Below the pieces are notes generated by a model, which was given only the letters and a program-made list of their open reading frames with translations, was not told the origin of the DNA and did no database searches. A stretch of DNA of 64,000 nt from an uncultured Acidimicrobiaceae bacterium (GTDB lineage Bacteria > Actinomycetota > Acidimicrobiia > Acidimicrobiales > SZUA-35): contig CAZYMB010000008.1 of assembly GCA_964648795.1 (NCBI GenBank), positions 8,401-72,400 of the forward strand. Reading direction: 5' to 3'. Below are positions 1 through 64,000 of the stretch, piece by piece. The first letter of the stretch is position 1, and every line of letters starts with the position of its first letter. A program made the translations under genes and the position numbers.

Positions 1-1283
1 GCAATCTTGGCTGCTGAGTCATAGCCAATATGTTTGTTTAGCGCGGTTACGAGCATTAGGTTTTTGTTGAGGTTCTCATCTATACGCTCCTGATTCGGCA
101 CAATACCAACAGCAGTATTGACGTTGAAGGATTTACAAGCATCGCCGATCAAACGGATGCTTTCAATAACGTTATGAACCATGACAGGCTTATAAACGTT
201 GAGCTGGAAGTTTCCTTGGCTATTTCCGAATGCTACGGCTGCATCATTACCGATAACTTGAGCGACCACCATAGTCATTGCCTCTGACTGAGTTGGGTTG
301 ACCTTTCCAGGCATAATAGAACTACCTGGCTCGTTGGCTGGGATCTCAAGCTCACCAATACCGTTTCGTGGGCCGCTGGCTAGCCAGCGAACATCGTTAG
401 CTATCTTTAGCAAAACTGTAGCCAGGGTACGTAATGCGCCGGAACAATTTAGTAGCGCATCATGAGAAGACAGGGCCGCAAACTTGTTTTCAGCTGACAC
501 AAACTTATGTCCTGTGGCAGCAGCTATATTGGCTGCGACTTTGTCTCCAAACTCAGGGTGAGCGTTTAACCCAGTACCTACCGCTGTTCCACCAATGGCC
601 AACTGGTAAAGGCCCTTCTGAGCTTGCGCAATAACGGTCAGCGCATCATCAAGCTGGGAGACCCATGCACCAATTTCTTGACCGAGCGTCACTGGGGTAG
701 CGTCCTGCAAGTGAGTGCGTCCAACTTTAACTATGTCAGAATATTCTTTGGCTTTAGCGTCAAGAACATCTCGCAATTCGTTGACCTGGGGGACGAGACT
801 ACGATCAAGCTCTAGAACGGTAGCGACGTACATCGCAGTTGGAAAAGTATCATTTGAGCTCTGGCCTCGGTTGACGTGATCGTTCGGATGAACTGGAGCC
901 TTAGACCCCATCACTCCCTCAGCCATTTCGATAGCCCGATTAGAGATGACTTCATTGGAGTTCATGTTTGACTGTGTTCCAGAGCCAGTTTGAAACACAA
1001 CTAGAGGGAAGTGGTCATCCAATTCCCCCGCAATGACTTCGTCCGCTGCAGCGACTACAAGATCAGCAACTTCACCTTCTAGTTGGCCGAGATCTCTATT
1101 TGCTTGGGCCGCTGCCTTCTTCAAGATGCCAAGGCTTTCGATTATCCCACGTCCCCAGACAAAGCGATCACGCCCGATATCGAAATTCTGAATGCTCCTT
1201 TGCGTTTGAGCACCCCAGTATCTGTCAGAGGCAACTTCTATTTCTCCAATGGAGTCTGTTTCAATACGTGTTTCACCAGCCAT
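1..1283 (-). CDS. fumC: Class II fumarate hydratase; the 3' part runs off the left window edge
   Basis: My own minus-strand translation from the ATG at 1283-1281 gives [34 protein letters not shown]...[21 protein letters not shown]...[17 protein letters not shown]. This matches the fumarase-type class II lyase N-terminus and the GSGTQSNMN signature. It is absent from the ORF track because the window edge truncates it. Confidence 0.85.
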
Positions 1284-1371
1284 AACCAATTATTCCTTTG
1301 CTAGGGGAGGACGGTTACAGGCTAGTCGAAAGCTTGAGTCGTCTCAGGTTAGGACCACTAAAGGTTCAGCC

Positions 1372-3387
1372 TTAGTCAACGAGGGTGGCTCTGCCGCCAA
1401 ATCCAATGGTTCCTGTAATATTTTGTGCAGGTGCACCGGCAAAGGTATCCTGAGAAACGACTTCCAGTATAAGTTGGTCTGTAGGAGCGGTGGTAGGAAG
1501 CGAACCAAGGTCAATAGTGCCGTTTCCGCCAGGACCGATAACCGCTACACCGGTAAAATCAGGTAGGGCAACCCCGTTTCTGTCCTTGACTGTTATTACT
1601 AGTTCGGATAAAGAACCTTCAAAGTCATCGAATTCTAGCGTGCCCCATTCTGCTCTTCCCCCATCACACTGACAAGGCAAAAGCCTAAACTCTGGTTGTG
1701 CTGGGTTACAGTCTTCTAAGTCAGAAGTGAAGAAATCCAACCCAGATTCGTGTGTCATCGTGCCAATACAGTCGCTATCGCCGGGTAGGGGCGTATAGCT
1801 GTAGGTACGACCCGGGGTGACCCTTTGTCCACCATTTTCAGGACAAACCTGTCCCGTATTAAGATCAAAGCAGTGCGTGAGATCGTTACTCTGATCCGCT
1901 CGGTCTTGATTCCAGCTGTAGAGAAAAAGCCGATCACCATGGCTTATTGGCTGCCAGGACACTCCGTCTGGAAGTCGTGAAAACGAACCAGAAGTGGGAT
2001 CAGTTTTGTAGCCGACACTATGAATATTCTGCAGCAGCGTATCCAAAGGCTCCGAGCTAGACACGTCATTTCCATCTCTATCCACGCAACCTAATTGGTT
2101 CTGTCTACTTTCCTTATCATCAATACCGAACCAACAAACGCCCGTGTGTGTGTCACCGTCTGTTCGCTCCCACAGACTGCCGATGCCATTTCCCTCGACT
2201 CTGGCAACGCCAAACCCGGAGCATGCATCCGCAGTGTTCAAATCGAAACAGATTATTCGGCCATCAAAGTCACTATGGTTACTAATCCCGTAGTATTGTC
2301 GATTTTCTAGCTCAAGGGTTTCCGGCTGCAGAGTTCTGCGCCAGCGAGGGTAGTTGCTGTTCGCACTCCAAGGGTTTCTTGCCCTTGCTTCGGACCAGTC
2401 ACTAGGGCTTGTTGTCCCGCATGATGCACCGCCGGCCACTTCAAAGCAGTGCACTCTTAGGTCTCTGTCTATTGAATAAACACGGCCGTTCTTAACAACA
2501 GGCGTTGTCTGTGGTGAATGAATATCTTGGCCGCTATCGCTACGTCTCGTTATAACTTCAGGGAAGGTGTCGATGCGAACAAAATCTGGAAAACTAGAAC
2601 AAGAGCGACCATCTAACCCGACACAACCAATTCCGTAGGGGGTTTCAGCTGCCCCTGGATTCGGCCTCTGAGCAGCGTAGAAGAGCTGCGTACCGCCATC
2701 GTAAGTCAACTTTGACTCCAACGCTGTAGCTGTATTTAGTCGGGGAACTTGGAACTCACCTGAATCACACAAACGCTCTTCAAATACATTCACGCAAACC
2801 AGCTGACTATCATTTCGATAACTCAAATTGCTACTCTGGTTCGAGCCAACGTGATGGTTTAGCGCATACAATCTCAGGTCACCATCGACTTCGACGAACA
2901 GAGGCTTATAGCCGTCGCCGTCCCCATTTAATGGAAAGTTGAAATTACCGTCTGAAACAGTAATCTCACTCTCGCAACCAAAGCAGGACCCAGTGGCTGC
3001 TGTTGCTGACCTGTCTACTCGGACATTGTCAGTAATCAACTGAGAGAAGAACTGGGCTACATTCGCATCCGTTATATTGATCTGCACGCTCCCGTCAGCA
3101 AGCACATCCGGAAGAAAGCTAAGTGAACCATCAGTCGGGTCGAACCCATTAGCAAGAAGAATATCTCTTACAAACTCTTCTAGCTCAGCCTCAGTAATGT
3201 CACCACGCTCTAGCGCTTCAGCACCAGCAAGCGCAGCCAAGTCAGCTGCAGTCTGTAACTCGGAAGCACGCAAGTAGAACGAACCCAAGTCAATTGCGAA
3301 TGCTGAAAGAAACAACATCGGCACAAACAGAATTACCGTCAACGGGAGAATCTGTCCAGATTCGCCAAAACAGAAATATCGTTTCAT
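1372..3387 (-). CDS. TadG-like protein (TadE/G-like N-terminal anchor) with a large exported Cys-rich repeat body, paralog 1
   Basis: 671-aa ORF. The N-terminus GESGQILPLTVILFVPMLFLSAFAIDLGSFYLRASELQTAADLAALAGAEAL fits the Flp pilus-assembly TadE/G-like anchor (hydrophobic helix plus LQxAADxAALAGA). The body has about 18 Cys in recurring pairs (LVCVN..LCDSG, IGCVG..SCSS, VHCFE..SCGT, IICFDLNTADACSG, THCFDLNTGQVCPE). The adhesin role is inference. Confidence 0.8.
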   Translation of the reverse strand: MKRYFCFGESGQILPLTVILFVPMLFLSAFAIDLGSFYLRASELQTAADLAALAGAEALERGDITEAELEEFVRDILLANGFDPTDGSLSFLPDVLADGSVQINITDANVAQFFSQLITDNVRVDRSATAATGSCFGCESEITVSDGNFNFPLNGDGDGYKPLFVEVDGDLRLYALNHHVGSNQSSNLSYRNDSQLVCVNVFEERLCDSGEFQVPRLNTATALESKLTYDGGTQLFYAAQRPNPGAAETPYGIGCVGLDGRSCSSFPDFVRIDTFPEVITRRSDSGQDIHSPQTTPVVKNGRVYSIDRDLRVHCFEVAGGASCGTTSPSDWSEARARNPWSANSNYPRWRRTLQPETLELENRQYYGISNHSDFDGRIICFDLNTADACSGFGVARVEGNGIGSLWERTDGDTHTGVCWFGIDDKESRQNQLGCVDRDGNDVSSSEPLDTLLQNIHSVGYKTDPTSGSFSRLPDGVSWQPISHGDRLFLYSWNQDRADQSNDLTHCFDLNTGQVCPENGGQRVTPGRTYSYTPLPGDSDCIGTMTHESGLDFFTSDLEDCNPAQPEFRLLPCQCDGGRAEWGTLEFDDFEGSLSELVITVKDRNGVALPDFTGVAVIGPGGNGTIDLGSLPTTAPTDQLILEVVSQDTFAGAPAQNITGTIGFGGRATLVD

Positions 3388-3460
3388 ATACCTTAAAACG
3401 GCAAGTTAGAGGACGAACTGTACCCTGCAGACTTACATGTAAGGAAACAGGCCATATGGC

Positions 3461-5470
3461 CTAGTCAATGAGCGTAGCTCGGTTTGTTACCGATATCTGG
3501 CCGTCAACTGCATCATCCCAGACAAATCCTGGGCTTACCTCGGCATCAAACTGCAGACGTAGGCTCTGATGATCTTCAGTCGTGATCCCTTCGGATGCGA
3601 GGTCGATTGTTCCATTATTGCCATTTGCAAATATGTCTTCACGGTTAATCAACACATCCGAACCGTCATCGCTAAGCACGGTCACAAATAACGAGGTAAA
3701 CACTTCTTCAGCACGGCCACCTAAATCAAGAGTGCCCCATTCAACCTCACCAGTTGAACAAGCACATGGCGTAATGCGCACACCTGCAGGGCCGCCTGGA
3801 TCGCAGTCGGCAAGGTTGGTGTCAAAGAATTCAGGTCTGTTGAAGTGGCCCAGTGAACCAATACAACCAGTAGTGCCGATCTCGCTTAGTGTGTAGGCCC
3901 GGTACAAGTCTTGGCGAGTGCCGCCAGATTCTGGGCAGAGTTGGCCCGTGTCTAGATCGAAGCAACGAATCAGCTCACGGGAGTCAATATTTGGAGTGAC
4001 CGTATTGCCGGGGACAAAGAGGCGATCCCCAACTCGAAGTGGTTCAAGGTAGAAACCTGAGAGTAGGCGAAAGAAACGATTTTGTGCTTGTGCTGAGCTG
4101 CCATCCCAGAGGTTCAGCCGCTTAGCTTCTGATTCCAAGGTTCCTATAGGAATCTCATTGCTGTCGTTCTGTCCCTGACGGTTCAAACACTCTAAGTCGT
4201 TAGACCATGTGGCGTAGCAGACACCGTCATGGCCACCTGAGGCATCAACGTTCTCGAAGAAAGACGAAACAACACCAGAGGCTCGCCCTGGGTTAAACCC
4301 CGAACATGGAGCATTGCTATCAAGGTCGTAGCAAACTATCCAAGATCCACCAGATCGTGGATGAAATGCAGCATAGAGTCGTTCATTAATTTGAATCGAA
4401 TCAATAGTCGAGCGATCAACACGGTAATTATTGGTGGAGTCGAGATAGCGATCATTACGAGCACTCGACCATGCAGCTGCTCCGTCAGGCTGAGTTCCAT
4501 TTACCCCTGCACATGGCTGGTTGGTTGAAGTTTCTAGGCAGTACACATTTAGGCGGTAGTCGATGCTGTAGACACGCCCATTGTGAACAACAGGGTCTGT
4601 CTGTGGAGCTACAACATCTTGGGCTGCAATGCCGTTGCGCAATTGCACTCGGCCCCATACCCCAGACTGAACAAAGCCACTGCCAGAAACCCCACTGCAC
4701 TGTTGACCCCGTACTGTGACACAGCCAATACCGTACGTTGTACTGCTGCCACCGTTTCTATTTTGGTATGAGTAGTAAAGGTTGCCTTGCGCTTCATCGA
4801 CCGCAAGTTCTGGTTCCCAGCTTGTAGCTGTCTCCAGCCTGATGGGCCAACCTACTCCGGCGCCATCGTTACAGCGTTGGCGAGTATTGAAATCTACACA
4901 GACCAACTGATTGGTGCCTTGTGTAGAACCAACGTGGTGGTTTAGTGCATAAAATCTTAACTGACCGTCGACATTCACATAGATGTTCTTATAGCCGTCA
5001 CCATCGCCAATTTCTGGAAAGCTAGCGGTGGGAGGAGCAATCAAAACCCCTTGAACACAATCGAAACAGCCACCGGTAGTTGCGGTAGCTGTTCTATCCA
5101 CTTGAACTTCATCGGTAATTAGCTGAGAGAAAAACTGGGCTACATTTTGGTCAGAAACGTCAACACGAACACCAGTACCGTCTACCAAATCGTAGTTGTA
5201 CTGCAAAGATGGATCACTCACGTCAAAACCATTAGCTTCGAGTATGCCTTCGATCAAGTCCTGCAAGTCCGATTCCTCAAAGTCGTCACGCGACAACGCT
5301 TCTGCACCAGCCAGTGCTGCAAGGTCCGACGCAGTCTGGAGTTCAGATGCTCTCAAATAAAAGGAGCCTAGGTCAATTGCAAATGCTGAAAGAAACAACA
5401 TCGGCACAAATAGGATTACTGTCAACGGGAGAATCTGTCCAGATTCTCCAAAGATGAAATATCGTTTCAT
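3461..5470 (-). CDS. TadG-like protein with a large exported Cys-rich repeat body, paralog 2
   Basis: The track ORF is 3461..5557. I prefer the internal start MKRYFIFGESGQILPL at 5470, which matches the paralog 1 start and its upstream GGTAT context and avoids overlap with the recombinase gene. It aligns end to end with paralog 1, with conserved Cys positions (LVCVD, IGCVT, VYCLE, IVCYDLDSNAPCSG, IRCFDLDTGQLCPE) and a C-terminal RATLID. Confidence 0.8.
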   Translation of the reverse strand: MKRYFIFGESGQILPLTVILFVPMLFLSAFAIDLGSFYLRASELQTASDLAALAGAEALSRDDFEESDLQDLIEGILEANGFDVSDPSLQYNYDLVDGTGVRVDVSDQNVAQFFSQLITDEVQVDRTATATTGGCFDCVQGVLIAPPTASFPEIGDGDGYKNIYVNVDGQLRFYALNHHVGSTQGTNQLVCVDFNTRQRCNDGAGVGWPIRLETATSWEPELAVDEAQGNLYYSYQNRNGGSSTTYGIGCVTVRGQQCSGVSGSGFVQSGVWGRVQLRNGIAAQDVVAPQTDPVVHNGRVYSIDYRLNVYCLETSTNQPCAGVNGTQPDGAAAWSSARNDRYLDSTNNYRVDRSTIDSIQINERLYAAFHPRSGGSWIVCYDLDSNAPCSGFNPGRASGVVSSFFENVDASGGHDGVCYATWSNDLECLNRQGQNDSNEIPIGTLESEAKRLNLWDGSSAQAQNRFFRLLSGFYLEPLRVGDRLFVPGNTVTPNIDSRELIRCFDLDTGQLCPESGGTRQDLYRAYTLSEIGTTGCIGSLGHFNRPEFFDTNLADCDPGGPAGVRITPCACSTGEVEWGTLDLGGRAEEVFTSLFVTVLSDDGSDVLINREDIFANGNNGTIDLASEGITTEDHQSLRLQFDAEVSPGFVWDDAVDGQISVTNRATLID

Positions 5471-5546
5471 ATACCTATTAACAACGGCAGAAAAACCACA
5501 AAAATGAATCCTGTAGAAGTACACGGAAGAAATTGGTCTATACGAC

Positions 5547-6578
5547 CTATGCGCCAAGTTCTCCCAAAATAGTATTAACCGCAGTGGCGCGTGAAGTGTG
5601 GTGCAGCCCCTCAGCGGACAGTCTGAGGTACTGACTCGTAGTTGAAAGGTTTTTGTGTCCTAGCAGAGCCTGTAATTCAGCGGGATTTGTTCCGTAGCTG
5701 AGCTGCGAGACAGCATAAGTATGTCGGAAAGCGTGTGCTTTCTCACCTGGGGGCTTGGAAACTCCTGCCGTCGTGAGCCAGTTATCAACCAAGTTTTGCA
5801 AAGCTTGATTATTTAGAGCAGACCCGTTCTTACGAACGAATAGCACATCATCTTGGTCCGCCCCACCAAGGTCTGACTCTCGCCGTTCCGTCAGGTAGTC
5901 ATCGATACTGCTAACTATCTCGGCTGATATCGGAACGACTCTGTCCTTGTTGCCCTTTCCCGTAACCCGTATCTTCATTGGTTCTGCACGCTCAATCGAG
6001 GCAAGCGACAAACCACATAGCTCAGCCGAGCGAAGGCCACAACCAGCCAACGTAGCAACCATCGCGACATCTCGTTTCGGCCAGTGTGCTCGCAAGCTCT
6101 CAGGGGGAGCGCTAGCCGCAGAAAATATTCGTTGAAGTTCTTGAACGTTGAAAGCGACCGGCAGGCGATCACTAACCTGAGGCGTCTCGAAGTCGGTAGT
6201 GGGGTCTTGGCTTATATGACCATGTTTAACACACCAGCCACAAAAGCCTCTCAAAGCTGAAAGCATTCGACCTCGAGATGATGCAGCCTTTCCTTGATCT
6301 ATCAGTACCGAAAAAACCTGAGCCAGGTTTGCGTCAGTAAAGTCGCTTACCGTTATTCGCTCAAGAGCTTGCGATGAAATGGGCTCATCTGACTCGATAA
6401 CTGGCCTTGCATCTATGTCTGCCAGAGTGTTAGCGAATAGGGCAAGATCGTTTCTATATGCTTGCTCAGTCTTATCTGAAAAGCCACGCCGAGACCGGAC
6501 ACGACTGTCAACAATCCAGCTGTCTACCAAATCTGTTAGGCATGCTCCCATAGGTAATACATTAGTCGCAGAGGCCAT
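5547..6578 (-). CDS. Tyrosine site-specific recombinase, XerC/XerD/integrase family
   Basis: 343-aa ORF. The C-terminal catalytic region has GCGLRSAEL (Arg), AHAFRHTYAV (HxxR) and LLGHKNLSTTSQYLR (H..Y nucleophile). The N-terminus is a SAM-like core-binding region (YRNDLALFANTL). I cannot tell whether it is the housekeeping Xer or a module integrase. Confidence 0.8.
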   Translation of the reverse strand: MASATNVLPMGACLTDLVDSWIVDSRVRSRRGFSDKTEQAYRNDLALFANTLADIDARPVIESDEPISSQALERITVSDFTDANLAQVFSVLIDQGKAASSRGRMLSALRGFCGWCVKHGHISQDPTTDFETPQVSDRLPVAFNVQELQRIFSAASAPPESLRAHWPKRDVAMVATLAGCGLRSAELCGLSLASIERAEPMKIRVTGKGNKDRVVPISAEIVSSIDDYLTERRESDLGGADQDDVLFVRKNGSALNNQALQNLVDNWLTTAGVSKPPGEKAHAFRHTYAVSQLSYGTNPAELQALLGHKNLSTTSQYLRLSAEGLHHTSRATAVNTILGELGA

Positions 6579-6590
6579 TACACTCGTTCT

Positions 6591-8432
6591 ATGGTCGCAA
6601 AACCGCAGCCGAGCTCAATCCCGGATACACCTGGTTCTTATCAATTCCTTGATGAGTCAGGGCGTGTTATCTACGTTGGCAAGGCTAAATCGTTAAGAAG
6701 TAGAGTTTCTAGCTACTTCGGGACAGGCAAGCATCCGCGTACCGCTGCGATGGTGAACACTGCTGCGTCAGTTGAGTGGATTCAAGTAGCCAACGATGTT
6801 GAAGCTCTGATGCTCGAATACAATCTCATCAAGAAGCATCGCCCACGTTTTAATGTTCGACTAGTTGACGATAAATCTTACCCCTACCTTGCACTCACCG
6901 TTTCACATGATTGGCCTCGGCCACATATCGTTAGAGGTAAGAAACGAAAGGGAACCAAATACTTCGGGCCTTATGCTCACGCATATGCTGTCAGAAACAC
7001 TTTGGACGAACTTCTAAAGATATTTCCACTGCGTAGTTGCAGCGATGCGAAGCTAAACCGTCATGCAAAGTTAGGTAAGCCGTGTCTTTTGTTTCATATC
7101 GACAAGTGTTCCGGGCCTTGTGTCGATGCAGTCAGCAAAGAACAATACAAAGAATACGAAGATGGGTTCACTAAGTTTCTTAATGGTTCGTCTGACGAAG
7201 TAGTCACAGACCTTACCCAAAAGATGTCTGCAGCAGCGTCTAAACAAGAGTTTGAACAAGCCGGACGTCTTCGTGACCAGCTGGCTGCAATCGAACGAAC
7301 GCTCGAAGTTCAAACAATGGTCGGCTCCCAGAACGAGAACTTTGATTTACTTGGCTTCGCTGACAGCGAACTAGAGGCCGTTGTCTACATATTCTTTGTT
7401 CGCAACGGTCGGGTAGTGGGCCAACGATCAGTTGTCCTAGAAAAATCGATCGAGACTGATGCATCGAAACTCGTTGATGACGCACTTGAGCAACTCTATG
7501 GTTCGAACCATGAGCCAGCCAAGAAAATCTATCTTCCCAAGCAGCCTTCTGAGCTCGAACTTTACCAAGACTGGCTCAGCTTGATTGCAGAAACCCCCGT
7601 TGAGCTAAAAGTTCCTCAACGCGGAGCTAAAGCAGAGCTCCAAAAGACAGCTGAGACTAACGCTAAAGAAGTCCTATCTAAGCACCAGTTGCGTCGAGCC
7701 GGCGATTACAACTCACGGGCAAAGTCTCTTGCAGAATTAGCTCAACACCTAGAACTCGATGACCCACCATTACGTATCGAATGCTACGACATGAGCCACC
7801 TCCAAGGAACCAACTACGTCGGGTCAATGGTTGTGTTTGAAGATGGCTTAGAGACCAAGAGCGAGTACCGCAGATTTAAGATTCGTACGGTCGACGAGAA
7901 TGATGACTACGCAGCAATGTATGAGGTAGTAAGTCGGCGCCTAGACAACTACCTGAAAGAACGCGAGCTGCCAGCATCTGAACGTGGCAAATTTGCATAT
8001 CCACCAGATCTATTGATGGTTGACGGAGGAAAAGGACAATTAGGCGTTGCTGTAAAGGCTGTTCGTGAACGCGGACTTGAGAATCAGATCGATGTTTGCT
8101 CTATTGCCAAGAAGTTTGAAGAAGTCTTCGTTCCTGATCGCAATAGTCCGATCGTGATCCCAAGAGGTTCAGAGTCGCTATATCTCTTACAGCGCTTGCG
8201 AGACGAGTCCCACCGCTTTGCAATCGAGTATCACCGCAAACTTAGACGCAAAGCTTTAGCCGAGTCAGAACTCGATACTATCGCTGGACTCGGGCCGGCC
8301 AGAAAGAAGAAACTGCTCACACACTTTGGCAGCCTAAACAAAGTTAAGCAGGCCACAAACGAAGAGCTGCAAGCCCTAACCTGGCTACCTAATACAGTTG
8401 CCACAGCTATCTATAAAGCCTTCCATAGTTAG
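6591..8432 (+). CDS. uvrC: Excinuclease ABC subunit C
   Basis: 613 aa. It has an N-terminal GIY-YIG motif (PGSYQFLDESGRVIYVGKAKSLRSRV), a UvrBC-interaction region and a C-terminal HhH region (LDTIAGLGPARKKKLLTHFGSL). Confidence 0.95.
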   Translation: MVAKPQPSSIPDTPGSYQFLDESGRVIYVGKAKSLRSRVSSYFGTGKHPRTAAMVNTAASVEWIQVANDVEALMLEYNLIKKHRPRFNVRLVDDKSYPYLALTVSHDWPRPHIVRGKKRKGTKYFGPYAHAYAVRNTLDELLKIFPLRSCSDAKLNRHAKLGKPCLLFHIDKCSGPCVDAVSKEQYKEYEDGFTKFLNGSSDEVVTDLTQKMSAAASKQEFEQAGRLRDQLAAIERTLEVQTMVGSQNENFDLLGFADSELEAVVYIFFVRNGRVVGQRSVVLEKSIETDASKLVDDALEQLYGSNHEPAKKIYLPKQPSELELYQDWLSLIAETPVELKVPQRGAKAELQKTAETNAKEVLSKHQLRRAGDYNSRAKSLAELAQHLELDDPPLRIECYDMSHLQGTNYVGSMVVFEDGLETKSEYRRFKIRTVDENDDYAAMYEVVSRRLDNYLKERELPASERGKFAYPPDLLMVDGGKGQLGVAVKAVRERGLENQIDVCSIAKKFEEVFVPDRNSPIVIPRGSESLYLLQRLRDESHRFAIEYHRKLRRKALAESELDTIAGLGPARKKKLLTHFGSLNKVKQATNEELQALTWLPNTVATAIYKAFHS

Positions 8433-8458
8433 CGCTGAAGGTATGAGAGACTAGACCC

Positions 8459-9304
8459 ATGGCTAAAGTTGTCGTGATCGCAGGCTTATCGGGAGCGGGT
8501 CGTTCCGTTGCAGCAGAAGCACTCGAAGATCAAGGCTGGTTCGTTGTCGATAATCTTCCAGCAGAGCTCGTTTCCACTATCGGCAACCTTGCACTTCAAG
8601 CTGGCGACGACTACCAGAAGATGGCGCTAGTCATAGGCGGTTACGACGAGCGCATGAGCGAACAGGTTGACCGACTCGAAGAAGCAGTAGATGACTTCAC
8701 TTTGGTCTTTCTAGAAGCAAGTCCCGAAACTCTTATCTCGCGATTCAAAGCAACCAAGCGACCACACCATCTTGGAAGTGATCAGTCTTTGGCCGAAGCT
8801 ATCGCCGAGGAGCGCAAGGGCCTAGAATCTGCACGCGCAAAAGCAGATCTAGTAATTAACACCAGCACAACTAACCCATACGAATTGAAAGAACGCGTAG
8901 TCTCAAGCCTGGCCGAAACAGACTCTAAGTCAAAGCTGCAAATTAACTTGTTGTCTTTCGGGTTTAAAAACGGTGTCCCTAGGGACGTGGACATGATATT
9001 TGATGTTCGATTCATGCCGAACCCTCACTGGATCCCAGAACTCAAACCAAAAACAGGCAAAGAGTCAGTAATACAAGACTATGTTCTAGCCCCAGATGTC
9101 AGTAAAGCATTTATGACTCAGCTCAAACAAATGCTAAACACTTTGCTACCTGCCTTTAAAGCTGAAGGTAAGTCGTACCTTGTTATTGGCATTGGCTGTA
9201 CTGGTGGTAAGCATCGCAGCGTTGCTGTGAGTGAACTTATTGCCGCTCACTTAAGCGAGACCGGCTGGGACAACTCACTAAGACACAGAGATATGGATAA
9301 ATAG
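8459..9304 (+). CDS. rapZ: RNase adapter / nucleotide-binding protein RapZ (YvcJ family)
   Basis: 281 aa. It has the P-loop VVIAGLSGAGRS, a C-terminal CTGGKHRSV motif, and the conserved position downstream of uvrC. Confidence 0.9.
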   Translation: MAKVVVIAGLSGAGRSVAAEALEDQGWFVVDNLPAELVSTIGNLALQAGDDYQKMALVIGGYDERMSEQVDRLEEAVDDFTLVFLEASPETLISRFKATKRPHHLGSDQSLAEAIAEERKGLESARAKADLVINTSTTNPYELKERVVSSLAETDSKSKLQINLLSFGFKNGVPRDVDMIFDVRFMPNPHWIPELKPKTGKESVIQDYVLAPDVSKAFMTQLKQMLNTLLPAFKAEGKSYLVIGIGCTGGKHRSVAVSELIAAHLSETGWDNSLRHRDMDK

Positions 9305-9406
9305 GTTCTTCGAGTAAGCCACCTAGCATTTCTCCTCGATCATCAACTGGCTGCCCAAGCTCGATTAGTCTCTTTTCGGTACCGACAATAATTTCTAGGA
9401 GAAATA

Positions 9407-10417
9407 ATGACAGTCAGGGTAGGCATCAACGGTTTCGGCCGCATTGGACGCAATTTTTTTAGGGCTGCAAAGCAAGCGGGTGCCGATATCGACTTCGTTG
9501 CCGTCAACGATCTAGGTGATCTAAAAACTATGGCTCACCTCTTGAAATACGATTCAGTTCTCGGCCAGTTAGACAGCGACGTCTCAGTTTCTGGTGAAGG
9601 AATCACTATTGACGGTGACGAACTTAAGGTCCTCAACGAACGATCACCAAAAGATCTACCTTGGGGTGATCTCGGAGTGGATGTAGTCATTGAATCGACT
9701 GGCATCTTCAAGACTCGTGACTTAGCAGCCCAGCACCTTGAAGCAGGTGCTCCGTTTGTTGTCATTTCTGCACCTTGCAGCGACGCAGACACCACTATTG
9801 TCGTTGGCGTCAATGAAGACACATTCGATCCCGAGAATCACAAAGTAGTTTCGAACGCGTCCTGTACAACGAACTGCTTTGTCCCAATGGTAAAAGTACT
9901 AGATGATGCTTTTGGAATTGACGAAGGTTTAATGACTACAATCCACGCCTATACCGGAGATCAGTCAACCGTCGACTCTCCACACAGTGACTTACGTAGA
10001 GCTCGAGCAGCAGCGATCAATATCATCCCTACAACAACTGGGGCTGCAAAGGCAACTGGACTGGTTATGGAGTCGATGAACGGAAAGCTCGACGGCTCAG
10101 CAGTTCGAGTTCCGGTACCTACTGGGTCCTTAACTGACTTTACGGCTCTACTTAACAACGAAGCATCGATCGACGACATAAACGCAGCTTTCAAAGAAGC
10201 TGCAACAAACGGTCGACTAAGCAACGTACTTGAATACACAGAAGATCCAATTGTTAGTTCTGACATTGTTACCTCTGCCGCTTCTTGTACATTCGATGCA
10301 GGCATCACTATGTCCCAAGGCAAGCTCGCAAAAATTGCCGGGTGGTATGACAACGAATGGGGCTACTCAAACCGTCTGGTTGATATTGCTGCAATCGTTG
10401 GTGCTGCAAACTCTTAG
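9407..10417 (+). CDS. gap: Glyceraldehyde-3-phosphate dehydrogenase
   Basis: 336 aa. Motifs are INGFGRIGRNF, the active site SNASCTTNC and WYDNEWGYSNR. An AGGAG ribosome-binding site lies upstream. Confidence 0.97.
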   Translation: MTVRVGINGFGRIGRNFFRAAKQAGADIDFVAVNDLGDLKTMAHLLKYDSVLGQLDSDVSVSGEGITIDGDELKVLNERSPKDLPWGDLGVDVVIESTGIFKTRDLAAQHLEAGAPFVVISAPCSDADTTIVVGVNEDTFDPENHKVVSNASCTTNCFVPMVKVLDDAFGIDEGLMTTIHAYTGDQSTVDSPHSDLRRARAAAINIIPTTTGAAKATGLVMESMNGKLDGSAVRVPVPTGSLTDFTALLNNEASIDDINAAFKEAATNGRLSNVLEYTEDPIVSSDIVTSAASCTFDAGITMSQGKLAKIAGWYDNEWGYSNRLVDIAAIVGAANS

Positions 10418-10454
10418 CAAGCCAAAGCTATTTACAATTGATAATAGGAGAGTC

Positions 10455-11576
10455 ATGAAATTACCTGCTCTGGAAGACTTGTCAAAACAGCTCGGGGGGC
10501 TGAGTGGCAAGAAGATACTTGTCCGCGTTAACTATGATGTGCCAATAGAAGACGGCCAAGTTACCGATGACTTTCGCATTCAAGCATCCATGCCAACCAT
10601 CCAATGGCTCACAGAGGCAGGTGCTGAGTTAACCTTATGTAGCCATCTTGGCCGACCAGGCGGAGAACCGAACCCAGAGTTCAGCCTCGACCCAGTAAGA
10701 GAGCGCCTCAGCAACATGGGTGTTAAAGCCAAACTGCTTCCAAATCTACGTTTCTCCCCGGGCGAGAAAACTAACGATGCAGAATTTGCGGCGACCCTAA
10801 CAAACGGTATGGATGGATATGTCAATGATGCTTTTGGGGTGTGCCATCGAACTCATGCTTCGGTAGTTGCAGCTGCTCAGAATCTTCCGAGAGCTGCTGG
10901 CCGATCTGTTGCTGGCGAAGTGAATGTTCTTCACAAGATGATTCAATCACCGGGCGACAATTTTGTTGCCGTCATGGGTGGGTTGAAGATTTCTGACAAG
11001 CTGCGAGTTGTGGAATCGATACTGGACAAGGTCGATGCCCTATGTGTCGGCGGAGCAATGGCCTACACTTTCCTGAAAGCGCAGGGAGTCGAGGTTGGTG
11101 CATCGTTGGTGGAAGATTCTATGGTCGACAAGTGCAAAGAACTCCTGGGGCATTCAACCCCAATTCATCTGCCAGTAGACTTCGTTGCCCTCGCAGAAGA
11201 TGGCATAATCGGACAAGTTGACGACGCAGAAGTTCGAACCTTCACAAACCAAGTTGACAGCGGCTGGTCCGGCGCAGATGTCGGACCAGAGACAAGTGCT
11301 AAGTTCGCTGAGATTATTGAACAAGCATCTACGGTTTTTTGGAATGGACCGCTTGGCGCTTTCGAGGATCCAAGGTTCTCTTCGGGCACCGCAGCAATGG
11401 CAGACACCCTGGCTGAGGCTTCCGGATATGTAGTTATTGGAGGTGGAGACTCCGCCGCTGCGGCTGCCGAATTTGGTGTAGCGGACCAGGTAGATCACGT
11501 CTGTACTGGAGGAGGGGCTGCGCTTGGTTACATTGAAGATCCGAATTTACCAGGCCTAGCTGCTCTGATGAGTTAG
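10455..11576 (+). CDS. pgk: Phosphoglycerate kinase
   Basis: The track ORF 10230..11576 extends into gap. I use the start MKLPALEDL at 10455, which is preceded by AGGAG at 10446-10450. PGK motifs are RVNYDVP, NDAFGVCHR and GGGDSAAA. Confidence 0.93.
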   Translation: MKLPALEDLSKQLGGLSGKKILVRVNYDVPIEDGQVTDDFRIQASMPTIQWLTEAGAELTLCSHLGRPGGEPNPEFSLDPVRERLSNMGVKAKLLPNLRFSPGEKTNDAEFAATLTNGMDGYVNDAFGVCHRTHASVVAAAQNLPRAAGRSVAGEVNVLHKMIQSPGDNFVAVMGGLKISDKLRVVESILDKVDALCVGGAMAYTFLKAQGVEVGASLVEDSMVDKCKELLGHSTPIHLPVDFVALAEDGIIGQVDDAEVRTFTNQVDSGWSGADVGPETSAKFAEIIEQASTVFWNGPLGAFEDPRFSSGTAAMADTLAEASGYVVIGGGDSAAAAAEFGVADQVDHVCTGGGAALGYIEDPNLPGLAALMS

Positions 11577-11585
11577 ATTGTCACC

Positions 11586-12401
11586 ATGTCTCAAGAAACA
11601 CCACGACGTCCGCTTGTAAGTGGCAACTGGAAAATGAACTTTAACCACTTTGAAGCTCTTAAACTGGTGCAGGAACTCAGCTACCTAGTTTCCACAGACG
11701 ATATCGATGAAGTCGATATCTCTCTGCACGTGCCTTTCACCGCCATTAGAACTGTTCAGACAACACTTGAAGCTGACAAAATTCCATTCATACTTGGAGC
11801 ACAAGACTGTCATCAAGAAACAAGTGGAGCCTTTACCGGTGAGATCTCAGCTGCAATGCTGTCCAAGCTAAATGTTGCTTCGGTTCTTGTCGGACATTCC
11901 GAGCGACGCGAGATCTTTGCGGAGACAGACGAACTAGTCAACGCTAAACTTAAAGCCGTCCTTGCTGCGGAGATGCAAGCCATTGTCTGTGTCGGCGAGT
12001 CACTGGAAGTCAGAGAGGCCGGCCAACAAGCAGAGTTCGTCTCTGGACAATTGAAGGCAAGCCTGGCTAAAGTCAAGGCGGAACAATTCGAAAATATTGT
12101 TATTGCCTATGAACCAATATGGTCGATCGGAACTGGCCAGACCGCATCGGCGCAACAAGCTCAAGAGATGTGTGCACACATCCGTAGTGAGATTTCTGAG
12201 AGCCATAGCAAAGATATTGCTGACTCTTTGATCATCCAATACGGAGGTTCAGTCAAGCCCTCAAATGCCGCTGAACTACTGACACAGCCAGACATTGATG
12301 GCGCCCTGGTAGGCGGTGCTAGCCTGGACCCAGCATCGTTCTCTCAGATTGTGCAGTTCAGAACCCATGACCTTCCAGACCTCAGCACGACACTTAACTA
12401 A
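11586..12401 (+). CDS. tpiA: Triosephosphate isomerase
   Basis: 271 aa. Motifs are GNWKMN, VLVGHSERR, AYEPIWSIGTG and GGASL. Confidence 0.96.
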   Translation: MSQETPRRPLVSGNWKMNFNHFEALKLVQELSYLVSTDDIDEVDISLHVPFTAIRTVQTTLEADKIPFILGAQDCHQETSGAFTGEISAAMLSKLNVASVLVGHSERREIFAETDELVNAKLKAVLAAEMQAIVCVGESLEVREAGQQAEFVSGQLKASLAKVKAEQFENIVIAYEPIWSIGTGQTASAQQAQEMCAHIRSEISESHSKDIADSLIIQYGGSVKPSNAAELLTQPDIDGALVGGASLDPASFSQIVQFRTHDLPDLSTTLN

Positions 12402-14220
12402 ATCGAGGCTCAGGCTGGCTCCAATAGGTTGGGTCGTAATAGCTTTGTTTGCCGGCGCCTGCAGCGAAACTACAAATGGCGATGCCTTCTCTGACGCTTT
12501 AATTGATAGGTCTGACCTTATCAATTCCGACCAGATAATCACCGCACCCGAAATATCCGAGGACACAATCGTTTGGCTACATGACATAGAGCCAGCTACC
12601 TTGAATGGACAAAGTGAATCCAACTTGGGTTCGTCAACGGCTTCATGGATATCGCAAGGTCTTCTCGAAGGGCTCTTTGGCGTAACAACTGACCTTGGCT
12701 ATGAGCCCGAGCTTCTAGACGTAACGCCTATCCCCGAAGAAACCGATGATGGAGTGGTCATTGAATACACCCTAAAGGACGACTTAGTTTGGTCAGATGG
12801 TGAAGCTCTCACTACCCAAGACGTTGCTTACACCTTTGAGCGGATTGCCGAAGGGTGTGGAATCGACTCCGACGATTCTATCCAGGACAACTCAGACGCT
12901 GACTGCGTTCTAGACTGGGTCGACCGCTCCGGCTACTCTGCAATAACAGCTTTAGACATTGTTAGTGAACAAGAATTTAGCGTTACGTTGTCAAGGCCTG
13001 TGGGGGATTGGCAGAGACTCTTTGACACCGTATTCGCCGAGCACAGCTTCGGCGATAGCTCGGCGCAGTTAGAAGACAGACTCCTGACGTTCTCTAACGA
13101 TGGCGCTGTACTTCCGAGTTCAGGCCCTTACGAATTAGATAGTTGGACGCCTGGCGAGTTCCTAGCATTGACTCCAAACGAGAATCATCGAGATTTCGAT
13201 AACGCATCTCCTACAGCCCAAAGCCAGGTAATAGTTCGCTTTCTGCCAAACCGAGCAACGCTGGAAACAAACCTGGATGCAGGACGTGGTCACTTTATTC
13301 TGAACGATATCGCCAATGAGCCACTGGCTGTAGAGAGTTCCGATATCACTTTCGCCTCGACTGGTGGATGGCAATGGGAACATCTTGGGATGAACCTTAC
13401 AAACTCGCATCTAGAGAATGTTGTAGTCAGAGAAGCAGTCGCAGCAGCGCTAGACAAACCGGCTCTCAGTACGTCAGTCTTCGAGCCTTTCCATGGTGTT
13501 ACTTCAGACTCAGGAGCACTAGGCAATAGTTTTTGGATGTCGTATCAGGCCGCTTACGTTGATAATCAAGCCGAATACGCAGCGACTGACCTCGATCTTG
13601 TGACAGAGAATATGGAATCACTCGGCTACGCACGCGACGAAGGTGGGTCTTGGGTTCATCCAGAGTTAGGTGAGCCAGCTTTTCGAATTGCTGTCATTGA
13701 AGGTGACCTATTCAGGATCGAACTCGCAAACCAGATTGTTGCACAACTAGATGCGGTCGGATTCGATAGCTCCGTAGTTGAGATTCCAGGTGGAGACTTC
13801 TTCACCACTTCAGCTTCTGGTGAAGGCCCGTTTGCCTCGAACCAAACTTGGGATCTAACACTCTTCTCTTGGGCATCTGGCCCTTGGCCAGGTGGACAGA
13901 TCAGTGCTTACGGCGGGCAGAGTTCTGCCAACAACATCAACAACATCTATGACTATTCAAATGGAGTTTTTGACGAAGCGGCTCAAGCCTGTTCCACTGC
14001 CTTAGATCCAGCTGAAGTGGCCAATTGCTTTAACGAGCTCGATCTCTTTGCTACGACCGTCACCGGAGATACAGGCCTATTCATAGTTCCATTAGGGGAG
14101 CGGCCCTCGATTTTGGCCTACAACGGCACTATTTTGGCAGAACCGGTCATAAATGACTTTCCAGGCGCAGGACCTCTTACTGCGCTTAGCCATTTAAGCC
14201 CAATAGACACTGTTTCTTAA
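12367..14220 (+). CDS. Lipoprotein, ABC-transporter substrate-binding protein (family 5, peptide/nickel type) without adjacent permease genes
   Basis: The track ORF starts at 12316. I prefer the ATG at 12367, which gives MTFQTSARHLTKSRLRLAPIGWVVIALFAGAC, a charged n-region followed by a lipobox. The size (about 617 aa) and overall composition resemble family-5 SBPs. The family call is from memory, not a search. Confidence 0.6.
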   Translation: MTFQTSARHLTKSRLRLAPIGWVVIALFAGACSETTNGDAFSDALIDRSDLINSDQIITAPEISEDTIVWLHDIEPATLNGQSESNLGSSTASWISQGLLEGLFGVTTDLGYEPELLDVTPIPEETDDGVVIEYTLKDDLVWSDGEALTTQDVAYTFERIAEGCGIDSDDSIQDNSDADCVLDWVDRSGYSAITALDIVSEQEFSVTLSRPVGDWQRLFDTVFAEHSFGDSSAQLEDRLLTFSNDGAVLPSSGPYELDSWTPGEFLALTPNENHRDFDNASPTAQSQVIVRFLPNRATLETNLDAGRGHFILNDIANEPLAVESSDITFASTGGWQWEHLGMNLTNSHLENVVVREAVAAALDKPALSTSVFEPFHGVTSDSGALGNSFWMSYQAAYVDNQAEYAATDLDLVTENMESLGYARDEGGSWVHPELGEPAFRIAVIEGDLFRIELANQIVAQLDAVGFDSSVVEIPGGDFFTTSASGEGPFASNQTWDLTLFSWASGPWPGGQISAYGGQSSANNINNIYDYSNGVFDEAAQACSTALDPAEVANCFNELDLFATTVTGDTGLFIVPLGERPSILAYNGTILAEPVINDFPGAGPLTALSHLSPIDTVS

Positions 14221-14276
14221 CGCATTAAAGATGCTCAAATACTGCTTCAGATGCTATAGTCATAGCTGAGGTTGAT

Positions 14277-14504
14277 ATGACAATTGTACTTTTAGTTGCA
14301 TATGTGATTGTTGGAGTTGTTACCGTCGGACTAGTTCTTCTTCATAGTGGACGCGGTGGCGGAATTTCTGACATGTTCGGTGGAGGCGTCGGTGCTTCTG
14401 CTGCTGGTTCGACTTCAGTAGAACGTAACCTAGATAGGCTAACAGTTCTGTTTAGCGTCCTGTTTGTCTTGCTCAACCTGTTGCTTACTTTCCTTCTCGC
14501 CTAA
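14277..14504 (+). CDS. secG: Preprotein translocase subunit SecG
   Basis: 75 aa with two TM helices flanking a Gly-rich loop (HSGRGGGISDMFGGG). It sits in the conserved position after tpiA. Confidence 0.85.
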   Translation: MTIVLLVAYVIVGVVTVGLVLLHSGRGGGISDMFGGGVGASAAGSTSVERNLDRLTVLFSVLFVLLNLLLTFLLA

Positions 14505-15420
14505 GAGTTACAGTTTCTAGCGCTTTAACGTTCTCAAGATCACTAAAGATCTCACTGGCGTATGTGTAGTAGTCGAAATCAGATTCTTCTCTAAGTACAT
14601 GTTGAGCTAGAGCCCATACTGCAGTCCAACCACGGAAACATGCAACCCAATTGTTGAGGTCACTCAGGCTCGGTTTGTCCGTCACGTAATAAGAGTTCAA
14701 AAGCTCTTGTCGGCCATCTAAGCTTAGATGTCGAGCATAACTTGCTAGATCGAAACGATAGTCGCCGACCCCTGCATACTCCCAATCAATAAGCCAGCCT
14801 CGGCTATCGTCGAACAGTATATTTCCTGGGTCGAGGTCGTTATGACAAAGAACGTTTGACTCGTCTCCGCTCATAAACTTCTCGAACAAGCCAGGTATGT
14901 CTGCTACCGACTCGGAGGCCTGCTCTGCAATTGGGGAGCCCTTTATCACGATGGCCCAGTGGATTATGTCGTCCACCGGATCAAACAGAAATTGTTGTTT
15001 GGAATCCAATTCAGCACTGTGGAGTGTTTTTAGAAGCCGGCCGACCTCTTGTGCTCTTACACCCTCGTTCGACCACCTAGACTTATCGGCTGGCGCTGCA
15101 ATGAAGCGAGTAATATTGTCACCTCGAGAACTATCAAAGTAAAGAGTTGCTGGAGCGACTCCCAGGCTTGCTCCTATTCGTTGGAGATACATTTCTTTGT
15201 TACGGTCGATACCAAGCACCGCTGTAAGTTCGGTGCTGAGTCTGACCACTACTTGTTGCTCACTCAGCGTCACTAGAAATGAACGGTTGGTGATTCCACT
15301 TGCCATAGGTTCAATTTCAGGCGCCAGTCCTTTGTCTAGGGCGGCTTGATTAAGCAGTCCTAGAACGCGGCCCCGGTCTGCAGCAGATATCTCTTTGTCT
15401 GTATTTCCAGTCGAGGTCAT
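14485..15420 (-). CDS. Aminoglycoside/choline-kinase-like phosphotransferase (APH family)
   Basis: 311 aa. It has the catalytic loop VLCHNDLDPGNILF (HxDxxxxN) and the LIDWEYAGVGD motif. It is convergent with secG, with a 20-nt overlap. Confidence 0.75.
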   Translation of the reverse strand: MTSTGNTDKEISAADRGRVLGLLNQAALDKGLAPEIEPMASGITNRSFLVTLSEQQVVVRLSTELTAVLGIDRNKEMYLQRIGASLGVAPATLYFDSSRGDNITRFIAAPADKSRWSNEGVRAQEVGRLLKTLHSAELDSKQQFLFDPVDDIIHWAIVIKGSPIAEQASESVADIPGLFEKFMSGDESNVLCHNDLDPGNILFDDSRGWLIDWEYAGVGDYRFDLASYARHLSLDGRQELLNSYYVTDKPSLSDLNNWVACFRGWTAVWALAQHVLREESDFDYYTYASEIFSDLENVKALETVTLRREGK

Positions 15421-15527
15421 CGACTAATACTAGTCCTGCTGGAGGAGCGAACCTAAACGGGACTTGCTAGGATTATGAATCGGAGAATGCGAAGCATTAC
15501 TCCAAGGAACCGGCAACGGTTCCCTTT

Positions 15528-15576
15528 GTCGGAGTGGCGGAATTGGCAGACGCGCCAGATTGATTGTGGGGCCTAG
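15528..15576 (+). pseudogene. tRNA-Leu 5' fragment (acceptor 5' strand, D-arm, degenerate anticodon arm)
   Basis: The 28 nt GTCGGAGTGGCGGAATTGGCAGACGCGC are identical to the 5' end of the complete tRNA-Leu 95 nt downstream. The sequence then diverges. I found no T-arm and no 3' acceptor strand (CTCCGAC). Confidence 0.7.
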
Positions 15577-15622
15577 ACCCTCATTGAACGAAGTGAAAGA
15601 TATATTGATCTAACAGCTACTT

Positions 15623-15709
15623 GTCGGAGTGGCGGAATTGGCAGACGCGCTAGCTTGAGGGGCTAGTGACCTAACGGTCGTGGGGGTTCAAGTCCCCCCT
15701 CCGACACCA
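15623..15709 (+). tRNA. tRNA-Leu (anticodon GAG), long variable arm, CCA encoded
   Basis: Hand fold: acceptor GTCGGAG/CTCCGAC, anticodon stem CTAGC/GCTAG, loop TTGAGGG, variable arm TGACCTAACGGTCGT, T-arm GGGGG-TTCAAGT-CCCCC, 3' ACCA. Confidence 0.9.
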
Positions 15710-15732
15710 TTATTTGGGACTAGGGTTCATCT

Positions 15733-16371
15733 GTGCAAACTAATACTCATGCTCTAATAGGTTTGGCCGGTTTCTGGCGTAGGTCTCTGCGGGGGTCCGG
15801 CTGGGCCTCAGTGGTCGGTGCAGTTCTACCTGATGCGTTTATTGGGGCACTTTTGGCAGTTTCACGAGCCAAGAAGATACCCAATAAACAAATTTGGTCA
15901 GAAGAGTACTTTAAGGAGCCTTGGGTTACTAGGGGAGCGATTTCTAACTCTGTTCCTCTGTGGTCTGCATTGTTGCTCGGCGGTACGATACTGAAAGTAG
16001 TACATCCAAAGACGGGTGAGCTAGTAACCATTGCTGCAAAGAGCGGTTTAAGTCACCTTGCAATCGATTTTGCTACTCATGCAGACGATGCTCATCAACA
16101 CTTCTGGCCGATATCGGACTGGAAGTTCAATTCGCCGGTTTCTTATTGGGATGTGCGGCACCATGCAAACTATGTCATGCCTGTCGAAGGCGCGATTGGT
16201 CTAGCGGCTATCAAGTCGCTGTGGCCTAAGACAACCTCAATACTGCAGCGTGGTGGTCTTGTCCTGTTTGGTGCAGCTTCTACTGCACTTGTGCTCGGCC
16301 CGGCCATACGGCCCCTAGCAACGCGAATATGTCAACCGAAAGATGCCGAAGGACCTTTGGAGTCCAAGTAG
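15733..16371 (+). CDS. Membrane-bound metal-dependent hydrolase-like protein (YdjM-like), tandem paralog 1
   Basis: 212 aa with a GTG start. Motifs are THALIGLAG, LPDAFIG and HLAIDFATHADDAHQHFWPISDW (His/Asp-rich), plus several TM segments. The family assignment is tentative. Confidence 0.55.
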   Translation: MQTNTHALIGLAGFWRRSLRGSGWASVVGAVLPDAFIGALLAVSRAKKIPNKQIWSEEYFKEPWVTRGAISNSVPLWSALLLGGTILKVVHPKTGELVTIAAKSGLSHLAIDFATHADDAHQHFWPISDWKFNSPVSYWDVRHHANYVMPVEGAIGLAAIKSLWPKTTSILQRGGLVLFGAASTALVLGPAIRPLATRICQPKDAEGPLESK

Positions 16372-16419
16372 ACCTAAGCACAGGTTTCGGCCATAGCACC
16401 GGAGGCCTAAGATTGGGTT

Positions 16420-17013
16420 GTGCAGACCACTACACATGCTCTGATTGCCTTAACGGGGTTTCAACGCAAATCTATACCTCGGTCTGGGTGGGCTGCCGTC
16501 ATTGGTTCGGTACTACCGGACGCATTTATTGCAGTCTTCATCCCTGTTACCTTCGCCCGAGGTATATCGGCTCAACAGGCATTCGATGTTGAATTTTTCA
16601 ATGAGCCTTGGGCAACAATTGGAGCTATATCCAATTCATTCCCGCTCTGGTCACTCGTTTTAGTTGCCGGGGTTATTCTCAGGAGTCGCAACCCGCAAGC
16701 TGGCAAGCTAGTAACAGTCGGCGCCCTGAGTGGCTTGGCTCACCTAGTCGTTGATTTCTTTACTCACGCAACAGATGCGCACCGGCACTTGTGGCCGATA
16801 AGTAATTGGCGCTTTGAGTCACCGTTCTCATACTGGGAAGTCGAGCATCACGCTAACTTTGTCATGCCTATCGAAGGAGCTATTGGACTAGTTGCGGTAA
16901 AGCTTCTTTGGCCTAGAACTACTTCGAAGCTACAGCGTATTGGATTGGTTCTCGTGGGAGTAGTCGCCGTTGGCCTACTGGTTAGCCCGATTGTTAGACT
17001 GGCCGACTCCTAG
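16420..17013 (+). CDS. Membrane-bound metal-dependent hydrolase-like protein (YdjM-like), tandem paralog 2
   Basis: 197 aa with a GTG start. It is collinear with paralog 1 (THALIALTG, LPDAFIA, HLVVDFFTHATDAHRHLWPISNW). Confidence 0.55.
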   Translation: MQTTTHALIALTGFQRKSIPRSGWAAVIGSVLPDAFIAVFIPVTFARGISAQQAFDVEFFNEPWATIGAISNSFPLWSLVLVAGVILRSRNPQAGKLVTVGALSGLAHLVVDFFTHATDAHRHLWPISNWRFESPFSYWEVEHHANFVMPIEGAIGLVAVKLLWPRTTSKLQRIGLVLVGVVAVGLLVSPIVRLADS

Positions 17014-17046
17014 AAACATCGTAACTAGAGGAAAAGTAACTGAGAT

Positions 17047-17085
17047 GGGTTTCTCCAGCGTCCCAACCTGATGCCGGAGAAACCC
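17047..17085. terminator. Hairpin between convergent genes (possible bidirectional terminator)
   Basis: A perfect 10-bp stem GGGTTTCTCC / GGAGAAACCC with a 19-nt loop lies between the 3' ends of 16420..17013 (+) and 17098..17658 (-). There is no strong U-run. Confidence 0.45.
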
Positions 17086-17097
17086 AAACCTTTAGCA

Positions 17098-17658
17098 TTA
17101 GACGGTGGTTGGTTTCTCCCAAGCCTGCGGTGTGAACGCTTCGTCTACTGGCGTGTGTGCGATGTGGTTTGCATAGTTAGAAATTGTTTTCTGCGCTATG
17201 CCGAGCACAACATCTAGGACAGCTTCTCTACTGTAACCTGCGGCAATGAAATCGTTAACTGCTGCATCCACAACAAGCCCGCGATCTCTTACTACCGAGC
17301 GTGTGAAGCTGGCAAGCGCATTCAACTTAGCATCAGCGATTTGAGTCCCTTGTCGTAGAGCTACGACAACATCTTCTGGAACTCCGCTCATGTTTGAAAT
17401 AGTTGAATGCGCTGCCATGCAATATGTGCACCCGTTCTCAAAGCTTGCTGTCATCAGAACTATCTGCTGTTCGGTTTCGTTAAGACTTGACGTCCCAACA
17501 GCTCCGGCAAGGTCCATATAACCCTTTAGTGCTGCAGGGCTTTCAGCGAGCATGCCGACAAGATTTGGGACAAAGCCAAACTTCTCATTCACGCCCTTAA
17601 GAATTGGCTTTGAATCTTCTGGAGCGTCTTCTAATGAATAGACTTTGAATTCGGTCAT
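17098..17658 (-). CDS. Carboxymuconolactone decarboxylase / AhpD-like family protein
   Basis: The track ORF runs to 17724. I prefer the start MTEFKVYSLEDAP at 17658. It has the CxxC motif (GCTYCMAAH) typical of AhpD/CMD-fold proteins. Confidence 0.7.
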   Translation of the reverse strand: MTEFKVYSLEDAPEDSKPILKGVNEKFGFVPNLVGMLAESPAALKGYMDLAGAVGTSSLNETEQQIVLMTASFENGCTYCMAAHSTISNMSGVPEDVVVALRQGTQIADAKLNALASFTRSVVRDRGLVVDAAVNDFIAAGYSREAVLDVVLGIAQKTISNYANHIAHTPVDEAFTPQAWEKPTTV

Positions 17659-17883
17659 TGGATCCCTTTCGTGGATTTGATACCACAAGTAACCAACTAT
17701 GACTGACCCTTTATTCCCTCGCAATTTGTTTTCGAACTGCTATGGCGGTGGTTGACACTCCTAGACCGGCTGTAGGTCGAGTCTGGGTCGTAAGGCCTAT
17801 ATGGTTAGGAGATTTACACAGATTCGTCCTAAAAACTGGGGCTCATGGACCGATGTTTCTATAGGTGATCTTTCCTTGGGAAG

Positions 17884-20571
17884 GTGACTAGAATACAGTT
17901 TCGAGCGAACCAGGATTTGGCGGGCATGCTAAGCAGAATTTCACAATTTTTTGCAAAGACAACACCATTGACTTTGTCTCTTTGGTTCTTTGCTCTGGTA
18001 TTCGGCATCTTGGCATACACGACCTGGCTGCCTCGAGAGAGCTTCCCGGCAATCGAAGTTCCAACTGCAGTTGCTGGCGGACAGTTCTTTGCTCCCGATG
18101 GTTCAATACTTTCACCGGATGAAATAGATGAACTAATACTCCCACTAATCACCGAAATTCAAAACAACCCCGATGTCGAAAGCTTGACATCCATCAGCCG
18201 ACCAAACTCATTCCAAATGGTCTTGCAGGCAAGAGATGGGCTTACAGCCGAAGACGCTAGCAATTTCCTGAGCGAAGGATACGATGCAGCTGGGCTAGAA
18301 AACTTTGAGTTTCGTTCTAACCCTTTTAACATTGCCCTCCTCCTTGGCGAGTTCAACTCTCTAGTCGGCGTACGAGGTACAGCTGACAGTACCCCAATTG
18401 AGATTGAAGCAGAGGCGCAGGTTCTTGTAGATGCAATCTCAGCTAGGCCTGGCGTCCAAAGCGCTGCTGTCGTGCCACTGACAGCAACGGGCCCAGATGA
18501 ATCTGGAGAACTGGCCACACGCCAGGTTGCTTTCAACCTGCTAACTGGCCAAGATGGTGCCGATAATAGCTTCAATCAGGCAGGGACTGTTGGCGTTGTT
18601 GGTGAAGATGGGGTAGATGCCATCGAACTTAGAGACACCGTCCAAATAGCAATAGATGAGGTCAATACTTCTGGGGCCCTCGCAGATGGTTTTGAGACCT
18701 TTGTTGCGTTTGACTCAGCTTCTCAAATCGAAACCGAGATTGGCTCGCTGCAAAGCAACGTAATTTCTGGAATCATCGTCGTCGCAATTGTTGCTCTAAT
18801 CCTTATAACATGGCGCGCCTCAATCATCGCAGCTGCCTTTGTCTTTACTGTGATCGCCACTTCGGTTGGTGTTCTGTTTGTCGTTGGAATCACACTCAAT
18901 ACAATCTCACTATTCGGTATTGTTCTTGCGCTCGGTTTATTCGTCGACGACGCCATAGTTATCTCCGAAGCAATATATAATTTCCGCCTAGCTGATGAGG
19001 GCTACCTAAGATCCATTGGCCGAGCGATCCGCAAGGTTGGGGCTGCAAGTGTTTCCGGAACTTTAACCACAATTCTTGTATTTGTTCCGATGCTGTTCAT
19101 TTCTGGGACACTCGGTGCCTTCATTTTCATACTCCCGATTTCGGTGATGATTGCCCTTGGCGTTTCTTTAGTTCTTTCACTCATTTTGATTCCGTTTGCA
19201 GGCCGTTTCCTAATCATCCCTGCCGACACCAAACCAAGTATCAGCGGTCGAATCCAAGAGAAACTAGCTGGTGGCCTTGCATCCCTAATAGGTGGAGGCA
19301 AGTTGGGTTTCGTCGGAGCCATTGGCGGAATAGCTCTAAGCCTGGGCCTCACGGCCGTTGGCATCGGGGTACTCGCACCACAACTAGCCTTCGATATCTT
19401 CCCAGCAGCTAGTGATTCAATTGACATCACAGTTGGAATCAGCGACTTTGAAGAAGGCACCACTATTGAAGAAGCAAACGAATTAGTGCTAGAAATCAAT
19501 CAACGGGCATCCGCTGCACTCGGCGAAGAACTTCTTAGCGGCTACATTTCTCAAGGAAACACTCGATTGGTTGAGGGTTTCTTTAGAGTCACAGAAATTG
19601 GCAGCCGCCCACCGGTCCCAGAACTAGTTGAAACACTACTAGATCCACTCGAAGAAGAATATGCAGACAGGGCCCGTGTTAATTTCGACAGTCTGTCGGT
19701 TGGCCCACCAGCAGATCCATTCCCATTCAAATTGCAGATATTCGGAGACGATCTTGAAACTCTGCAAACCGCTGCAACAGAAATCGAAGCAGAACTTACT
19801 AACCTGACGATCGGCGAAGACGACAATGCTTTCATGGTTCTAGAGACTCGTACATCAGGCATCGATACGGTAGCTAGATCCGGTAATGATCGATTCCTTG
19901 AAGTCGAGGCACGATTCGACTTGGCTGTTGCCACCACTACAACTTCTGAAACACGAGATCACCTGCAGGAAATCTTTGACGAAGACGCTCTTGTTGCGTT
20001 GGGTCTCGACGAAGACGCTCTTCAATTTGACTTTGGCCTCGAGTCTGAAAATCAAGAGTCATTCAATTCACTTCCAATAGCATTCGGTGCAGCACTAATC
20101 GCAATGGTCTTACTCTTAGCGGTCCAGTTCAGATCATTCACTCAGTGGGTGCTAGTAATTCTGGCTATTCCATTCTCTTTCTTCGGAGTGTTCGGTGGAC
20201 TGCTACTAACTGGCCATCCAATAAGTTTCTTCGTCATGATCGGCTTCCTCAGCCTTATGGGAATCGCAGTAAACAACACAATCTTATTGGTCGACTTTGC
20301 TAACCAAGAGCGTAGCGAAGGTGCAACTGCTGTTGAAGCTATCCAAGTGGCGGTACGCAGACGTTTCCGTCCACTTGTGGCCACAACGTTTACAACTATT
20401 GGTGGACTACTGCCACTTGCACTATCAGACCCATTCTGGGAGCCATTGGGCTACACCGTTATCTTCGGTCTAATCTCAAGTACTTTCCTAGTACTTGTGG
20501 CCTTCCCTTACTACTACTTAGGCTTGGAGTGGACAAGAAGCAAGGTGCAAACCCCTTGGCGACGCTACTAG
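17884..20571 (+). CDS. RND-superfamily efflux transporter permease (AcrB-like), no adjacent adaptor gene
   Basis: 895 aa with a GTG start. It has two TM bundles with large loops, the AcrB-type motif GLFVDDAIVISEAI, and a second-half repeat (GIAVNNTILLVDFANQER). Confidence 0.8.
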   Translation: MTRIQFRANQDLAGMLSRISQFFAKTTPLTLSLWFFALVFGILAYTTWLPRESFPAIEVPTAVAGGQFFAPDGSILSPDEIDELILPLITEIQNNPDVESLTSISRPNSFQMVLQARDGLTAEDASNFLSEGYDAAGLENFEFRSNPFNIALLLGEFNSLVGVRGTADSTPIEIEAEAQVLVDAISARPGVQSAAVVPLTATGPDESGELATRQVAFNLLTGQDGADNSFNQAGTVGVVGEDGVDAIELRDTVQIAIDEVNTSGALADGFETFVAFDSASQIETEIGSLQSNVISGIIVVAIVALILITWRASIIAAAFVFTVIATSVGVLFVVGITLNTISLFGIVLALGLFVDDAIVISEAIYNFRLADEGYLRSIGRAIRKVGAASVSGTLTTILVFVPMLFISGTLGAFIFILPISVMIALGVSLVLSLILIPFAGRFLIIPADTKPSISGRIQEKLAGGLASLIGGGKLGFVGAIGGIALSLGLTAVGIGVLAPQLAFDIFPAASDSIDITVGISDFEEGTTIEEANELVLEINQRASAALGEELLSGYISQGNTRLVEGFFRVTEIGSRPPVPELVETLLDPLEEEYADRARVNFDSLSVGPPADPFPFKLQIFGDDLETLQTAATEIEAELTNLTIGEDDNAFMVLETRTSGIDTVARSGNDRFLEVEARFDLAVATTTTSETRDHLQEIFDEDALVALGLDEDALQFDFGLESENQESFNSLPIAFGAALIAMVLLLAVQFRSFTQWVLVILAIPFSFFGVFGGLLLTGHPISFFVMIGFLSLMGIAVNNTILLVDFANQERSEGATAVEAIQVAVRRRFRPLVATTFTTIGGLLPLALSDPFWEPLGYTVIFGLISSTFLVLVAFPYYYLGLEWTRSKVQTPWRRY

Positions 20572-20601
20572 CAGATGGCTGTGTCCTATAGTTGAGGCAC
20601 T

Positions 20602-21003
20602 GTGATAAGCGTTACAAAAGCACTGAGCATTGATGAAGAAGAGCTTTCATGGCGTTATAGCACTTCCGGTGGACCTGGTGGCCAGCACGCCAATAGAGCC
20701 AAAACCAGAGTTGAATTGACGTTTTCAATTGTGGATTCAGACTCATTAACAGAACAACAACGCCAACAGCTATCCAAGCGGCTAGGGGCGACAGTCATAC
20801 TGACAGTAGATGAATCTCGGTCCCAACATCGCAACAAGCAAATAGCCATGGACAGGTTGGCAGACAAGCTGCGCATAGCTTTACGGCCAGTCAAAAAACG
20901 AAAGCCGACAAAGCCTACCAAAGGCTCTAGAAAGCGAAACCAGAAGGCTAAGCAGCACAGAAGCGAAACAAAGTCCAATCGTAAACCAATCAAAGACTTC
21001 TAG
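20602..21003 (+). CDS. arfB: Alternative ribosome-rescue factor ArfB (peptidyl-tRNA hydrolase, GGQ domain)
   Basis: 133 aa. It has the GGQ motif (SGGPGGQHANR), SQHRNK and a Lys/Arg-rich C-terminal tail. Confidence 0.85.
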   Translation: MISVTKALSIDEEELSWRYSTSGGPGGQHANRAKTRVELTFSIVDSDSLTEQQRQQLSKRLGATVILTVDESRSQHRNKQIAMDRLADKLRIALRPVKKRKPTKPTKGSRKRNQKAKQHRSETKSNRKPIKDF

Positions 21004-21078
21004 GTCTAGAGCCGTCATATGCGATAGATTGTCAATACCGTCTGGGGCTAACCAGTTGAACACTTTCTAGGAGAACAA

Positions 21079-22434
21079 ATGAGAGAAGCAGAATTCGTAG
21101 TTATTGGTTTAGGCCCAGCAGGCGAAAACGTTGGCGGCCAGCTCGGCAAAGCTGGCAAAAAAGTCATCGGTATAGAGGCCTCTCTAGTAGGCGGCGAATG
21201 TCCTTACTGGGGTTGTGTCCCATCGAAGATGGCCATTAGAGCAGCTAACTCTCTAGCAGAGGCGAGTCGGGTTAATGAACTCGCAGGATCTGCAACACCC
21301 ACTCCAGATTGGGCGCCCGTAGCAAAACGAATTCGTGAACAAGCTACAGATAACTGGAACGACCAAGTAGCCGTCGACCGCTTCACTGATGCTGGTGGAG
21401 AATTTATTCGTGGCCGAGCAAAGCTAATCGGGCCAGGATTAGTCGAAGTTAACGGAGAAGAAATCACTGCCACTGAGGGCATAATTTTAGCCACAGGTAC
21501 CATGGCAGCAGTTCCTCCAATCGAAGGCCTAGCCGACACACCGTACTGGACCAACCATCACATCATCGAAACAGAAGTTGTCCCATCTAGCTTGGTTGTG
21601 CTCGGTGGCGGACCAATCGGTTTAGAAATGGCACAAGTCATGAGCCGTTTCGGTGCAGATGTTACAGTCATAGAAGGCGCAGACCGTATCCTCACACGTA
21701 ATGAACCTGAGGCGTCTGAAGCGCTAACTACTGCATTCGAAGCCGAGAATATCAAAGTGCTCACTGGCCAATTCGCTTCAAGTGTCAGCCACGCAGACAA
21801 CAGTTTCACAGTTACTTTGGCCGATGGCACAACTGTTACTGGCGAGAAACTCTTGGTAGCGACAGGTCGAGATCGTCTTCTAAAAGAACTCGGAGTCGAT
21901 GCTCTCGGTATAGATTCTTCAACTACAAGAGCACTAAAGGTAGGGCCAGATCAGAAAGTGCAAGATGGGCTTTGGGCTGTTGGCGATGTTACTGAGACTG
22001 GCCTCTTTACCCACATCGCTGTTCGTCAAGCTTCGATCGCTGCAAACTCAATACTCGGCCAGCCATTTGAACCGATCAAGACCAGTGCAATTTCTGCTGT
22101 CACCTTCACCGACCCGGAGGTAGGTTCTGTAGGACTAACCGAAGCCGAGGCGAAAGAACAAGGTCTCAATGTCAATACAGCAGTTAAGCTAGTGGGCCAC
22201 ACTGCACGTGGCTGGCTACATTCTGCTGGAAACGAAGGCGTCATTAAGTTAGTAGTTGACACTGACCGCAATGTACTAGTTGGCGCAACGTCGGCCGGTC
22301 CACACGGAGGAGAAGTCTTGGGTCTTCTCTCACTAGCTGTTCACGCCGAAGTCACAATTGATCAGCTAATGACAATGATTTATGCCTACCCGACGTTCCA
22401 TAGAGGTATTGAAGACACACTCGGTGATTTGTAG
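21079..22434 (+). CDS. FAD-dependent pyridine nucleotide-disulfide oxidoreductase (class I, lipoamide dehydrogenase/mercuric reductase-like)
   Basis: 451 aa. Motifs are GLGPAG (FAD), the redox disulfide GGECPYWGCVPSK, a second Rossmann motif VLGGGPIGLE, and the C-terminal dimerisation region with YAYPTFH. Confidence 0.8.
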   Translation: MREAEFVVIGLGPAGENVGGQLGKAGKKVIGIEASLVGGECPYWGCVPSKMAIRAANSLAEASRVNELAGSATPTPDWAPVAKRIREQATDNWNDQVAVDRFTDAGGEFIRGRAKLIGPGLVEVNGEEITATEGIILATGTMAAVPPIEGLADTPYWTNHHIIETEVVPSSLVVLGGGPIGLEMAQVMSRFGADVTVIEGADRILTRNEPEASEALTTAFEAENIKVLTGQFASSVSHADNSFTVTLADGTTVTGEKLLVATGRDRLLKELGVDALGIDSSTTRALKVGPDQKVQDGLWAVGDVTETGLFTHIAVRQASIAANSILGQPFEPIKTSAISAVTFTDPEVGSVGLTEAEAKEQGLNVNTAVKLVGHTARGWLHSAGNEGVIKLVVDTDRNVLVGATSAGPHGGEVLGLLSLAVHAEVTIDQLMTMIYAYPTFHRGIEDTLGDL

Positions 22435-22437
22435 CGA

Positions 22438-23883
22438 CTAACTTTGGGAGAGGCTGAAGCCACCAACTCCAGTTTGTAACTCAAAGCCACTTCCTGGACC
22501 AGCACCTGTATCTGCTGAACCATCAATGGGTCCAACAAATGCACTAGCTGCTACCCGTTTTCCGTTACTGCCATCTGAGGTGAGATTATTGGACGCTTGC
22601 GCTGAACCTTGGTTAGCGAAGTCCGTTCCATTTGAGAAGAGGGTGTTATTGCGGATGACTCCGCCGGAGCCTTCCTCTGCCAGAATCCCTGTGTTCCCAG
22701 CACGAAATACAACATTGTTTTCGACCACCGCATTATTTGAATCAAACCTAATGCCAATAGCGCTGTTGCATCTATTTCCATCTCCACCAGTGCCACTCGC
22801 CGATATATCGTGGATAACGTTGCCGATTATCGTTAGGTTTTTGGAAGAATTAACTCTGACCGCAGCCTCGCACCAGGAGTCAATGTTGAAGATGTGGTTA
22901 TTGCGAACAGTTACGTCAAAGGTTGAACTCTTAACGTTAACTGCTTCAGAAGTAGCGTTCCCGTTGTCGTGAAGAACATTATTTTCGACAGTTATATTAT
23001 TAGTAATGTCTCCAGCTTTAGCTCCATTACCTACGTATACGAGTTCACCGAACACAGAGTACCTCAAGGATTGACTGGTGTCAGTACCTGGCCGGTTTCC
23101 TGTATTTGAGATATCGCAGCCAGCGACCCTCACTTGAGAAGAACCATCACGCACATGGAAACCTTCTTGTCCTGTACCTGAAATAACACAATTGAGTACC
23201 TCAACCTGTTGAGAAGCATTTACTCCGATTCCTCTCATCGAGTTTGTAGCCTCAAGACCGTTAACAACGATATGGCTAGAGTTGTCGACAGATACCGCTG
23301 ATGTACTTGGGCCCGCTTCGACACCCCCGAGAGAAAAAACTGCTCCTCCATCTGGCGCGGTGAACTCAATTGGGTTATCCGGCTGTCCATTTTTACCGTT
23401 TATAAGAAGGTGCCCATAATTACCTGGCGCAAAGCAGACAACATCACCCGGGCCAGCCTGTCCAACAGCACCTGCAACGTTGCCACCAGAGCTAACCTGA
23501 ATTGTACAAGATCCGCCGCCGCCAATCTGGCTCTGTTGTGAGCCAGCTGTAATCTGTCGTTGGGACTGGTTGCCTGTGTTTGGCAGCTGATCTTGTCCTT
23601 GAACTCTAAGATTGCTATCGCTAAGATCTTGTCCTTGAACTCTAAGATTGCTATCGCTAAGAGTTGTTGGAGTATTTGTTGCTGCACTAGATCTTGAGAC
23701 ATCCAACTCTAGATTGTCTGCTACGTCTTGTGTACTAGGCGCTGACTGTGCGACCTGAATTGCATCAGAGTCTCCACCAAAACTGAAAACTACAACCAAC
23801 AAAAGCATCACCAAAAGTACACTGCCTGTTATGAGATTCTTCTTTGACATGTTTGCCGTCAAACTCGCCCACAGTTTCGCCAT
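22438..23883 (-). CDS. Membrane-anchored right-handed parallel beta-helix repeat protein
   Basis: 481 aa with an N-terminal TM helix (LITGSVLLVMLLLVVVF). About 22-residue turns recur, with Asn/Gly ladders (VVNGLEATNS, VLNCVISGTGQEG, VENNVLHDNGN, VRNNHIFNI, IIGNVIHDI, VENNVVFRAGN, IRNNTLFSNG). Confidence 0.7.
   Translation of the reverse strand: MAKLWASLTANMSKKNLITGSVLLVMLLLVVVFSFGGDSDAIQVAQSAPSTQDVADNLELDVSRSSAATNTPTTLSDSNLRVQGQDLSDSNLRVQGQDQLPNTGNQSQRQITAGSQQSQIGGGGSCTIQVSSGGNVAGAVGQAGPGDVVCFAPGNYGHLLINGKNGQPDNPIEFTAPDGGAVFSLGGVEAGPSTSAVSVDNSSHIVVNGLEATNSMRGIGVNASQQVEVLNCVISGTGQEGFHVRDGSSQVRVAGCDISNTGNRPGTDTSQSLRYSVFGELVYVGNGAKAGDITNNITVENNVLHDNGNATSEAVNVKSSTFDVTVRNNHIFNIDSWCEAAVRVNSSKNLTIIGNVIHDISASGTGGDGNRCNSAIGIRFDSNNAVVENNVVFRAGNTGILAEEGSGGVIRNNTLFSNGTDFANQGSAQASNNLTSDGSNGKRVAASAFVGPIDGSADTGAGPGSGFELQTGVGGFSLSQS
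23589..23660. repeat. Perfect 36-bp tandem duplication (2 copies) inside the beta-helix protein gene
   Basis: GATCTTGTCCTTGAACTCTAAGATTGCTATCGCTAA occurs at 23589..23624 and again at 23625..23660. It encodes the duplicated peptide SDSNLRVQGQD(L/Q) in the linker after the TM anchor. Confidence 0.9.
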
Positions 23884-23976
23884 AAGACCCAGGGTACCAT
23901 AGGCAGAACTGCTTAGCTAGCCGGTCTTAAAGTCATCAATAACTCAAGCAAGCTAAGCAACTAAACTTGCTACTAA

Positions 23977-24657
23977 ATGACTAGTATCGGCACCCTAAAT
24001 GAAAGCCCGCTTCACGCTGCGCTTAAAGAGTCATACAGACGCCCCGGCGACGAGGTAGAGGTCCCAACCGAAGGCTTCGTGGCTGATCTACGCAATGGAG
24101 ATTCAATTATCGAGATTCAAACTGGCAGCTTTTCGGCCATGCGTAACAAGTTCGATACATTATTAGACCGCTATCAGATTTTGCTAGTTCATCCAATCGC
24201 TCAAACCAAGTATGTACTCAAACATGATAAAGATGGGAACCAGCTGTCTCGTAGAAAGTCCCCAAAGAGGGGAGTACTTAGCGACATCTGCCGTGAGCTT
24301 TCTTCTTTCCCAATGCTGCTTAGCCACCCGCATTTTACACTCGATGTCGTAATGGCCGATATCGAAGAAGTTCGCAGCCCTAACGCTACGGCCAAAAGAC
24401 GCAGAGGAGACTTAGCTGTCGAGTATCGCCAACTCATCGAGACTAAAGAGGTGTATCACTTCACCGAACCAGACGATCTACTACAGATACTGCCGCCCCA
24501 ACTGCCAGATACGTTCACAACTAAAGACATTGCTACCGGACTTGATGTGAGTAGGAACAAGGCACAAAACGTCGCTTATTGCCTTAGGACCGCTGAAGCA
24601 ATATACGAAGTCGACCGAAGCAAGGCCGGTATCCGTTATCGAAGGTTCGATACATGA
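23977..24657 (+). CDS. Uncharacterised protein, putative PD-(D/E)xK / CoiA-like nuclease with a C-terminal winged-helix-like region
   Basis: 226 aa. GFVADL...GDSIIEIQTGSF resembles the D...E-x-Q core seen in CoiA-type PD-(D/E)xK nucleases. The C-terminus (FTTKDIATGLDVSRNKAQNVAYCLRTAEAIYEV) looks like an HTH/wHTH. There is a 4-nt ATGA overlap with the next gene. The fold call is inference. Confidence 0.5.
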   Translation: MTSIGTLNESPLHAALKESYRRPGDEVEVPTEGFVADLRNGDSIIEIQTGSFSAMRNKFDTLLDRYQILLVHPIAQTKYVLKHDKDGNQLSRRKSPKRGVLSDICRELSSFPMLLSHPHFTLDVVMADIEEVRSPNATAKRRRGDLAVEYRQLIETKEVYHFTEPDDLLQILPPQLPDTFTTKDIATGLDVSRNKAQNVAYCLRTAEAIYEVDRSKAGIRYRRFDT

Positions 24658-25331
24658 CAGCTTTAGCTTTTGACTACTCCGTCAAGCGATCTCGCCGCAA
24701 ATCAATTGGTATCTATGTTCAAGATGGATCTGTAGAAGTGCGAGCTCCAAGGTATGTCAACTTGGGTGAGATCAACTCTTTTGTTACCGCCGAAGCCGAT
24801 TGGGTTGAGAAAAAACTATTAGAAGCGCATCGGAAGAGCTCAGAGAAGCCCAAGCTGGCACATGGCCAGGAGTTTCTGTTCTATGGACAAGTACGTATCC
24901 TGGACTTCCAGCCCGGGGAGTCAGAGGTCTATGAAGACGGCAACCACATTGTCATCTCACATAACCTTTTTACTGACATCGAAGAACTGTTCACTGACTG
25001 GGTAAAGACACAGGCCCAACAATATTTGGATGAACGCATCCCCGAGTTGGCAGAATACATGGATGTTGCCGACGTAGTCTCAGAAATTAAATACAAGAGG
25101 ACCAAAAGTAAGTGGGGCCACTGCACTAGCGAGGGGAAGCTTCAGTTCAACTGGTTGATTATGTTGGCTCCACCAGATGTGATCGATTATGTTGTCATAC
25201 ACGAACTAGCCCACATGTACTATTTGGATCATTCGAAACAGTTTTGGTCTTTGGTAGGGGAGTACTGCCCCAACTATGAGACACATCGGAAATGGCTAAA
25301 CACAAACCAGCATCGGCTTTGGTTTGACTAG
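24654..25331 (+). CDS. YgjP-like zinc metallopeptidase/hydrolase (DUF45, M48-like)
   Basis: 225 aa. It has the HExxH motif in the typical DUF45 context (DYVVIHELAHMYYLDHSKQFWSLV) and an upstream KWGHC segment. Confidence 0.8.
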   Translation: MTALAFDYSVKRSRRKSIGIYVQDGSVEVRAPRYVNLGEINSFVTAEADWVEKKLLEAHRKSSEKPKLAHGQEFLFYGQVRILDFQPGESEVYEDGNHIVISHNLFTDIEELFTDWVKTQAQQYLDERIPELAEYMDVADVVSEIKYKRTKSKWGHCTSEGKLQFNWLIMLAPPDVIDYVVIHELAHMYYLDHSKQFWSLVGEYCPNYETHRKWLNTNQHRLWFD

Positions 25332-25343
25332 CGCCTCATCTGC

Positions 25344-26243
25344 CTAAACCGTTCCTGTGGCTTCGATTGTACCCATGCGTCCTGCTTGGAAGTCAATTAT
25401 CGCTTCCTGCAATTCGCTTCGTTCGTTCATAACAAAGGGCCCCTGTCGGACCATCGGCTCATCGATTGGTTCGCCGGTCATCACCATGCAATCGAGGGGC
25501 GCTTCTGAGTCGCCGGGTACCGAAACAGCAACATCGCCACCAGAAGTATCGAAGATAGCTAACTTTTGCGAGCCAACGGTTTGGCTATCGAGGTTGGCTG
25601 AGCCTGCAAATATATATAGTGCAGCTGTGTGGCCTTCTGGCACAACAAACTGAAGTTCTGCTCCTGGTTCTGCTGTTAGGCGAGCGTAGCCAACGGGGGT
25701 ATGAGTCTTTGCGGGCCCGGTAACACCAAATAAGTCGCCAGAGACAACAGTTGCTCTCCAACCAGGCCCACTCGCTTCTGCTAAAGAGCTGGCAGGTAAT
25801 GCTTGATAGTTGGGTTGTGTACGCCGCAACGCTGCCGGCAAGTTAACCCAAAGTTGTATACCGTGACCTAGTCCACCTTCTCGCTGTATTCGTTCGCTTG
25901 GCATTTCTTCATGCACAATTCCATCGCCTGCGGTCATCCACTGAACATCGCCAGGACCAATGATGCCATGGTTGCCGGCCGAGTCTTTGTGTTCCATTTC
26001 ACCTTCAAGGACGAAAGTCACGGTTTCAAACCCACGATGTGGATGAGCGGGTGCTCCAACTGGCTCACTGTTTGGTTCGTGATAGGTCGGAGCCATTTCG
26101 TCAAGCAATAGGAATGGGTCTACCCAATTGAGTTCTGTAATTGGGAATGGCCTAAACACGGTAAAGCCACCGCCTTCGATAGCTGTGACAGAGTCAACTA
26201 TTCGATTTAGTGATCTAGTTGCTGAGCTATTCGGAGTTGTCAT
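25344..26243 (-). CDS. Pirin family protein (bicupin)
   Basis: 299 aa. It has the metal-binding motif HPHRGFETVTFVLEGEMEHKDS and a second cupin half. Confidence 0.85.
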   Translation of the reverse strand: MTTPNSSATRSLNRIVDSVTAIEGGGFTVFRPFPITELNWVDPFLLLDEMAPTYHEPNSEPVGAPAHPHRGFETVTFVLEGEMEHKDSAGNHGIIGPGDVQWMTAGDGIVHEEMPSERIQREGGLGHGIQLWVNLPAALRRTQPNYQALPASSLAEASGPGWRATVVSGDLFGVTGPAKTHTPVGYARLTAEPGAELQFVVPEGHTAALYIFAGSANLDSQTVGSQKLAIFDTSGGDVAVSVPGDSEAPLDCMVMTGEPIDEPMVRQGPFVMNERSELQEAIIDFQAGRMGTIEATGTV

Positions 26244-26332
26244 AGAGGGCCTTTATGGAAGTGGTTCCAGTAGCTTAGCTGATTTTTCTCATTTGCCCGT
26301 AAGCTGGAATAGGCGAAAAGGCGGTAAATAGG

Positions 26333-27382
26333 ATGAAATTAGCGAACTTTGGGTTAGTTGGGATTCCGATTCTTATTGTTCTTGGCACAACCGCTGTGGG
26401 TTCAGCTAGTGCTCCTGGACCAAATACCTGCCTCGGTAACCCAGTTACGATCACTGCTCCTTCCGGGCATCTGGAAAATGGTACGCCGATCTTTAGGGGT
26501 ACAACCGGTCGAGATGTAATCTCTGGTACGACTGGCAACGATGTCATTTATGGTTTCAAAGGCAACGATATTATCTGCGGATGGGGTGGCGACGACTCGA
26601 TATTTGCAGGCCAGGGCGCAGACACCGTTTTCTCTGGCGAGGGCGACGACATCGTCCAAGGCGGTTGGGGAGCCGATGTACTTTATGGTGGACCTGGCAA
26701 CGATGTGATCCGTGGCAGCAACGGAGCAGATACCATTTACGGTGAAGCTGGAACGGACAGACTTATTGGAAACCTCGGACACGACACTTTGATTGGCGGA
26801 CCTGATTACGACACTACAAACGGAGGACTTGGTACAGACAACTGCGAAAGCGAAAACGTCTTAACTTGCGAATCCGGAACGCAGAATACATCGAGTAGCG
26901 GGAACACCTCTGCTACGAAATCGACTTCTGGCAATGCCAATACGGCACCAGATTACGCTGGAACGCCTGCTTCCGTGCTAGCAATCGTCGACCATATCTT
27001 TCCTGCTAGCCAGCACGAAAACGTACGTACCATCTTTGCTTGCGAGAATCCTTGGTTGGACCCAACAATAGAGGGGCTCCACAGCCGACCTGAAGACGGA
27101 ATCGACTATGGTTTGTTTCAGATCAACGCCAAGGCTCACACTGATGCCATCCCTAAAGCCCTTCCATCGCTATCGGCGAAGTCTCAGCGAATCTATGCGA
27201 ACAAAGGCCTAATTGGCTCTCTGAAAGATGCGCACTTCAACATTGAGTACGCCTACCATCTAACCCAAACAGAGACCTGGCGTGCCACAATCGACCACCC
27301 CACCTTTGATGCAAATCCATGGCGACGAACCCGCTGGGGAGCCTGGACATGTGGCAAAGACACCACGCCTTGGCACTTCTAG
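26333..27382 (+). CDS. Secreted RTX-type calcium-binding repeat protein with a C-terminal lysozyme-like/transglycosylase-like domain
   Basis: 349 aa with an N-terminal signal-like helix (FGLVGIPILIVLGTTAVGSASA). There are at least 10 GGxGxD-type nonapeptide repeats (GTTGNDVIYGFKGNDIICGWGGDDSIFAGQGADTV...). After a Ser/Thr linker comes IFACENPW...GIDYGLFQIN, resembling the catalytic-Glu and GLxQ motif of SLT/Rpf-type muramidases. Confidence 0.7.
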   Translation: MKLANFGLVGIPILIVLGTTAVGSASAPGPNTCLGNPVTITAPSGHLENGTPIFRGTTGRDVISGTTGNDVIYGFKGNDIICGWGGDDSIFAGQGADTVFSGEGDDIVQGGWGADVLYGGPGNDVIRGSNGADTIYGEAGTDRLIGNLGHDTLIGGPDYDTTNGGLGTDNCESENVLTCESGTQNTSSSGNTSATKSTSGNANTAPDYAGTPASVLAIVDHIFPASQHENVRTIFACENPWLDPTIEGLHSRPEDGIDYGLFQINAKAHTDAIPKALPSLSAKSQRIYANKGLIGSLKDAHFNIEYAYHLTQTETWRATIDHPTFDANPWRRTRWGAWTCGKDTTPWHF

Positions 27383-27766
27383 CTAATACGCTAGCTAGCA
27401 CTTAAGAACATAGTTCCTCAACTGCTTCCTCAAAAGCCATCGAACAACCTCCGCCAGGGGGGACCTCCAGGTCCTGCTAAGATTGCGCTACTTCAGCCAA
27501 TTACAAGAAAAATCAGAGCTGGGATAATTATTAGCCACTCTGGGCGTAAGAATATTTTCATTCGAATCTCCGAGGTCTGGGTCAAGAGACTCTAGAACAG
27601 TCCAGCGCCCAGGGGTGTCAATGGAGCAAGGTTTCTTAGTGATGCCTGAATGGCTAGCCAAAGGCGCCTAAATAGCCTGAAAAGAGACTCGGATTCTCTT
27701 AACAAGCTCTTAACACTAATAACCGATAATGTAACTGTGAGTTGGGTCGAACGCGTAGGAGTGACC

Positions 27767-28438
27767 ATGTACAAGCTTCCAATAGTTATTGCTATAGGGC
27801 TATTTGCTGCAAGTTGTAGTAGCTCAGAAGAAGCCGCGGGTAATAACATCTTGATCGAAGGCGATGACGACATCACAGAGCTAGAAGTGAGCAGCGACGA
27901 CGAAGCACTCGCCCTCGAATTTGCAGCCTGCATGCGAGAGAACGGCGTCGACATTGCTGACCCAACAGTCAACGCTGACGGGTCAATTGACTTGTTTGGT
28001 GGCGGCGGACCAGGAGCAGGCGGCAACCAAGTTGATGCGCAAGCACGTCGTAGCGCTTTCGAAGAGTGCGGCGACATTATTGCCGAAGCTAGCTTCTTCG
28101 GTAACCGTGGCGGCAATGGACCAGATGTAGAACAACAAGACACCATTCTTGCCTTAGCTCAGTGCTTACGTGACAACGGCTTTACCGATGTTGAAGACCC
28201 AACCTTTGATGACTTTGGTGCTGGTGGCGCACCTGCGCTTGGTGCTGGCGGCCCTGGTGGTGGCCGTGGCGGCGGACTCTTCGGTGACAGTATCGACTTC
28301 CAGGATGAAGCTGTTCAAGAAACTCTAGCTTTGTGTAGAACTGAAGCCGGCATCGAAGATGGACAAGGTGGGCCCGGTGGCGGTGGATTCGGTGGACGTC
28401 GAGGTGGCGGAGCGGGCAGAAACGCAGCAGCTAACTAA
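27767..28438 (+). CDS. Gly-rich lipoprotein with paired Cys motifs
   Basis: The track ORF starts at 27650. I prefer the ATG at 27767, which is preceded by AGGAG and gives MYKLPIVIAIGLFAASCSS (lipobox). There are repeated motifs FAACMRENGVDIADP / LAQCLRDNGFTDVEDP and a poly-Gly tail GGPGGGGFGGRRGGGAG. Confidence 0.65.
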   Translation: MYKLPIVIAIGLFAASCSSSEEAAGNNILIEGDDDITELEVSSDDEALALEFAACMRENGVDIADPTVNADGSIDLFGGGGPGAGGNQVDAQARRSAFEECGDIIAEASFFGNRGGNGPDVEQQDTILALAQCLRDNGFTDVEDPTFDDFGAGGAPALGAGGPGGGRGGGLFGDSIDFQDEAVQETLALCRTEAGIEDGQGGPGGGGFGGRRGGGAGRNAAAN

Positions 28439-28458
28439 AGTATTTAACTTCTCTGAGA

Positions 28459-30048
28459 GTGAACATAATGGAAGAATCAGTTACAACTTTAGACCACGAA
28501 ACAAAACAGGATTCCAAGGCTAGACCATGGTATCTACACCCACTAGTAATTGGCGCAGCCGTAGTCGTCATAGCAATTGCTACTTGGCTCACGTTCTTTA
28601 ACGGTTCATCAGATGATGCAGACGCTAGTGGACAAATTCGTGCCGTTAGAGCCGAGACACGAGACCTAGTCGAGTTCACAACTCTTTCTGGGACACTTAA
28701 CTTCTCAGACATAGTCAATGTCAACGCTTCTGGTGGGGGAGTAGTCACAGATGTCATTACCGACGGCACCAGTCTCAATCAAGGTGACACTATATACAGA
28801 GTAAACGACCAGCCAATCGTATTGCTTTATGGCAACGCTGCCTTGTTCCGCAACTTTGGTAACGGCGACACTGGCGACGATGTGCTTCTACTCGAACAAA
28901 ACTTAGCTTCCCTAGGGTTCAATGTAGACTCCGACGGTTCTTCCACCGACTTCATAGTAGATGGCACCTTTACTGCTACAACCGCTGATGCGTTAGCGCG
29001 CTTTCAAGACTCAGTCGGGCTTACTTCAACTGGCTCGTTTAATGTATCTGACTATGTAGTTGCTGGAGGACCTTCCGTTGCCTCAAACATATCGGTTCGC
29101 ACAGGAACTTCAGTTACTCCGGGAACGTCTATCTTAGATTTGAATGTTGATCGATCAATCAATGGCTTATTCACAGCCCACTCTGGAGTTATAGAGTCAA
29201 CCCTTGAGGCTGGTAGCGAAATCAGTTCTGGCGAAGTTGTTTATGTACAAGACGGTCTTCCTATAACTGCATTTGTGACCGACGAAACCTTCACTAGAAC
29301 ACTTACCGAAGGCATTACCAATGGGGCTGACGTAGAAGTACTCGAACAAACACTTAGCGACCTTGGCTTCGATGCCGGCGGAGACCTAACAGTAGACGAG
29401 TCCTTCACTTCTGTTACTGCTGCAGCCATTACCGAGTGGCAACAAAATCTCAGTGAAACTTGGAGTGCCGTTGAATTAACTGGTGAGCTGGCTTTAGGTG
29501 ACCTTTTAGTGGTTTCGCCTGACTTTGTGCGAATTGATAGCGTAACCAATGGCGAACCCGTTACTCTCGGTCTAGCTTCACAAATATATACACTCAACTC
29601 CACTGCCGGCGATCGTATTGTTGAAGCAAATATTGCTGCAGCTGACAGAAGCCTTATATCTATTGGCGATATAATAGATGTCGAGTTCCCCGACGGCACC
29701 ATTACTGACGGCACAATAATTAGTCTCGCTACTTCCGCACAACCCGGCAACGGTGATGGCGACGGCGGAAACGGGATACCTCTAGAAGTTGCAGTATCTG
29801 AAACCCCAGAATCTGCCCGAGGCCTAACCGAATTAGCCGTTGACCTAAACATCACAACCAACCGAGCGCAAAGTGTGATCGCTATTCCCGTTGGAGCACT
29901 CATTGCACAGGGAGATGGAGTCTTTGCTGTTGAAACAACAGATGGTGAAACAACAGAGATTGTGACGGTAGAGCCTGGACTTTTTGCTGAAGGCTTTGTT
30001 GAAGTATCTGGTATTGAAGACGGAATAGCAGTTGTGGTGCCCTCGTGA
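28459..30048 (+). CDS. Membrane-fusion (HlyD/MacA-like) adaptor protein with two peptidoglycan-binding-like inserts
   Basis: 529 aa with an N-terminal TM helix. It has a barrel/lipoyl-like MFP segment (GGVVTDVITDGTSLNQGDTIYRV). Two PG_binding_1-like segments are present (LLLEQNLASLGFNV...ADALARFQDSVGL and VLEQTLSDLGFDAG...AAITEWQQNL). There is a GTGA overlap with the ABC ATPase gene. Confidence 0.7.
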   Translation: MNIMEESVTTLDHETKQDSKARPWYLHPLVIGAAVVVIAIATWLTFFNGSSDDADASGQIRAVRAETRDLVEFTTLSGTLNFSDIVNVNASGGGVVTDVITDGTSLNQGDTIYRVNDQPIVLLYGNAALFRNFGNGDTGDDVLLLEQNLASLGFNVDSDGSSTDFIVDGTFTATTADALARFQDSVGLTSTGSFNVSDYVVAGGPSVASNISVRTGTSVTPGTSILDLNVDRSINGLFTAHSGVIESTLEAGSEISSGEVVYVQDGLPITAFVTDETFTRTLTEGITNGADVEVLEQTLSDLGFDAGGDLTVDESFTSVTAAAITEWQQNLSETWSAVELTGELALGDLLVVSPDFVRIDSVTNGEPVTLGLASQIYTLNSTAGDRIVEANIAAADRSLISIGDIIDVEFPDGTITDGTIISLATSAQPGNGDGDGGNGIPLEVAVSETPESARGLTELAVDLNITTNRAQSVIAIPVGALIAQGDGVFAVETTDGETTEIVTVEPGLFAEGFVEVSGIEDGIAVVVPS

Positions 30049-30749
30049 CAACTGCCCTTGAGCTCTCTTCGGTAACTAAGGAGTTCCCTGGGTCGCCACC
30101 TGTTCGTGCTCTTGATGACGTTTCATTAACAGTTAATGATGGAGAGTTATTGGCAGTTGTTGGCCCATCGGGGAGTGGTAAGTCAACGTTACTAAATGTT
30201 GTTGGTACTCTTGACCGACCAACTAAAGGGACCGTCCTGATTGACGGTATTGATACAGCCAAGCTCAGCGACAACGACTTATCTGGAGTTAGAGCTAACA
30301 AGATCGGATTTGTCTTCCAGCAGTTCTTTCTACTACCAGGCATGTCAGCAATTGATAACGTCGCCAATGGCCTTCTTTACCAAGGTGTCGAGATAGAAGA
30401 GCGCCGCGAGCTCAGTGTCGCAGCGCTAAAACGTGTTGGCCTTGGACACCGATTAGGTCACAACCCGAATGAACTTTCTGGTGGAGAACGCCAACGTGTT
30501 GCAATTGCAAGAGCTCTTGTTCATCGCCCTGCGTTTGTATTAGCCGATGAGCCTACAGGAAACCTCGATTCTGAGACCACGGGCGCTGTCATGGATTTGA
30601 TTCGAGGGCTCAACGATGAGGGTTCAACCATTATTGTTATTACTCACGACCGAACGATTGCCAAAGCTCTACCTCGACAGGTTGAAGTTTTGGATGGGCG
30701 TATTCAATCGGACTCGAAGTCGACTTGGAGTGCCAATGACGCAATCTAA
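30045..30749 (+). CDS. ABC transporter ATP-binding protein (MacB/LolD type)
   Basis: 234 aa. Motifs are Walker A GPSGSGKST, Q-loop, signature LSGGERQRVAIARAL and Walker B FVLADEPTGNLD. Confidence 0.92.
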   Translation: MTTALELSSVTKEFPGSPPVRALDDVSLTVNDGELLAVVGPSGSGKSTLLNVVGTLDRPTKGTVLIDGIDTAKLSDNDLSGVRANKIGFVFQQFFLLPGMSAIDNVANGLLYQGVEIEERRELSVAALKRVGLGHRLGHNPNELSGGERQRVAIARALVHRPAFVLADEPTGNLDSETTGAVMDLIRGLNDEGSTIIVITHDRTIAKALPRQVEVLDGRIQSDSKSTWSANDAI

Positions 30750-31929
30750 GACTTCTCGACTGTTGCCAAAAGATATTCTGCGCACAGGCGCATCGGGGCC
30801 ACTTGCAAGAAAGGCACGAACCGCCCTGTCAGCCTTAGGTGTCTCAATTGGTATTGCTGCGCTAGTAGGGGTACTGGGGTTAAGTGAATCTTCAAAGTCA
30901 GCGTTGCTCGACGAAATCTCGGCACTTGGAACAGACTTGCTAACTGTGCAGGCAGGAGAGGGCTTCGGTCAAGGTAATGCTGCTCTTCCAGAGACCTCAC
31001 TTGATTCTGTTCGTAGGGCCAACAATGTTGAAAGCGCTAGCAGCATCATTGGAGTTGATGCTTCTGTGTTAAAGAGCGAGTTCATTCCATCAGGCGAGAC
31101 AGGTGGCATCCAGGTTGCTGCATCAGACGAGCGTTTGTTACAAACTCTCAATGGTGAAATAGCTACTGGCAAGTTCCTAGACGATGCAACCAGTCGTTAC
31201 CCTGCAGTTGTTTTAGGTTCAGTTGCTGCTGAGCGTCTAGGGATACGAGACCTGTCTGCTTCTCCATTTATTTTTGTGGGGGAGACCTATGTTGAGGTAA
31301 TCGGAATTTTAGAGCCTTTCCCAGGGGCCGCTGATCTTGACCGTTCTGCAATTATGGGAACTGTTGCTGCTCAAGATTTCTTTGGAGCCGACGTTGCGCC
31401 TAATCAAATATTTGTGCGTGTCGAAGACAGCATGGTTGACGAAGTTAGAGGACTGTTACCTGAAACAGTTGACCCTGCAAGCCCAGAGGAAGTAACGATC
31501 GATCGTCCAACTGATCTACTAGAAGCCGAAGCTGCGACCAATGATACGTTAACTACATTATTTCTAGGTTTGGGAGTGGTGGCACTACTCGTTGGAGGCA
31601 TTGGTATTGCCAACGTAATGGTTATTGCTGTTATTGAGCGTCGTGGCGAAATAGGTTTGCGTCGGGCACTCGGAGCAACCGAAGCCCACATACGAAATCA
31701 GTTCCTAACAGAAGCTGTGATCCTGTCAGCCCTCGGGGGATTCGTTGGAGTCGTAATTGGGATACTAGCTACTGTTGGATATTCATTGATTCAAGGTTGG
31801 CGTGTGATCATTCCTCTAGAAGCCGTTATTGGAGGTCCAGTAGCAGCGATCCTAATTGGAACCATTGCTGGACTGTATCCAGCTATTCGCGCAGCTAGGT
31901 TGGCGCCAACTGATGCCCTAAGGTCTTAA
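30736..31929 (+). CDS. ABC transporter permease, FtsX/MacB-type with a periplasmic domain
   Basis: The track ORF starts at 30616. I prefer MTQSKTSRLLPKDILR at 30736. The layout is TM1, a roughly 230-aa extracytoplasmic domain, then a three-TM FtsX-like C-terminus (GGIGIANVMVIAVIERRGEIGLRRALGA). Confidence 0.85.
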   Translation: MTQSKTSRLLPKDILRTGASGPLARKARTALSALGVSIGIAALVGVLGLSESSKSALLDEISALGTDLLTVQAGEGFGQGNAALPETSLDSVRRANNVESASSIIGVDASVLKSEFIPSGETGGIQVAASDERLLQTLNGEIATGKFLDDATSRYPAVVLGSVAAERLGIRDLSASPFIFVGETYVEVIGILEPFPGAADLDRSAIMGTVAAQDFFGADVAPNQIFVRVEDSMVDEVRGLLPETVDPASPEEVTIDRPTDLLEAEAATNDTLTTLFLGLGVVALLVGGIGIANVMVIAVIERRGEIGLRRALGATEAHIRNQFLTEAVILSALGGFVGVVIGILATVGYSLIQGWRVIIPLEAVIGGPVAAILIGTIAGLYPAIRAARLAPTDALRS

Positions 31930-31999
31930 GTCTTGGGCATAGTCGCTGACAGCTACATGCATTCAGAAGGGGAGTGCTGGCTACTCTCCTAACGAATAA

Positions 32000-32025
32000 T
32001 GCCGCCAGATTTCGGCAGCTTTTTT
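32000..32025 (+). terminator. Intrinsic terminator after the ABC operon
   Basis: Stem TGCCG / CGGCA with an 8-nt loop, followed 2 nt later by TTTTTT at 32020..32025, about 70 nt after the permease stop. Confidence 0.55.
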
Positions 32026-32048
32026 AAACACTGAGGCGTGTACTGCTC

Positions 32049-32723
32049 CTACAAAGTCGACCTAAAGGTAGACAGTCTCGCTTCTTTCAGACGTGGCCTC
32101 ACAGATTCAGGATGTTCTGAGAATCCTGATACAAGATTACTCTCAGGACTCTTATTGCCGAGGTATCTAAAGAGGTCCTGAAAGAAAAACGCCTCACGTG
32201 CAGCGTTGGTTTGAGCGGCCATAATCTCTATGCCGGCAAAGCCAGTTAATATACTAATTCCAGCTTCTTCGAGCACCGGTAGAGCTGACAAGTGAGCCTC
32301 ATAGAGTTCGCTAACATTTCCCTGGGGAACAACCTGTCTCAACTCGCCACTGGAGATCGGCGTACTGTTAGTCATCTGTGTCTGCAAGTAACCCTGTGTT
32401 CCAAAATCAGCAAGTCCCAACCATGATAAGAAATAATTATGACTCTCAAATATTGTGGAACCCTCGGGGGAGTAACTCGTAAGCCGAACCATACCTATAC
32501 CCTGCTCAACATTGGAAAAAGAGGTTATAAAGTGCTTGATGTCCTGCCCACTAAACTCAGCAATATAGACACCATCTTTTTTCAAAGGCAATACAGAAAG
32601 CGCCCTCTCTGTATCATCATCCATCAGAAGGTGCTTAACTGGTTCGATAAATTCGGCTGGGATATCACTAGACACAATTGGGTTTAGCGACATCCATGCA
32701 GCAGCTGCGTGATTAAACCCCAT
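32049..32723 (-). CDS. Hypothetical cytoplasmic protein
   Basis: 224-aa ORF with no competing ORF of similar length and no motif I recognise. Confidence 0.5.
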   Translation of the reverse strand: MGFNHAAAAWMSLNPIVSSDIPAEFIEPVKHLLMDDDTERALSVLPLKKDGVYIAEFSGQDIKHFITSFSNVEQGIGMVRLTSYSPEGSTIFESHNYFLSWLGLADFGTQGYLQTQMTNSTPISSGELRQVVPQGNVSELYEAHLSALPVLEEAGISILTGFAGIEIMAAQTNAAREAFFFQDLFRYLGNKSPESNLVSGFSEHPESVRPRLKEARLSTFRSTL

Positions 32724-32732
32724 TAAGCTTGT

Positions 32733-32878
32733 ACCTGTGTTTGATCCCTCATATATGCGTTATCGACACAGGTGCGCAAAGCCTATATAGGGCCCTTTAA
32801 CCAGAAGTAACCGTGATAATCTATCTTATAACGGTTACCAATCTACGGTCCCCTTTGTCCACAGGACAGCTATATAGG
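32733..32878. promoter_or_regulatory. Cluster of inverted repeats/palindromes in a divergent intergenic region
   Basis: ACCTGTGT (32733-40) pairs with ACACAGGT (32766-73). CCTATATAGG is at 32782-91. GTAACCG (32807-13) pairs with CGGTTAC (32832-38). TGTCC-ACA-GGACA is at 32856-68. CTATATAGG is at 32870-78. Confidence 0.4.
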
Positions 32879-33163
32879 CCAAAAGAATCATGGTCCAAAA
32901 GACCTATAGATGCAATGGCAACTGTCTTGAATCTGACGTTCTTCATTCCCGACCAGGCCTAGAGGCGAACATACGCTTCGATAATCTGTGACAATCTGGT
33001 CTTATGACAGTTACAGAAGCCAATTACCCGATCGTTAACAGTAGTTCATTTAAGCGCCGGCTCGAAGAATGTCAGCCTTCGCAGAACGCCTTGTTTGGCG
33101 GTGCTGGCAACTTGTCTGCCGGGACGCCTCAGCAAGTAAATTACGTGTTGGGCGGTAACTAAT

Positions 33164-33655
33164 ATGTCATTATCATCAGAGATGCTTCGGCGGACCAAAC
33201 AGACTCTACTATTTGGTCCAATTGCTGGTGCGTTAACGGGTCTTAGTTTCGTTACGCTCTTTACCTTGTTAAGTCTGCTAGCCGGTAGTTTAGATGTTAT
33301 TACGTCAGGCGACATCTTAAGTGTTTGGTTCGTTATTTCACTATACCTTGCTGGAATGGGCGCACTGACTGGAGCACTAGTTGCAATTATTGTCGGACTT
33401 ACTAACTCACTCCGATGGGCTCCCCTAGTAAGCGTCATCACATTCTTTGCTGTGGTAGGCCTGCCGTTCATCCTGAACTCAACTCCGAGTTCAACAGTTG
33501 GGCGAGAACTCGTGTTACCGATCGCTCTGGGACTCCTTGCTATATGTGGAGTACTTGCTGCACTAAATGGACAGCTACTAAAGCACCTGTTGCAATCCCA
33601 ACATTCCTCCGATAAGTCGTTGCATAAACTACGAAAATTAGCGGCCGTCGGCTAG
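33164..33655 (+). CDS. Hypothetical polytopic membrane protein
   Basis: 163 aa with about 5 hydrophobic helices and no recognisable motif. Confidence 0.5.
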   Translation: MSLSSEMLRRTKQTLLFGPIAGALTGLSFVTLFTLLSLLAGSLDVITSGDILSVWFVISLYLAGMGALTGALVAIIVGLTNSLRWAPLVSVITFFAVVGLPFILNSTPSSTVGRELVLPIALGLLAICGVLAALNGQLLKHLLQSQHSSDKSLHKLRKLAAVG

Positions 33656-33682
33656 TTCGTAGCGGTCATCTTCGGAGTATTT

Positions 33683-34300
33683 ATGACTCTAAGCTTTGTT
33701 CTCCAATACCAAATCGCCCTAGCGGGTGTTGACAATGTAATCAGATCCAGACCGGCAGAGGTTGACCGATCGCTACTAACAAACAATCTGTTGAACTTTG
33801 CGTTACCTGCTTTAGGGCTCTACATCTTTATTGGGACCATCTGTGCAATTCTAAGTCACCTAGCGTCGGGACTCGTGGCAAACAGGTGGTCTACTAAAGT
33901 TTGGGGTGCCACCTGGGCTACAACGTTTGGTGCCTTGAGTTTGCTTTTTCCACACCGACTAAGAGTCTCAAGACTAACTCCTGTGGGCACGCTAAGCGAT
34001 TGGCTTACTACATCTCTGTTATCTGCTCCTGAAGCTACAATTTTTAGTGTTATCAACAGTGAGTGGTCCTACTCGCTAAATACACCACTACTCAATCTCG
34101 AATCAAACATACCGGCGATATTGGCGACACTTCTCGGAGGGACATTGGGGTTAATGGGTGGTCGAATTTACAACGGCAAAGTTAGTAAAGGAGTCAGGCA
34201 AACACGAGGAAAACCTACTTACACGCCATCAAACACAGGGCTTAGCAACATCAAACCAGCAATATCGCTCACAGAGGCCAGCTCAAACACTGCTGTTTAG
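33683..34300 (+). CDS. Hypothetical membrane protein
   Basis: 205 aa with several hydrophobic segments and a basic/Ser-Thr-rich C-terminal tail. It starts 27 nt after the previous ORF. Confidence 0.5.
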   Translation: MTLSFVLQYQIALAGVDNVIRSRPAEVDRSLLTNNLLNFALPALGLYIFIGTICAILSHLASGLVANRWSTKVWGATWATTFGALSLLFPHRLRVSRLTPVGTLSDWLTTSLLSAPEATIFSVINSEWSYSLNTPLLNLESNIPAILATLLGGTLGLMGGRIYNGKVSKGVRQTRGKPTYTPSNTGLSNIKPAISLTEASSNTAV

Positions 34301-34308
34301 GCTGAAAC

Positions 34309-37140
34309 TTAATCAAGAACTTCAGCTAAGAACTTGCCAGTAAATGACTTCTTAGACTTCGCAACCTTTTCTGGCGTACCAGTAGCCACGACTTTGCCCC
34401 CACCGTCTCCCCCATCTGGGCCTAAATCAATAATCCAGTCAGCTGTCTTAATGACATCCAAATTGTGTTCAATAACTAGTACCGTATTGCCCTGATCTAC
34501 CAGGCGTCCAAGAACGGTCAGCAACTTGGCTATGTCTTCAAAGTGCAAACCAGTCGTCGGCTCATCTAATAGATATATGGTGTGGCCGGTTGATTTCTTA
34601 GCCAACTCGGCGGCAAGCTTTACACGCTGTGCCTCTCCCCCAGAAAGGGTTGGTGCAGGCTGACCAAGCCTCACATAACTAAGCCCCACGTCAACCAGTG
34701 TTTGCAAATGTCTGGCTATAACTGGTTGCGCTGAGAAGAACTCTAATGCTTCACCAATTGGCATCTTCAACACATCTGAGATTGACTTGCCTTTAAACAG
34801 AATCTCTAAAGTGTCACGATTGTAACGATCACCCTTACAGACTTCGCAAGGCACATACACGTCTGGCAGGAAGTGCATTTCGATACGGATAGTTCCATCA
34901 CCACTACACGCATCACAGCGACCACCGGACACGTTAAACGAGAACCTGCCTGGTTGATAGCCACGAACCTTTGCCTCTGTCGTTAGAGCAAACAGCTTTC
35001 TAATCTTGTCGAACACGCCTGTGTAGGTAGCGGGGTTTGACCTTGGAGTACGGCCAATCGGCGACTGGTCGATATTGATGACCTTGTCTAAGTCTCCAAC
35101 ACCTTTGATTTCTTTGTGTAGCCCGGGAGGATACTTTGACTTGTAAATCTTCTGCATCAAGTGACGAAGCAGAATCTGATTAATCAGAGTTGATTTACCA
35201 GAACCAGATACACCTGTGATTGCCACTAATAGACCGAGTGGTATCTCAACATCTATGTTCTGAAGATTGTTTTCTCTCGCCCCAATAATCTCTAACGAGT
35301 CGCCATTTGACTTACGACGCTTAGCGGGAACTGGAATTGACTTCTTACCAGCAATATATTGACCCGTAATAGAATCCTTCGATTTAACAAGCTGCTTTGC
35401 GGTACCAGAAAAGACAACCTCTCCCCCATGCTCACCGGCTCCAGGCCCAATGTCTACAACATGGTCCGCTACACGGATTGTGTCCTCATCGTGCTCGACC
35501 ACCAAAACAGTGTTACCAATGTCACGCAGACGCTTCAAGGTAGAAATCAACTTTTGGTTATCCCGTTGATGCAAACCAATACTTGGCTCATCTAGAACAT
35601 ACAAAACTCCAACAAGTCCAGAACCAATTTGCGAGGCAAGACGTATTCGCTGCGCCTCTCCCCCGGAGAGTGTATTCGCCGAACGACCAAGGTTTAGATA
35701 GTCAAGACCTACATCTAGCAAGAAGCCAAGCCGAGCGCTGATCTCTTTAAGAATCAGGTCAGCAATAAGCATGTCTCGCTCTGTCAGCTCCAATGTTTGA
35801 ACTGTCTTAACAGCTTCACCAATTGACATGCCTGTAATGTCTGCAATATTGACATCGCCAATGCGACAAGCGAGTGAAAGTGGGTTAAGCCTTGCACCCT
35901 CACAGACACTGCAGTGTATTTCACGCATGTAGCCTTCTACCTGGTCTCGAACATTGTCAGACTCAGACTCCGAGTGTCGACGCTTAAGGTAAGGCATGAT
36001 GCCTTCGAAGTTTGCGTTGTAAACACGCTTACGTCCATAGCGATTCTTGTAGGTAACCTTTACCTTCTCGTCAGGGCGACCTTCGAGAATTATGTTCTGA
36101 TCCTTCTTCGAAAGTTTCTTCCATGGCTTATCTACGGCTATGCCGTGTGCTTCGCAAACGCCTGCAAGCAGTCTCGTAAAGTACTTGCCTCGGCCATCTG
36201 ACCATGGGTGTACTGCGCCTTGACCAATTGTTAGATCTGGGTTCGGAACAACTAGTGCAGGATCGACTTCGTATGTAGTACCAAGTCCGTCACAGGCATT
36301 ACAGGCGCCATATGGCGAGTTGAACGAGAAGTTGCGTGGCGCTAGTTCTTCAAAGCTCTTACCATCACTCGGTCGAGACAGATGCTGAGAGAAAGTTAAG
36401 AACTCTGAGTCCTTACCCTTCTTTACGATTTCAATTTCTGCTAAGCCTTCTGCAAGACCTAAAGCAGTTTCCATCGACTCGCTCAAGCGACGTTCGATGC
36501 CCTTTTTGTGAACGAGTCGGTCGACCACAACCTTGATTGTGTGCTTTTCGTATCTCTCTAATTCTGGGAGGTCATCAGACAGCTCATACTGCTCACCATT
36601 AATTACTACACGAGCAAAACCTTGCTCAGCAAAATTACTCAACAGCGTTTCATAACTACCTTTGCGACCTCTAACAACTGGAGCAAGAACCTGGAAACGC
36701 GTGCCTTCGGGCAACTGCATAACTTGGTCAACGATTTGCTGAGGAGTCTGCTTGACTAGAACTTCGCCAGTCTCAGGATCATGAGGGGTTCCGACTCGAG
36801 CAAACAGTAGGCGGAGATAATCATAGACTTCAGTAACCGTACCGACAGTTGAGCGAGGGTTGCGAGAAGAAGACTTCTGGTCAATCGAAATAGCAGGCGA
36901 AAGACCTTCTATAAATTCAACGTCTGGCTTGTCCATTTGGCCAAGAAACTGGCGGGCATAAGAAGAGAGCGATTCGACATAACGCCGCTGACCCTCAGCA
37001 TAAATAGTGTCAAAAGCCAAAGAAGATTTGCCTGACCCAGACAGTCCGGTAAAGACAATCAGCTTGTCACGGGGGATCTCTATATCCACGCCTTTTAAGT
37101 TGTGTTCACGGGCCCCACGGACCACTATCGAATTCGACAC
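34309..37140 (-). CDS. uvrA: Excinuclease ABC subunit A
   Basis: 943 aa with a GTG start. It has two ABC modules (GLSGSGKSS and GVSGSGKST; LSGGEAQR twice) and zinc-finger Cys clusters. Confidence 0.97.
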
Positions 37141-37416
37141 CTAGCCGAGTCTAGCGAGTATCAGGCTAGACAGTCAGTGTTCTGTTGTCTGATCCAAGCC
37201 ACATATCAGGCAAGCCCACCCAAGCCAACTCGCCTTCTGAGAGGTCATCCAGGCATTTGACTTGCTCATCTACCATCCTAAGCCTGGTTATAGATGGTCC
37301 AAAGTCACAAAAGGTTTGAACAGCCAACATATCTTTCGAGCTTTCTCCCCGTCCGAAAGACCATCGAAATCAGGCCCACTGAAATCCTCGAATCCAGACA
37401 TATCCAGAGCTTACTT

Positions 37417-39444
37417 CTACTTGCTCATTTCTTTGAGTTCACGCTTGAGATCTTTGATCTCATCCCGTAGACGGGCCGCATACTCGAATCTAAGATCTGC
37501 GGACGCTTCATTCATCTCAGCAGTCAATGCTTCGATAAGGCGTCCCAAATCTGCTTCCGGAAGATTCTTCAGTTCTTCAATGCGTTTCTTATCTGCTGCA
37601 GTCTGCTTACGCTTGCCTTCACCAGGAACTGGCGCAGTCTCGCTACCTGATCGCATCATCGCCAGAATGTCGGTCACTGGCTTACTTACGGTTTTTGGCA
37701 CAATCCCGTGTTTCTCGTTGTATGCAATCTGTAGTCCACGGCGGCGATTCGTTTCAGAAATTGCTTTCTGCATCGAGTCTGTAATCTTGTCGGCATACAT
37801 AAAGACACGGCCCTCAACGTTTCTCGCTGCACGACCAATGGTCTGCACTAGCGACGTTTCACTTCGCAAGAACCCTTCTTTGTCAGCGTCGAGAATGCAA
37901 ACAAGCTGAACTTCTGGGAGATCAAGACCTTCTCGAAGCAGGTTGATACCTACAAGGACATCAAACTCGCCAAGACGTAGCGCCCGAAGTATCTCGATAC
38001 GTTCGATCGTGTCAATCTCTGAGTGCAGATATCGCACTCGCACACCCTGCTCTAATAGGTAGTCAGTGAGATCCTCAGCCATCTTCTTGGTGAGCGTTGT
38101 AATCAACACTCGACCCTCATTCGCTATAACGTCTTCTGTATTGGACAAGATGTCATCAATCTGACCTTTAGTTGGACGAACCTCAACTTCAGGGTCAATC
38201 AAACCGGTAGGGCGCACGATCTGCTCAACAACTGCTTTAGAGTTCTCGAGCTCGTATTCGCCGGGCGTCGCTGACAAATACACAACTTGATTAACACGCT
38301 CATGCCACTCTTCAAAACGTAGTGGCCGGTTATCTCTAGCAGATGGCAGGCGAAAGCCGTGCTCTACCAACGTGTCTTTACGACTCCGGTCACCGGCATA
38401 CTGCCCATGAAGTTGCGGCACTGCTACGTGAGATTCATCTAACACCATTAAAAAATCATCTGGGAAGTAGTCGATAAGGGTGAACGGGGCCTCCCCTGCT
38501 TCTCGCCCATCAATGTGTCGTGAGTAGTTCTCAATACCGTTGCAGAAGCCCATCTCCTGAATCATTTCAAGGTCATACTCGGTTCGCATACGAAGACGCT
38601 GCGCCTCGAGTAGTTGGTTGCTGTTCTCAAAATCCTTGAGCGTAACCTGCAACTCATTCTCTATCTTTGTGATAGCTGAGGTCATCCTGTCTTCGGAAGC
38701 TACATAGTGAGACGCCGGAAAGATCACCACCTCACCTAACTTCTCAATCACCTCACCAGTTACCGGGTCAATTGCGGTAATGGATTCGATATCGTCGCCA
38801 AATAGCTCTATACGAACAATGTGTTCTTCGTAAGCCGGGTGAATCTCTAGAGTGTCTCCCCTAACTCGAAAAGTTCCCCGCACAAGATTCATGTCGTTGC
38901 GTTCATACTGCATATCAACAAGACGCCGTAAAATTTGACGCTGGTCTTGCTCCTCACCTGCTGTGATAATCAAAAGCTGTTGGCGATACTCTTCCGGCGA
39001 ACCAAGACCATATATACATGAAACCGAAGCAACAACTATTGTGTCTCGGCGAGTTAGCAGTGCTGCAGTAGTCGAGTGACGCAAACGGTCAATCTCATCG
39101 TTAACCGACGAGTCTTTCTCGACATATGTGTCCGACGAAGCAATATAAGCTTCCGGCTGGTAGTAGTCGTAGTAACTGACAAAGTATTCGACCCGATTCT
39201 TAGGGAAGAACTCTTTAAACTCGTTAGCCAGCTGAGCGGCCAAAGACTTGTTCGGTGCAATAACAAGTGTGGGACGTTGCAGAGCCTCGATTGCCCAAGC
39301 AATAGTCGCAGACTTACCAGAACCTGTAATACCCAAAAGAGTCTGCATCTGGTTACCAGCATTAATCGACTTAGTCAAAGCACTAATTGCTTTCGGCTGG
39401 TCACCGGCAGGCTTGTAATCAGCCATCATTTCAAACTTAGGCAC
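37417..39444 (-). CDS. uvrB: Excinuclease ABC subunit B
   Basis: 675 aa. Motifs are the helicase motif I GITGSGKS, the DEAH-like VLDESH, and the C-terminal UVR domain ([16 protein letters not shown]). Confidence 0.97.
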
Positions 39445-39802
39445 AGCCCCAGGCTACCGCCGTTCGCTTCGCTCACTAACCGAGTTTCAACGATAGATCG
39501 CACAGCAGCGTGCGAGGCTCATGATGTTAGTTGCCCATTTACTTGCCTAGATTCCGACAAATGAATGCAGTTGGATCCCTTTGTCTCCAGACGGCTACGT
39601 AAATGTCACCGAACATCATTCGTATAAGCAACGCTCTTGCCGCTAGTGAAGCTGGATGACTGCAGTTTGCGCAGACCTCTGGAGGCGGGCCATCCGACAA
39701 ATCTTGAGAACTCAGATCTCTGCCTGCCGTAGTCAGGCAAGCAAATTGCCAGTCACCAGCGAGCGATCACATGTGACCTCTGTTAGTAGTCGCTTGGACG
39801 AA

Positions 39803-40513
39803 TTAGTCCAGAGTTACTATCCCCATTCTTACAGCCTGCAAGACTGCTTGCGTACGGTCACGTGCATCTAGCTTCTGATAGATCGATGCAAGATGGTTCT
39901 TAACAGTCTTCTGCGAGATGAACAGCTCTTCAGCTACCTCAGGGGTAGAGCACCCGTTGGCGATCATTTGAAGAACTTCTTCTTCACGCTTAGTGATGAC
40001 ACGTTCAGCCTTTGGCGCCCCGTCCATCTTGCGTACTTCTGCCAATACAGTTGCGGCCAAGTTTGGCGATAACGCTGTTTCACCTGCGACTACAGAAGTG
40101 ATCGCTGACCCAATCTCGTCGACACTGCAGTCTTTTACGAGGTAGCCGGTGGCTCCAGCAGTAATTGACTTAGAGAGCATGTCCTGGTCTGCGTGCATAG
40201 TCAATATAACGATGGCTACTTGTGGGTTAGCTTGACGAATCTCACGTGTTACCTCAATACCGTCGACGCCTGGGAGGCTGACGTCCATCAAGATCACGTT
40301 TGGTCGAGTAGACGCAGCAAGTGCTGGCGCTTCTTCGCCATTGGCGCACTGGCCAACAATTTCAAAGCCTCGCTCTGTCAATGCGTCAGACAGACTTTCA
40401 CGATATGACCTGTGGTCTTCGACCAACATCACGCGTGTCTTTGTTGGCTGAGACTGATCCGGACGAGCTCGTCGTCCTTTATTCTCTGGGTTTAGATTTT
40501 GTTCAGGGTGCAT
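39803..40513 (-). CDS. Two-component response regulator, NarL/LuxR family
   Basis: It has a receiver domain (VMLVEDH...ILMDVSLPGVDG) and a C-terminal LuxR HTH (LTKREEEVLQMIANGCSTPEVAEELFISQKTVKNHL). The start is uncertain: the ATG at 40513 overlaps the kinase gene, and an internal Met at 40429 is also possible. Confidence 0.85.
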   Translation of the reverse strand: MHPEQNLNPENKGRRARPDQSQPTKTRVMLVEDHRSYRESLSDALTERGFEIVGQCANGEEAPALAASTRPNVILMDVSLPGVDGIEVTREIRQANPQVAIVILTMHADQDMLSKSITAGATGYLVKDCSVDEIGSAITSVVAGETALSPNLAATVLAEVRKMDGAPKAERVITKREEEVLQMIANGCSTPEVAEELFISQKTVKNHLASIYQKLDARDRTQAVLQAVRMGIVTLD

Positions 40514-41103
40514 TGTATGACCGTGCCCTCTTCTGTAGTTGATTGAATTCTAAAAGTCGCACCGATTTTGTCGGCTCTCTCCCGCATCCCCAGAATCCCG
40601 TAAGAGTCAGATGATCCTGATCCGGGTTCAAAACCGCATCCATCATCGATAATCTCCAACAGACATTCCCCATCAAAGTTACTAAACGCCACTTGAAGCA
40701 GATTTGCTTCGGCGTGCATTCCCACATTGTTGATAGCTTCGGTAGCGATAAGCGCTAACTCTGCTTCAACTTCGGGGCTTAGCGAATAGTCAGAACTATG
40801 TTCAAATGCTACTTGGACTCTATTCTGTAGAGCTTCAAGAGCAGAATTGATCGAATCATAGACGTTACGTTGGTTTGCTTGCTCGCCACGTAGCTGTGAA
40901 AGAATCTCCCGCAATTGCGTTCTAGCTGTTTCTATCTCGGTCAGAGCTGAAGCCAGTTCACTGGCCGAACTCTCCGGAGCTCTACTTGCCCTTCGAACAC
41001 GAATCTCAGCTGACGAAAGTGAGGGACCTAACTTGTCGTGAAGGTCACGTGCAACAGCATCAATTGGATTGATTGTTTCGATCTGTTCGCTCAACATTAC
41101 CAT
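40492..41103 (-). CDS. Histidine kinase core only (HisKA_3 DHp + HATPase), no sensor or TM region
   Basis: 203 aa. It has the H-box ARDLHDKLGPSL, the N-box ATEAINNVGMHA and G-boxes IIDDGCGF / GILGMRERA. Only 78 nt separate its start from coaE. Confidence 0.75.
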   Translation of the reverse strand: MVMLSEQIETINPIDAVARDLHDKLGPSLSSAEIRVRRASRAPESSASELASALTEIETARTQLREILSQLRGEQANQRNVYDSINSALEALQNRVQVAFEHSSDYSLSPEVEAELALIATEAINNVGMHAEANLLQVAFSNFDGECLLEIIDDGCGFEPGSGSSDSYGILGMRERADKIGATFRIQSTTEEGTVIQCTLNKI

Positions 41104-41202
41104 TCCGCCAAAAATTCCTTACTATTCGCCGTAGTTAACTATTCGGCAATTTATTCCAGCCCTTAAGCCATTTGGATTATTTTGCTTCTAAGCTCTGTGT
41201 TC

Positions 41203-41799
41203 ATGCTTTCAGTACTGATTACAGGGCCTATTGGATCTGGCAAATCCTCTGCTTTAGCTACTTTTGGGGAGCGTGGATGGCTTACTTTAGCTGCCGACGA
41301 CGTGGTTGCTCTGCTCCAACAGCCTTCGGGAGCAGCTTTTCCTTATATTTTGGAACGCTTCCCCACGGCTACTCTGACCGACTCAGATGGCTCCACCGTT
41401 ATTGATAAAGCCAAACTAAGGGAACAGATATTCAGCGATAAATTGGCTAAGGAATCTCTTGAGGCCATCCTGCACCCACTAGTCCAGAACGAAATTACTA
41501 ACTGGCTAACAACTCACAGCGACCACAACCGAGCCGTCGAAATACCACTTATCGATTCTGAGAGTCCTTATCTGGAACTCTTTGATCATATTATTGCAAT
41601 CACAGCTCATGATGCTTCCATCGATCGTAAAGCAAGCCAGACTGGTTTAACGACCGAGCAAGTAGCGACCATCCGCAGCAATCAACCAAGCAATGACGCA
41701 TACATCGCACTCGCTGACACCCACATAGCCAATGACTCAACCGAAGAAGAATTTGTTCTCCGAGTTGCTGAACTCGCCGGACAACTAATTATGCGTTAA
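41203..41799 (+). CDS. coaE: Dephospho-CoA kinase
   Basis: The track ORF has a TTG start at 41182. I prefer the ATG at 41203 (MLSVLITGPIGSGKSS P-loop). It sits in the conserved position between rpsA and uvrB in Actinomycetota. Confidence 0.8.
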   Translation: MLSVLITGPIGSGKSSALATFGERGWLTLAADDVVALLQQPSGAAFPYILERFPTATLTDSDGSTVIDKAKLREQIFSDKLAKESLEAILHPLVQNEITNWLTTHSDHNRAVEIPLIDSESPYLELFDHIIAITAHDASIDRKASQTGLTTEQVATIRSNQPSNDAYIALADTHIANDSTEEEFVLRVAELAGQLIMR

Positions 41800-42730
41800 A
41801 CGTTTCTAGAATTGATAGTGCCGCCGGCCCAAGAATTACAATAAACAGACTTGGGAAGATGCAGAAAACCATTGGGATAAGCATCTTAACTGGAGCTTTC
41901 TGAGCCTTTTCTTGCGCTTCCTGACGTCGACGGATTCTCATCTCATCAGCCTGTCCACGTAACACTCGCCCGATACTTACACCAAATGTGTCGGCCTGAA
42001 TCATGGCTAGGACGAAAGAGCGAACTTCTTCAGAGTTAATTCTCTCTTGCAGATTGCGGAGAGCATCAGCCCTAGAAGAACCAGCTGTGACTTCACCCAA
42101 CATGCGGGCAAACTCTCTGCTTAACGGACCTGGTACATTCTCAACCACACGATCCACTGCCTGATCAAAACCCAAACCTGATTCGACACAAATGGTCAGA
42201 AGGTCAAGGGTGTCTGGTAGAGCACGACGGATTGCAACTTCACGCTCTTCGACTTTCGCATCAAGTCGTTTGTTCGGAAGAACGAATGCACCAACAGCGA
42301 CAAATCCGACTAGACCAATTTGGCGAACTAGCGTATTGAAGAATGGAAGTGGTACGAAGAAAATTATCAGAGCTATCGGAACGATTGCAAGAATGAAAGC
42401 TGCACGTTGAAAGAGAAAGCTCTCTACTGCCTTAGTCTTGTCAATTCCAGCACGAAGATGCTTATCTTTGACACCTGCAACGTAATCTGGTGGGCTGAAC
42501 TTTTTACCAACGCCTTCGATTACACCAGCAGCTGGACCAAGCAGACGAGTTCTTAGAGGGACCAACAGCGACTTGTCACGATCGCCTACTATCTCGAACT
42601 CTTGAAGCTGGCTCAAAGCATCGCGTGCAGAAACACGCTCTTGCTGACGGCTAACGATGACAAATGCCACCAAAGCCACACTTAGTGCTCCAAGAACTGG
42701 GATAGCTACTGTGAGAATTGAGCTAAGCAT
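41789..42730 (-). CDS. tadC: Tad/Flp pilus assembly inner-membrane platform protein TadC (T2SS F-domain)
   Basis: 313 aa with an N-terminal TM, a cytoplasmic helical T2SSF-like domain (LPDTLDLLTICVESGLGFDQAV) and C-terminal TMs. It has an 8-nt overlap with tadB. Confidence 0.8.
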   Translation of the reverse strand: MLSSILTVAIPVLGALSVALVAFVIVSRQQERVSARDALSQLQEFEIVGDRDKSLLVPLRTRLLGPAAGVIEGVGKKFSPPDYVAGVKDKHLRAGIDKTKAVESFLFQRAAFILAIVPIALIIFFVPLPFFNTLVRQIGLVGFVAVGAFVLPNKRLDAKVEEREVAIRRALPDTLDLLTICVESGLGFDQAVDRVVENVPGPLSREFARMLGEVTAGSSRADALRNLQERINSEEVRSFVLAMIQADTFGVSIGRVLRGQADEMRIRRRQEAQEKAQKAPVKMLIPMVFCIFPSLFIVILGPAALSILETFNA

Positions 42731-44621
42731 CGATAGTCACCACCTTACGCATCCAAAGGACGCCAATAACGCCAGCCACAAACCCGACCACTAGCAATAG
42801 CCAGCCAATCGGTTTTGCGAATAGCGGTGAGATGTATCCAGGATTAACAACAGAAATTACAGTCAACAGCGCCGGCGGCATTAGAGCCAGAATCATTGCC
42901 GACAATCTACCTTCCGCTGTTAAGGCTTTAACCTCACCACGAAGTCTTTCACGAAGAGTAATAGTTTCAGCAACAGTCGTAAGTAGCTCATTCAAGTTAC
43001 CGCCGACTTCACGCTGAATACCGATCGCTAATACGGTCCAGGCAAAGTCAGGACTATCCATGCGTTCACCAACACCGCCAAGGGCTTCTTCTAGATCCTT
43101 ACCGAGTGCTGCTTCAGACATAGCCTTTTGTAATTCAGAACCCATTGGTTCAGCAATTTCTGCCGAAACAGCATCTAAACCTTGAGGCAGTGAATAACCA
43201 GCACGCAAGGTACCACCTAGAAGGTTGAGGGTATCAGGTAGCTGAAGCTCAAACTTTCGGAGACGACGTCGAGCCAAAGCTTGGAGAACAATCACCGAAA
43301 CTACAAGCGACATTAATATCACAAGCCCGACGGCCAAGATGCTGCGGGTTGTGAATCCAACCAGTAGTGCCAAGACAACGGTCGCACCAAACGCTAGAAG
43401 TAGAGCTTCACCAGCTCTAAGTGGAAGGTCAGCTTTCTCAAGATCCGAGTTGATTCGCTCTGTAAATCCTCTACCTTCGGTAAAGGTTTCGGTTGCGGAC
43501 ACTGCCTTTTTTACGATTGCAGACTGTATCAGCTGATCTGCTTGACTTAGACCTTCTCCGTCAGCAGTTTGGTTACCACCGATATAACTAGAAAGAACGC
43601 CGTCAATACTGTTCTCCCGATACTGAAGAATCAAGTTAGCAATCATAAAGACAGCAAACGCAATTACTCCAGCCGCCAGAACTAGTGAAATGTAGAAGAC
43701 CCATCGACCAGAAAAGAACGATCCAGAAGCGTCAGGATCGATCACAACTGGAGCGTCCAACGCAACTGCACCTGTACTAACAGTATTTGCAGCAAAGCCA
43801 TGAGCTAATTGGCTACCACCAACCGTGATATCCAAAGCCTGTCGCCCTGTTAAGTCTGCTGGAGCATTTAGCTCAAAGCTCCACCTAGAAATAGATGCAG
43901 CATTTTCAATCGAGGTCGCAAGACTTTCTTCCTGAACGATATAGCCCGAAGAAAGTTCAACTAAACGATTGATCGACTGTGTGACTGATCCGGCGCTTGG
44001 AACAACTGCTAGTTGAATTCCACGAACCACGAAGTCATCATTAAAGCCCTGGTCTAGCGAACCCAAACCTGGAGTTACTAAGACAACTGTCTTTTGAGCA
44101 CTCTCATCATCGAGTTGACGAATCGCTAGCGAGATTGCCCCAGTAATGTCTGACTCACCTTGTGAGGCAAGGTTTGACAGCTCATCTAGAGCGTCTGCTG
44201 GTGTTCCAGCTCCAGACAGAACACGAGAGACCGTACCAGCTTCTACTAGAGAAACTGTTACATCGTCACTCAGCCCAGAAAGGGCTGACTCCACTGCTGC
44301 CACAGTGGCATCCAGTTGACCAGCGTCTCCACCCGGACCGACGTCTACAACTAGCGTTACCTGAGAAGAACCTTGACTGACCTCACTACTCGCTGAAACT
44401 GTGACAGATTCTCCGGCTACTGCAAATTCAGCCGAAGCTAGATCTGTAGCGGGGTCAACAGAAATCAGTGATGCCGTAAGTTGTTCTCCAACGTCGTTAA
44501 CTTCGACTAGCTGAACAGCAGGAGCTGATTCTTGCCCTTGAGCTGACGCCAAAGAGGTCGAAGCCAATAGAAGAGCAACGACTACCAAGAGTAGTGAAAC
44601 TACTTTAGTATTCTTAGCCAT
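42723..44621 (-). CDS. tadB: TadB-like platform protein fused to an N-terminal exported, roughly 300-aa vWA-like domain
   Basis: 632 aa with a signal peptide (VVSLLLVVVALLLASTSLASAQG). Residues about 85-230 resemble a vWA fold with a degenerate MIDAS (TLVVDVGPGGD...GESDITGAISLAI...KTVVLVTPG). A TM lies near residue 306, followed by a T2SSF domain (LPDTLNLLGGTLRAGYSLPQGL). Confidence 0.75.
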   Translation of the reverse strand: MAKNTKVVSLLLVVVALLLASTSLASAQGQESAPAVQLVEVNDVGEQLTASLISVDPATDLASAEFAVAGESVTVSASSEVSQGSSQVTLVVDVGPGGDAGQLDATVAAVESALSGLSDDVTVSLVEAGTVSRVLSGAGTPADALDELSNLASQGESDITGAISLAIRQLDDESAQKTVVLVTPGLGSLDQGFNDDFVVRGIQLAVVPSAGSVTQSINRLVELSSGYIVQEESLATSIENAASISRWSFELNAPADLTGRQALDITVGGSQLAHGFAANTVSTGAVALDAPVVIDPDASGSFFSGRWVFYISLVLAAGVIAFAVFMIANLILQYRENSIDGVLSSYIGGNQTADGEGLSQADQLIQSAIVKKAVSATETFTEGRGFTERINSDLEKADLPLRAGEALLLAFGATVVLALLVGFTTRSILAVGLVILMSLVVSVIVLQALARRRLRKFELQLPDTLNLLGGTLRAGYSLPQGLDAVSAEIAEPMGSELQKAMSEAALGKDLEEALGGVGERMDSPDFAWTVLAIGIQREVGGNLNELLTTVAETITLRERLRGEVKALTAEGRLSAMILALMPPALLTVISVVNPGYISPLFAKPIGWLLLVVGFVAGVIGVLWMRKVVTIDA

Positions 44622-45978
44622 TCGACTTCCTCATTCTCTGTTCAGCAATTCTCACTGCTTCAGGAGCGAACATCTCAGGGCCCATCTTGATACCGTGATC
44701 AGCAAGCTTCTCGGTGAACTTAGGTCGAACACCCGTCGGCTTCAAATCGCCCTTATAACGACCATTGTCGTCAAGGCCGGCTGAATAGTCAAACTTGAAG
44801 ATGTCCTGCAAAGTAATAACCTCGCCTTCCATCCCGACAACCTCGGTTATATGCGTAATGCGACGAGTTCCGTCCTTTAGGCGCTGCAACTGAACAATTA
44901 CGTCAACTGCAGACGAAACTTGTTCCCTAATTGCTCGCACCGGTAGATCAAATCCAGCCATCATCACCAGAGTTTCTAGACGAGCAAGTGAATCGCGGGG
45001 GTTGTTAGCGTGAAGTGTTGTCAGAGACCCATCGTGACCAGTATTCATGGCCTGCAACATATCTAACGCCTCACCAGAACGACACTCACCGACAACAATT
45101 CGGTCAGGTCTCATACGAAGGGTGTTCTTCACGAGGTCACGAATGGTGACTTCACCTTCGCCTTCAATATTTGGAGGACGAGTCTCTAATGAAAGCACAT
45201 GGTCCTGACTAAGTTGAAGTTCTTTAGCATCCTCAACTGTGATGATTCTTTCATCGTCAGGAATGAAGCTTGATAGCACGTTCAAGGTTGTTGTCTTACC
45301 GGTACCAGTACCCCCAGAAACAATTACATTTAGACGGCCAACAATACAGGCTTGTAAAAACCTTGCTGAATGCACAGACAAAGTACCAAATCTGATTAGA
45401 TCATCAATTCGTAGTGGTTCGGCTGAGAACTTTCGAATAGTAAGAAAAGGTCCGCCTAAAGCCAACGGAGATATCACAGCATTTACGCGAGAGCCATCAG
45501 GTAGACGAGCATCGCACAAAGGCGAACTCTCATCGATTCGACGACCAATCTGTGCAACTATCTTGTCGATAATGCGACGTAGATGAGCTTCATCAACGAA
45601 ATGAATATCTTCTTTCGAAATACCACCTGTTCGTTCAACATAGATGTTGTCGGGCCCATTGCACATGATTTCAGTTACATCGTCGTCACGTAGGAGCTGG
45701 TCAATAGGACCATAGCCAAGAACATCGTCAGAGACTTCTTGAATAACTTGAGCCTTCTCCATTGCTGACATCGGAGTATTCTCTTGCATTAAGAATCGCT
45801 GCAGAGCTTCCTGAACACGAGCACGCAGCTCGACTTCGCCCATAGCCTTGTCGTATAGAACCGGGCCTAACTCTTCAATAAGGTTCTGATGAACTCGATG
45901 ACGTAGCTCGCCCAACGCACGCTTATGCTGATCTTGATCTCCATCAGATTTGTCACTAATTCTGTCGTACAAGCTCAT
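44614..45978 (-). CDS. cpaF: Tad/Flp pilus secretion ATPase CpaF/TadA
   Basis: 454 aa. Motifs are Walker [12 protein letters not shown], Asp box, Walker B RIVVGECR and His box [12 protein letters not shown]. Confidence 0.93.
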
Positions 45979-45987
45979 TGCTGTCCT

Positions 45988-47283
45988 CTATCCAAAAAAC
46001 TTTCTTCGGTTCTTTCCAGCTGGTGCTGCAAGAACTCCACCTTCTATGAACAAACTCGCAAACTTCTCAAATGCTCTCGCCACTCCAGAGTTAGGAGCAT
46101 CGATTACAACTGGTGCGCCCTTGTTTACCGAAATAGGGACTACAACATCACTTGGAACGTGAGCAGCAGCTTCGATTTTAAGTGCTCTCTCTACTTCACT
46201 AGCCTGCAATTTGACCTTTGAGTTCGCACGGTTTAGAACTAGTTTGATTCGCTCAGGTCCTACACCCAACATCGATAGTGCATTCATTGCGATACGAACG
46301 TTCTTGATATTTGGAATGTCCAAACCGGTGACGATTACAACTTCATCTGATTGCTCAAGAGTCTTGAATACAAGGTCATCGAGAATCGCTGGGAGATCTA
46401 CGATCACATACTCAGCAAATGTTTTACAAAGTTCAATGATCTTGATGAAGTCTTCAGCATTATACTGATCAGCAAAAGCTGGCTCTGCTGGTGCTGGCAA
46501 TACCATAAGACCAGAAGGCTCATGAGTTGTCATATAGCTCTTGATTAGTTCAGAATCTAGCTCATCTGCTCTTCCGATAGCATCAACAACGCTGTGTTGA
46601 GACTGCTTTAGTTTTAGCATTACAGCTACATCGCCGAACTGAAGGTTTCCGTCAATCAAAACGACTGGACGACTAGCTCTTCGAGCTAACACAACACCCA
46701 GATTCGTTGCCGTTACAGACTTACCGGAACCACCCTTAGTCGAGAATACAGTAACCTGTTGCCCAACTTGTCCAGGGCCTAGATCTTGTAATGCAGGAGG
46801 AGCAGCCGGAGCCTGAGTGACACCTTGAGCTGTAGGCAAACCTTCAGCTACACGGTGAACGGCTTCGACAAGTTGCTCTGACTCAATTGGAGCATTAAGA
46901 ACATCACGAACACCGTGACGCATAGCCTGTTGCATCAACTCTGTAGACAACTCTGCAGTCACCAGTATCGTGGCGACATTTGGATACATTCGCTTCCATT
47001 CATCAACTCGTTCAAGTTCTTCGCTAGTTGCACACGATGGACCCATTACGATTACGCGTGACTCAAGACCAATTTGTGGTTCTAGAGCGCCTAGCGAGTA
47101 GGCAGCATCAACTGAACCGTCGAACATACCGCTTAGGTAGTCACAAACCGATTGATCTGCGTCGACAACAGCCAAGGAGGCTCCACCAACTAGCTTGTAC
47201 TCTGAATCCGGGCTAACAGGTTGTTCACCTGTTGAGCCACCAAAGGAGTCAAAGTCCATTGATGAAAAATCGTACTCTTCCAT
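45988..47283 (-). CDS. cpaE: CpaE/TadZ-like pilus assembly ATPase (ParA/MinD fold with an N-terminal receiver-like domain)
   Basis: 431 aa. It has the deviant Walker A FSTKGGSGKSVTATNLG and an N-terminal pseudo-receiver region. Confidence 0.85.
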   Translation of the reverse strand: MEEYDFSSMDFDSFGGSTGEQPVSPDSEYKLVGGASLAVVDADQSVCDYLSGMFDGSVDAAYSLGALEPQIGLESRVIVMGPSCATSEELERVDEWKRMYPNVATILVTAELSTELMQQAMRHGVRDVLNAPIESEQLVEAVHRVAEGLPTAQGVTQAPAAPPALQDLGPGQVGQQVTVFSTKGGSGKSVTATNLGVVLARRASRPVVLIDGNLQFGDVAVMLKLKQSQHSVVDAIGRADELDSELIKSYMTTHEPSGLMVLPAPAEPAFADQYNAEDFIKIIELCKTFAEYVIVDLPAILDDLVFKTLEQSDEVVIVTGLDIPNIKNVRIAMNALSMLGVGPERIKLVLNRANSKVKLQASEVERALKIEAAAHVPSDVVVPISVNKGAPVVIDAPNSGVARAFEKFASLFIEGGVLAAPAGKNRRKFFG

Positions 47284-48452
47284 TAGCCCTCACCATTATC
47301 CGGTACTTCTACTTCTTGTTCGATCTGAGCTGGTTCGTCTACTACTGCGTTATCGGCAGATGCCAATTCAGCTGGTGTCAGGTTCGCCGTGGTGACACCA
47401 TCAATAAGGTTCAAGACACTGCCTTCTTCTGACCCAGTTAGGGCTCCAAAGTCTTCACCAGGTGCTATCTGTCTTGTTGGGTCCAGTGGGACGATTGGGC
47501 GTGAAACGTAACTCTCTGGAACTAGTGATAGATATAGTCCACCACCACCGCTTGATCCTGCACGACTGGCGTTCAAGACAACTTGAACATCTTTAGGCGA
47601 TACTGCCAAAGTAACAAGTGCTGAACCTGCAGCTAGTGTAGCCGTATCACCTTCGCCACCTTGACCTACGCTTGAGGCTATTGACGAGTTAATCGCCAAT
47701 ACTCGAGTGTCCTGCAAGATGTAGCGTGATGTGTTCTGAGAAAGCTGGTCGGTAATCTCGATTAGATCGTTACCGGAAACCCAGTTAATTGCTTGCTGAC
47801 GTTGTGTATCGTTTAGTTCATCAAATGTAGGAACGTCATCGTTGTTTGCGCCAATTGCGCTACGAAGCCCAACCGGAACATAGACAGACTCAAGTCTTGC
47901 CGCTGCGTGAGCAGCCAATAGTTCTGCAAGTGATTGCTGCGATAGCAGTGCCACAGGGTCTTGTCCATCTTCTGGGTCTACAAGGCTTTCATGAGAAGCG
48001 ATAGATAGAACGTTGACGTGATCTCCTGGTCTAACCAAGCCTGCACCCCAACCGATTGGATCGACTGATATTGTTACAGACACTTCATCGTCTTCTAGAG
48101 CTGCGGATAATCCGGAACCTGCACTACGTGGGCTAGCGAAGTTGGAAGTCACTAGTGTGTGACCAATACCAAAGTCAGCTACTGCTACGAAGTCATCCAG
48201 GATCTGCGTCTCGGGGTCGGTGATTGCTGCAGCTGGCGCAATGGCCGCTGGAACCTGTACTTCTTCGATCGCTGCTAACACCTGGCTCTTAGTGGCGCCT
48301 CGGCTGAATGGTTCGGTCACACGGTAAACCGGTGTTGCCTCACCATCGGCTTGTGCATCAGACTGAAGGTTGTTTATAAACCAGAACAGACCTAGTGCTG
48401 CGATTAGGCCGACTATTGCGGCGATTCCTATACTTAATTTGCGAGCTCCCAC
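47283..48452 (-). CDS. cpaB: CpaB/RcpC-like Flp pilus assembly protein (SAF domain + beta-clip), acidic C-terminal tail
   Basis: 389 aa with a GTG start preceded by AGGAG. It has an N-terminal TM (LSIGIAAIVGLIAALGLFWF) and a SAF-like segment after it. It is the first gene of the tad operon, with a 1-nt overlap with cpaE. Confidence 0.7.
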   Translation of the reverse strand: MGARKLSIGIAAIVGLIAALGLFWFINNLQSDAQADGEATPVYRVTEPFSRGATKSQVLAAIEEVQVPAAIAPAAAITDPETQILDDFVAVADFGIGHTLVTSNFASPRSAGSGLSAALEDDEVSVTISVDPIGWGAGLVRPGDHVNVLSIASHESLVDPEDGQDPVALLSQQSLAELLAAHAAARLESVYVPVGLRSAIGANNDDVPTFDELNDTQRQQAINWVSGNDLIEITDQLSQNTSRYILQDTRVLAINSSIASSVGQGGEGDTATLAAGSALVTLAVSPKDVQVVLNASRAGSSGGGGLYLSLVPESYVSRPIVPLDPTRQIAPGEDFGALTGSEEGSVLNLIDGVTTANLTPAELASADNAVVDEPAQIEQEVEVPDNGEG

Positions 48453-48574
48453 TGGGATTCTCCTGACATTGCCAAAGTTCCTACAAGTGAATTGTCGGTA
48501 AGTCAGGGCGCGATAATTAGAAAACTGCGAAGAAAATATAGGATTCCGGGCCTATTGTGCCCTCGCCGAGAGCT

Positions 48575-49924
48575 TTAGCCCTGTTCTGGGGCTTCTTCGG
48601 CTCCTGGAGTCGCCTCTGTCGGAGCTGCTTCTTCAGCAGGAGCCTCAGCATCAGCGCCTTGCGCTGGCTTGGCTTCGCCGTCTTCGAAGTACTCTGCCCA
48701 AGCCTTTTCGGTCTCAGGATCAACCTCTGTTGGGCCAATGTAGTTACCGTCAGCATCGAACGATTCTGTACCGAAGTGCTGCTGGTACTCTTGGGCGACT
48801 ACACCACCTTCAGCAGCTTGCTTAATTGACAAGCTGATTCGACGTGCCTTTAGGTCGATCTCGATGATCTTGACCCAAAGCTCTTCACCTGGAGTCACGA
48901 CCTGTTCTGGCATTTCAACGTGGTGTGCACTCATCTCAGAAATGTGCACAAGACCTTCGATGCCGTCGCCAACCTGGACGAAACCACCGAATGGAACGAG
49001 CTTAGTAACTCGACCATAGACAAGTTCTCCAACTTCGTGAGAAGTTGCAAACTCTTGCCATGGATCTTGCTGTGTTGCTTTGAGGCTCAAGCTGATTCGT
49101 TCACGGTCATAGTCAATTTCTAGAACCTGAACTGTGACTTCGTCTCCTACTGAGACGACGTTGTTCGGATGATCGACATGCTTCCAAGAAAGCTCAGAAA
49201 CGTGGATTAGACCGTCCATGCCACCGAGGTCTACGAAGGCACCGAAGTTAACAACAGAAGAAATGACACCAGATTTAACTTCGCCTGGAGCCAAGTTGGT
49301 TAGGAAGTCTTCTCTTTGTTCTTTCTGGTTCTCTTCAAGGAATGCTCTACGTGAAAGAACAACATTGTTGCGCTTCTTGTCTAGCTCGATGATCTTACAG
49401 TCAACGTTTTGTCCCATGTATGGGTCAAGGTCACGTACTCGACGTAGTTCAACTAGTGACGCTGGCAGGAATCCACGCAAACCAATGTCTACGATTACTC
49501 CACCCTTAACGACCTCAATTACAGGGCCAGAAACAACGCCTTCACTGTCTTTGATAGCCTCGATTTCACCCCAAGCTTTTTCGTACTGAGCTTTGTTGCG
49601 GCTGAGGATTAGGCGACCGTCAGAGTCTTCTTTGGTTACTACTACTGCTTCAATTTCTTCGCCGACTGAAGTTATCTCTGATGGATCTAGGTCGTGACGT
49701 ATAGAAAGCTCTTTAGAAGGAACAACACCTTCTGATTTGTATCCGATATCTACAAGTACTTCGTCTCTATCTACTCGAACTACTTTTCCAGTTACCAACT
49801 GGCCATCATCTATTGACACCATTGATGCTGTGTAGGCGTCTTCTAACGACCCCTCAAGGTCGTTGTCGGTTATTTGTCGCAGCGTGTGACCCCCAGCTGC
49901 CGGGTCTAGTTTTGTATCGGACAC
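48575..49924 (-). CDS. rpsA: 30S ribosomal protein S1
   Basis: 449 aa with four S1 OB-fold repeats (GKVVRVDRDEVLVDIG, GPVIEVVKGGVIVDIG, GVISSVVNFGAFVDLG, GRVTKLVPFGGFVQVG) and an acidic tail. Confidence 0.96.
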   Translation of the reverse strand: MSDTKLDPAAGGHTLRQITDNDLEGSLEDAYTASMVSIDDGQLVTGKVVRVDRDEVLVDIGYKSEGVVPSKELSIRHDLDPSEITSVGEEIEAVVVTKEDSDGRLILSRNKAQYEKAWGEIEAIKDSEGVVSGPVIEVVKGGVIVDIGLRGFLPASLVELRRVRDLDPYMGQNVDCKIIELDKKRNNVVLSRRAFLEENQKEQREDFLTNLAPGEVKSGVISSVVNFGAFVDLGGMDGLIHVSELSWKHVDHPNNVVSVGDEVTVQVLEIDYDRERISLSLKATQQDPWQEFATSHEVGELVYGRVTKLVPFGGFVQVGDGIEGLVHISEMSAHHVEMPEQVVTPGEELWVKIIEIDLKARRISLSIKQAAEGGVVAQEYQQHFGTESFDADGNYIGPTEVDPETEKAWAEYFEDGEAKPAQGADAEAPAEEAAPTEATPGAEEAPEQG

Positions 49925-50027
49925 GAAATAATTACTTTCAAAAGCGCGCTCGAGTACTTCTCAAGCAACGCTTCAGGCTACAGCAAGCCTTACAGAAAGC
50001 AATCTTCAAGCTATATTTTGATGATTG

Positions 50028-52646
50028 TTAACCTTTGGCGTCTGCCCAGGTTCTACCAACTGACAAGTTGACTTCTAGGGGCACTTTAAGCTCGAATGCT
50101 GCTTGCATTTCTGCTTCGACGAGCTTCTTGGTTTCTTCTACTTCGTCTTTTGGCGTGTCGACGATCACTTCGTCGTGCACTTGAAGCACTGTTCTAGCCT
50201 TTAAACCGGCTTCTATCAAGGCTTGGTCAACTCTTATGATGGCCACCTTGAATATGTCGGCAGCTAGACCCTGTATCCCAGCGTTCATAGCTTGACGTTC
50301 AGCAGCTGCTCGCACTGAATAGTTAGGTGAATGCAATTCTGGGATTGAACGACGTCGGCCAAACAATGTGACCGTATAGCCACGATCCTTGGCTTCTTCT
50401 ACCGAGGCATCCATGTACGCCTGTACTGCTGGGAACCCTTCAAAGTATGAGTCTAAGATTTGTTGCGCTTCACCGGTCGGAACATTGAGTCGCTGGCCTA
50501 GTCCGTAGGCTTCCATGCCATAGGCCAAACCGTAGGAAACCATCTTTGCGTACTCGCGTTGTTCAGCTGTGACGTCGTCTGGTTCGACCTCATAGATTTT
50601 TGCTGCAGTTGCCCGGTGCACATCGGTGCCAGAGCGGAATGCTTCAACTAGACCAGGGTCGTCTGATAGATGCGCAATGCAGCGCAGTTCAATCTGGTTG
50701 TAGTCGGCAACAACAAGTTCTGACTTCGTAGATCCTGTAAACACTGTTCTAAATTGTTTACCAAGCGAGGAGCGAACTGGAATATTGTGAAGGTTAGGGT
50801 TTTCGCTACTTAGGCGTCCGGTCCTAGCAACAGTCTGTCTAAACGTTGCGTGTATTCGACCATCGTCAGACACCGAGTCAATTAGGGGTTGCCCATAGGT
50901 CGAGCGAAGCTTCTCAACTTCTCGATAGTCAAGAATGGTTTCAACTATTGGGTGGTCCCCCATTAGTTTCTCTAGCGTCGCTTGATTGGTCGAGTAACCG
51001 GTTTTGGTCTTCTTCTGTGGAGTCAGACCAAGCTCGTCAAACAAGACACGCTGTAGCTCTTTAGTTGAGTTGACATTAAATTCTTCTCCAGCATGCTTGT
51101 GGATTTCTGCGCGCAGGTCTTCTACCCTCGACATCATTTCGGCAGCCAGGCCTTCTAGCGCCTTAACATCTACCGCTATCCCGATTCGTTCCATCCGAGC
51201 TAGCGAAAGCGCTAACGGTGTTTCCACATTCTCGAGTAGTTCTGTTAGATCTTGTTGGGCAAGCTTTTCTTTCAGCGCCTCGCCGAGAACGATTAGAGCC
51301 GCTACTACTTCATCGGCACTGTCTGGTTCTTCAGAGTCCATGTCGAGTGACAGCTGACCGCTGTCAGCTGCTGCGCCAGCGATCGCTATGTCTGTGTGTC
51401 GTTGGCAAAGATCTGCAACTGGGTATTCGCTAGTTGCGGAAGGATCTATTAAGTAGCCAGCTAGCGAGACATCAAATGCGTTTTCCATGTCAAGGTTCAT
51501 TTCGATTAGTTCATGCCACAATCTCTTATATCCGTGGACTGCCACAGTGAGCCGTTCGAGTTGAGGACCTAGCTTGACTATGTCATCACCTTTGGACACT
51601 GGCGCAGAGTGAACGGTGGTTCCAACCGCTACTTTCAGAGAATTGTCCACTAATCCAAGCCCAACCATCTCGCCATTATCTAGCTCTTTGAGGGTCTTAA
51701 TAAGTTTGGGGATCGTTGTCTTTACAGATTCAACTTCGAGTGTCTCAGCTTCTGCAATATCTACCTCAACACCGAACGCCGCCATAAGTCGTGGGTAAAC
51801 AGCGTTAAATTCGAGGCGAGAGCACAACTCTTGGACAGATTCTGCATCGATAGCTTCTCGCTCGAACATTTCATCGACACTGAGACCTAGTTCTACATCT
51901 CTAATGAGGTCCATGATCTCTAGGTTCATGCGGACGTCATCTTCTGCTGCTTGCAAGTTCTCTTTCAGTTTCGGGGTGTGATCATCCATTGCCGCATAGA
52001 TGCCGTCGATGCCACCGTATTTGTTGACTAGCTTTGCTGCTGTCTTTTCACCAACGCCAGCAACACCAGGCAAGTTGTCTGACTTGTCGCCACGCAACGC
52101 TGCGTACTTTACGTAGTCTGCTGGCGTAACGCCAGTGCGTTCTTTGATGCCTGCTTCGTCATAGAGTGCGTAGTCGCTGACGCCACGCTTGTTGTAAACA
52201 ACCTTGATGCCCGGGTCTTCAACCAACTGGTACGAGTCACGGTCTCCAGTTACTACTAGGACTTCATCGCCATTTGCTGCAGCCTGTGTTGCGGCAGTTG
52301 CAAGAATGTCGTCTGCCTCTACACCCACTTTGTCGATCTGAACAACATTAAGCGCTTCCAACACTTCTTTCACAAGCGGGAACTGGCTCAGTAAAGCATC
52401 CGGGGTTTCTTTCCGCCCAGCCTTGTATGTATCGAGTCGCTTATGACGAAAGGTTGGTTCTTTCCTATCCCAAGCAACAACAATTCCGTCAGGGTTATGG
52501 TCGTTGACTAAGAAGATCAACATGTTAGTAAACCCAAGGACAGCGTTAGTTACCTGACCCGTTGAAGTCGCTAGCTCAGGAGGCAGAGCGTGAAAGGCTC
52601 TATAAGTAAGAGAGTTACCATCGATCAACATTAAACGGCGAGACAT
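50028..52646 (-). CDS. polA: DNA polymerase I
   Basis: 872 aa. It has a 5'-3' exonuclease N-terminus (LIDGNSLTYRAF), polymerase motif A (DYNQIELR), motif B (RRSIPELHSP..AERQAMNAGIQG) and motif C (QVHDEV). Confidence 0.97.
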   Translation of the reverse strand: MSRRLMLIDGNSLTYRAFHALPPELATSTGQVTNAVLGFTNMLIFLVNDHNPDGIVVAWDRKEPTFRHKRLDTYKAGRKETPDALLSQFPLVKEVLEALNVVQIDKVGVEADDILATAATQAAANGDEVLVVTGDRDSYQLVEDPGIKVVYNKRGVSDYALYDEAGIKERTGVTPADYVKYAALRGDKSDNLPGVAGVGEKTAAKLVNKYGGIDGIYAAMDDHTPKLKENLQAAEDDVRMNLEIMDLIRDVELGLSVDEMFEREAIDAESVQELCSRLEFNAVYPRLMAAFGVEVDIAEAETLEVESVKTTIPKLIKTLKELDNGEMVGLGLVDNSLKVAVGTTVHSAPVSKGDDIVKLGPQLERLTVAVHGYKRLWHELIEMNLDMENAFDVSLAGYLIDPSATSEYPVADLCQRHTDIAIAGAAADSGQLSLDMDSEEPDSADEVVAALIVLGEALKEKLAQQDLTELLENVETPLALSLARMERIGIAVDVKALEGLAAEMMSRVEDLRAEIHKHAGEEFNVNSTKELQRVLFDELGLTPQKKTKTGYSTNQATLEKLMGDHPIVETILDYREVEKLRSTYGQPLIDSVSDDGRIHATFRQTVARTGRLSSENPNLHNIPVRSSLGKQFRTVFTGSTKSELVVADYNQIELRCIAHLSDDPGLVEAFRSGTDVHRATAAKIYEVEPDDVTAEQREYAKMVSYGLAYGMEAYGLGQRLNVPTGEAQQILDSYFEGFPAVQAYMDASVEEAKDRGYTVTLFGRRRSIPELHSPNYSVRAAAERQAMNAGIQGLAADIFKVAIIRVDQALIEAGLKARTVLQVHDEVIVDTPKDEVEETKKLVEAEMQAAFELKVPLEVNLSVGRTWADAKG

Positions 52647-52788
52647 GGCCCCAAACTAGCAGCGCAGAGTTAAATAGCGAATGGATTAGCGATGTCTTGG
52701 GTTGTGCTTTTTCGTTACGTTTGCGCCAGATTTGTATAGCGGAACTGCTTGTACAATGAACTAAGGCGAACTCACAGCGGAGCGGGCA

Positions 52789-53562
52789 ATGAAACAAACA
52801 GAACTAACACAACAAGCGTTAGACGATTTACCAAAAAGCAAATTCTGGGGAACCACATGGGGGTTCCTCGCCATAGCTACTCTCAGTGTGGCTGCCGCAG
52901 CTGCTCTAAGTTTTTTACCCAGAACGACTCTTATTTCTGAAACAACTTCTTCAGCAGGCTCGATAGTAAATGTTGTTGCATTCACTCTCTTGCTATACCG
53001 AGACCGGCTACAACTGGGGTTCGACCGTTTGCGCCCATTTGGTCAGTCAATTCTAGAAAATCTAAGCAAAGTAAACGTCCGACCATACTCAGCCTTCAAA
53101 ATCACACCATACCACCCATTTAGATCTACAACCTTAATATTAGGCAACATGGCCAACAACATCGACGCATACCGTGCCATCCAAGAAGCCTTCGAGACCA
53201 ACCGAGCAACCTGGGCCTTTCGCGTTCAAGACGGCAACATCAACTCAAAACCTATGCCAGCCAAAGAGTGGCTAAAGGTAGCCACCCAAATCACGGACGC
53301 AGCAGCCAAAGCGCAGCCAGAACCAACCCCGCAAGACGCTCCCCTAACCGGCGCCGACCGAGAAGACCCAGAAGCCAAGTTCCAATGGGAAACTCAACAA
53401 GACATTGCAGCGGCTGAGATTCAGGATGCCGCACTCGACCAATCACCGGTGATTCCGAGGCCCAACCCAACCGAATCAAACGCTGCCAATGTATTAGGTA
53501 ACTCACAACCGCCAACACACGGCAAAGAGAATAAACCCGACGGACCTGGCCAGGGCCTCTAA
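52789..53562 (+). CDS. Hypothetical membrane protein with a Pro/Gln-rich tail
   Basis: 257 aa with two N-terminal TM helices, a central globular part and a low-complexity C-terminus. No motif recognised. Confidence 0.5.
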   Translation: MKQTELTQQALDDLPKSKFWGTTWGFLAIATLSVAAAAALSFLPRTTLISETTSSAGSIVNVVAFTLLLYRDRLQLGFDRLRPFGQSILENLSKVNVRPYSAFKITPYHPFRSTTLILGNMANNIDAYRAIQEAFETNRATWAFRVQDGNINSKPMPAKEWLKVATQITDAAAKAQPEPTPQDAPLTGADREDPEAKFQWETQQDIAAAEIQDAALDQSPVIPRPNPTESNAANVLGNSQPPTHGKENKPDGPGQGL

Positions 53563-53627
53563 AACCACACCTCACAAGTGGTTTACTCAAGCGGAATACA
53601 TTTCGCACCGTTACCCGTCTAACGAAT

Positions 53628-54149
53628 ATGAAACGGATCCTTGCCCTCTTAACAGTCGCTGCACTACTAATAGTTGGCGGCTACTTTGGTCTCAATGCTT
53701 TCAACGGTTTCACTTCTGCCAGAGCATGCGACACCCTCACCACAGAACAAGCAGAACCACTATCAGATGGGCAGCTTGCCAATTTGCATGATAAATGCAA
53801 TCCGACTCCCAGCAGCCAAGCCGGCGGTCACGACGAATGCTTCCCCAGCGCCCCAGACGTACTGCCAATCGCAACTAGCAAGCAGATCACTCTTTATACG
53901 ATCACCCAAGACGGCCAAACCCAGACTTGGACTCCTGAAGAGTTAGATGTATGGCGAGCCGAGTTTGATCCCGACCTTTACTTCAATAGCCCCGATTCAA
54001 TCCAGGCCGATGAATACCCTTACCCAGAAGTGATTAGAAGAGTAAGAGTCTTCTCCGGGGAAGAGTTGATTGCTGACGAAGTGCTAAAAGCCACAGCTAG
54101 CTCATGTGGATTCTTCCGGGACAGCGACCTTCCGCTTGTGATTGAGTAG
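53628..54149 (+). CDS. Hypothetical exported/anchored protein
   Basis: 173 aa with an N-terminal signal/anchor (ILALLTVAALLIVGGYFGL) and 4 Cys in the mature part. A hairpin GCAAAAG-CTAAC-CTTTTGC follows at 54150..54168. Confidence 0.5.
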   Translation: MKRILALLTVAALLIVGGYFGLNAFNGFTSARACDTLTTEQAEPLSDGQLANLHDKCNPTPSSQAGGHDECFPSAPDVLPIATSKQITLYTITQDGQTQTWTPEELDVWRAEFDPDLYFNSPDSIQADEYPYPEVIRRVRVFSGEELIADEVLKATASSCGFFRDSDLPLVIE

Positions 54150-54209
54150 GCAAAAGCTAACCTTTTGCAGCAAACGACGTGAGGGCCGCTTATAATCAGA
54201 TTCCTTCAG

Positions 54210-54725
54210 ATGGCGGACACAGACAACGAGCAACCAGGCAGCAACACTTCTCACCCTCATCCGCAGGCTGCACCAAAAGCCCCAAGTAGCGAACTTTTGA
54301 GATCAGCATGGGCTGTGCAACGGAAATCAGGAATCGACTGTTCTTACTACATGAAGGCCGAAGCCGATGAGCGAGATCAACACCTCGCAACACATCTCGC
54401 CAACGTGAACAGTGATCAACCCAAGCTAGCTTCACTCACTACCCTGATCATCTTCCTACTCATTGAGCTCGCTGGCCCAGACCTTAAACGGACGCAGAAA
54501 GCAGGCAGAGAGCTAATTCAGGCCCTTCAGGTGAACCAACACTCCTTGACTTTCATACAATCACGCTGGCTTACAGCTACAGAACTGCTGTTCGAAGAAG
54601 TGATGACGAATTCGGGAACTGATTTGTCGGCGTACCACGCTGTTTTTGAAAGGAGCAGCTTTGCGAGGGATGCAAGCTTGAAAACCCTCTTGCAACAGAG
54701 GCCCAATCCCGCACGTCATCTGTAA
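54210..54725 (+). CDS. Hypothetical protein
   Basis: 171 aa with one central hydrophobic segment. No motif recognised. Confidence 0.45.
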   Translation: MADTDNEQPGSNTSHPHPQAAPKAPSSELLRSAWAVQRKSGIDCSYYMKAEADERDQHLATHLANVNSDQPKLASLTTLIIFLLIELAGPDLKRTQKAGRELIQALQVNQHSLTFIQSRWLTATELLFEEVMTNSGTDLSAYHAVFERSSFARDASLKTLLQQRPNPARHL

Positions 54726-54844
54726 CACTTTCGTAACCGAATCTAGAGCTATCTAGGATGGTTGATTGTAGTTAAGATCCGTTGAGAACAACTGCCAAAA
54801 CTTTCTTCATTTGCACCCTCTAATCAGGGCGAAATGTCAGACCC

Positions 54845-56149
54845 GTGTGGGATTATGGTCACATGAAGCAAGGCGACTTGTGTCCAACCCGACTTGGGCA
54901 CGCAATACGCAAACTCAAAGACACAGTTGCTGCTGTACCTGTCGAGCATCTTAGTGCTGCCCAAGCGAAGCAACTTGTCGGCCTCAGCTCAGAAGCTGTT
55001 ACTGCGTTAACTGCCCTCCGATCTCGCAGCGCACTACAGGTTGCCCGTGCTCAGTCGGCGACCTTAGACGCCGGCAGCGTTAGGCGAGTCATCCAAAACT
55101 CATTTGATAGCAGCAGTCTCAGCCAGCGAGAGGTAAAGCACGAAACAGCTAAGGCGCAAACTCTTGAAGCACTTCCCAAGTTGGAGAAGAACCTAAGTGC
55201 CATACCATCATCAAACTTTGATGTAGTGACCAAGCACGTCGGACGGCTCAAGCCAGACCAGCTCGAGTCACTGAACGAAAATCTAATCGTTCGCAAAGCT
55301 AAGGACCTCGGCCCCGATCAATTTGAACGAGTACTCGCCAACCACGTTCGAGAATCGACTACTGAACTACTCGACAACCACAACGCAATGCGTGCAGCAT
55401 CCAAGGTGAAACACTGGCTGGACCGCACAACAGGCATGGGCCACATTCACGCAGAGCTAGACCCCGAACGCTACGAAATTGTCGCCAATCGCATCGATCG
55501 AACAGTGACTTCGCTGGCAAACGCCAATAAGGCAGCTAGTGGCAGTTCAAGCAACGCCACCAAAGATTCGAACCTTGCCGCTGAAGCATTCTGCAGTTTG
55601 GTTGGTGTCGGGTCTGGCACGCGAACCAAGTCTGCAGCGACAAATAGGACAGCACGACCTGCGCCACTTGCAGATCTAATTATTCTGGTCGACCACAAGA
55701 CTCTGAAGAACGGTCGCCATAGAAGAACTATCGCAGAAACTGAATCAGGTACAACATTGCCGGACGAGACCATTTCCCGTTTGGCATGCGATGCAACAAT
55801 TCGCAAGGTCGAAGTAAATTCTGCTGGCTTTGCCCTAAACGTAGGTCGCAAATCAAGAACAGCAACAGACGCACAATGGGCGGCAACTAAGGCAATGCAC
55901 TCAAGCTGCGCATGGCACGGTTGCGGAACCAAAATTCAACACTGCCAACTACACCACATCCAATACTGGCGCAATGGCGGCAAACCCAACATGAATAACT
56001 TGGTGCCGCTGTGCAGCCATCACCATCATAAAGTTCACGAAGGCGGCTGGTCACTCAAACTCAAACCCGATCGAAGCTTGATTCATATTAAGCCAGACAA
56101 AACCGTCTGGAAACAAACCAAACCACCTAACCGATTAGATAGTGGTTAA
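54845..56149 (+). CDS. DUF222-type HNH endonuclease (actinobacterial 13E12-like family)
   Basis: 434 aa with a long helical N-terminal region and a C-terminal HNH motif (CQLHHIQYWRNGGKPNMNNLVPLCSHHHHKVHEGGW). The start is uncertain: GTG at 54845 or ATG at 54863. Confidence 0.8.
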   Translation: MWDYGHMKQGDLCPTRLGHAIRKLKDTVAAVPVEHLSAAQAKQLVGLSSEAVTALTALRSRSALQVARAQSATLDAGSVRRVIQNSFDSSSLSQREVKHETAKAQTLEALPKLEKNLSAIPSSNFDVVTKHVGRLKPDQLESLNENLIVRKAKDLGPDQFERVLANHVRESTTELLDNHNAMRAASKVKHWLDRTTGMGHIHAELDPERYEIVANRIDRTVTSLANANKAASGSSSNATKDSNLAAEAFCSLVGVGSGTRTKSAATNRTARPAPLADLIILVDHKTLKNGRHRRTIAETESGTTLPDETISRLACDATIRKVEVNSAGFALNVGRKSRTATDAQWAATKAMHSSCAWHGCGTKIQHCQLHHIQYWRNGGKPNMNNLVPLCSHHHHKVHEGGWSLKLKPDRSLIHIKPDKTVWKQTKPPNRLDSG

Positions 56150-56285
56150 ACGCTAATCCTACTTCTACTGCAGAGCTATCTATGATCATCAGCCGTTGCG
56201 GTTCCATCCGAATTCTCAGTGGACTAAAGCTATATGAAACGTGCAGGCTTGCCGAAGCCCTCTCAGGGTTCCCGAGTCCTTCGAG

Positions 56286-56882
56286 CTAGCTGCGGACTTG
56301 ACGATCTGGAGTTAGCTCACCAGAGATTATCTGGTTAGCTACGTCAGTCATTGTGCCACGAGTTCTCATGGCTGTTTGTTGAATGAAACGGTATGCGTCT
56401 TGTTCTGCCATTGCGTATCCGTCGATTAGCTTGCCTTTGGCACGGTCGATTACTTTGCGAGACTCTAGCTTCTCGGTCAGGACTTTGACTTCAGTGGCTA
56501 GTTCTTTACGCTCAGCTGCTCTTGCTTTTGCCATTTCGATTGCTGGCACTAAATCGTTCTCGTTATATGGCTTCACCAAGTATGCGCAAGTCCCGACTTT
56601 GCAGGCTTGCTCGACCATATCTACTTGAGAGAATGCAGTCAACATCACAACTGCTGCACCAGTGGCTTCAACAATTTCGGCTGCTGCGGTTAAACCATCC
56701 TTGTTTGGCATCTTAATATCTAACAGCGCAACATCTGGTTTGTGTTGTTTAGCAAGAGCTACAGCTTCTACCCCATCGGAGGCTTCGCCAACTACCTCAT
56801 AGCCTAGTGCAGTCAAAGACTCGACCAAGTCCAGCCTTACGAGCGCTTCGTCTTCCGCTACCAATACTCGCTTATCCGCCAT
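56286..56882 (-). CDS. pdtaR: Response regulator with an ANTAR RNA-binding output domain (PdtaR-like)
   Basis: 198 aa. It has a receiver domain (VLVAEDEALVR...LLDIKMPNKDG) and an ANTAR domain (ESRKVIDRAKGKLIDGYAMAEQDAYRFIQQTAMRTRGTM). Confidence 0.85.
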   Translation of the reverse strand: MADKRVLVAEDEALVRLDLVESLTALGYEVVGEASDGVEAVALAKQHKPDVALLDIKMPNKDGLTAAAEIVEATGAAVVMLTAFSQVDMVEQACKVGTCAYLVKPYNENDLVPAIEMAKARAAERKELATEVKVLTEKLESRKVIDRAKGKLIDGYAMAEQDAYRFIQQTAMRTRGTMTDVANQIISGELTPDRQVRS

Positions 56883-56915
56883 AAGAGTCTTAAGTGTACC
56901 GGCGTATAGGGAAAT

Positions 56916-57203
56916 TTACCCGAGTGAGTCCAGCAGGGCGTCTGACATGCGGTTTAAATGCGCCAACTTTTCAATGAGCTTGTCACGGCTTTTCTGCATC
57001 ACATCAAGCGTTCGCTTGGCCTGCGAATGCTCTTTAGAAGTAATCGGAGTCTCAGCAACCATGGCCTTTAAACGTGCTTGATCTTCTACATCAGCGAAAT
57101 GCAATATCTGCTCGTCCAAAACCTGGAGCTCTTGTTCGATCTCGCGCATTTCAGAAGACACGTTATTGAGCTTCTTCTTAATTGCACGATCTGACATAAC
57201 CAC
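56916..57203 (-). CDS. Small coiled-coil protein
   Basis: 95 aa with a heptad-rich, charged sequence. No motif recognised. Confidence 0.45.
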   Translation of the reverse strand: MVMSDRAIKKKLNNVSSEMREIEQELQVLDEQILHFADVEDQARLKAMVAETPITSKEHSQAKRTLDVMQKSRDKLIEKLAHLNRMSDALLDSLG

Positions 57204-57253
57204 ATGTTAGTTCACATTCTTAGCGCAATAACCTGTTTGAAAATGCAAGCACT

Positions 57254-57850
57254 CTAAGTGCAAACATCAGGGAGGTCAAGCAGTTCAGCCATTCTGGCTG
57301 CGGTTTCACTAGGCGTAAGCTCGCCGTTATCAATCGAATGACAGTCGCTAAGTTTAGAAACTCCCTCTTCGTAATGAACTGCGACTCGATCTCGTTCCCA
57401 TTCGGACAACTCCCTATCGCCACGGTCAGTCATAGCAATCTCAATTGGCGGTGCCAAAGTAAGAACGTAGATTTCTGGGTCTAGAAGCTCAGAACGAAAT
57501 CTTTCAACATCGGCTGGGCGCAACACCCATGAAACTACAAGATTTGAACCAGACCGATCTGGATCATTCAAGTATGAAACAAGGTGATCAATCAGCGCAT
57601 TGATTTCTGAATCTTCAGTGGGATCAAAGTTAGGCGCTACCACATCTTTGAAGTCATCAACTTCTAAGTGCGTAAAGCCATACTCACTAGCGAATGCCGA
57701 GGCCGTCACAGATTTACCTGAGTTGAGGCTTCCAGACACGAATACAATCACCACCCAAGGATACAGTGCTTGCCGACGCACCCTTAGACAACTAGGCAAA
57801 GCCAGTTTTCGGACATCAATCACCAATCGATATACCCCCGGAATGAGCAA
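57254..57850 (-). CDS. P-loop kinase-like protein (AAA_33/zeta-like NTPase fold)
   Basis: It has the P-loop VSGSLNSGKS. The track start is a TTG at 57850. A GTG at 57754, giving (M)VIVFVSGSLNSGKS, is a more typical N-terminus. Confidence 0.6.
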   Translation of the reverse strand: MLIPGVYRLVIDVRKLALPSCLRVRRQALYPWVVIVFVSGSLNSGKSVTASAFASEYGFTHLEVDDFKDVVAPNFDPTEDSEINALIDHLVSYLNDPDRSGSNLVVSWVLRPADVERFRSELLDPEIYVLTLAPPIEIAMTDRGDRELSEWERDRVAVHYEEGVSKLSDCHSIDNGELTPSETAARMAELLDLPDVCT

Positions 57851-57988
57851 TGATGACTTTAAACCGTCGAGGATTACCCCAAGAACATTCCGTTATATGC
57901 TTCTTACTGGCCTCGCAGTCGTCGTCGTACTAGCCATCACCTTCTAGGCCAATTCAAGCTGCCATCGGAGCACACCGATATTTGGAAT

Positions 57989-58711
57989 ATGCGTAGGACC
58001 ACCATTCTCATACTCATCATTTTCCTTGGTGGCTGTTCAGCCGTCGGTTCACCATTGTCATCGGGCGATGAGACGTCGGTTCTGATAGTTGGCAATTCGC
58101 ATACTTTCTACAACAACATGCCTGAGATGGTTGAGCGAATCGCCGACCAAAATGGCATCGACTTAGACGTAGATATGGCAGCCCAGCCGGGTTTCTATCT
58201 TGATCAACACGCCAACTCACCGGAGACTCTCGATGCAATCAATAATGGCGAATATGACGTTGTTGTCTTTCAAGAACAGTCAGTTGCTCCAGCCGTTCCG
58301 CAGTTATACAGCCAACGCACTGCCCCGGCCTTAACCCAGCTATCAAACACAGCACGTGCAACGGGCAGTCAAATAGTTTTGTATCAAACTTGGGCACGCC
58401 GTGACGGACTACCCGAAGCCGGCTTCGGCGACTACTCGACAATGCAGGCTGCAATCATCGATGGCTACAACCGGCTAGCCGCAAGTAACGGCGCCACAGT
58501 GGCCCCAGTTGGGCAAGCTTGGCAACAAGCACACAGCCTTGGACAGTCAGGCTTTTTATATGACCCTGATGGAAATCATGCAAGTGCTGAAGGTTCATAT
58601 CTGGCAGCAATTGTTATTGGCGAAACAGTAACCGGAACCAGGTTTACCGAGGGCCCCTCACTGGGTGACGTCGACGAAAACGAAGTAACACAGCTTCTTA
58701 GCTATAACTAA
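57989..58711 (+). CDS. Lipoprotein, SGNH/GDSL-like hydrolase
   Basis: 240 aa with a lipobox (IFLGGCS). Block I is VLIVGNSHT. Later segments are FQE..., LYQTWARR and the DGNHAS block V-like motif. Confidence 0.6.
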   Translation: MRRTTILILIIFLGGCSAVGSPLSSGDETSVLIVGNSHTFYNNMPEMVERIADQNGIDLDVDMAAQPGFYLDQHANSPETLDAINNGEYDVVVFQEQSVAPAVPQLYSQRTAPALTQLSNTARATGSQIVLYQTWARRDGLPEAGFGDYSTMQAAIIDGYNRLAASNGATVAPVGQAWQQAHSLGQSGFLYDPDGNHASAEGSYLAAIVIGETVTGTRFTEGPSLGDVDENEVTQLLSYN

Positions 58712-58759
58712 GACGCTAGAGCCAACCAGATCGGATCGTAAAGCCATAGACTCTGACAT

Positions 58760-59656
58760 GTGTGGCTTGTCTTTCGACTTATCGATCTATTCTTCTTCGC
58801 TAGTGTCGCGTACTTAGACGAATTTCTCACAAGCAATAACTCAACTGAAGAAGACGCCTCAATTCATAGACGAGTTGGACCAGTGATTATGGTCTCGACG
58901 CTACTGTCACTGTTAGGACTCCTCGTCCTTTCGCCGTTTATTGTGCACGCCGATATCTTGAGTTCAGCGACATGGTTTGGTGTCCTTGGCGGGATAGCAG
59001 GCGCAGGCATGTATACCGGCTACTTTTATTGCTTAGAGAAGTTTCCTGTACAAGCAGTAGTCCCAATGTTTGTACTCACTGTTGTTTGGGTTCTACTGTA
59101 TGAAGTCGTTAGAGGCGCTTCATTCACAACCCTTGGGCTAGTTGGCGTTGTAGGCGCTGGTATCGGCGGATATGTGTTGGACGCCGGGTTCAACCTGCGA
59201 ATACCTAGAGGCGTTCTACTTGCCATGGCTCCGACTACAGCGGTCTGGGCAACGTCGTTTATCTTGATCGAAGAAGCCACCACTCGAACAACGGCATTCA
59301 CCGCCTACTGGTTCTTCTTGGCTGGCGTTCTACTAGTAGGTCTTGTTTACCTTGCCTTCGTCCGCCCTTATAGAGAATCATTCTTTGAACGATTGAAAGC
59401 GCAAAGGGTTTCCTTCGGTGCTACGAGCTTACTTAACGAATCTCTAGCGATGACTTCGTTCTTCTTTCAAACACTCGCCTTAGCTACTGCACCCTTTGTC
59501 AGCTATGTTGCCGCAACATCTGGCATCAGCAACATTTACCTACTTGGCCTACTGTTTTTCTTCCCTCTCAACGAACGATCGAAACCAACTAAAACTCAAA
59601 TAACAGGCATTGTCATAATATCGGCAGCCACCGCAATGCTGGGCCTCGCAAGCTAG
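58760..59656 (+). CDS. Polytopic membrane protein (DMT/EamA-like transporter candidate)
   Basis: 298 aa with a GTG start and about 9-10 hydrophobic helices. The family call is tentative. Confidence 0.5.
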   Translation: MWLVFRLIDLFFFASVAYLDEFLTSNNSTEEDASIHRRVGPVIMVSTLLSLLGLLVLSPFIVHADILSSATWFGVLGGIAGAGMYTGYFYCLEKFPVQAVVPMFVLTVVWVLLYEVVRGASFTTLGLVGVVGAGIGGYVLDAGFNLRIPRGVLLAMAPTTAVWATSFILIEEATTRTTAFTAYWFFLAGVLLVGLVYLAFVRPYRESFFERLKAQRVSFGATSLLNESLAMTSFFFQTLALATAPFVSYVAATSGISNIYLLGLLFFFPLNERSKPTKTQITGIVIISAATAMLGLAS

Positions 59657-59689
59657 CTTGCACGTAACTGCAGCCAATACCCTTGGCCG

Positions 59690-60277
59690 TTAGTCACACC
59701 AGCTGAAGAATGCGTCGGCGTATTGCTTCGGTTTGTGTTTCTTCTCGAAATCGAGATCGTTCGGCACCCAAACATCGGCCCACAATGTTTGAAACGCTTG
59801 GTCTCTGGCCTGACCATTTGCATTTGCTTTCTCAATCGGCGTGTCGACCCAGATTCGAAAATCAAAATCTTTCTGACGTTCTTGTGTGAACAGTCCGATT
59901 CCTTCGATAACCAACCAGTCAACTGGCTTGCGTCCACTTCTAAAAGTATCAACGTGGGCAGACTTGATATCGTCGTAAAGTACCCCATCCCAATCATCGC
60001 TTCTTGCTTGCAACCTCGGCCAGTCAAGGTAGTCATCAACGTGAACCAGTTGGATGCCCGGCACGTCTCTACCAAGCTTCTTGCCTAACTCGGTCTTGCC
60101 AGATCCCCCGAAACCAGAGATACCAACAATGCCAGTGCCAGGAAGTGAGCCTTGAATATGAGCCCACAGCTGAGCTTCTTCTGTAAATCGCATCGTACTA
60201 CTTATCGTGCCAGAAAATAGTGCCCGCAGTGACTTAAATAGCCAAATTTTATAGTCTGGGTTCCTGGCTCGGACCAC
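59690..60277 (-). CDS. P-loop nucleoside/uridine-kinase-like protein
   Basis: 195 aa with the P-loop VGISGFGGSGKTELGKKL. Its size and layout resemble the uridine kinase/PRK family. Confidence 0.6.
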   Translation of the reverse strand: MVRARNPDYKIWLFKSLRALFSGTISSTMRFTEEAQLWAHIQGSLPGTGIVGISGFGGSGKTELGKKLGRDVPGIQLVHVDDYLDWPRLQARSDDWDGVLYDDIKSAHVDTFRSGRKPVDWLVIEGIGLFTQERQKDFDFRIWVDTPIEKANANGQARDQAFQTLWADVWVPNDLDFEKKHKPKQYADAFFSWCD

Positions 60278-60926
60278 TGTTTGGCTCGGCAGTGCGAACC
60301 TGGTTAAATAGCTGGTCTAGTGCAGTCTGCTTGCCTGAGTTGTCGGTCATGTAGTTAAGGCCGATTGCTATGCGATCCCCGCCCAAGTCGGAGGCTTCAA
60401 CAAGCTCGTCAAGGGACAATACCGACTTACCAGCGCTCCTGTACGCAACATGATTATGCAGGAGTGCCTTGATATTAAAGCCTTCGAGAGTTTCACTGAA
60501 CTTCGATGCACGCTCACTCTTTGAGTCAGCCGAAGTTATTCCAAAGCTGATTCCTATGTAAGGATGCTTCAATCCATTAAAGATAAGAAAGTCGCCCTGT
60601 CTAGGAATGACTAGAGTCGCCGGAGAGCGCCGAATTTCTTCCAAGCTCTGTGCTCTCGTATTGTGTGAAACCAACAGAGCACTCCCAGGCACTGGATAGA
60701 AAACAACAGTAAGGCGTTCGTCGCGATGTGGATCTAGGCTCTCTCCCCCATCTGAGTTCACAACGAAAGCCTCAGCCACTCTCGGCTCTTGATCCCCATC
60801 CATTGCTTCCAAGCTTATGCCAGTACTATTCTGGGCAATAGCTCGGAGCACGTTTCTATAGCGATCGTAAAGCAGGGAGGCAGCTAGACCTCGCGGCGCC
60901 TTAAACAAGTTAGGTACATGTCTCAT
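60249..60926 (-). CDS. Putative 2OG-Fe(II) oxygenase superfamily protein
   Basis: 225 aa. A candidate HxD...H facial triad is present (LDPHRDE ... GDFLIFNGLKHPY). It overlaps the downstream kinase-like gene by 29 nt. The fold call is inference. Confidence 0.45.
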   Translation of the reverse strand: MRHVPNLFKAPRGLAASLLYDRYRNVLRAIAQNSTGISLEAMDGDQEPRVAEAFVVNSDGGESLDPHRDERLTVVFYPVPGSALLVSHNTRAQSLEEIRRSPATLVIPRQGDFLIFNGLKHPYIGISFGITSADSKSERASKFSETLEGFNIKALLHNHVAYRSAGKSVLSLDELVEASDLGGDRIAIGLNYMTDNSGKQTALDQLFNQVRTAEPNSGPSQEPRL

Positions 60927-61175
60927 CGGAAAGACTTGTTCGTTATCAGCCAGGGTTGTCTCATCACTTCCTGGGAATCTGATCGGAACAGCCTGATCTC
61001 TAACTAATTCAACGATCTCATTGCAAATTTCAATCGTACGCTGTCGCTCATCAGAATACCGTACGACCGAAAGTTCCTCGAAAGACTAAAGCTCGATAGC
61101 CGGAAAGCCCTCTTGGTCATGTCCGCCGCCAATCATATCTATATTATTGTAAGCCCAGATCTGCCAAACTATGAG

Positions 61176-61259
61176 TGCCCGGGGGGGGACTTGAACCCCC
61201 ACGACCCGAAGGCCAACGGATTTTGAATCCGTCGCGTCTGCCAATTCCGCCACCCGGGC
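61176..61259 (-). tRNA. tRNA-Leu (anticodon CAA), CCA not encoded
   Basis: The reverse complement folds as acceptor GCCCGGG/CCCGGGC, anticodon stem ACGGA/TCCGT, loop TTCAAAA, variable arm TGGCCTTCGGGTCGT, and T-arm GGGGG-TTCAAGT-CCCCC. Confidence 0.9.
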
Positions 61260-61329
61260 AGGTAGCTGGTAGAGCTTTAGCTCCAGCGAGTAAATGATAA
61301 CTGAGCCGAAACCAACTTCTGGTGCTTGT

Positions 61330-61343
61330 CTAGAAATTTCTAG
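61330..61343. promoter_or_regulatory. Perfect 14-nt palindrome upstream of fabD (candidate operator)
   Basis: CTAGAAATTTCTAG lies about 90 nt upstream of the fabD ATG, in the tRNA-fabD intergenic region. Confidence 0.35.
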
Positions 61344-61431
61344 CGAGAACCTTAACGCTCCATGCCCTACAATGATTGAGAGCCACTAGGCTAAGCTGTC
61401 CATCCAAACGTCATACTTTCTGAGGGATCTA

Positions 61432-62631
61432 ATGACTTCGATCAAAATTGCGTTCGTCTTTCCAGGACAAGGTGGACAAAAGCCAGGAATGGGATCTGCG
61501 TGGGTTGACCACCCGTCTTGGGAACTAGTCGAAGAAGCATCAGACGTTACCGGTCGAGACATCGCCAAACTATTACTCGAAGCAGACAAAGAAGAGTTAA
61601 CCAAGACTCACAACTCTCAACTCGTCACCTACATTGCCAGCATGCTCGCACTAGACGCAGTCGAACGAGTCGGCGTTGACGCAGCCTGCTATGCCGGTCA
61701 CAGCCTCGGCGAATACTCAGCCCTCACTGCTGCCGGTTCACTTTCCTATTCTGCTGGAGTCAAACTCGTTGCCGAACGTGGTGAAGCAATGCAAGACGCA
61801 GCCGAATGCCAACCAGGAACAATGGCTGCGGTACTTGGGTTAGAAGACGACGTCGTCGAAATGTGTTGCTCAAAAGCAGTCGGCGATGTTTGGGTAGCCA
61901 ACTACAACACTCCAGGCCAAGTTGTTGTTGCCGGCTCGGTCGAAGGCATTGAAGCCGTCACCGAAGAATGCAAAGCTGCCGGCGCTAAGAAAGTAATACC
62001 ACTTCCTGTTGGCGGAGCATTCCACACAACGTTTATGTCTCCTGCACGCGACCGACTAGTCAAAGCCATCGACGAAACCGACCTCCGAGACTGCATTGCA
62101 CCGGTATACGCCAACGTAGATTCAGCCCCTCATACTGAAGCCGCCGAATGGAGCAAGCTTCTAGCCGCTCAGCTCACCAGTCCTGTCAGATGGCGCCAAT
62201 CTATGGACCAAATGGGCGCCGATGGGTTCGACGTATATGTAGAGCTAGGTTCAGGTAGAATATTAAGTGGAATGACTAAACGCACAAATCCTGCCGCCGA
62301 AGCCATCAATGTTGGTTCACCGGCCGATGTAGACGCCCTTTTGGAGCGTCTCGCAAAAGCGCGTACAGAACCTACCGAAGAAGAAACTCCAGATGGCGAA
62401 ACTCTCTATGCAGTAGAGCGACTAGTCATTAGCCCCGGTAACGGCGTATTCGAACCAGTTATAGACCTAACTGATGGCCAAACAATCAAACAAGGCCAGA
62501 TCATCGGTAAAGTTGGCGAGCTAGAAGTTAAGTCACCATTTACCGGCCACCTACAGGGCCTACTTGCTTTGGACGGCGAAAAAGTTAACGCTAGCCAACC
62601 GCTAGCCTGGCTTCGCATTAACACAGACTAA
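61432..62631 (+). CDS. fabD: Malonyl CoA-ACP transacylase fused to a C-terminal biotinyl/lipoyl-like barrel domain
   Basis: 399 aa. FabD motifs are FVFPGQGGQ, the active site GHSLGEYSAL and VGGAFHT. Residues about 325-399 (LVISPGNGVFEP...GQIIGKVGELEVKSPFTGHLQGLLALDGEKVNASQPLAWLRI) resemble a BCCP/lipoyl hybrid barrel but lack the AMKM motif. Confidence 0.85.
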   Translation: MTSIKIAFVFPGQGGQKPGMGSAWVDHPSWELVEEASDVTGRDIAKLLLEADKEELTKTHNSQLVTYIASMLALDAVERVGVDAACYAGHSLGEYSALTAAGSLSYSAGVKLVAERGEAMQDAAECQPGTMAAVLGLEDDVVEMCCSKAVGDVWVANYNTPGQVVVAGSVEGIEAVTEECKAAGAKKVIPLPVGGAFHTTFMSPARDRLVKAIDETDLRDCIAPVYANVDSAPHTEAAEWSKLLAAQLTSPVRWRQSMDQMGADGFDVYVELGSGRILSGMTKRTNPAAEAINVGSPADVDALLERLAKARTEPTEEETPDGETLYAVERLVISPGNGVFEPVIDLTDGQTIKQGQIIGKVGELEVKSPFTGHLQGLLALDGEKVNASQPLAWLRINTD

Positions 62632-62926
62632 TTCTAAGAGCTGGCGGACCACTGTTTTGTGTTTCATAAGGTGACGCCACAAATGAATTGATGCCAGACA
62701 ATGCGTCTGCTGCAAGGACCTTCGTTTGGGTCAATCAGTGTTTCTGCAACATAGTCGGGAACTGCTTCTGGTTGCGAAGGTTTATTGACTGCGTCACCAG
62801 TTCACTGTTCGCTAACACTCCCCTACGAATTAACCGGCAATCACAAGGGTAACTAAAGACAAAGCCCATGCAACCAGCAATTTTCTGGCATCGCGATACC
62901 CTGGAAGCAGACAAAGGCGGTCGATA

Positions 62927-63646
62927 ATGGCGGAACAACCGGACAAACTGCGAGCTAGGCTGACAGAGTCGATTGCTAAGTTCAATCGCTCCGCCATGGC
63001 ACACCGAACAAACACCCAAGAACTGATCAGGGAGTTCAAAGCTATTGCCGAAAGCTTCCGAGATAGTCCGGGTTCTGATGCCAGCTCGCTTCAACCTGCT
63101 CTGGGGTCAGTTCAAGTTATCCTGCGCCAAGGAATGCTCGGAGAAGAAGCACAAAGAAACGTTGAGTTCTTCGAAGGTCTTTTCGAACAGACCATTAAAG
63201 TGCACGAACTAGTGGGGCTTTCGACAGAAGACATGAGCGACAGATTGTTTAGCTCTGAGATGAGCCGCCAGACGAACTATGCAAACAACGACAGCGCAGG
63301 CCGCCAGTCACTTATTCGACAGGCCTTCCAAGAAGCTCACATTGCTCCGACCAGTCAAGTTCTTGACGAGTTTTTGAAATATCTTACCTTTGAGTTACTG
63401 GAAGCAACCAACCAACAAGCCGACGAAAGAATTGATACTCTAATCGAATACCTGTTCCTACTAAATGACGACCTCTCATCTACACAGCACGGAGCATTCG
63501 ACGCACTGTTGATATTTCAAGACCATAAATCTCTGCCTTCTGTAAGCAACCCTGGACTAGACACACAGTTGTACAAGTTGGACGCCCAAGAAGACCTGCC
63601 AATCGGGGCTTCCCCCGTAGATCAGATACTAAAGCGGTTTCGTTGA
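62927..63646 (+). CDS. Hypothetical helical protein inserted between fabD and fabH
   Basis: 239-aa ORF, helix-rich and acidic, with no motif recognised. The competing antisense ORFs are shorter. Confidence 0.5.
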   Translation: MAEQPDKLRARLTESIAKFNRSAMAHRTNTQELIREFKAIAESFRDSPGSDASSLQPALGSVQVILRQGMLGEEAQRNVEFFEGLFEQTIKVHELVGLSTEDMSDRLFSSEMSRQTNYANNDSAGRQSLIRQAFQEAHIAPTSQVLDEFLKYLTFELLEATNQQADERIDTLIEYLFLLNDDLSSTQHGAFDALLIFQDHKSLPSVSNPGLDTQLYKLDAQEDLPIGASPVDQILKRFR

Positions 63647-63710
63647 GTCTAAAAGCCTCTTTGAGAGTTCTTGGAACTCTTACACCCACCGGGCTACACT
63701 AAGCCAGGCT

Positions 63711-64000
63711 ATGAGCTTTAAGTTTGCTGGTTCTGGATCTGCACTACCTGACAAAGTAGTTACTAACGATGATCTAGCCAAGACAATGGACACATCTGAT
63801 GAGTGGATCACCGAGCGCACCGGCATCAAAGAACGACGTGTAGGATCTTCAACCCTTGAGCTTGCTACTGCCGCAGCCAAGGCAGCTATCGCTGATGCTG
63901 GAATGAAGGCTGAACAGATCGAACAAATCATTCTTGCTACTACTACCCCAGAACAGCTCTGCCCCGGGACTGCACCAGCTGTTGCTAACAACCTCGGTAT
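63711..64000 (+). CDS. fabH: 3-oxoacyl-ACP synthase III, 5' part (runs off the right edge)
   Basis: My own translation gives MSFKFAGSGSALPDKVVTNDDLAKTMDTSDEWITERTGIKERRVG...ILATTTPEQLCPGTAPAVANNLG, the typical FabH N-terminus. Confidence 0.9.
   Translation, partial: MSFKFAGSGSALPDKVVTNDDLAKTMDTSDEWITERTGIKERRVGSSTLELATAAAKAAIADAGMKAEQIEQIILATTTPEQLCPGTAPAVANNLG

Follow-up and report, generated by a model that had tools for sequence, protein, structure and literature searches.

Two adjacent genes of an uncultured Acidimicrobiaceae bacterium encode proteins that begin like the minor pilins of Tad pili, continue into a large cysteine-rich body and lie directly beside a tyrosine recombinase. The question raised by this locus is whether the pair supplies alternative tips to a Tad pilus, acts at the cell surface independently of pili, or belongs to a mobile or switching cassette. 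The locus was analysed within a stretch of 64,000 nucleotides (the window), to which all positions refer. To our knowledge, the tip of the Tad pilus has been defined only recently, and solely for the vWA-carrying CpaL/TadG proteins of proteobacteria; Tad pili themselves are widespread. The analysis favours, with a probability of roughly two in three, the reading that the pair codes for minor-pilin-like proteins of the TadG/CpaL class, which belong to a Tad (type IVc) pilus and whose propeller heads make them alternative tips.

Two diverged paralogs with a shared pilin module

Paralog 1 (P0001; 671 aa; 1372..3387, minus strand) and paralog 2 (P0002; 669 aa from the start MKRYF; 3461..5470, minus strand) align over their full length with 43% identity (BLASTP, E 2e-148), in agreement with the initial annotation, which had described them as end-to-end paralogs. 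The second protein had been given as 670 aa, with a coordinate lying 3 nt too far upstream, and the term 'giant' overstated the size of proteins of approximately 670 aa. An alternative TTG start would turn paralog 2 into a 698-aa ORF reaching position 5557, but this start is probably not the true one, since MKRYF and approximately 85 nt of alignable upstream sequence are common to both genes.

The similarity of the paralogs is distributed very unevenly. In a sliding window, protein identity amounts to 97% over approximately residues 1–61, as opposed to about 20–50% in most windows of the body (approximately 35–40% overall for the propeller and sandwich described below), while at the DNA level 75% of positions are identical across the first 264 nt, as against about 45–50% in the body. 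This contrast, with an identity in the body as low as about 45%, rules out a recent gene conversion between the whole paralogs. Among the first 30 codons, 22 of the 27 identical residues are also encoded by identical codons, compared to approximately 40% elsewhere, and the unusually high DNA similarity is confined to the first 90 nt and the 85 nt upstream. RNA folding of the 5′ regions of both genes was no better than that of shuffled sequences (z −0.3 and −1.1), and promoter and terminator scans remained at background level, with the single exception of a hairpin located at the paralog 2 stop codon.

The TadE/G-like anchor postulated earlier was recovered by the corresponding Pfam model (PF13400), which matches residues 11–56 of the paralogs with E values of 1e-11 and 6e-11 (45 and 43 bits, both above the gathering cut-off of 22.3 bits), as well as 57 of the 58 family members. 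The AlphaFold2 model of paralog 1, which was built on a 58-sequence alignment (pLDDT 83, pTM 0.75), shows a pilin-like module that is followed by an all-beta body and, at the very end, by one more strand. Residues 1–61 (3205..3387, minus strand) form a short leader ending in E-S-G and a long hydrophobic alpha-1 helix, which is the pilin-core segment and is modelled as a 52-residue helix (10–61). Residues 62–145 (2953..3204, minus strand) form a pilin-like head, in which DSSP assigns a helix (66–79) and four strands (89–95, 101–107, 124–132 and 139–144), and which includes the invariant residues R126 and A130 and the invariant C135/C138 pair. [quoted passage not shown] The hydrophobic stretch is preceded by a conserved (E/D)-x-G (GESG before QILPL in the window proteins, ERG before AVL in relatives), although at the putative prepilin-peptidase site (consensus G/A-X4-(E/F)) position +5 is occupied by Leu rather than by Glu or Phe.

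A disulfide-rich propeller and a terminal strand

The body of paralog 1 (residues 146–565; 1693..2952, minus strand) starts from an invariant G-D-G motif (157–159), and on the structural model this body is a disulfide-rich beta-propeller. The Foldseek matches of the model in the PDB are all beta-propellers, including BtuG2 (1e-10), BamB, the WD40 protein Fbw7 and Tako8. Their likeness, as modelled, is generic: target-normalised TM scores are 0.4–0.55 for BtuG, BamB, Fbw7 and Tako8 and range from 0.17 to 0.56 across the top 50 matches, the clearest BamB matches reaching about 0.45–0.55 and others scoring lower. No Pfam or NCBIfam model covers the family body, the BamB/PQQ-like PF13360 matches a single one of the 58 members and does so weakly (E 1e-3), and no VWA match to Pfam was found in either paralog or among the 58 relatives.

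The paralogs contain 19 and 18 cysteines, respectively, and both keep all 18 that are invariant among the 58 members (C135/138, 198/207, 255/263, 314/323, 380/389, 418/434, 506/515, 540/560 and 572/574). Five of these pairs have the form C-x7-8-C and lie approximately 55–70 residues apart; the earlier description of about 18 positionally conserved cysteines in recurring pairs was confirmed. The C-terminal segment had likewise been recognized as cysteine-poor: residues 566–662 (1402..1692, minus strand) are modelled as strands of a beta-sandwich, most of which is covered by the profile match of non-TadG relatives, and the 97 residues that follow C574 are free of cysteine and end in RATLVD or RATLID.

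The last residues of paralog 1 (663–671; 1375..1401, minus strand) carry the terminal strand GGRATLVD with a family-invariant L669 (model strand 667–669; pLDDT of the last block about 92). The corresponding motif, PxL(V/T)(D/E), also closes TadG-like proteins with unrelated bodies (P0007–P0009), and it is missing where the propeller sits in signal-peptide or LPXTG proteins, in which profile matches stop at approximately position 635–647 of 650. Judged by this distribution among sequences, the motif travels with the TadG N-terminus and not with the propeller, which fits the published CpaL/TadG model, where the last strand folds back onto the pilin module at the pilus tip.

Relatives in tad operons and known tip proteins

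The two proteins belong to a real family, with relatives in the TadG position of tad operons. An exhaustive profile search returned 147 clusters at E<=1e-30, which are assigned to Acidimicrobiia wherever the source names a taxon; most clusters are 590–930 aa long and combine the TadG N-terminus with 18–20 cysteines and the C-terminal PxL(V/T)(D/E). A collection scan with alignment A4 yielded one Acidimicrobiales MAG, while a metagenome scan that used the N-terminal motif as its seed brought up, for the most part, generic TadG-like genes and serves as extra context only (L015, L019, L023). In longer relatives (P0003–P0005) a 170-residue insert, read by eye as ricin-lectin-like, had no Pfam match, and that reading was dropped. 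A member follows flp and tadE beside tadA/B/C in two relatives, one arranged as tadC-tadB-tadA-cpaB, flp, tadE-member (P0024) and the other as tadC-tadB-tadA-cpaB-flp-tadE-tadE fusion-member, the member being 781 aa long (L015). The orders tadE-tadE-member (P0048) and tadE-member-tadE (P0041) were found at two further loci.

The window contains a Tad machinery operon (cpaB-tadZ-tadA-tadB-tadC, with tadB as a VWA fusion; 41789..48452, minus strand), which is the presumed partner machine and lies 36 kb from the duplicated pair, itself detached from any tad operon. Its genes were confirmed as cpaB, a tadZ-like ATPase, tadA/cpaF, tadB and tadC and, as stated in the initial annotation, they include no pilin genes. 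Neither motif scanning nor a tblastn search with Flp/TadE queries from Acidimicrobiia revealed Flp or TadE in the 64-kb window, and no genes for Flp, TadE/F or prepilin peptidase were found in the window or in the 10 kb beyond its start. A partner Flp/TadE/TadF set is therefore assumed to be encoded elsewhere in the same genome.

The closest known counterparts are Caulobacter CpaL and Aggregatibacter TadG. As in these proteins, an N-terminal TadE/G-like pilin module is followed by a large middle module (400–500 residues) and a conserved extreme C-terminal strand within a total of approximately 600–700 aa, and the genes of relatives come after tadE/tadF in tad operons. The differences are that a disulfide-rich propeller and sandwich replace the vWA/MIDAS middle module, that the host is a monoderm actinobacterium whose tad operon in the window lacks a secretin gene, and that the two genes in the window form a duplicated pair separate from any tad operon. 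CpaL consists of a pilin module and a vWA domain (PMC12607857), and CpaL/TadG was described as a minor-pilin-like tip protein whose middle domain is dispensable and whose C-terminal strand is required for piliation (PMC13533445). Since the middle module has been treated as variable or dispensable in published work (PMC13533445, PMC12075869), the absence of vWA marks a subtype and does not exclude the proteins from the class. It also follows from these descriptions that the role of such proteins is known, and that only the propeller head is new in the domain combination, which the initial annotation did not recognize as a described family.

The comparison with PilY1 of type IVa pili, on which the initial annotation relied, fared less well. 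The propeller body was recovered by the model and by Foldseek, and further parallels to PilY1/PilC include the disulfide richness, the presence of a propeller at the tip (here inferred), a C-terminal strand proposed to enter the minor-pilin complex and, in Neisseria PilC1/PilC2, the occurrence of two paralogous copies. However, PilC/PilY1 gave no Pfam match at E<=1 in the paralogs, none among the 58 relatives and no PDB sequence match, and the 50 best Foldseek matches did not include PilY1; specific homology to PilY1, unsupported in these searches, was rejected. PilY1 is, moreover, a Sec-exported non-pilin which supplies PilK with a strand in trans, whereas the window proteins begin with a TadE/G-like pilin module and would provide the strand in cis from a single polypeptide.

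Two other systems are comparable in part. The Kil Tad pilus of Myxococcus xanthus can carry four alternative tips of the TadE/F/G-like type, which are rich in disulfides (PMC12075869), its paralogous TadG-like (KilN) proteins giving one machine different tips (KilL/M/N 1–4), and some of the tip gene sets are distant from the machinery genes. Unlike in the window, where the TadG-like gene alone is duplicated, whole TadE/F/G-like trios are duplicated there, and their heads are of other kinds. In the type IV pili of monoderms, modular minor pilins (Streptococcus sanguinis PilB with vWA and PilC with a lectin domain) similarly tip a Gram-positive pilus with an adhesin domain grafted onto a pilin module, but they belong to another pilus class (IVa-like rather than Tad) and carry other grafted folds.

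In the mechanism proposed here, the N-terminal 145 residues, consisting of the (E/D)-x-G leader, the alpha-1 helix and the four-stranded head, would form a pilin module whose helix of approximately 52 residues joins TadE/TadF and the Flp pilin in the core of the filament; the lack of Glu/Phe at +5 would be expected of the most apical subunit. The chain leaving this module would build a propeller stapled by approximately seven invariant cysteine pairs (nine in the whole protein) and then the beta-sandwich, both of which would be displayed at the pilus tip as a binding surface. [quoted passage not shown] Because the alpha-1 helix is nearly identical and the terminal strand is shared, both copies should fit the same partners and the same machine, and the diverged propeller and sandwich would endow one Tad machine with two alternative tips. 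The analysis established the domain architecture, the membership of the family and the tad-operon setting of relatives; the position at the tip, the docking of the strand, an adhesive function and a link to the tad machinery at 36 kb distance are inferred. The TadG of A. actinomycetemcomitans was reportedly first described as membrane-anchored and not processed by TadV, and a role of the window proteins at the base or in the membrane, comparable to that original description, may likewise be considered.

Surface anchors, a recombinase and the role of the pair

Such a membrane location would be shared by surface proteins that work without pili. In these, the PF13400 segment would be no more than an uncleaved signal-anchor, and the disulfide-rich propeller that it fastens in the wall or to the outward side of the cytoplasmic membrane would have a binding or an enzymatic task. 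The orphan position of the pair, with no tadE or flp found within 64 kb, would suit this explanation, as would those relatives that have ABC transporters or a beta-helix protein instead of tad genes as neighbours. Several relatives (L002, L003, L005, L011) are orphans as well, which speaks against the tip reading. The propeller-sandwich module, moreover, is also part of proteins that have no relation to pili and carry a Sec signal or an LPXTG anchor (P0125 with LPATG, P0150 with LPNTG). Nevertheless, the TadG slot of tadE/flp operons is filled by four distinct relatives, the predicted alpha-1 helix and four-strand head resemble a pilin module rather than a plain transmembrane anchor, and the terminal strand motif is common to other TadG-like proteins and missing from the LPXTG versions, which renders this explanation unlikely. 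That either copy, or both, is a non-functional duplicate in decay, as tandem duplication and the orphan position might suggest, is scarcely believable given that both ORFs are intact, that both retain the 18 cysteines and other residues invariant in the family, and that the N-terminus is under strong purifying selection.

The neighbourhood of the pair calls for a separate assessment. The Xer-like tyrosine recombinase (5547..6578, minus strand), co-directional with and upstream of the pair and divergent from uvrC, carries both the catalytic and the SAM-like domain (PF00589, PF02899), in line with its earlier assignment to the XerC/D family, but it scores below the NCBIfam equivalog cut-offs for XerC (194.7 bits vs 335) and XerD (176.4 vs 330). 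Its orthologs share 40–66% identity, and those with a taxon name are from Acidimicrobiales or Actinomycetota MAGs. The initial annotation correctly placed the recombinase and the pair between fumC and uvrC, but there is little to back its interpretation of them as a cargo module. In at least three related genomes uvrC likewise has the recombinase as its neighbour (L012 and L005 are among the orthologous loci), and owing to this conserved adjacency it appears to be resident; GC content is flat and base composition unremarkable across the locus, no tRNA adjoins the recombinase, and family members at other loci have no recombinase alongside. In L012, a 718-aa gene downstream of the orthologous recombinase is not related to the propeller family.

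A 22-nt near-palindrome, GGCGAATCTGGACAGATTCTCC, in codons 8–14 of paralog 1 (3345..3366, no strand assigned) and a 22-nt palindrome, GGAGAATCTGGACAGATTCTCC, with 10+10 arms and a 2-nt centre in the same codons of paralog 2 (5428..5449, no strand assigned) were detected, where 0 matches were expected by chance, and at the DNA level the palindrome is conserved between the two genes. Together with the adjacent recombinase, the shared codons at the 5′ ends and the alignable upstream 85 nt, they raise the idea of a recombinase-driven switching or mobile cassette, in which the palindromes would be recombination sites for deletion, duplication or exchange and cause phase or antigenic variation of the tip. 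The one relative whose contig includes the downstream side of the recombinase has different genes there, and one ortholog is located within a TA/Abi island. However, the core sites of Xer recombinases and integrases have spacers of 6–8 nt, which the 2-nt centre does not resemble, the palindrome is not conserved in single-copy relatives, and no flanking att-like repeats were found around the locus. Since the palindromes are directly oriented, recombination between them could only lead to deletion, and the paralogs are old, without a sign of ongoing exchange. With the recombinase–uvrC adjacency and the flat GC content added, such a cassette is very improbable. The broader proposal that the site downstream of the uvrC-linked recombinase gains, duplicates and loses tip-adhesin cassettes, with the leader palindrome as a recombination or regulatory site that switches the propeller tips of one Tad machine, carries an equally small chance; if true, it would mean tip variation based on site-specific recombination in a free-living marine actinobacterium.

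The pair is thus most likely to provide alternative tip pieces for the host's Tad pilus, and it varies a known theme instead of representing a new system. A TadE/G-like match, a propeller body and relatives in tad operons were all found, and none of the three outcomes that the initial annotation had named as refuting its reading occurred. In Acidimicrobiia, the pilin scaffold known from CpaL/TadG appears to bear a disulfide-stapled beta-propeller, and one polypeptide would unite functions that are divided in type IVa pili between PilK, the apical minor pilin, and PilY1, the propeller adhesin with its licensing C-terminal strand. This supports the view that the tip scaffold of pilin module and returning strand is ancient and its head swappable, and it brings to light an uncurated domain of approximately 420 residues with about 150 sequence clusters. 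As LPXTG wall proteins carry the propeller too, it seems to serve more generally as an adhesin module on Gram-positive surfaces, and the two diverged genes in tandem suggest that pilus binding is tuned in uncultured marine actinobacteria.

The gene pair and its recombinase neighbour

The two adjacent minus-strand genes (1372-3387 and 3461-5470), located on a 146,674-bp metagenome scaffold, encode paralogs of 671 aa and, counted from MKRYF, 669 aa, which align end to end with 43% identity (E 2e-148); an alternative, longer ORF of the second, with a TTG start, extends to 5557. The initial annotation was right about the paralogy and the first length, but its 670 aa for the second protein reflected a coordinate off by 3 nt, and 'giant' is not an apt label at these sizes. 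The TadE/G-like anchor that it described is borne out by PF13400 (Tad, TadE/G-like), which matches both proteins at residues 11-56 above the Pfam gathering threshold, as are the approximately 18 conserved cysteines (19 and 18 in the two proteins, with 18 positions invariant in the family) and the Cys-poor C-terminal segment, the final 97 residues being Cys-free and ending in RATLVD and RATLID, respectively.

A co-directional 343-aa tyrosine recombinase (PF00589 + PF02899), scoring well below the XerC/XerD equivalog cut-offs, lies directly upstream of the pair; uvrC is divergent from it and fumC lies beyond the other end of the pair, confirming the reported placement of a XerC/D-family gene and the flanks of the trio. 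Past fumC, just outside the window start, a GGDEF gene adjoins the pair (13506-14378 on L001, the window's own longer contig). The gene order uvrC-rapZ-gap-pgk-tpi, uvrA, uvrB, coaE, rpsA, polA, customary in Actinomycetota, and the nearest named relatives, which for the TadG-like genes and for the recombinase alike are Acidimicrobiales/Acidimicrobiia MAGs, place the window in Acidimicrobiales/Acidimicrobiia.

The trio had been proposed to represent a cargo module. Recombinase orthologs form a graded series (66-40% identity), with named members from Acidimicrobiales or Actinomycetota, and one is found inside a TA/AbiE island (contig L013). A 65%-identical ortholog on contig L012 occupies the same place, divergent from uvrC, with Fic, ABC and EamA genes and no TadG genes downstream of it, and on contig L005 a 57%-identical fragment also adjoins uvrC, the family member being located 9 kb off on the other side. 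Comparison of the fumC-uvrC interval among relatives weakens the module reading in that the recombinase-uvrC adjacency recurs in L012 and L005, although the genes beyond it do differ in L012. Because of this adjacency and the flat GC over 1-12 kb (0.46-0.54), the recombinase is regarded as a resident uvrC neighbour at the border of a variable stretch; neither the context in L012, L005 and L013 nor the GC profile gave evidence that it mobilizes or switches the TadG genes.

Predicted architecture and the terminal strand

A first model, from a 6-sequence alignment, was mediocre (pLDDT 65), and the alignment of 58 full-length family members yielded a better one (pLDDT 83, pTM 0.75). In this model, a 52-residue helix (10-61), a short helix (66-79) and four strands (89-144) make up a predicted pilin-type 'lollipop', followed by an all-beta body as far as ~560, a beta-sandwich (~565-662) and a strand at 667-669, with a pLDDT of ~92 in the last block. 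Foldseek comparison with the PDB returned beta-propellers only, in agreement with the repeat or propeller body that had been anticipated; the matches include BtuG (1e-10), BamB, Fbw7 WD40 and the designed 8-blade Tako8 (target-normalized TM 0.4-0.55 for these four, 0.17-0.56 over the top 50). PilY1, the comparator originally suggested, is absent from those top 50 matches, and a profile search of PDB sequences with the family gave no match. Judging by their spacing, the recurring C-x7-8-C pairs (198/207, 255/263, 314/323, 380/389, 506/515) would occur once per propeller repeat, which fits 7-8 blades.

Recent work has shown or modelled CpaL/TadG as a minor-pilin-like protein located at the pilus tip. 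Piliation largely tolerates the loss of its middle region of ~470 residues (vWA in CpaL), while pilus assembly needs the strand formed by its last residues, with which the protein completes its own N-terminal pilin sheet (PMC13533445; PMC12607857). TadG has also been described as the backbone of the Tad tip complex, its C-terminal domain being modular, and four alternative disulfide-rich Tad tips are used by Myxococcus (PMC12075869). The window proteins share the predicted layout of pilin module, middle module and terminal strand, but carry a predicted disulfide-rich beta-propeller and sandwich as the head where CpaL has vWA. The RATLVD-type motif also ends TadG-like proteins with unrelated bodies (P0007-P0009), and when the propeller-sandwich follows a Sec signal or precedes an LPXTG anchor (P0125, P0150), the family profile ceases to match before the last strand is reached. 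These sequence comparisons argue that the terminal strand would belong to the pilin scaffold rather than to the propeller.

The family and its tad loci

A word-indexed search found only 9 matches, whereas an exhaustive profile search recovered 147 representative clusters at E<=1e-30, most of them 590-930 aa long with a TadG-type N-terminus, 18-20 cysteines and a C-terminal PxL(V/T)(D/E). PF13400 matches 57 of 58 members, while no Pfam or NCBIfam model matches the body region in any of the 58. The few annotated members carry the source names 'TadG' or 'TadG-related', and a full-text literature search found no paper treating TadG and propeller together. An 816-930 aa subfamily (P0003-P0005, P0010-P0022) contains an insert of ~170-200 residues within the propeller (columns ~445-645 of a family alignment), with no Pfam match.

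Member P0024 is located in a full tad locus (tadC-tadB-tadA-cpaB / flp / tadE-[P0024], then GGDEF/EAL genes) and a 781-aa member in a similar one on the 138-kb marine contig L015 (tadC-tadB-tadA-cpaB-flp-tadE-(943-aa TadE fusion)-[member]-GGDEF/EAL); two tadE genes precede P0048, a MAG protein among the nearest relatives of the pair, and tadE genes flank P0041. These positions correspond to the TadG slot, which the family thus fills in tad operons of Acidimicrobiia. The second giant modular minor pilin of the L015 operon is the 943-aa TadE-like one (L015 6957-9788), which has Pro/Thr-rich linkers and three ~150-residue repeated domains and is encoded directly upstream of the TadG-propeller gene. 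GGDEF/EAL proteins directly follow the family member in two tad operons (L009 11965-15567, L015 12061-15861), which, with the GGDEF gene past fumC in the genome of the window, may link propeller tips to c-di-GMP signalling.

Detached and tandemly duplicated copies recur across the family. Orphans include P0060, near the uvrC-gap-pgk-tpi cluster as in the window but on the opposite side, P0005, between rpsJ and rplC, P0100, which adjoins lhr, and a tandem array of P0003/P0004 and a third copy. It is as orphans and in tandem arrays that the long, insert-bearing 816-930 aa forms occur. On contig L002 (7010-12670), rpsJ (S10) and rplC (L3) are separated by an inserted segment with an 889-aa member, an ABC ATPase, a protein of 526 aa and an ORF of 103 aa, which splits a ribosomal protein operon conserved elsewhere; in L003, too, the three-copy array has an ABC ATPase ahead of it. 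A right-handed beta-helix protein of the window (PF13229; 22438-23883, minus strand) has a 27%-identical counterpart directly upstream of P0060 in a related MAG (L005 1783-3237).

Two heads and the tad machinery of the window

The minus-strand tad operon of the window (41789-48452) comprises cpaB, a tadZ-like ATPase, tadA/cpaF, tadB and tadC. Its 632-aa TadB (42723-44621, minus strand) has a signal-like N-terminus and VWA_2 (residues 90-183) before the T2SSF membrane domain; for a Tad system, this location of vWA seems unusual. Just past the tadC end, on the same strand with opposite-strand coaE in between, lie a HisKA_3 kinase of only 203 aa, without sensor or TM part, and a LuxR-type response regulator (39803-41103, minus strand), which may regulate the pilus genes. 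As noted initially, this machinery lacks pilin-like genes: searches of the window and of 10 kb past its start found no flp, tadE/F or prepilin peptidase, so these must be elsewhere in the genome if the tip model holds. A further cluster (26333-31929) encodes an RTX calcium-binding repeat protein, a 262-aa ORF, a 529-aa protein that carries peptidoglycan-binding domains, a MacB-type ABC ATPase and an FtsX permease, and may serve secretion or export; at 15623-17013, two YdjM-family membrane protein paralogs (212 and 197 aa) stand in tandem after tRNA-Leu(GAG).

Residues 1-60 of the paralogs are 97% identical, compared with ~20-50% in most windows of the body, which fits two heads serving one partner set. 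Within codons 1-30 (3298-3387; 5381-5470, the first 90 nt), identical codons encode 22 of the 27 identical residues, versus ~40% elsewhere, and ~85 nt upstream of both genes are alignable. Both carry a 22-nt palindrome (10+10 arms) at codons 8-14 (3345-3366; 5428-5449), with none expected by chance; its conservation does not extend to the single-copy relatives L005 and L006, and the RNA fold of the 5' regions is unremarkable. Local gene conversion or a signal at the nucleic-acid level could account for the shared codons and palindrome. A hairpin precedes each TadG-like gene, beginning in the TAG stop of the upstream gene (GGCCATATGGCC at 3448-3463, with a terminator-like T-rich run after it, and GGTCGTATAGACC at 5535-5547), its stem preserved by a two-sided change from C-G to T-A; the duplicated unit therefore seems to begin exactly at the upstream stop codon.

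Membership of the pair in the TadG/CpaL class is well supported, and our analysis favours by analogy, with a probability of about two-thirds, their being tip adhesins of this class that are used alternatively. The tip class itself is already known; what is new is its head of disulfide-rich beta-propeller and sandwich.
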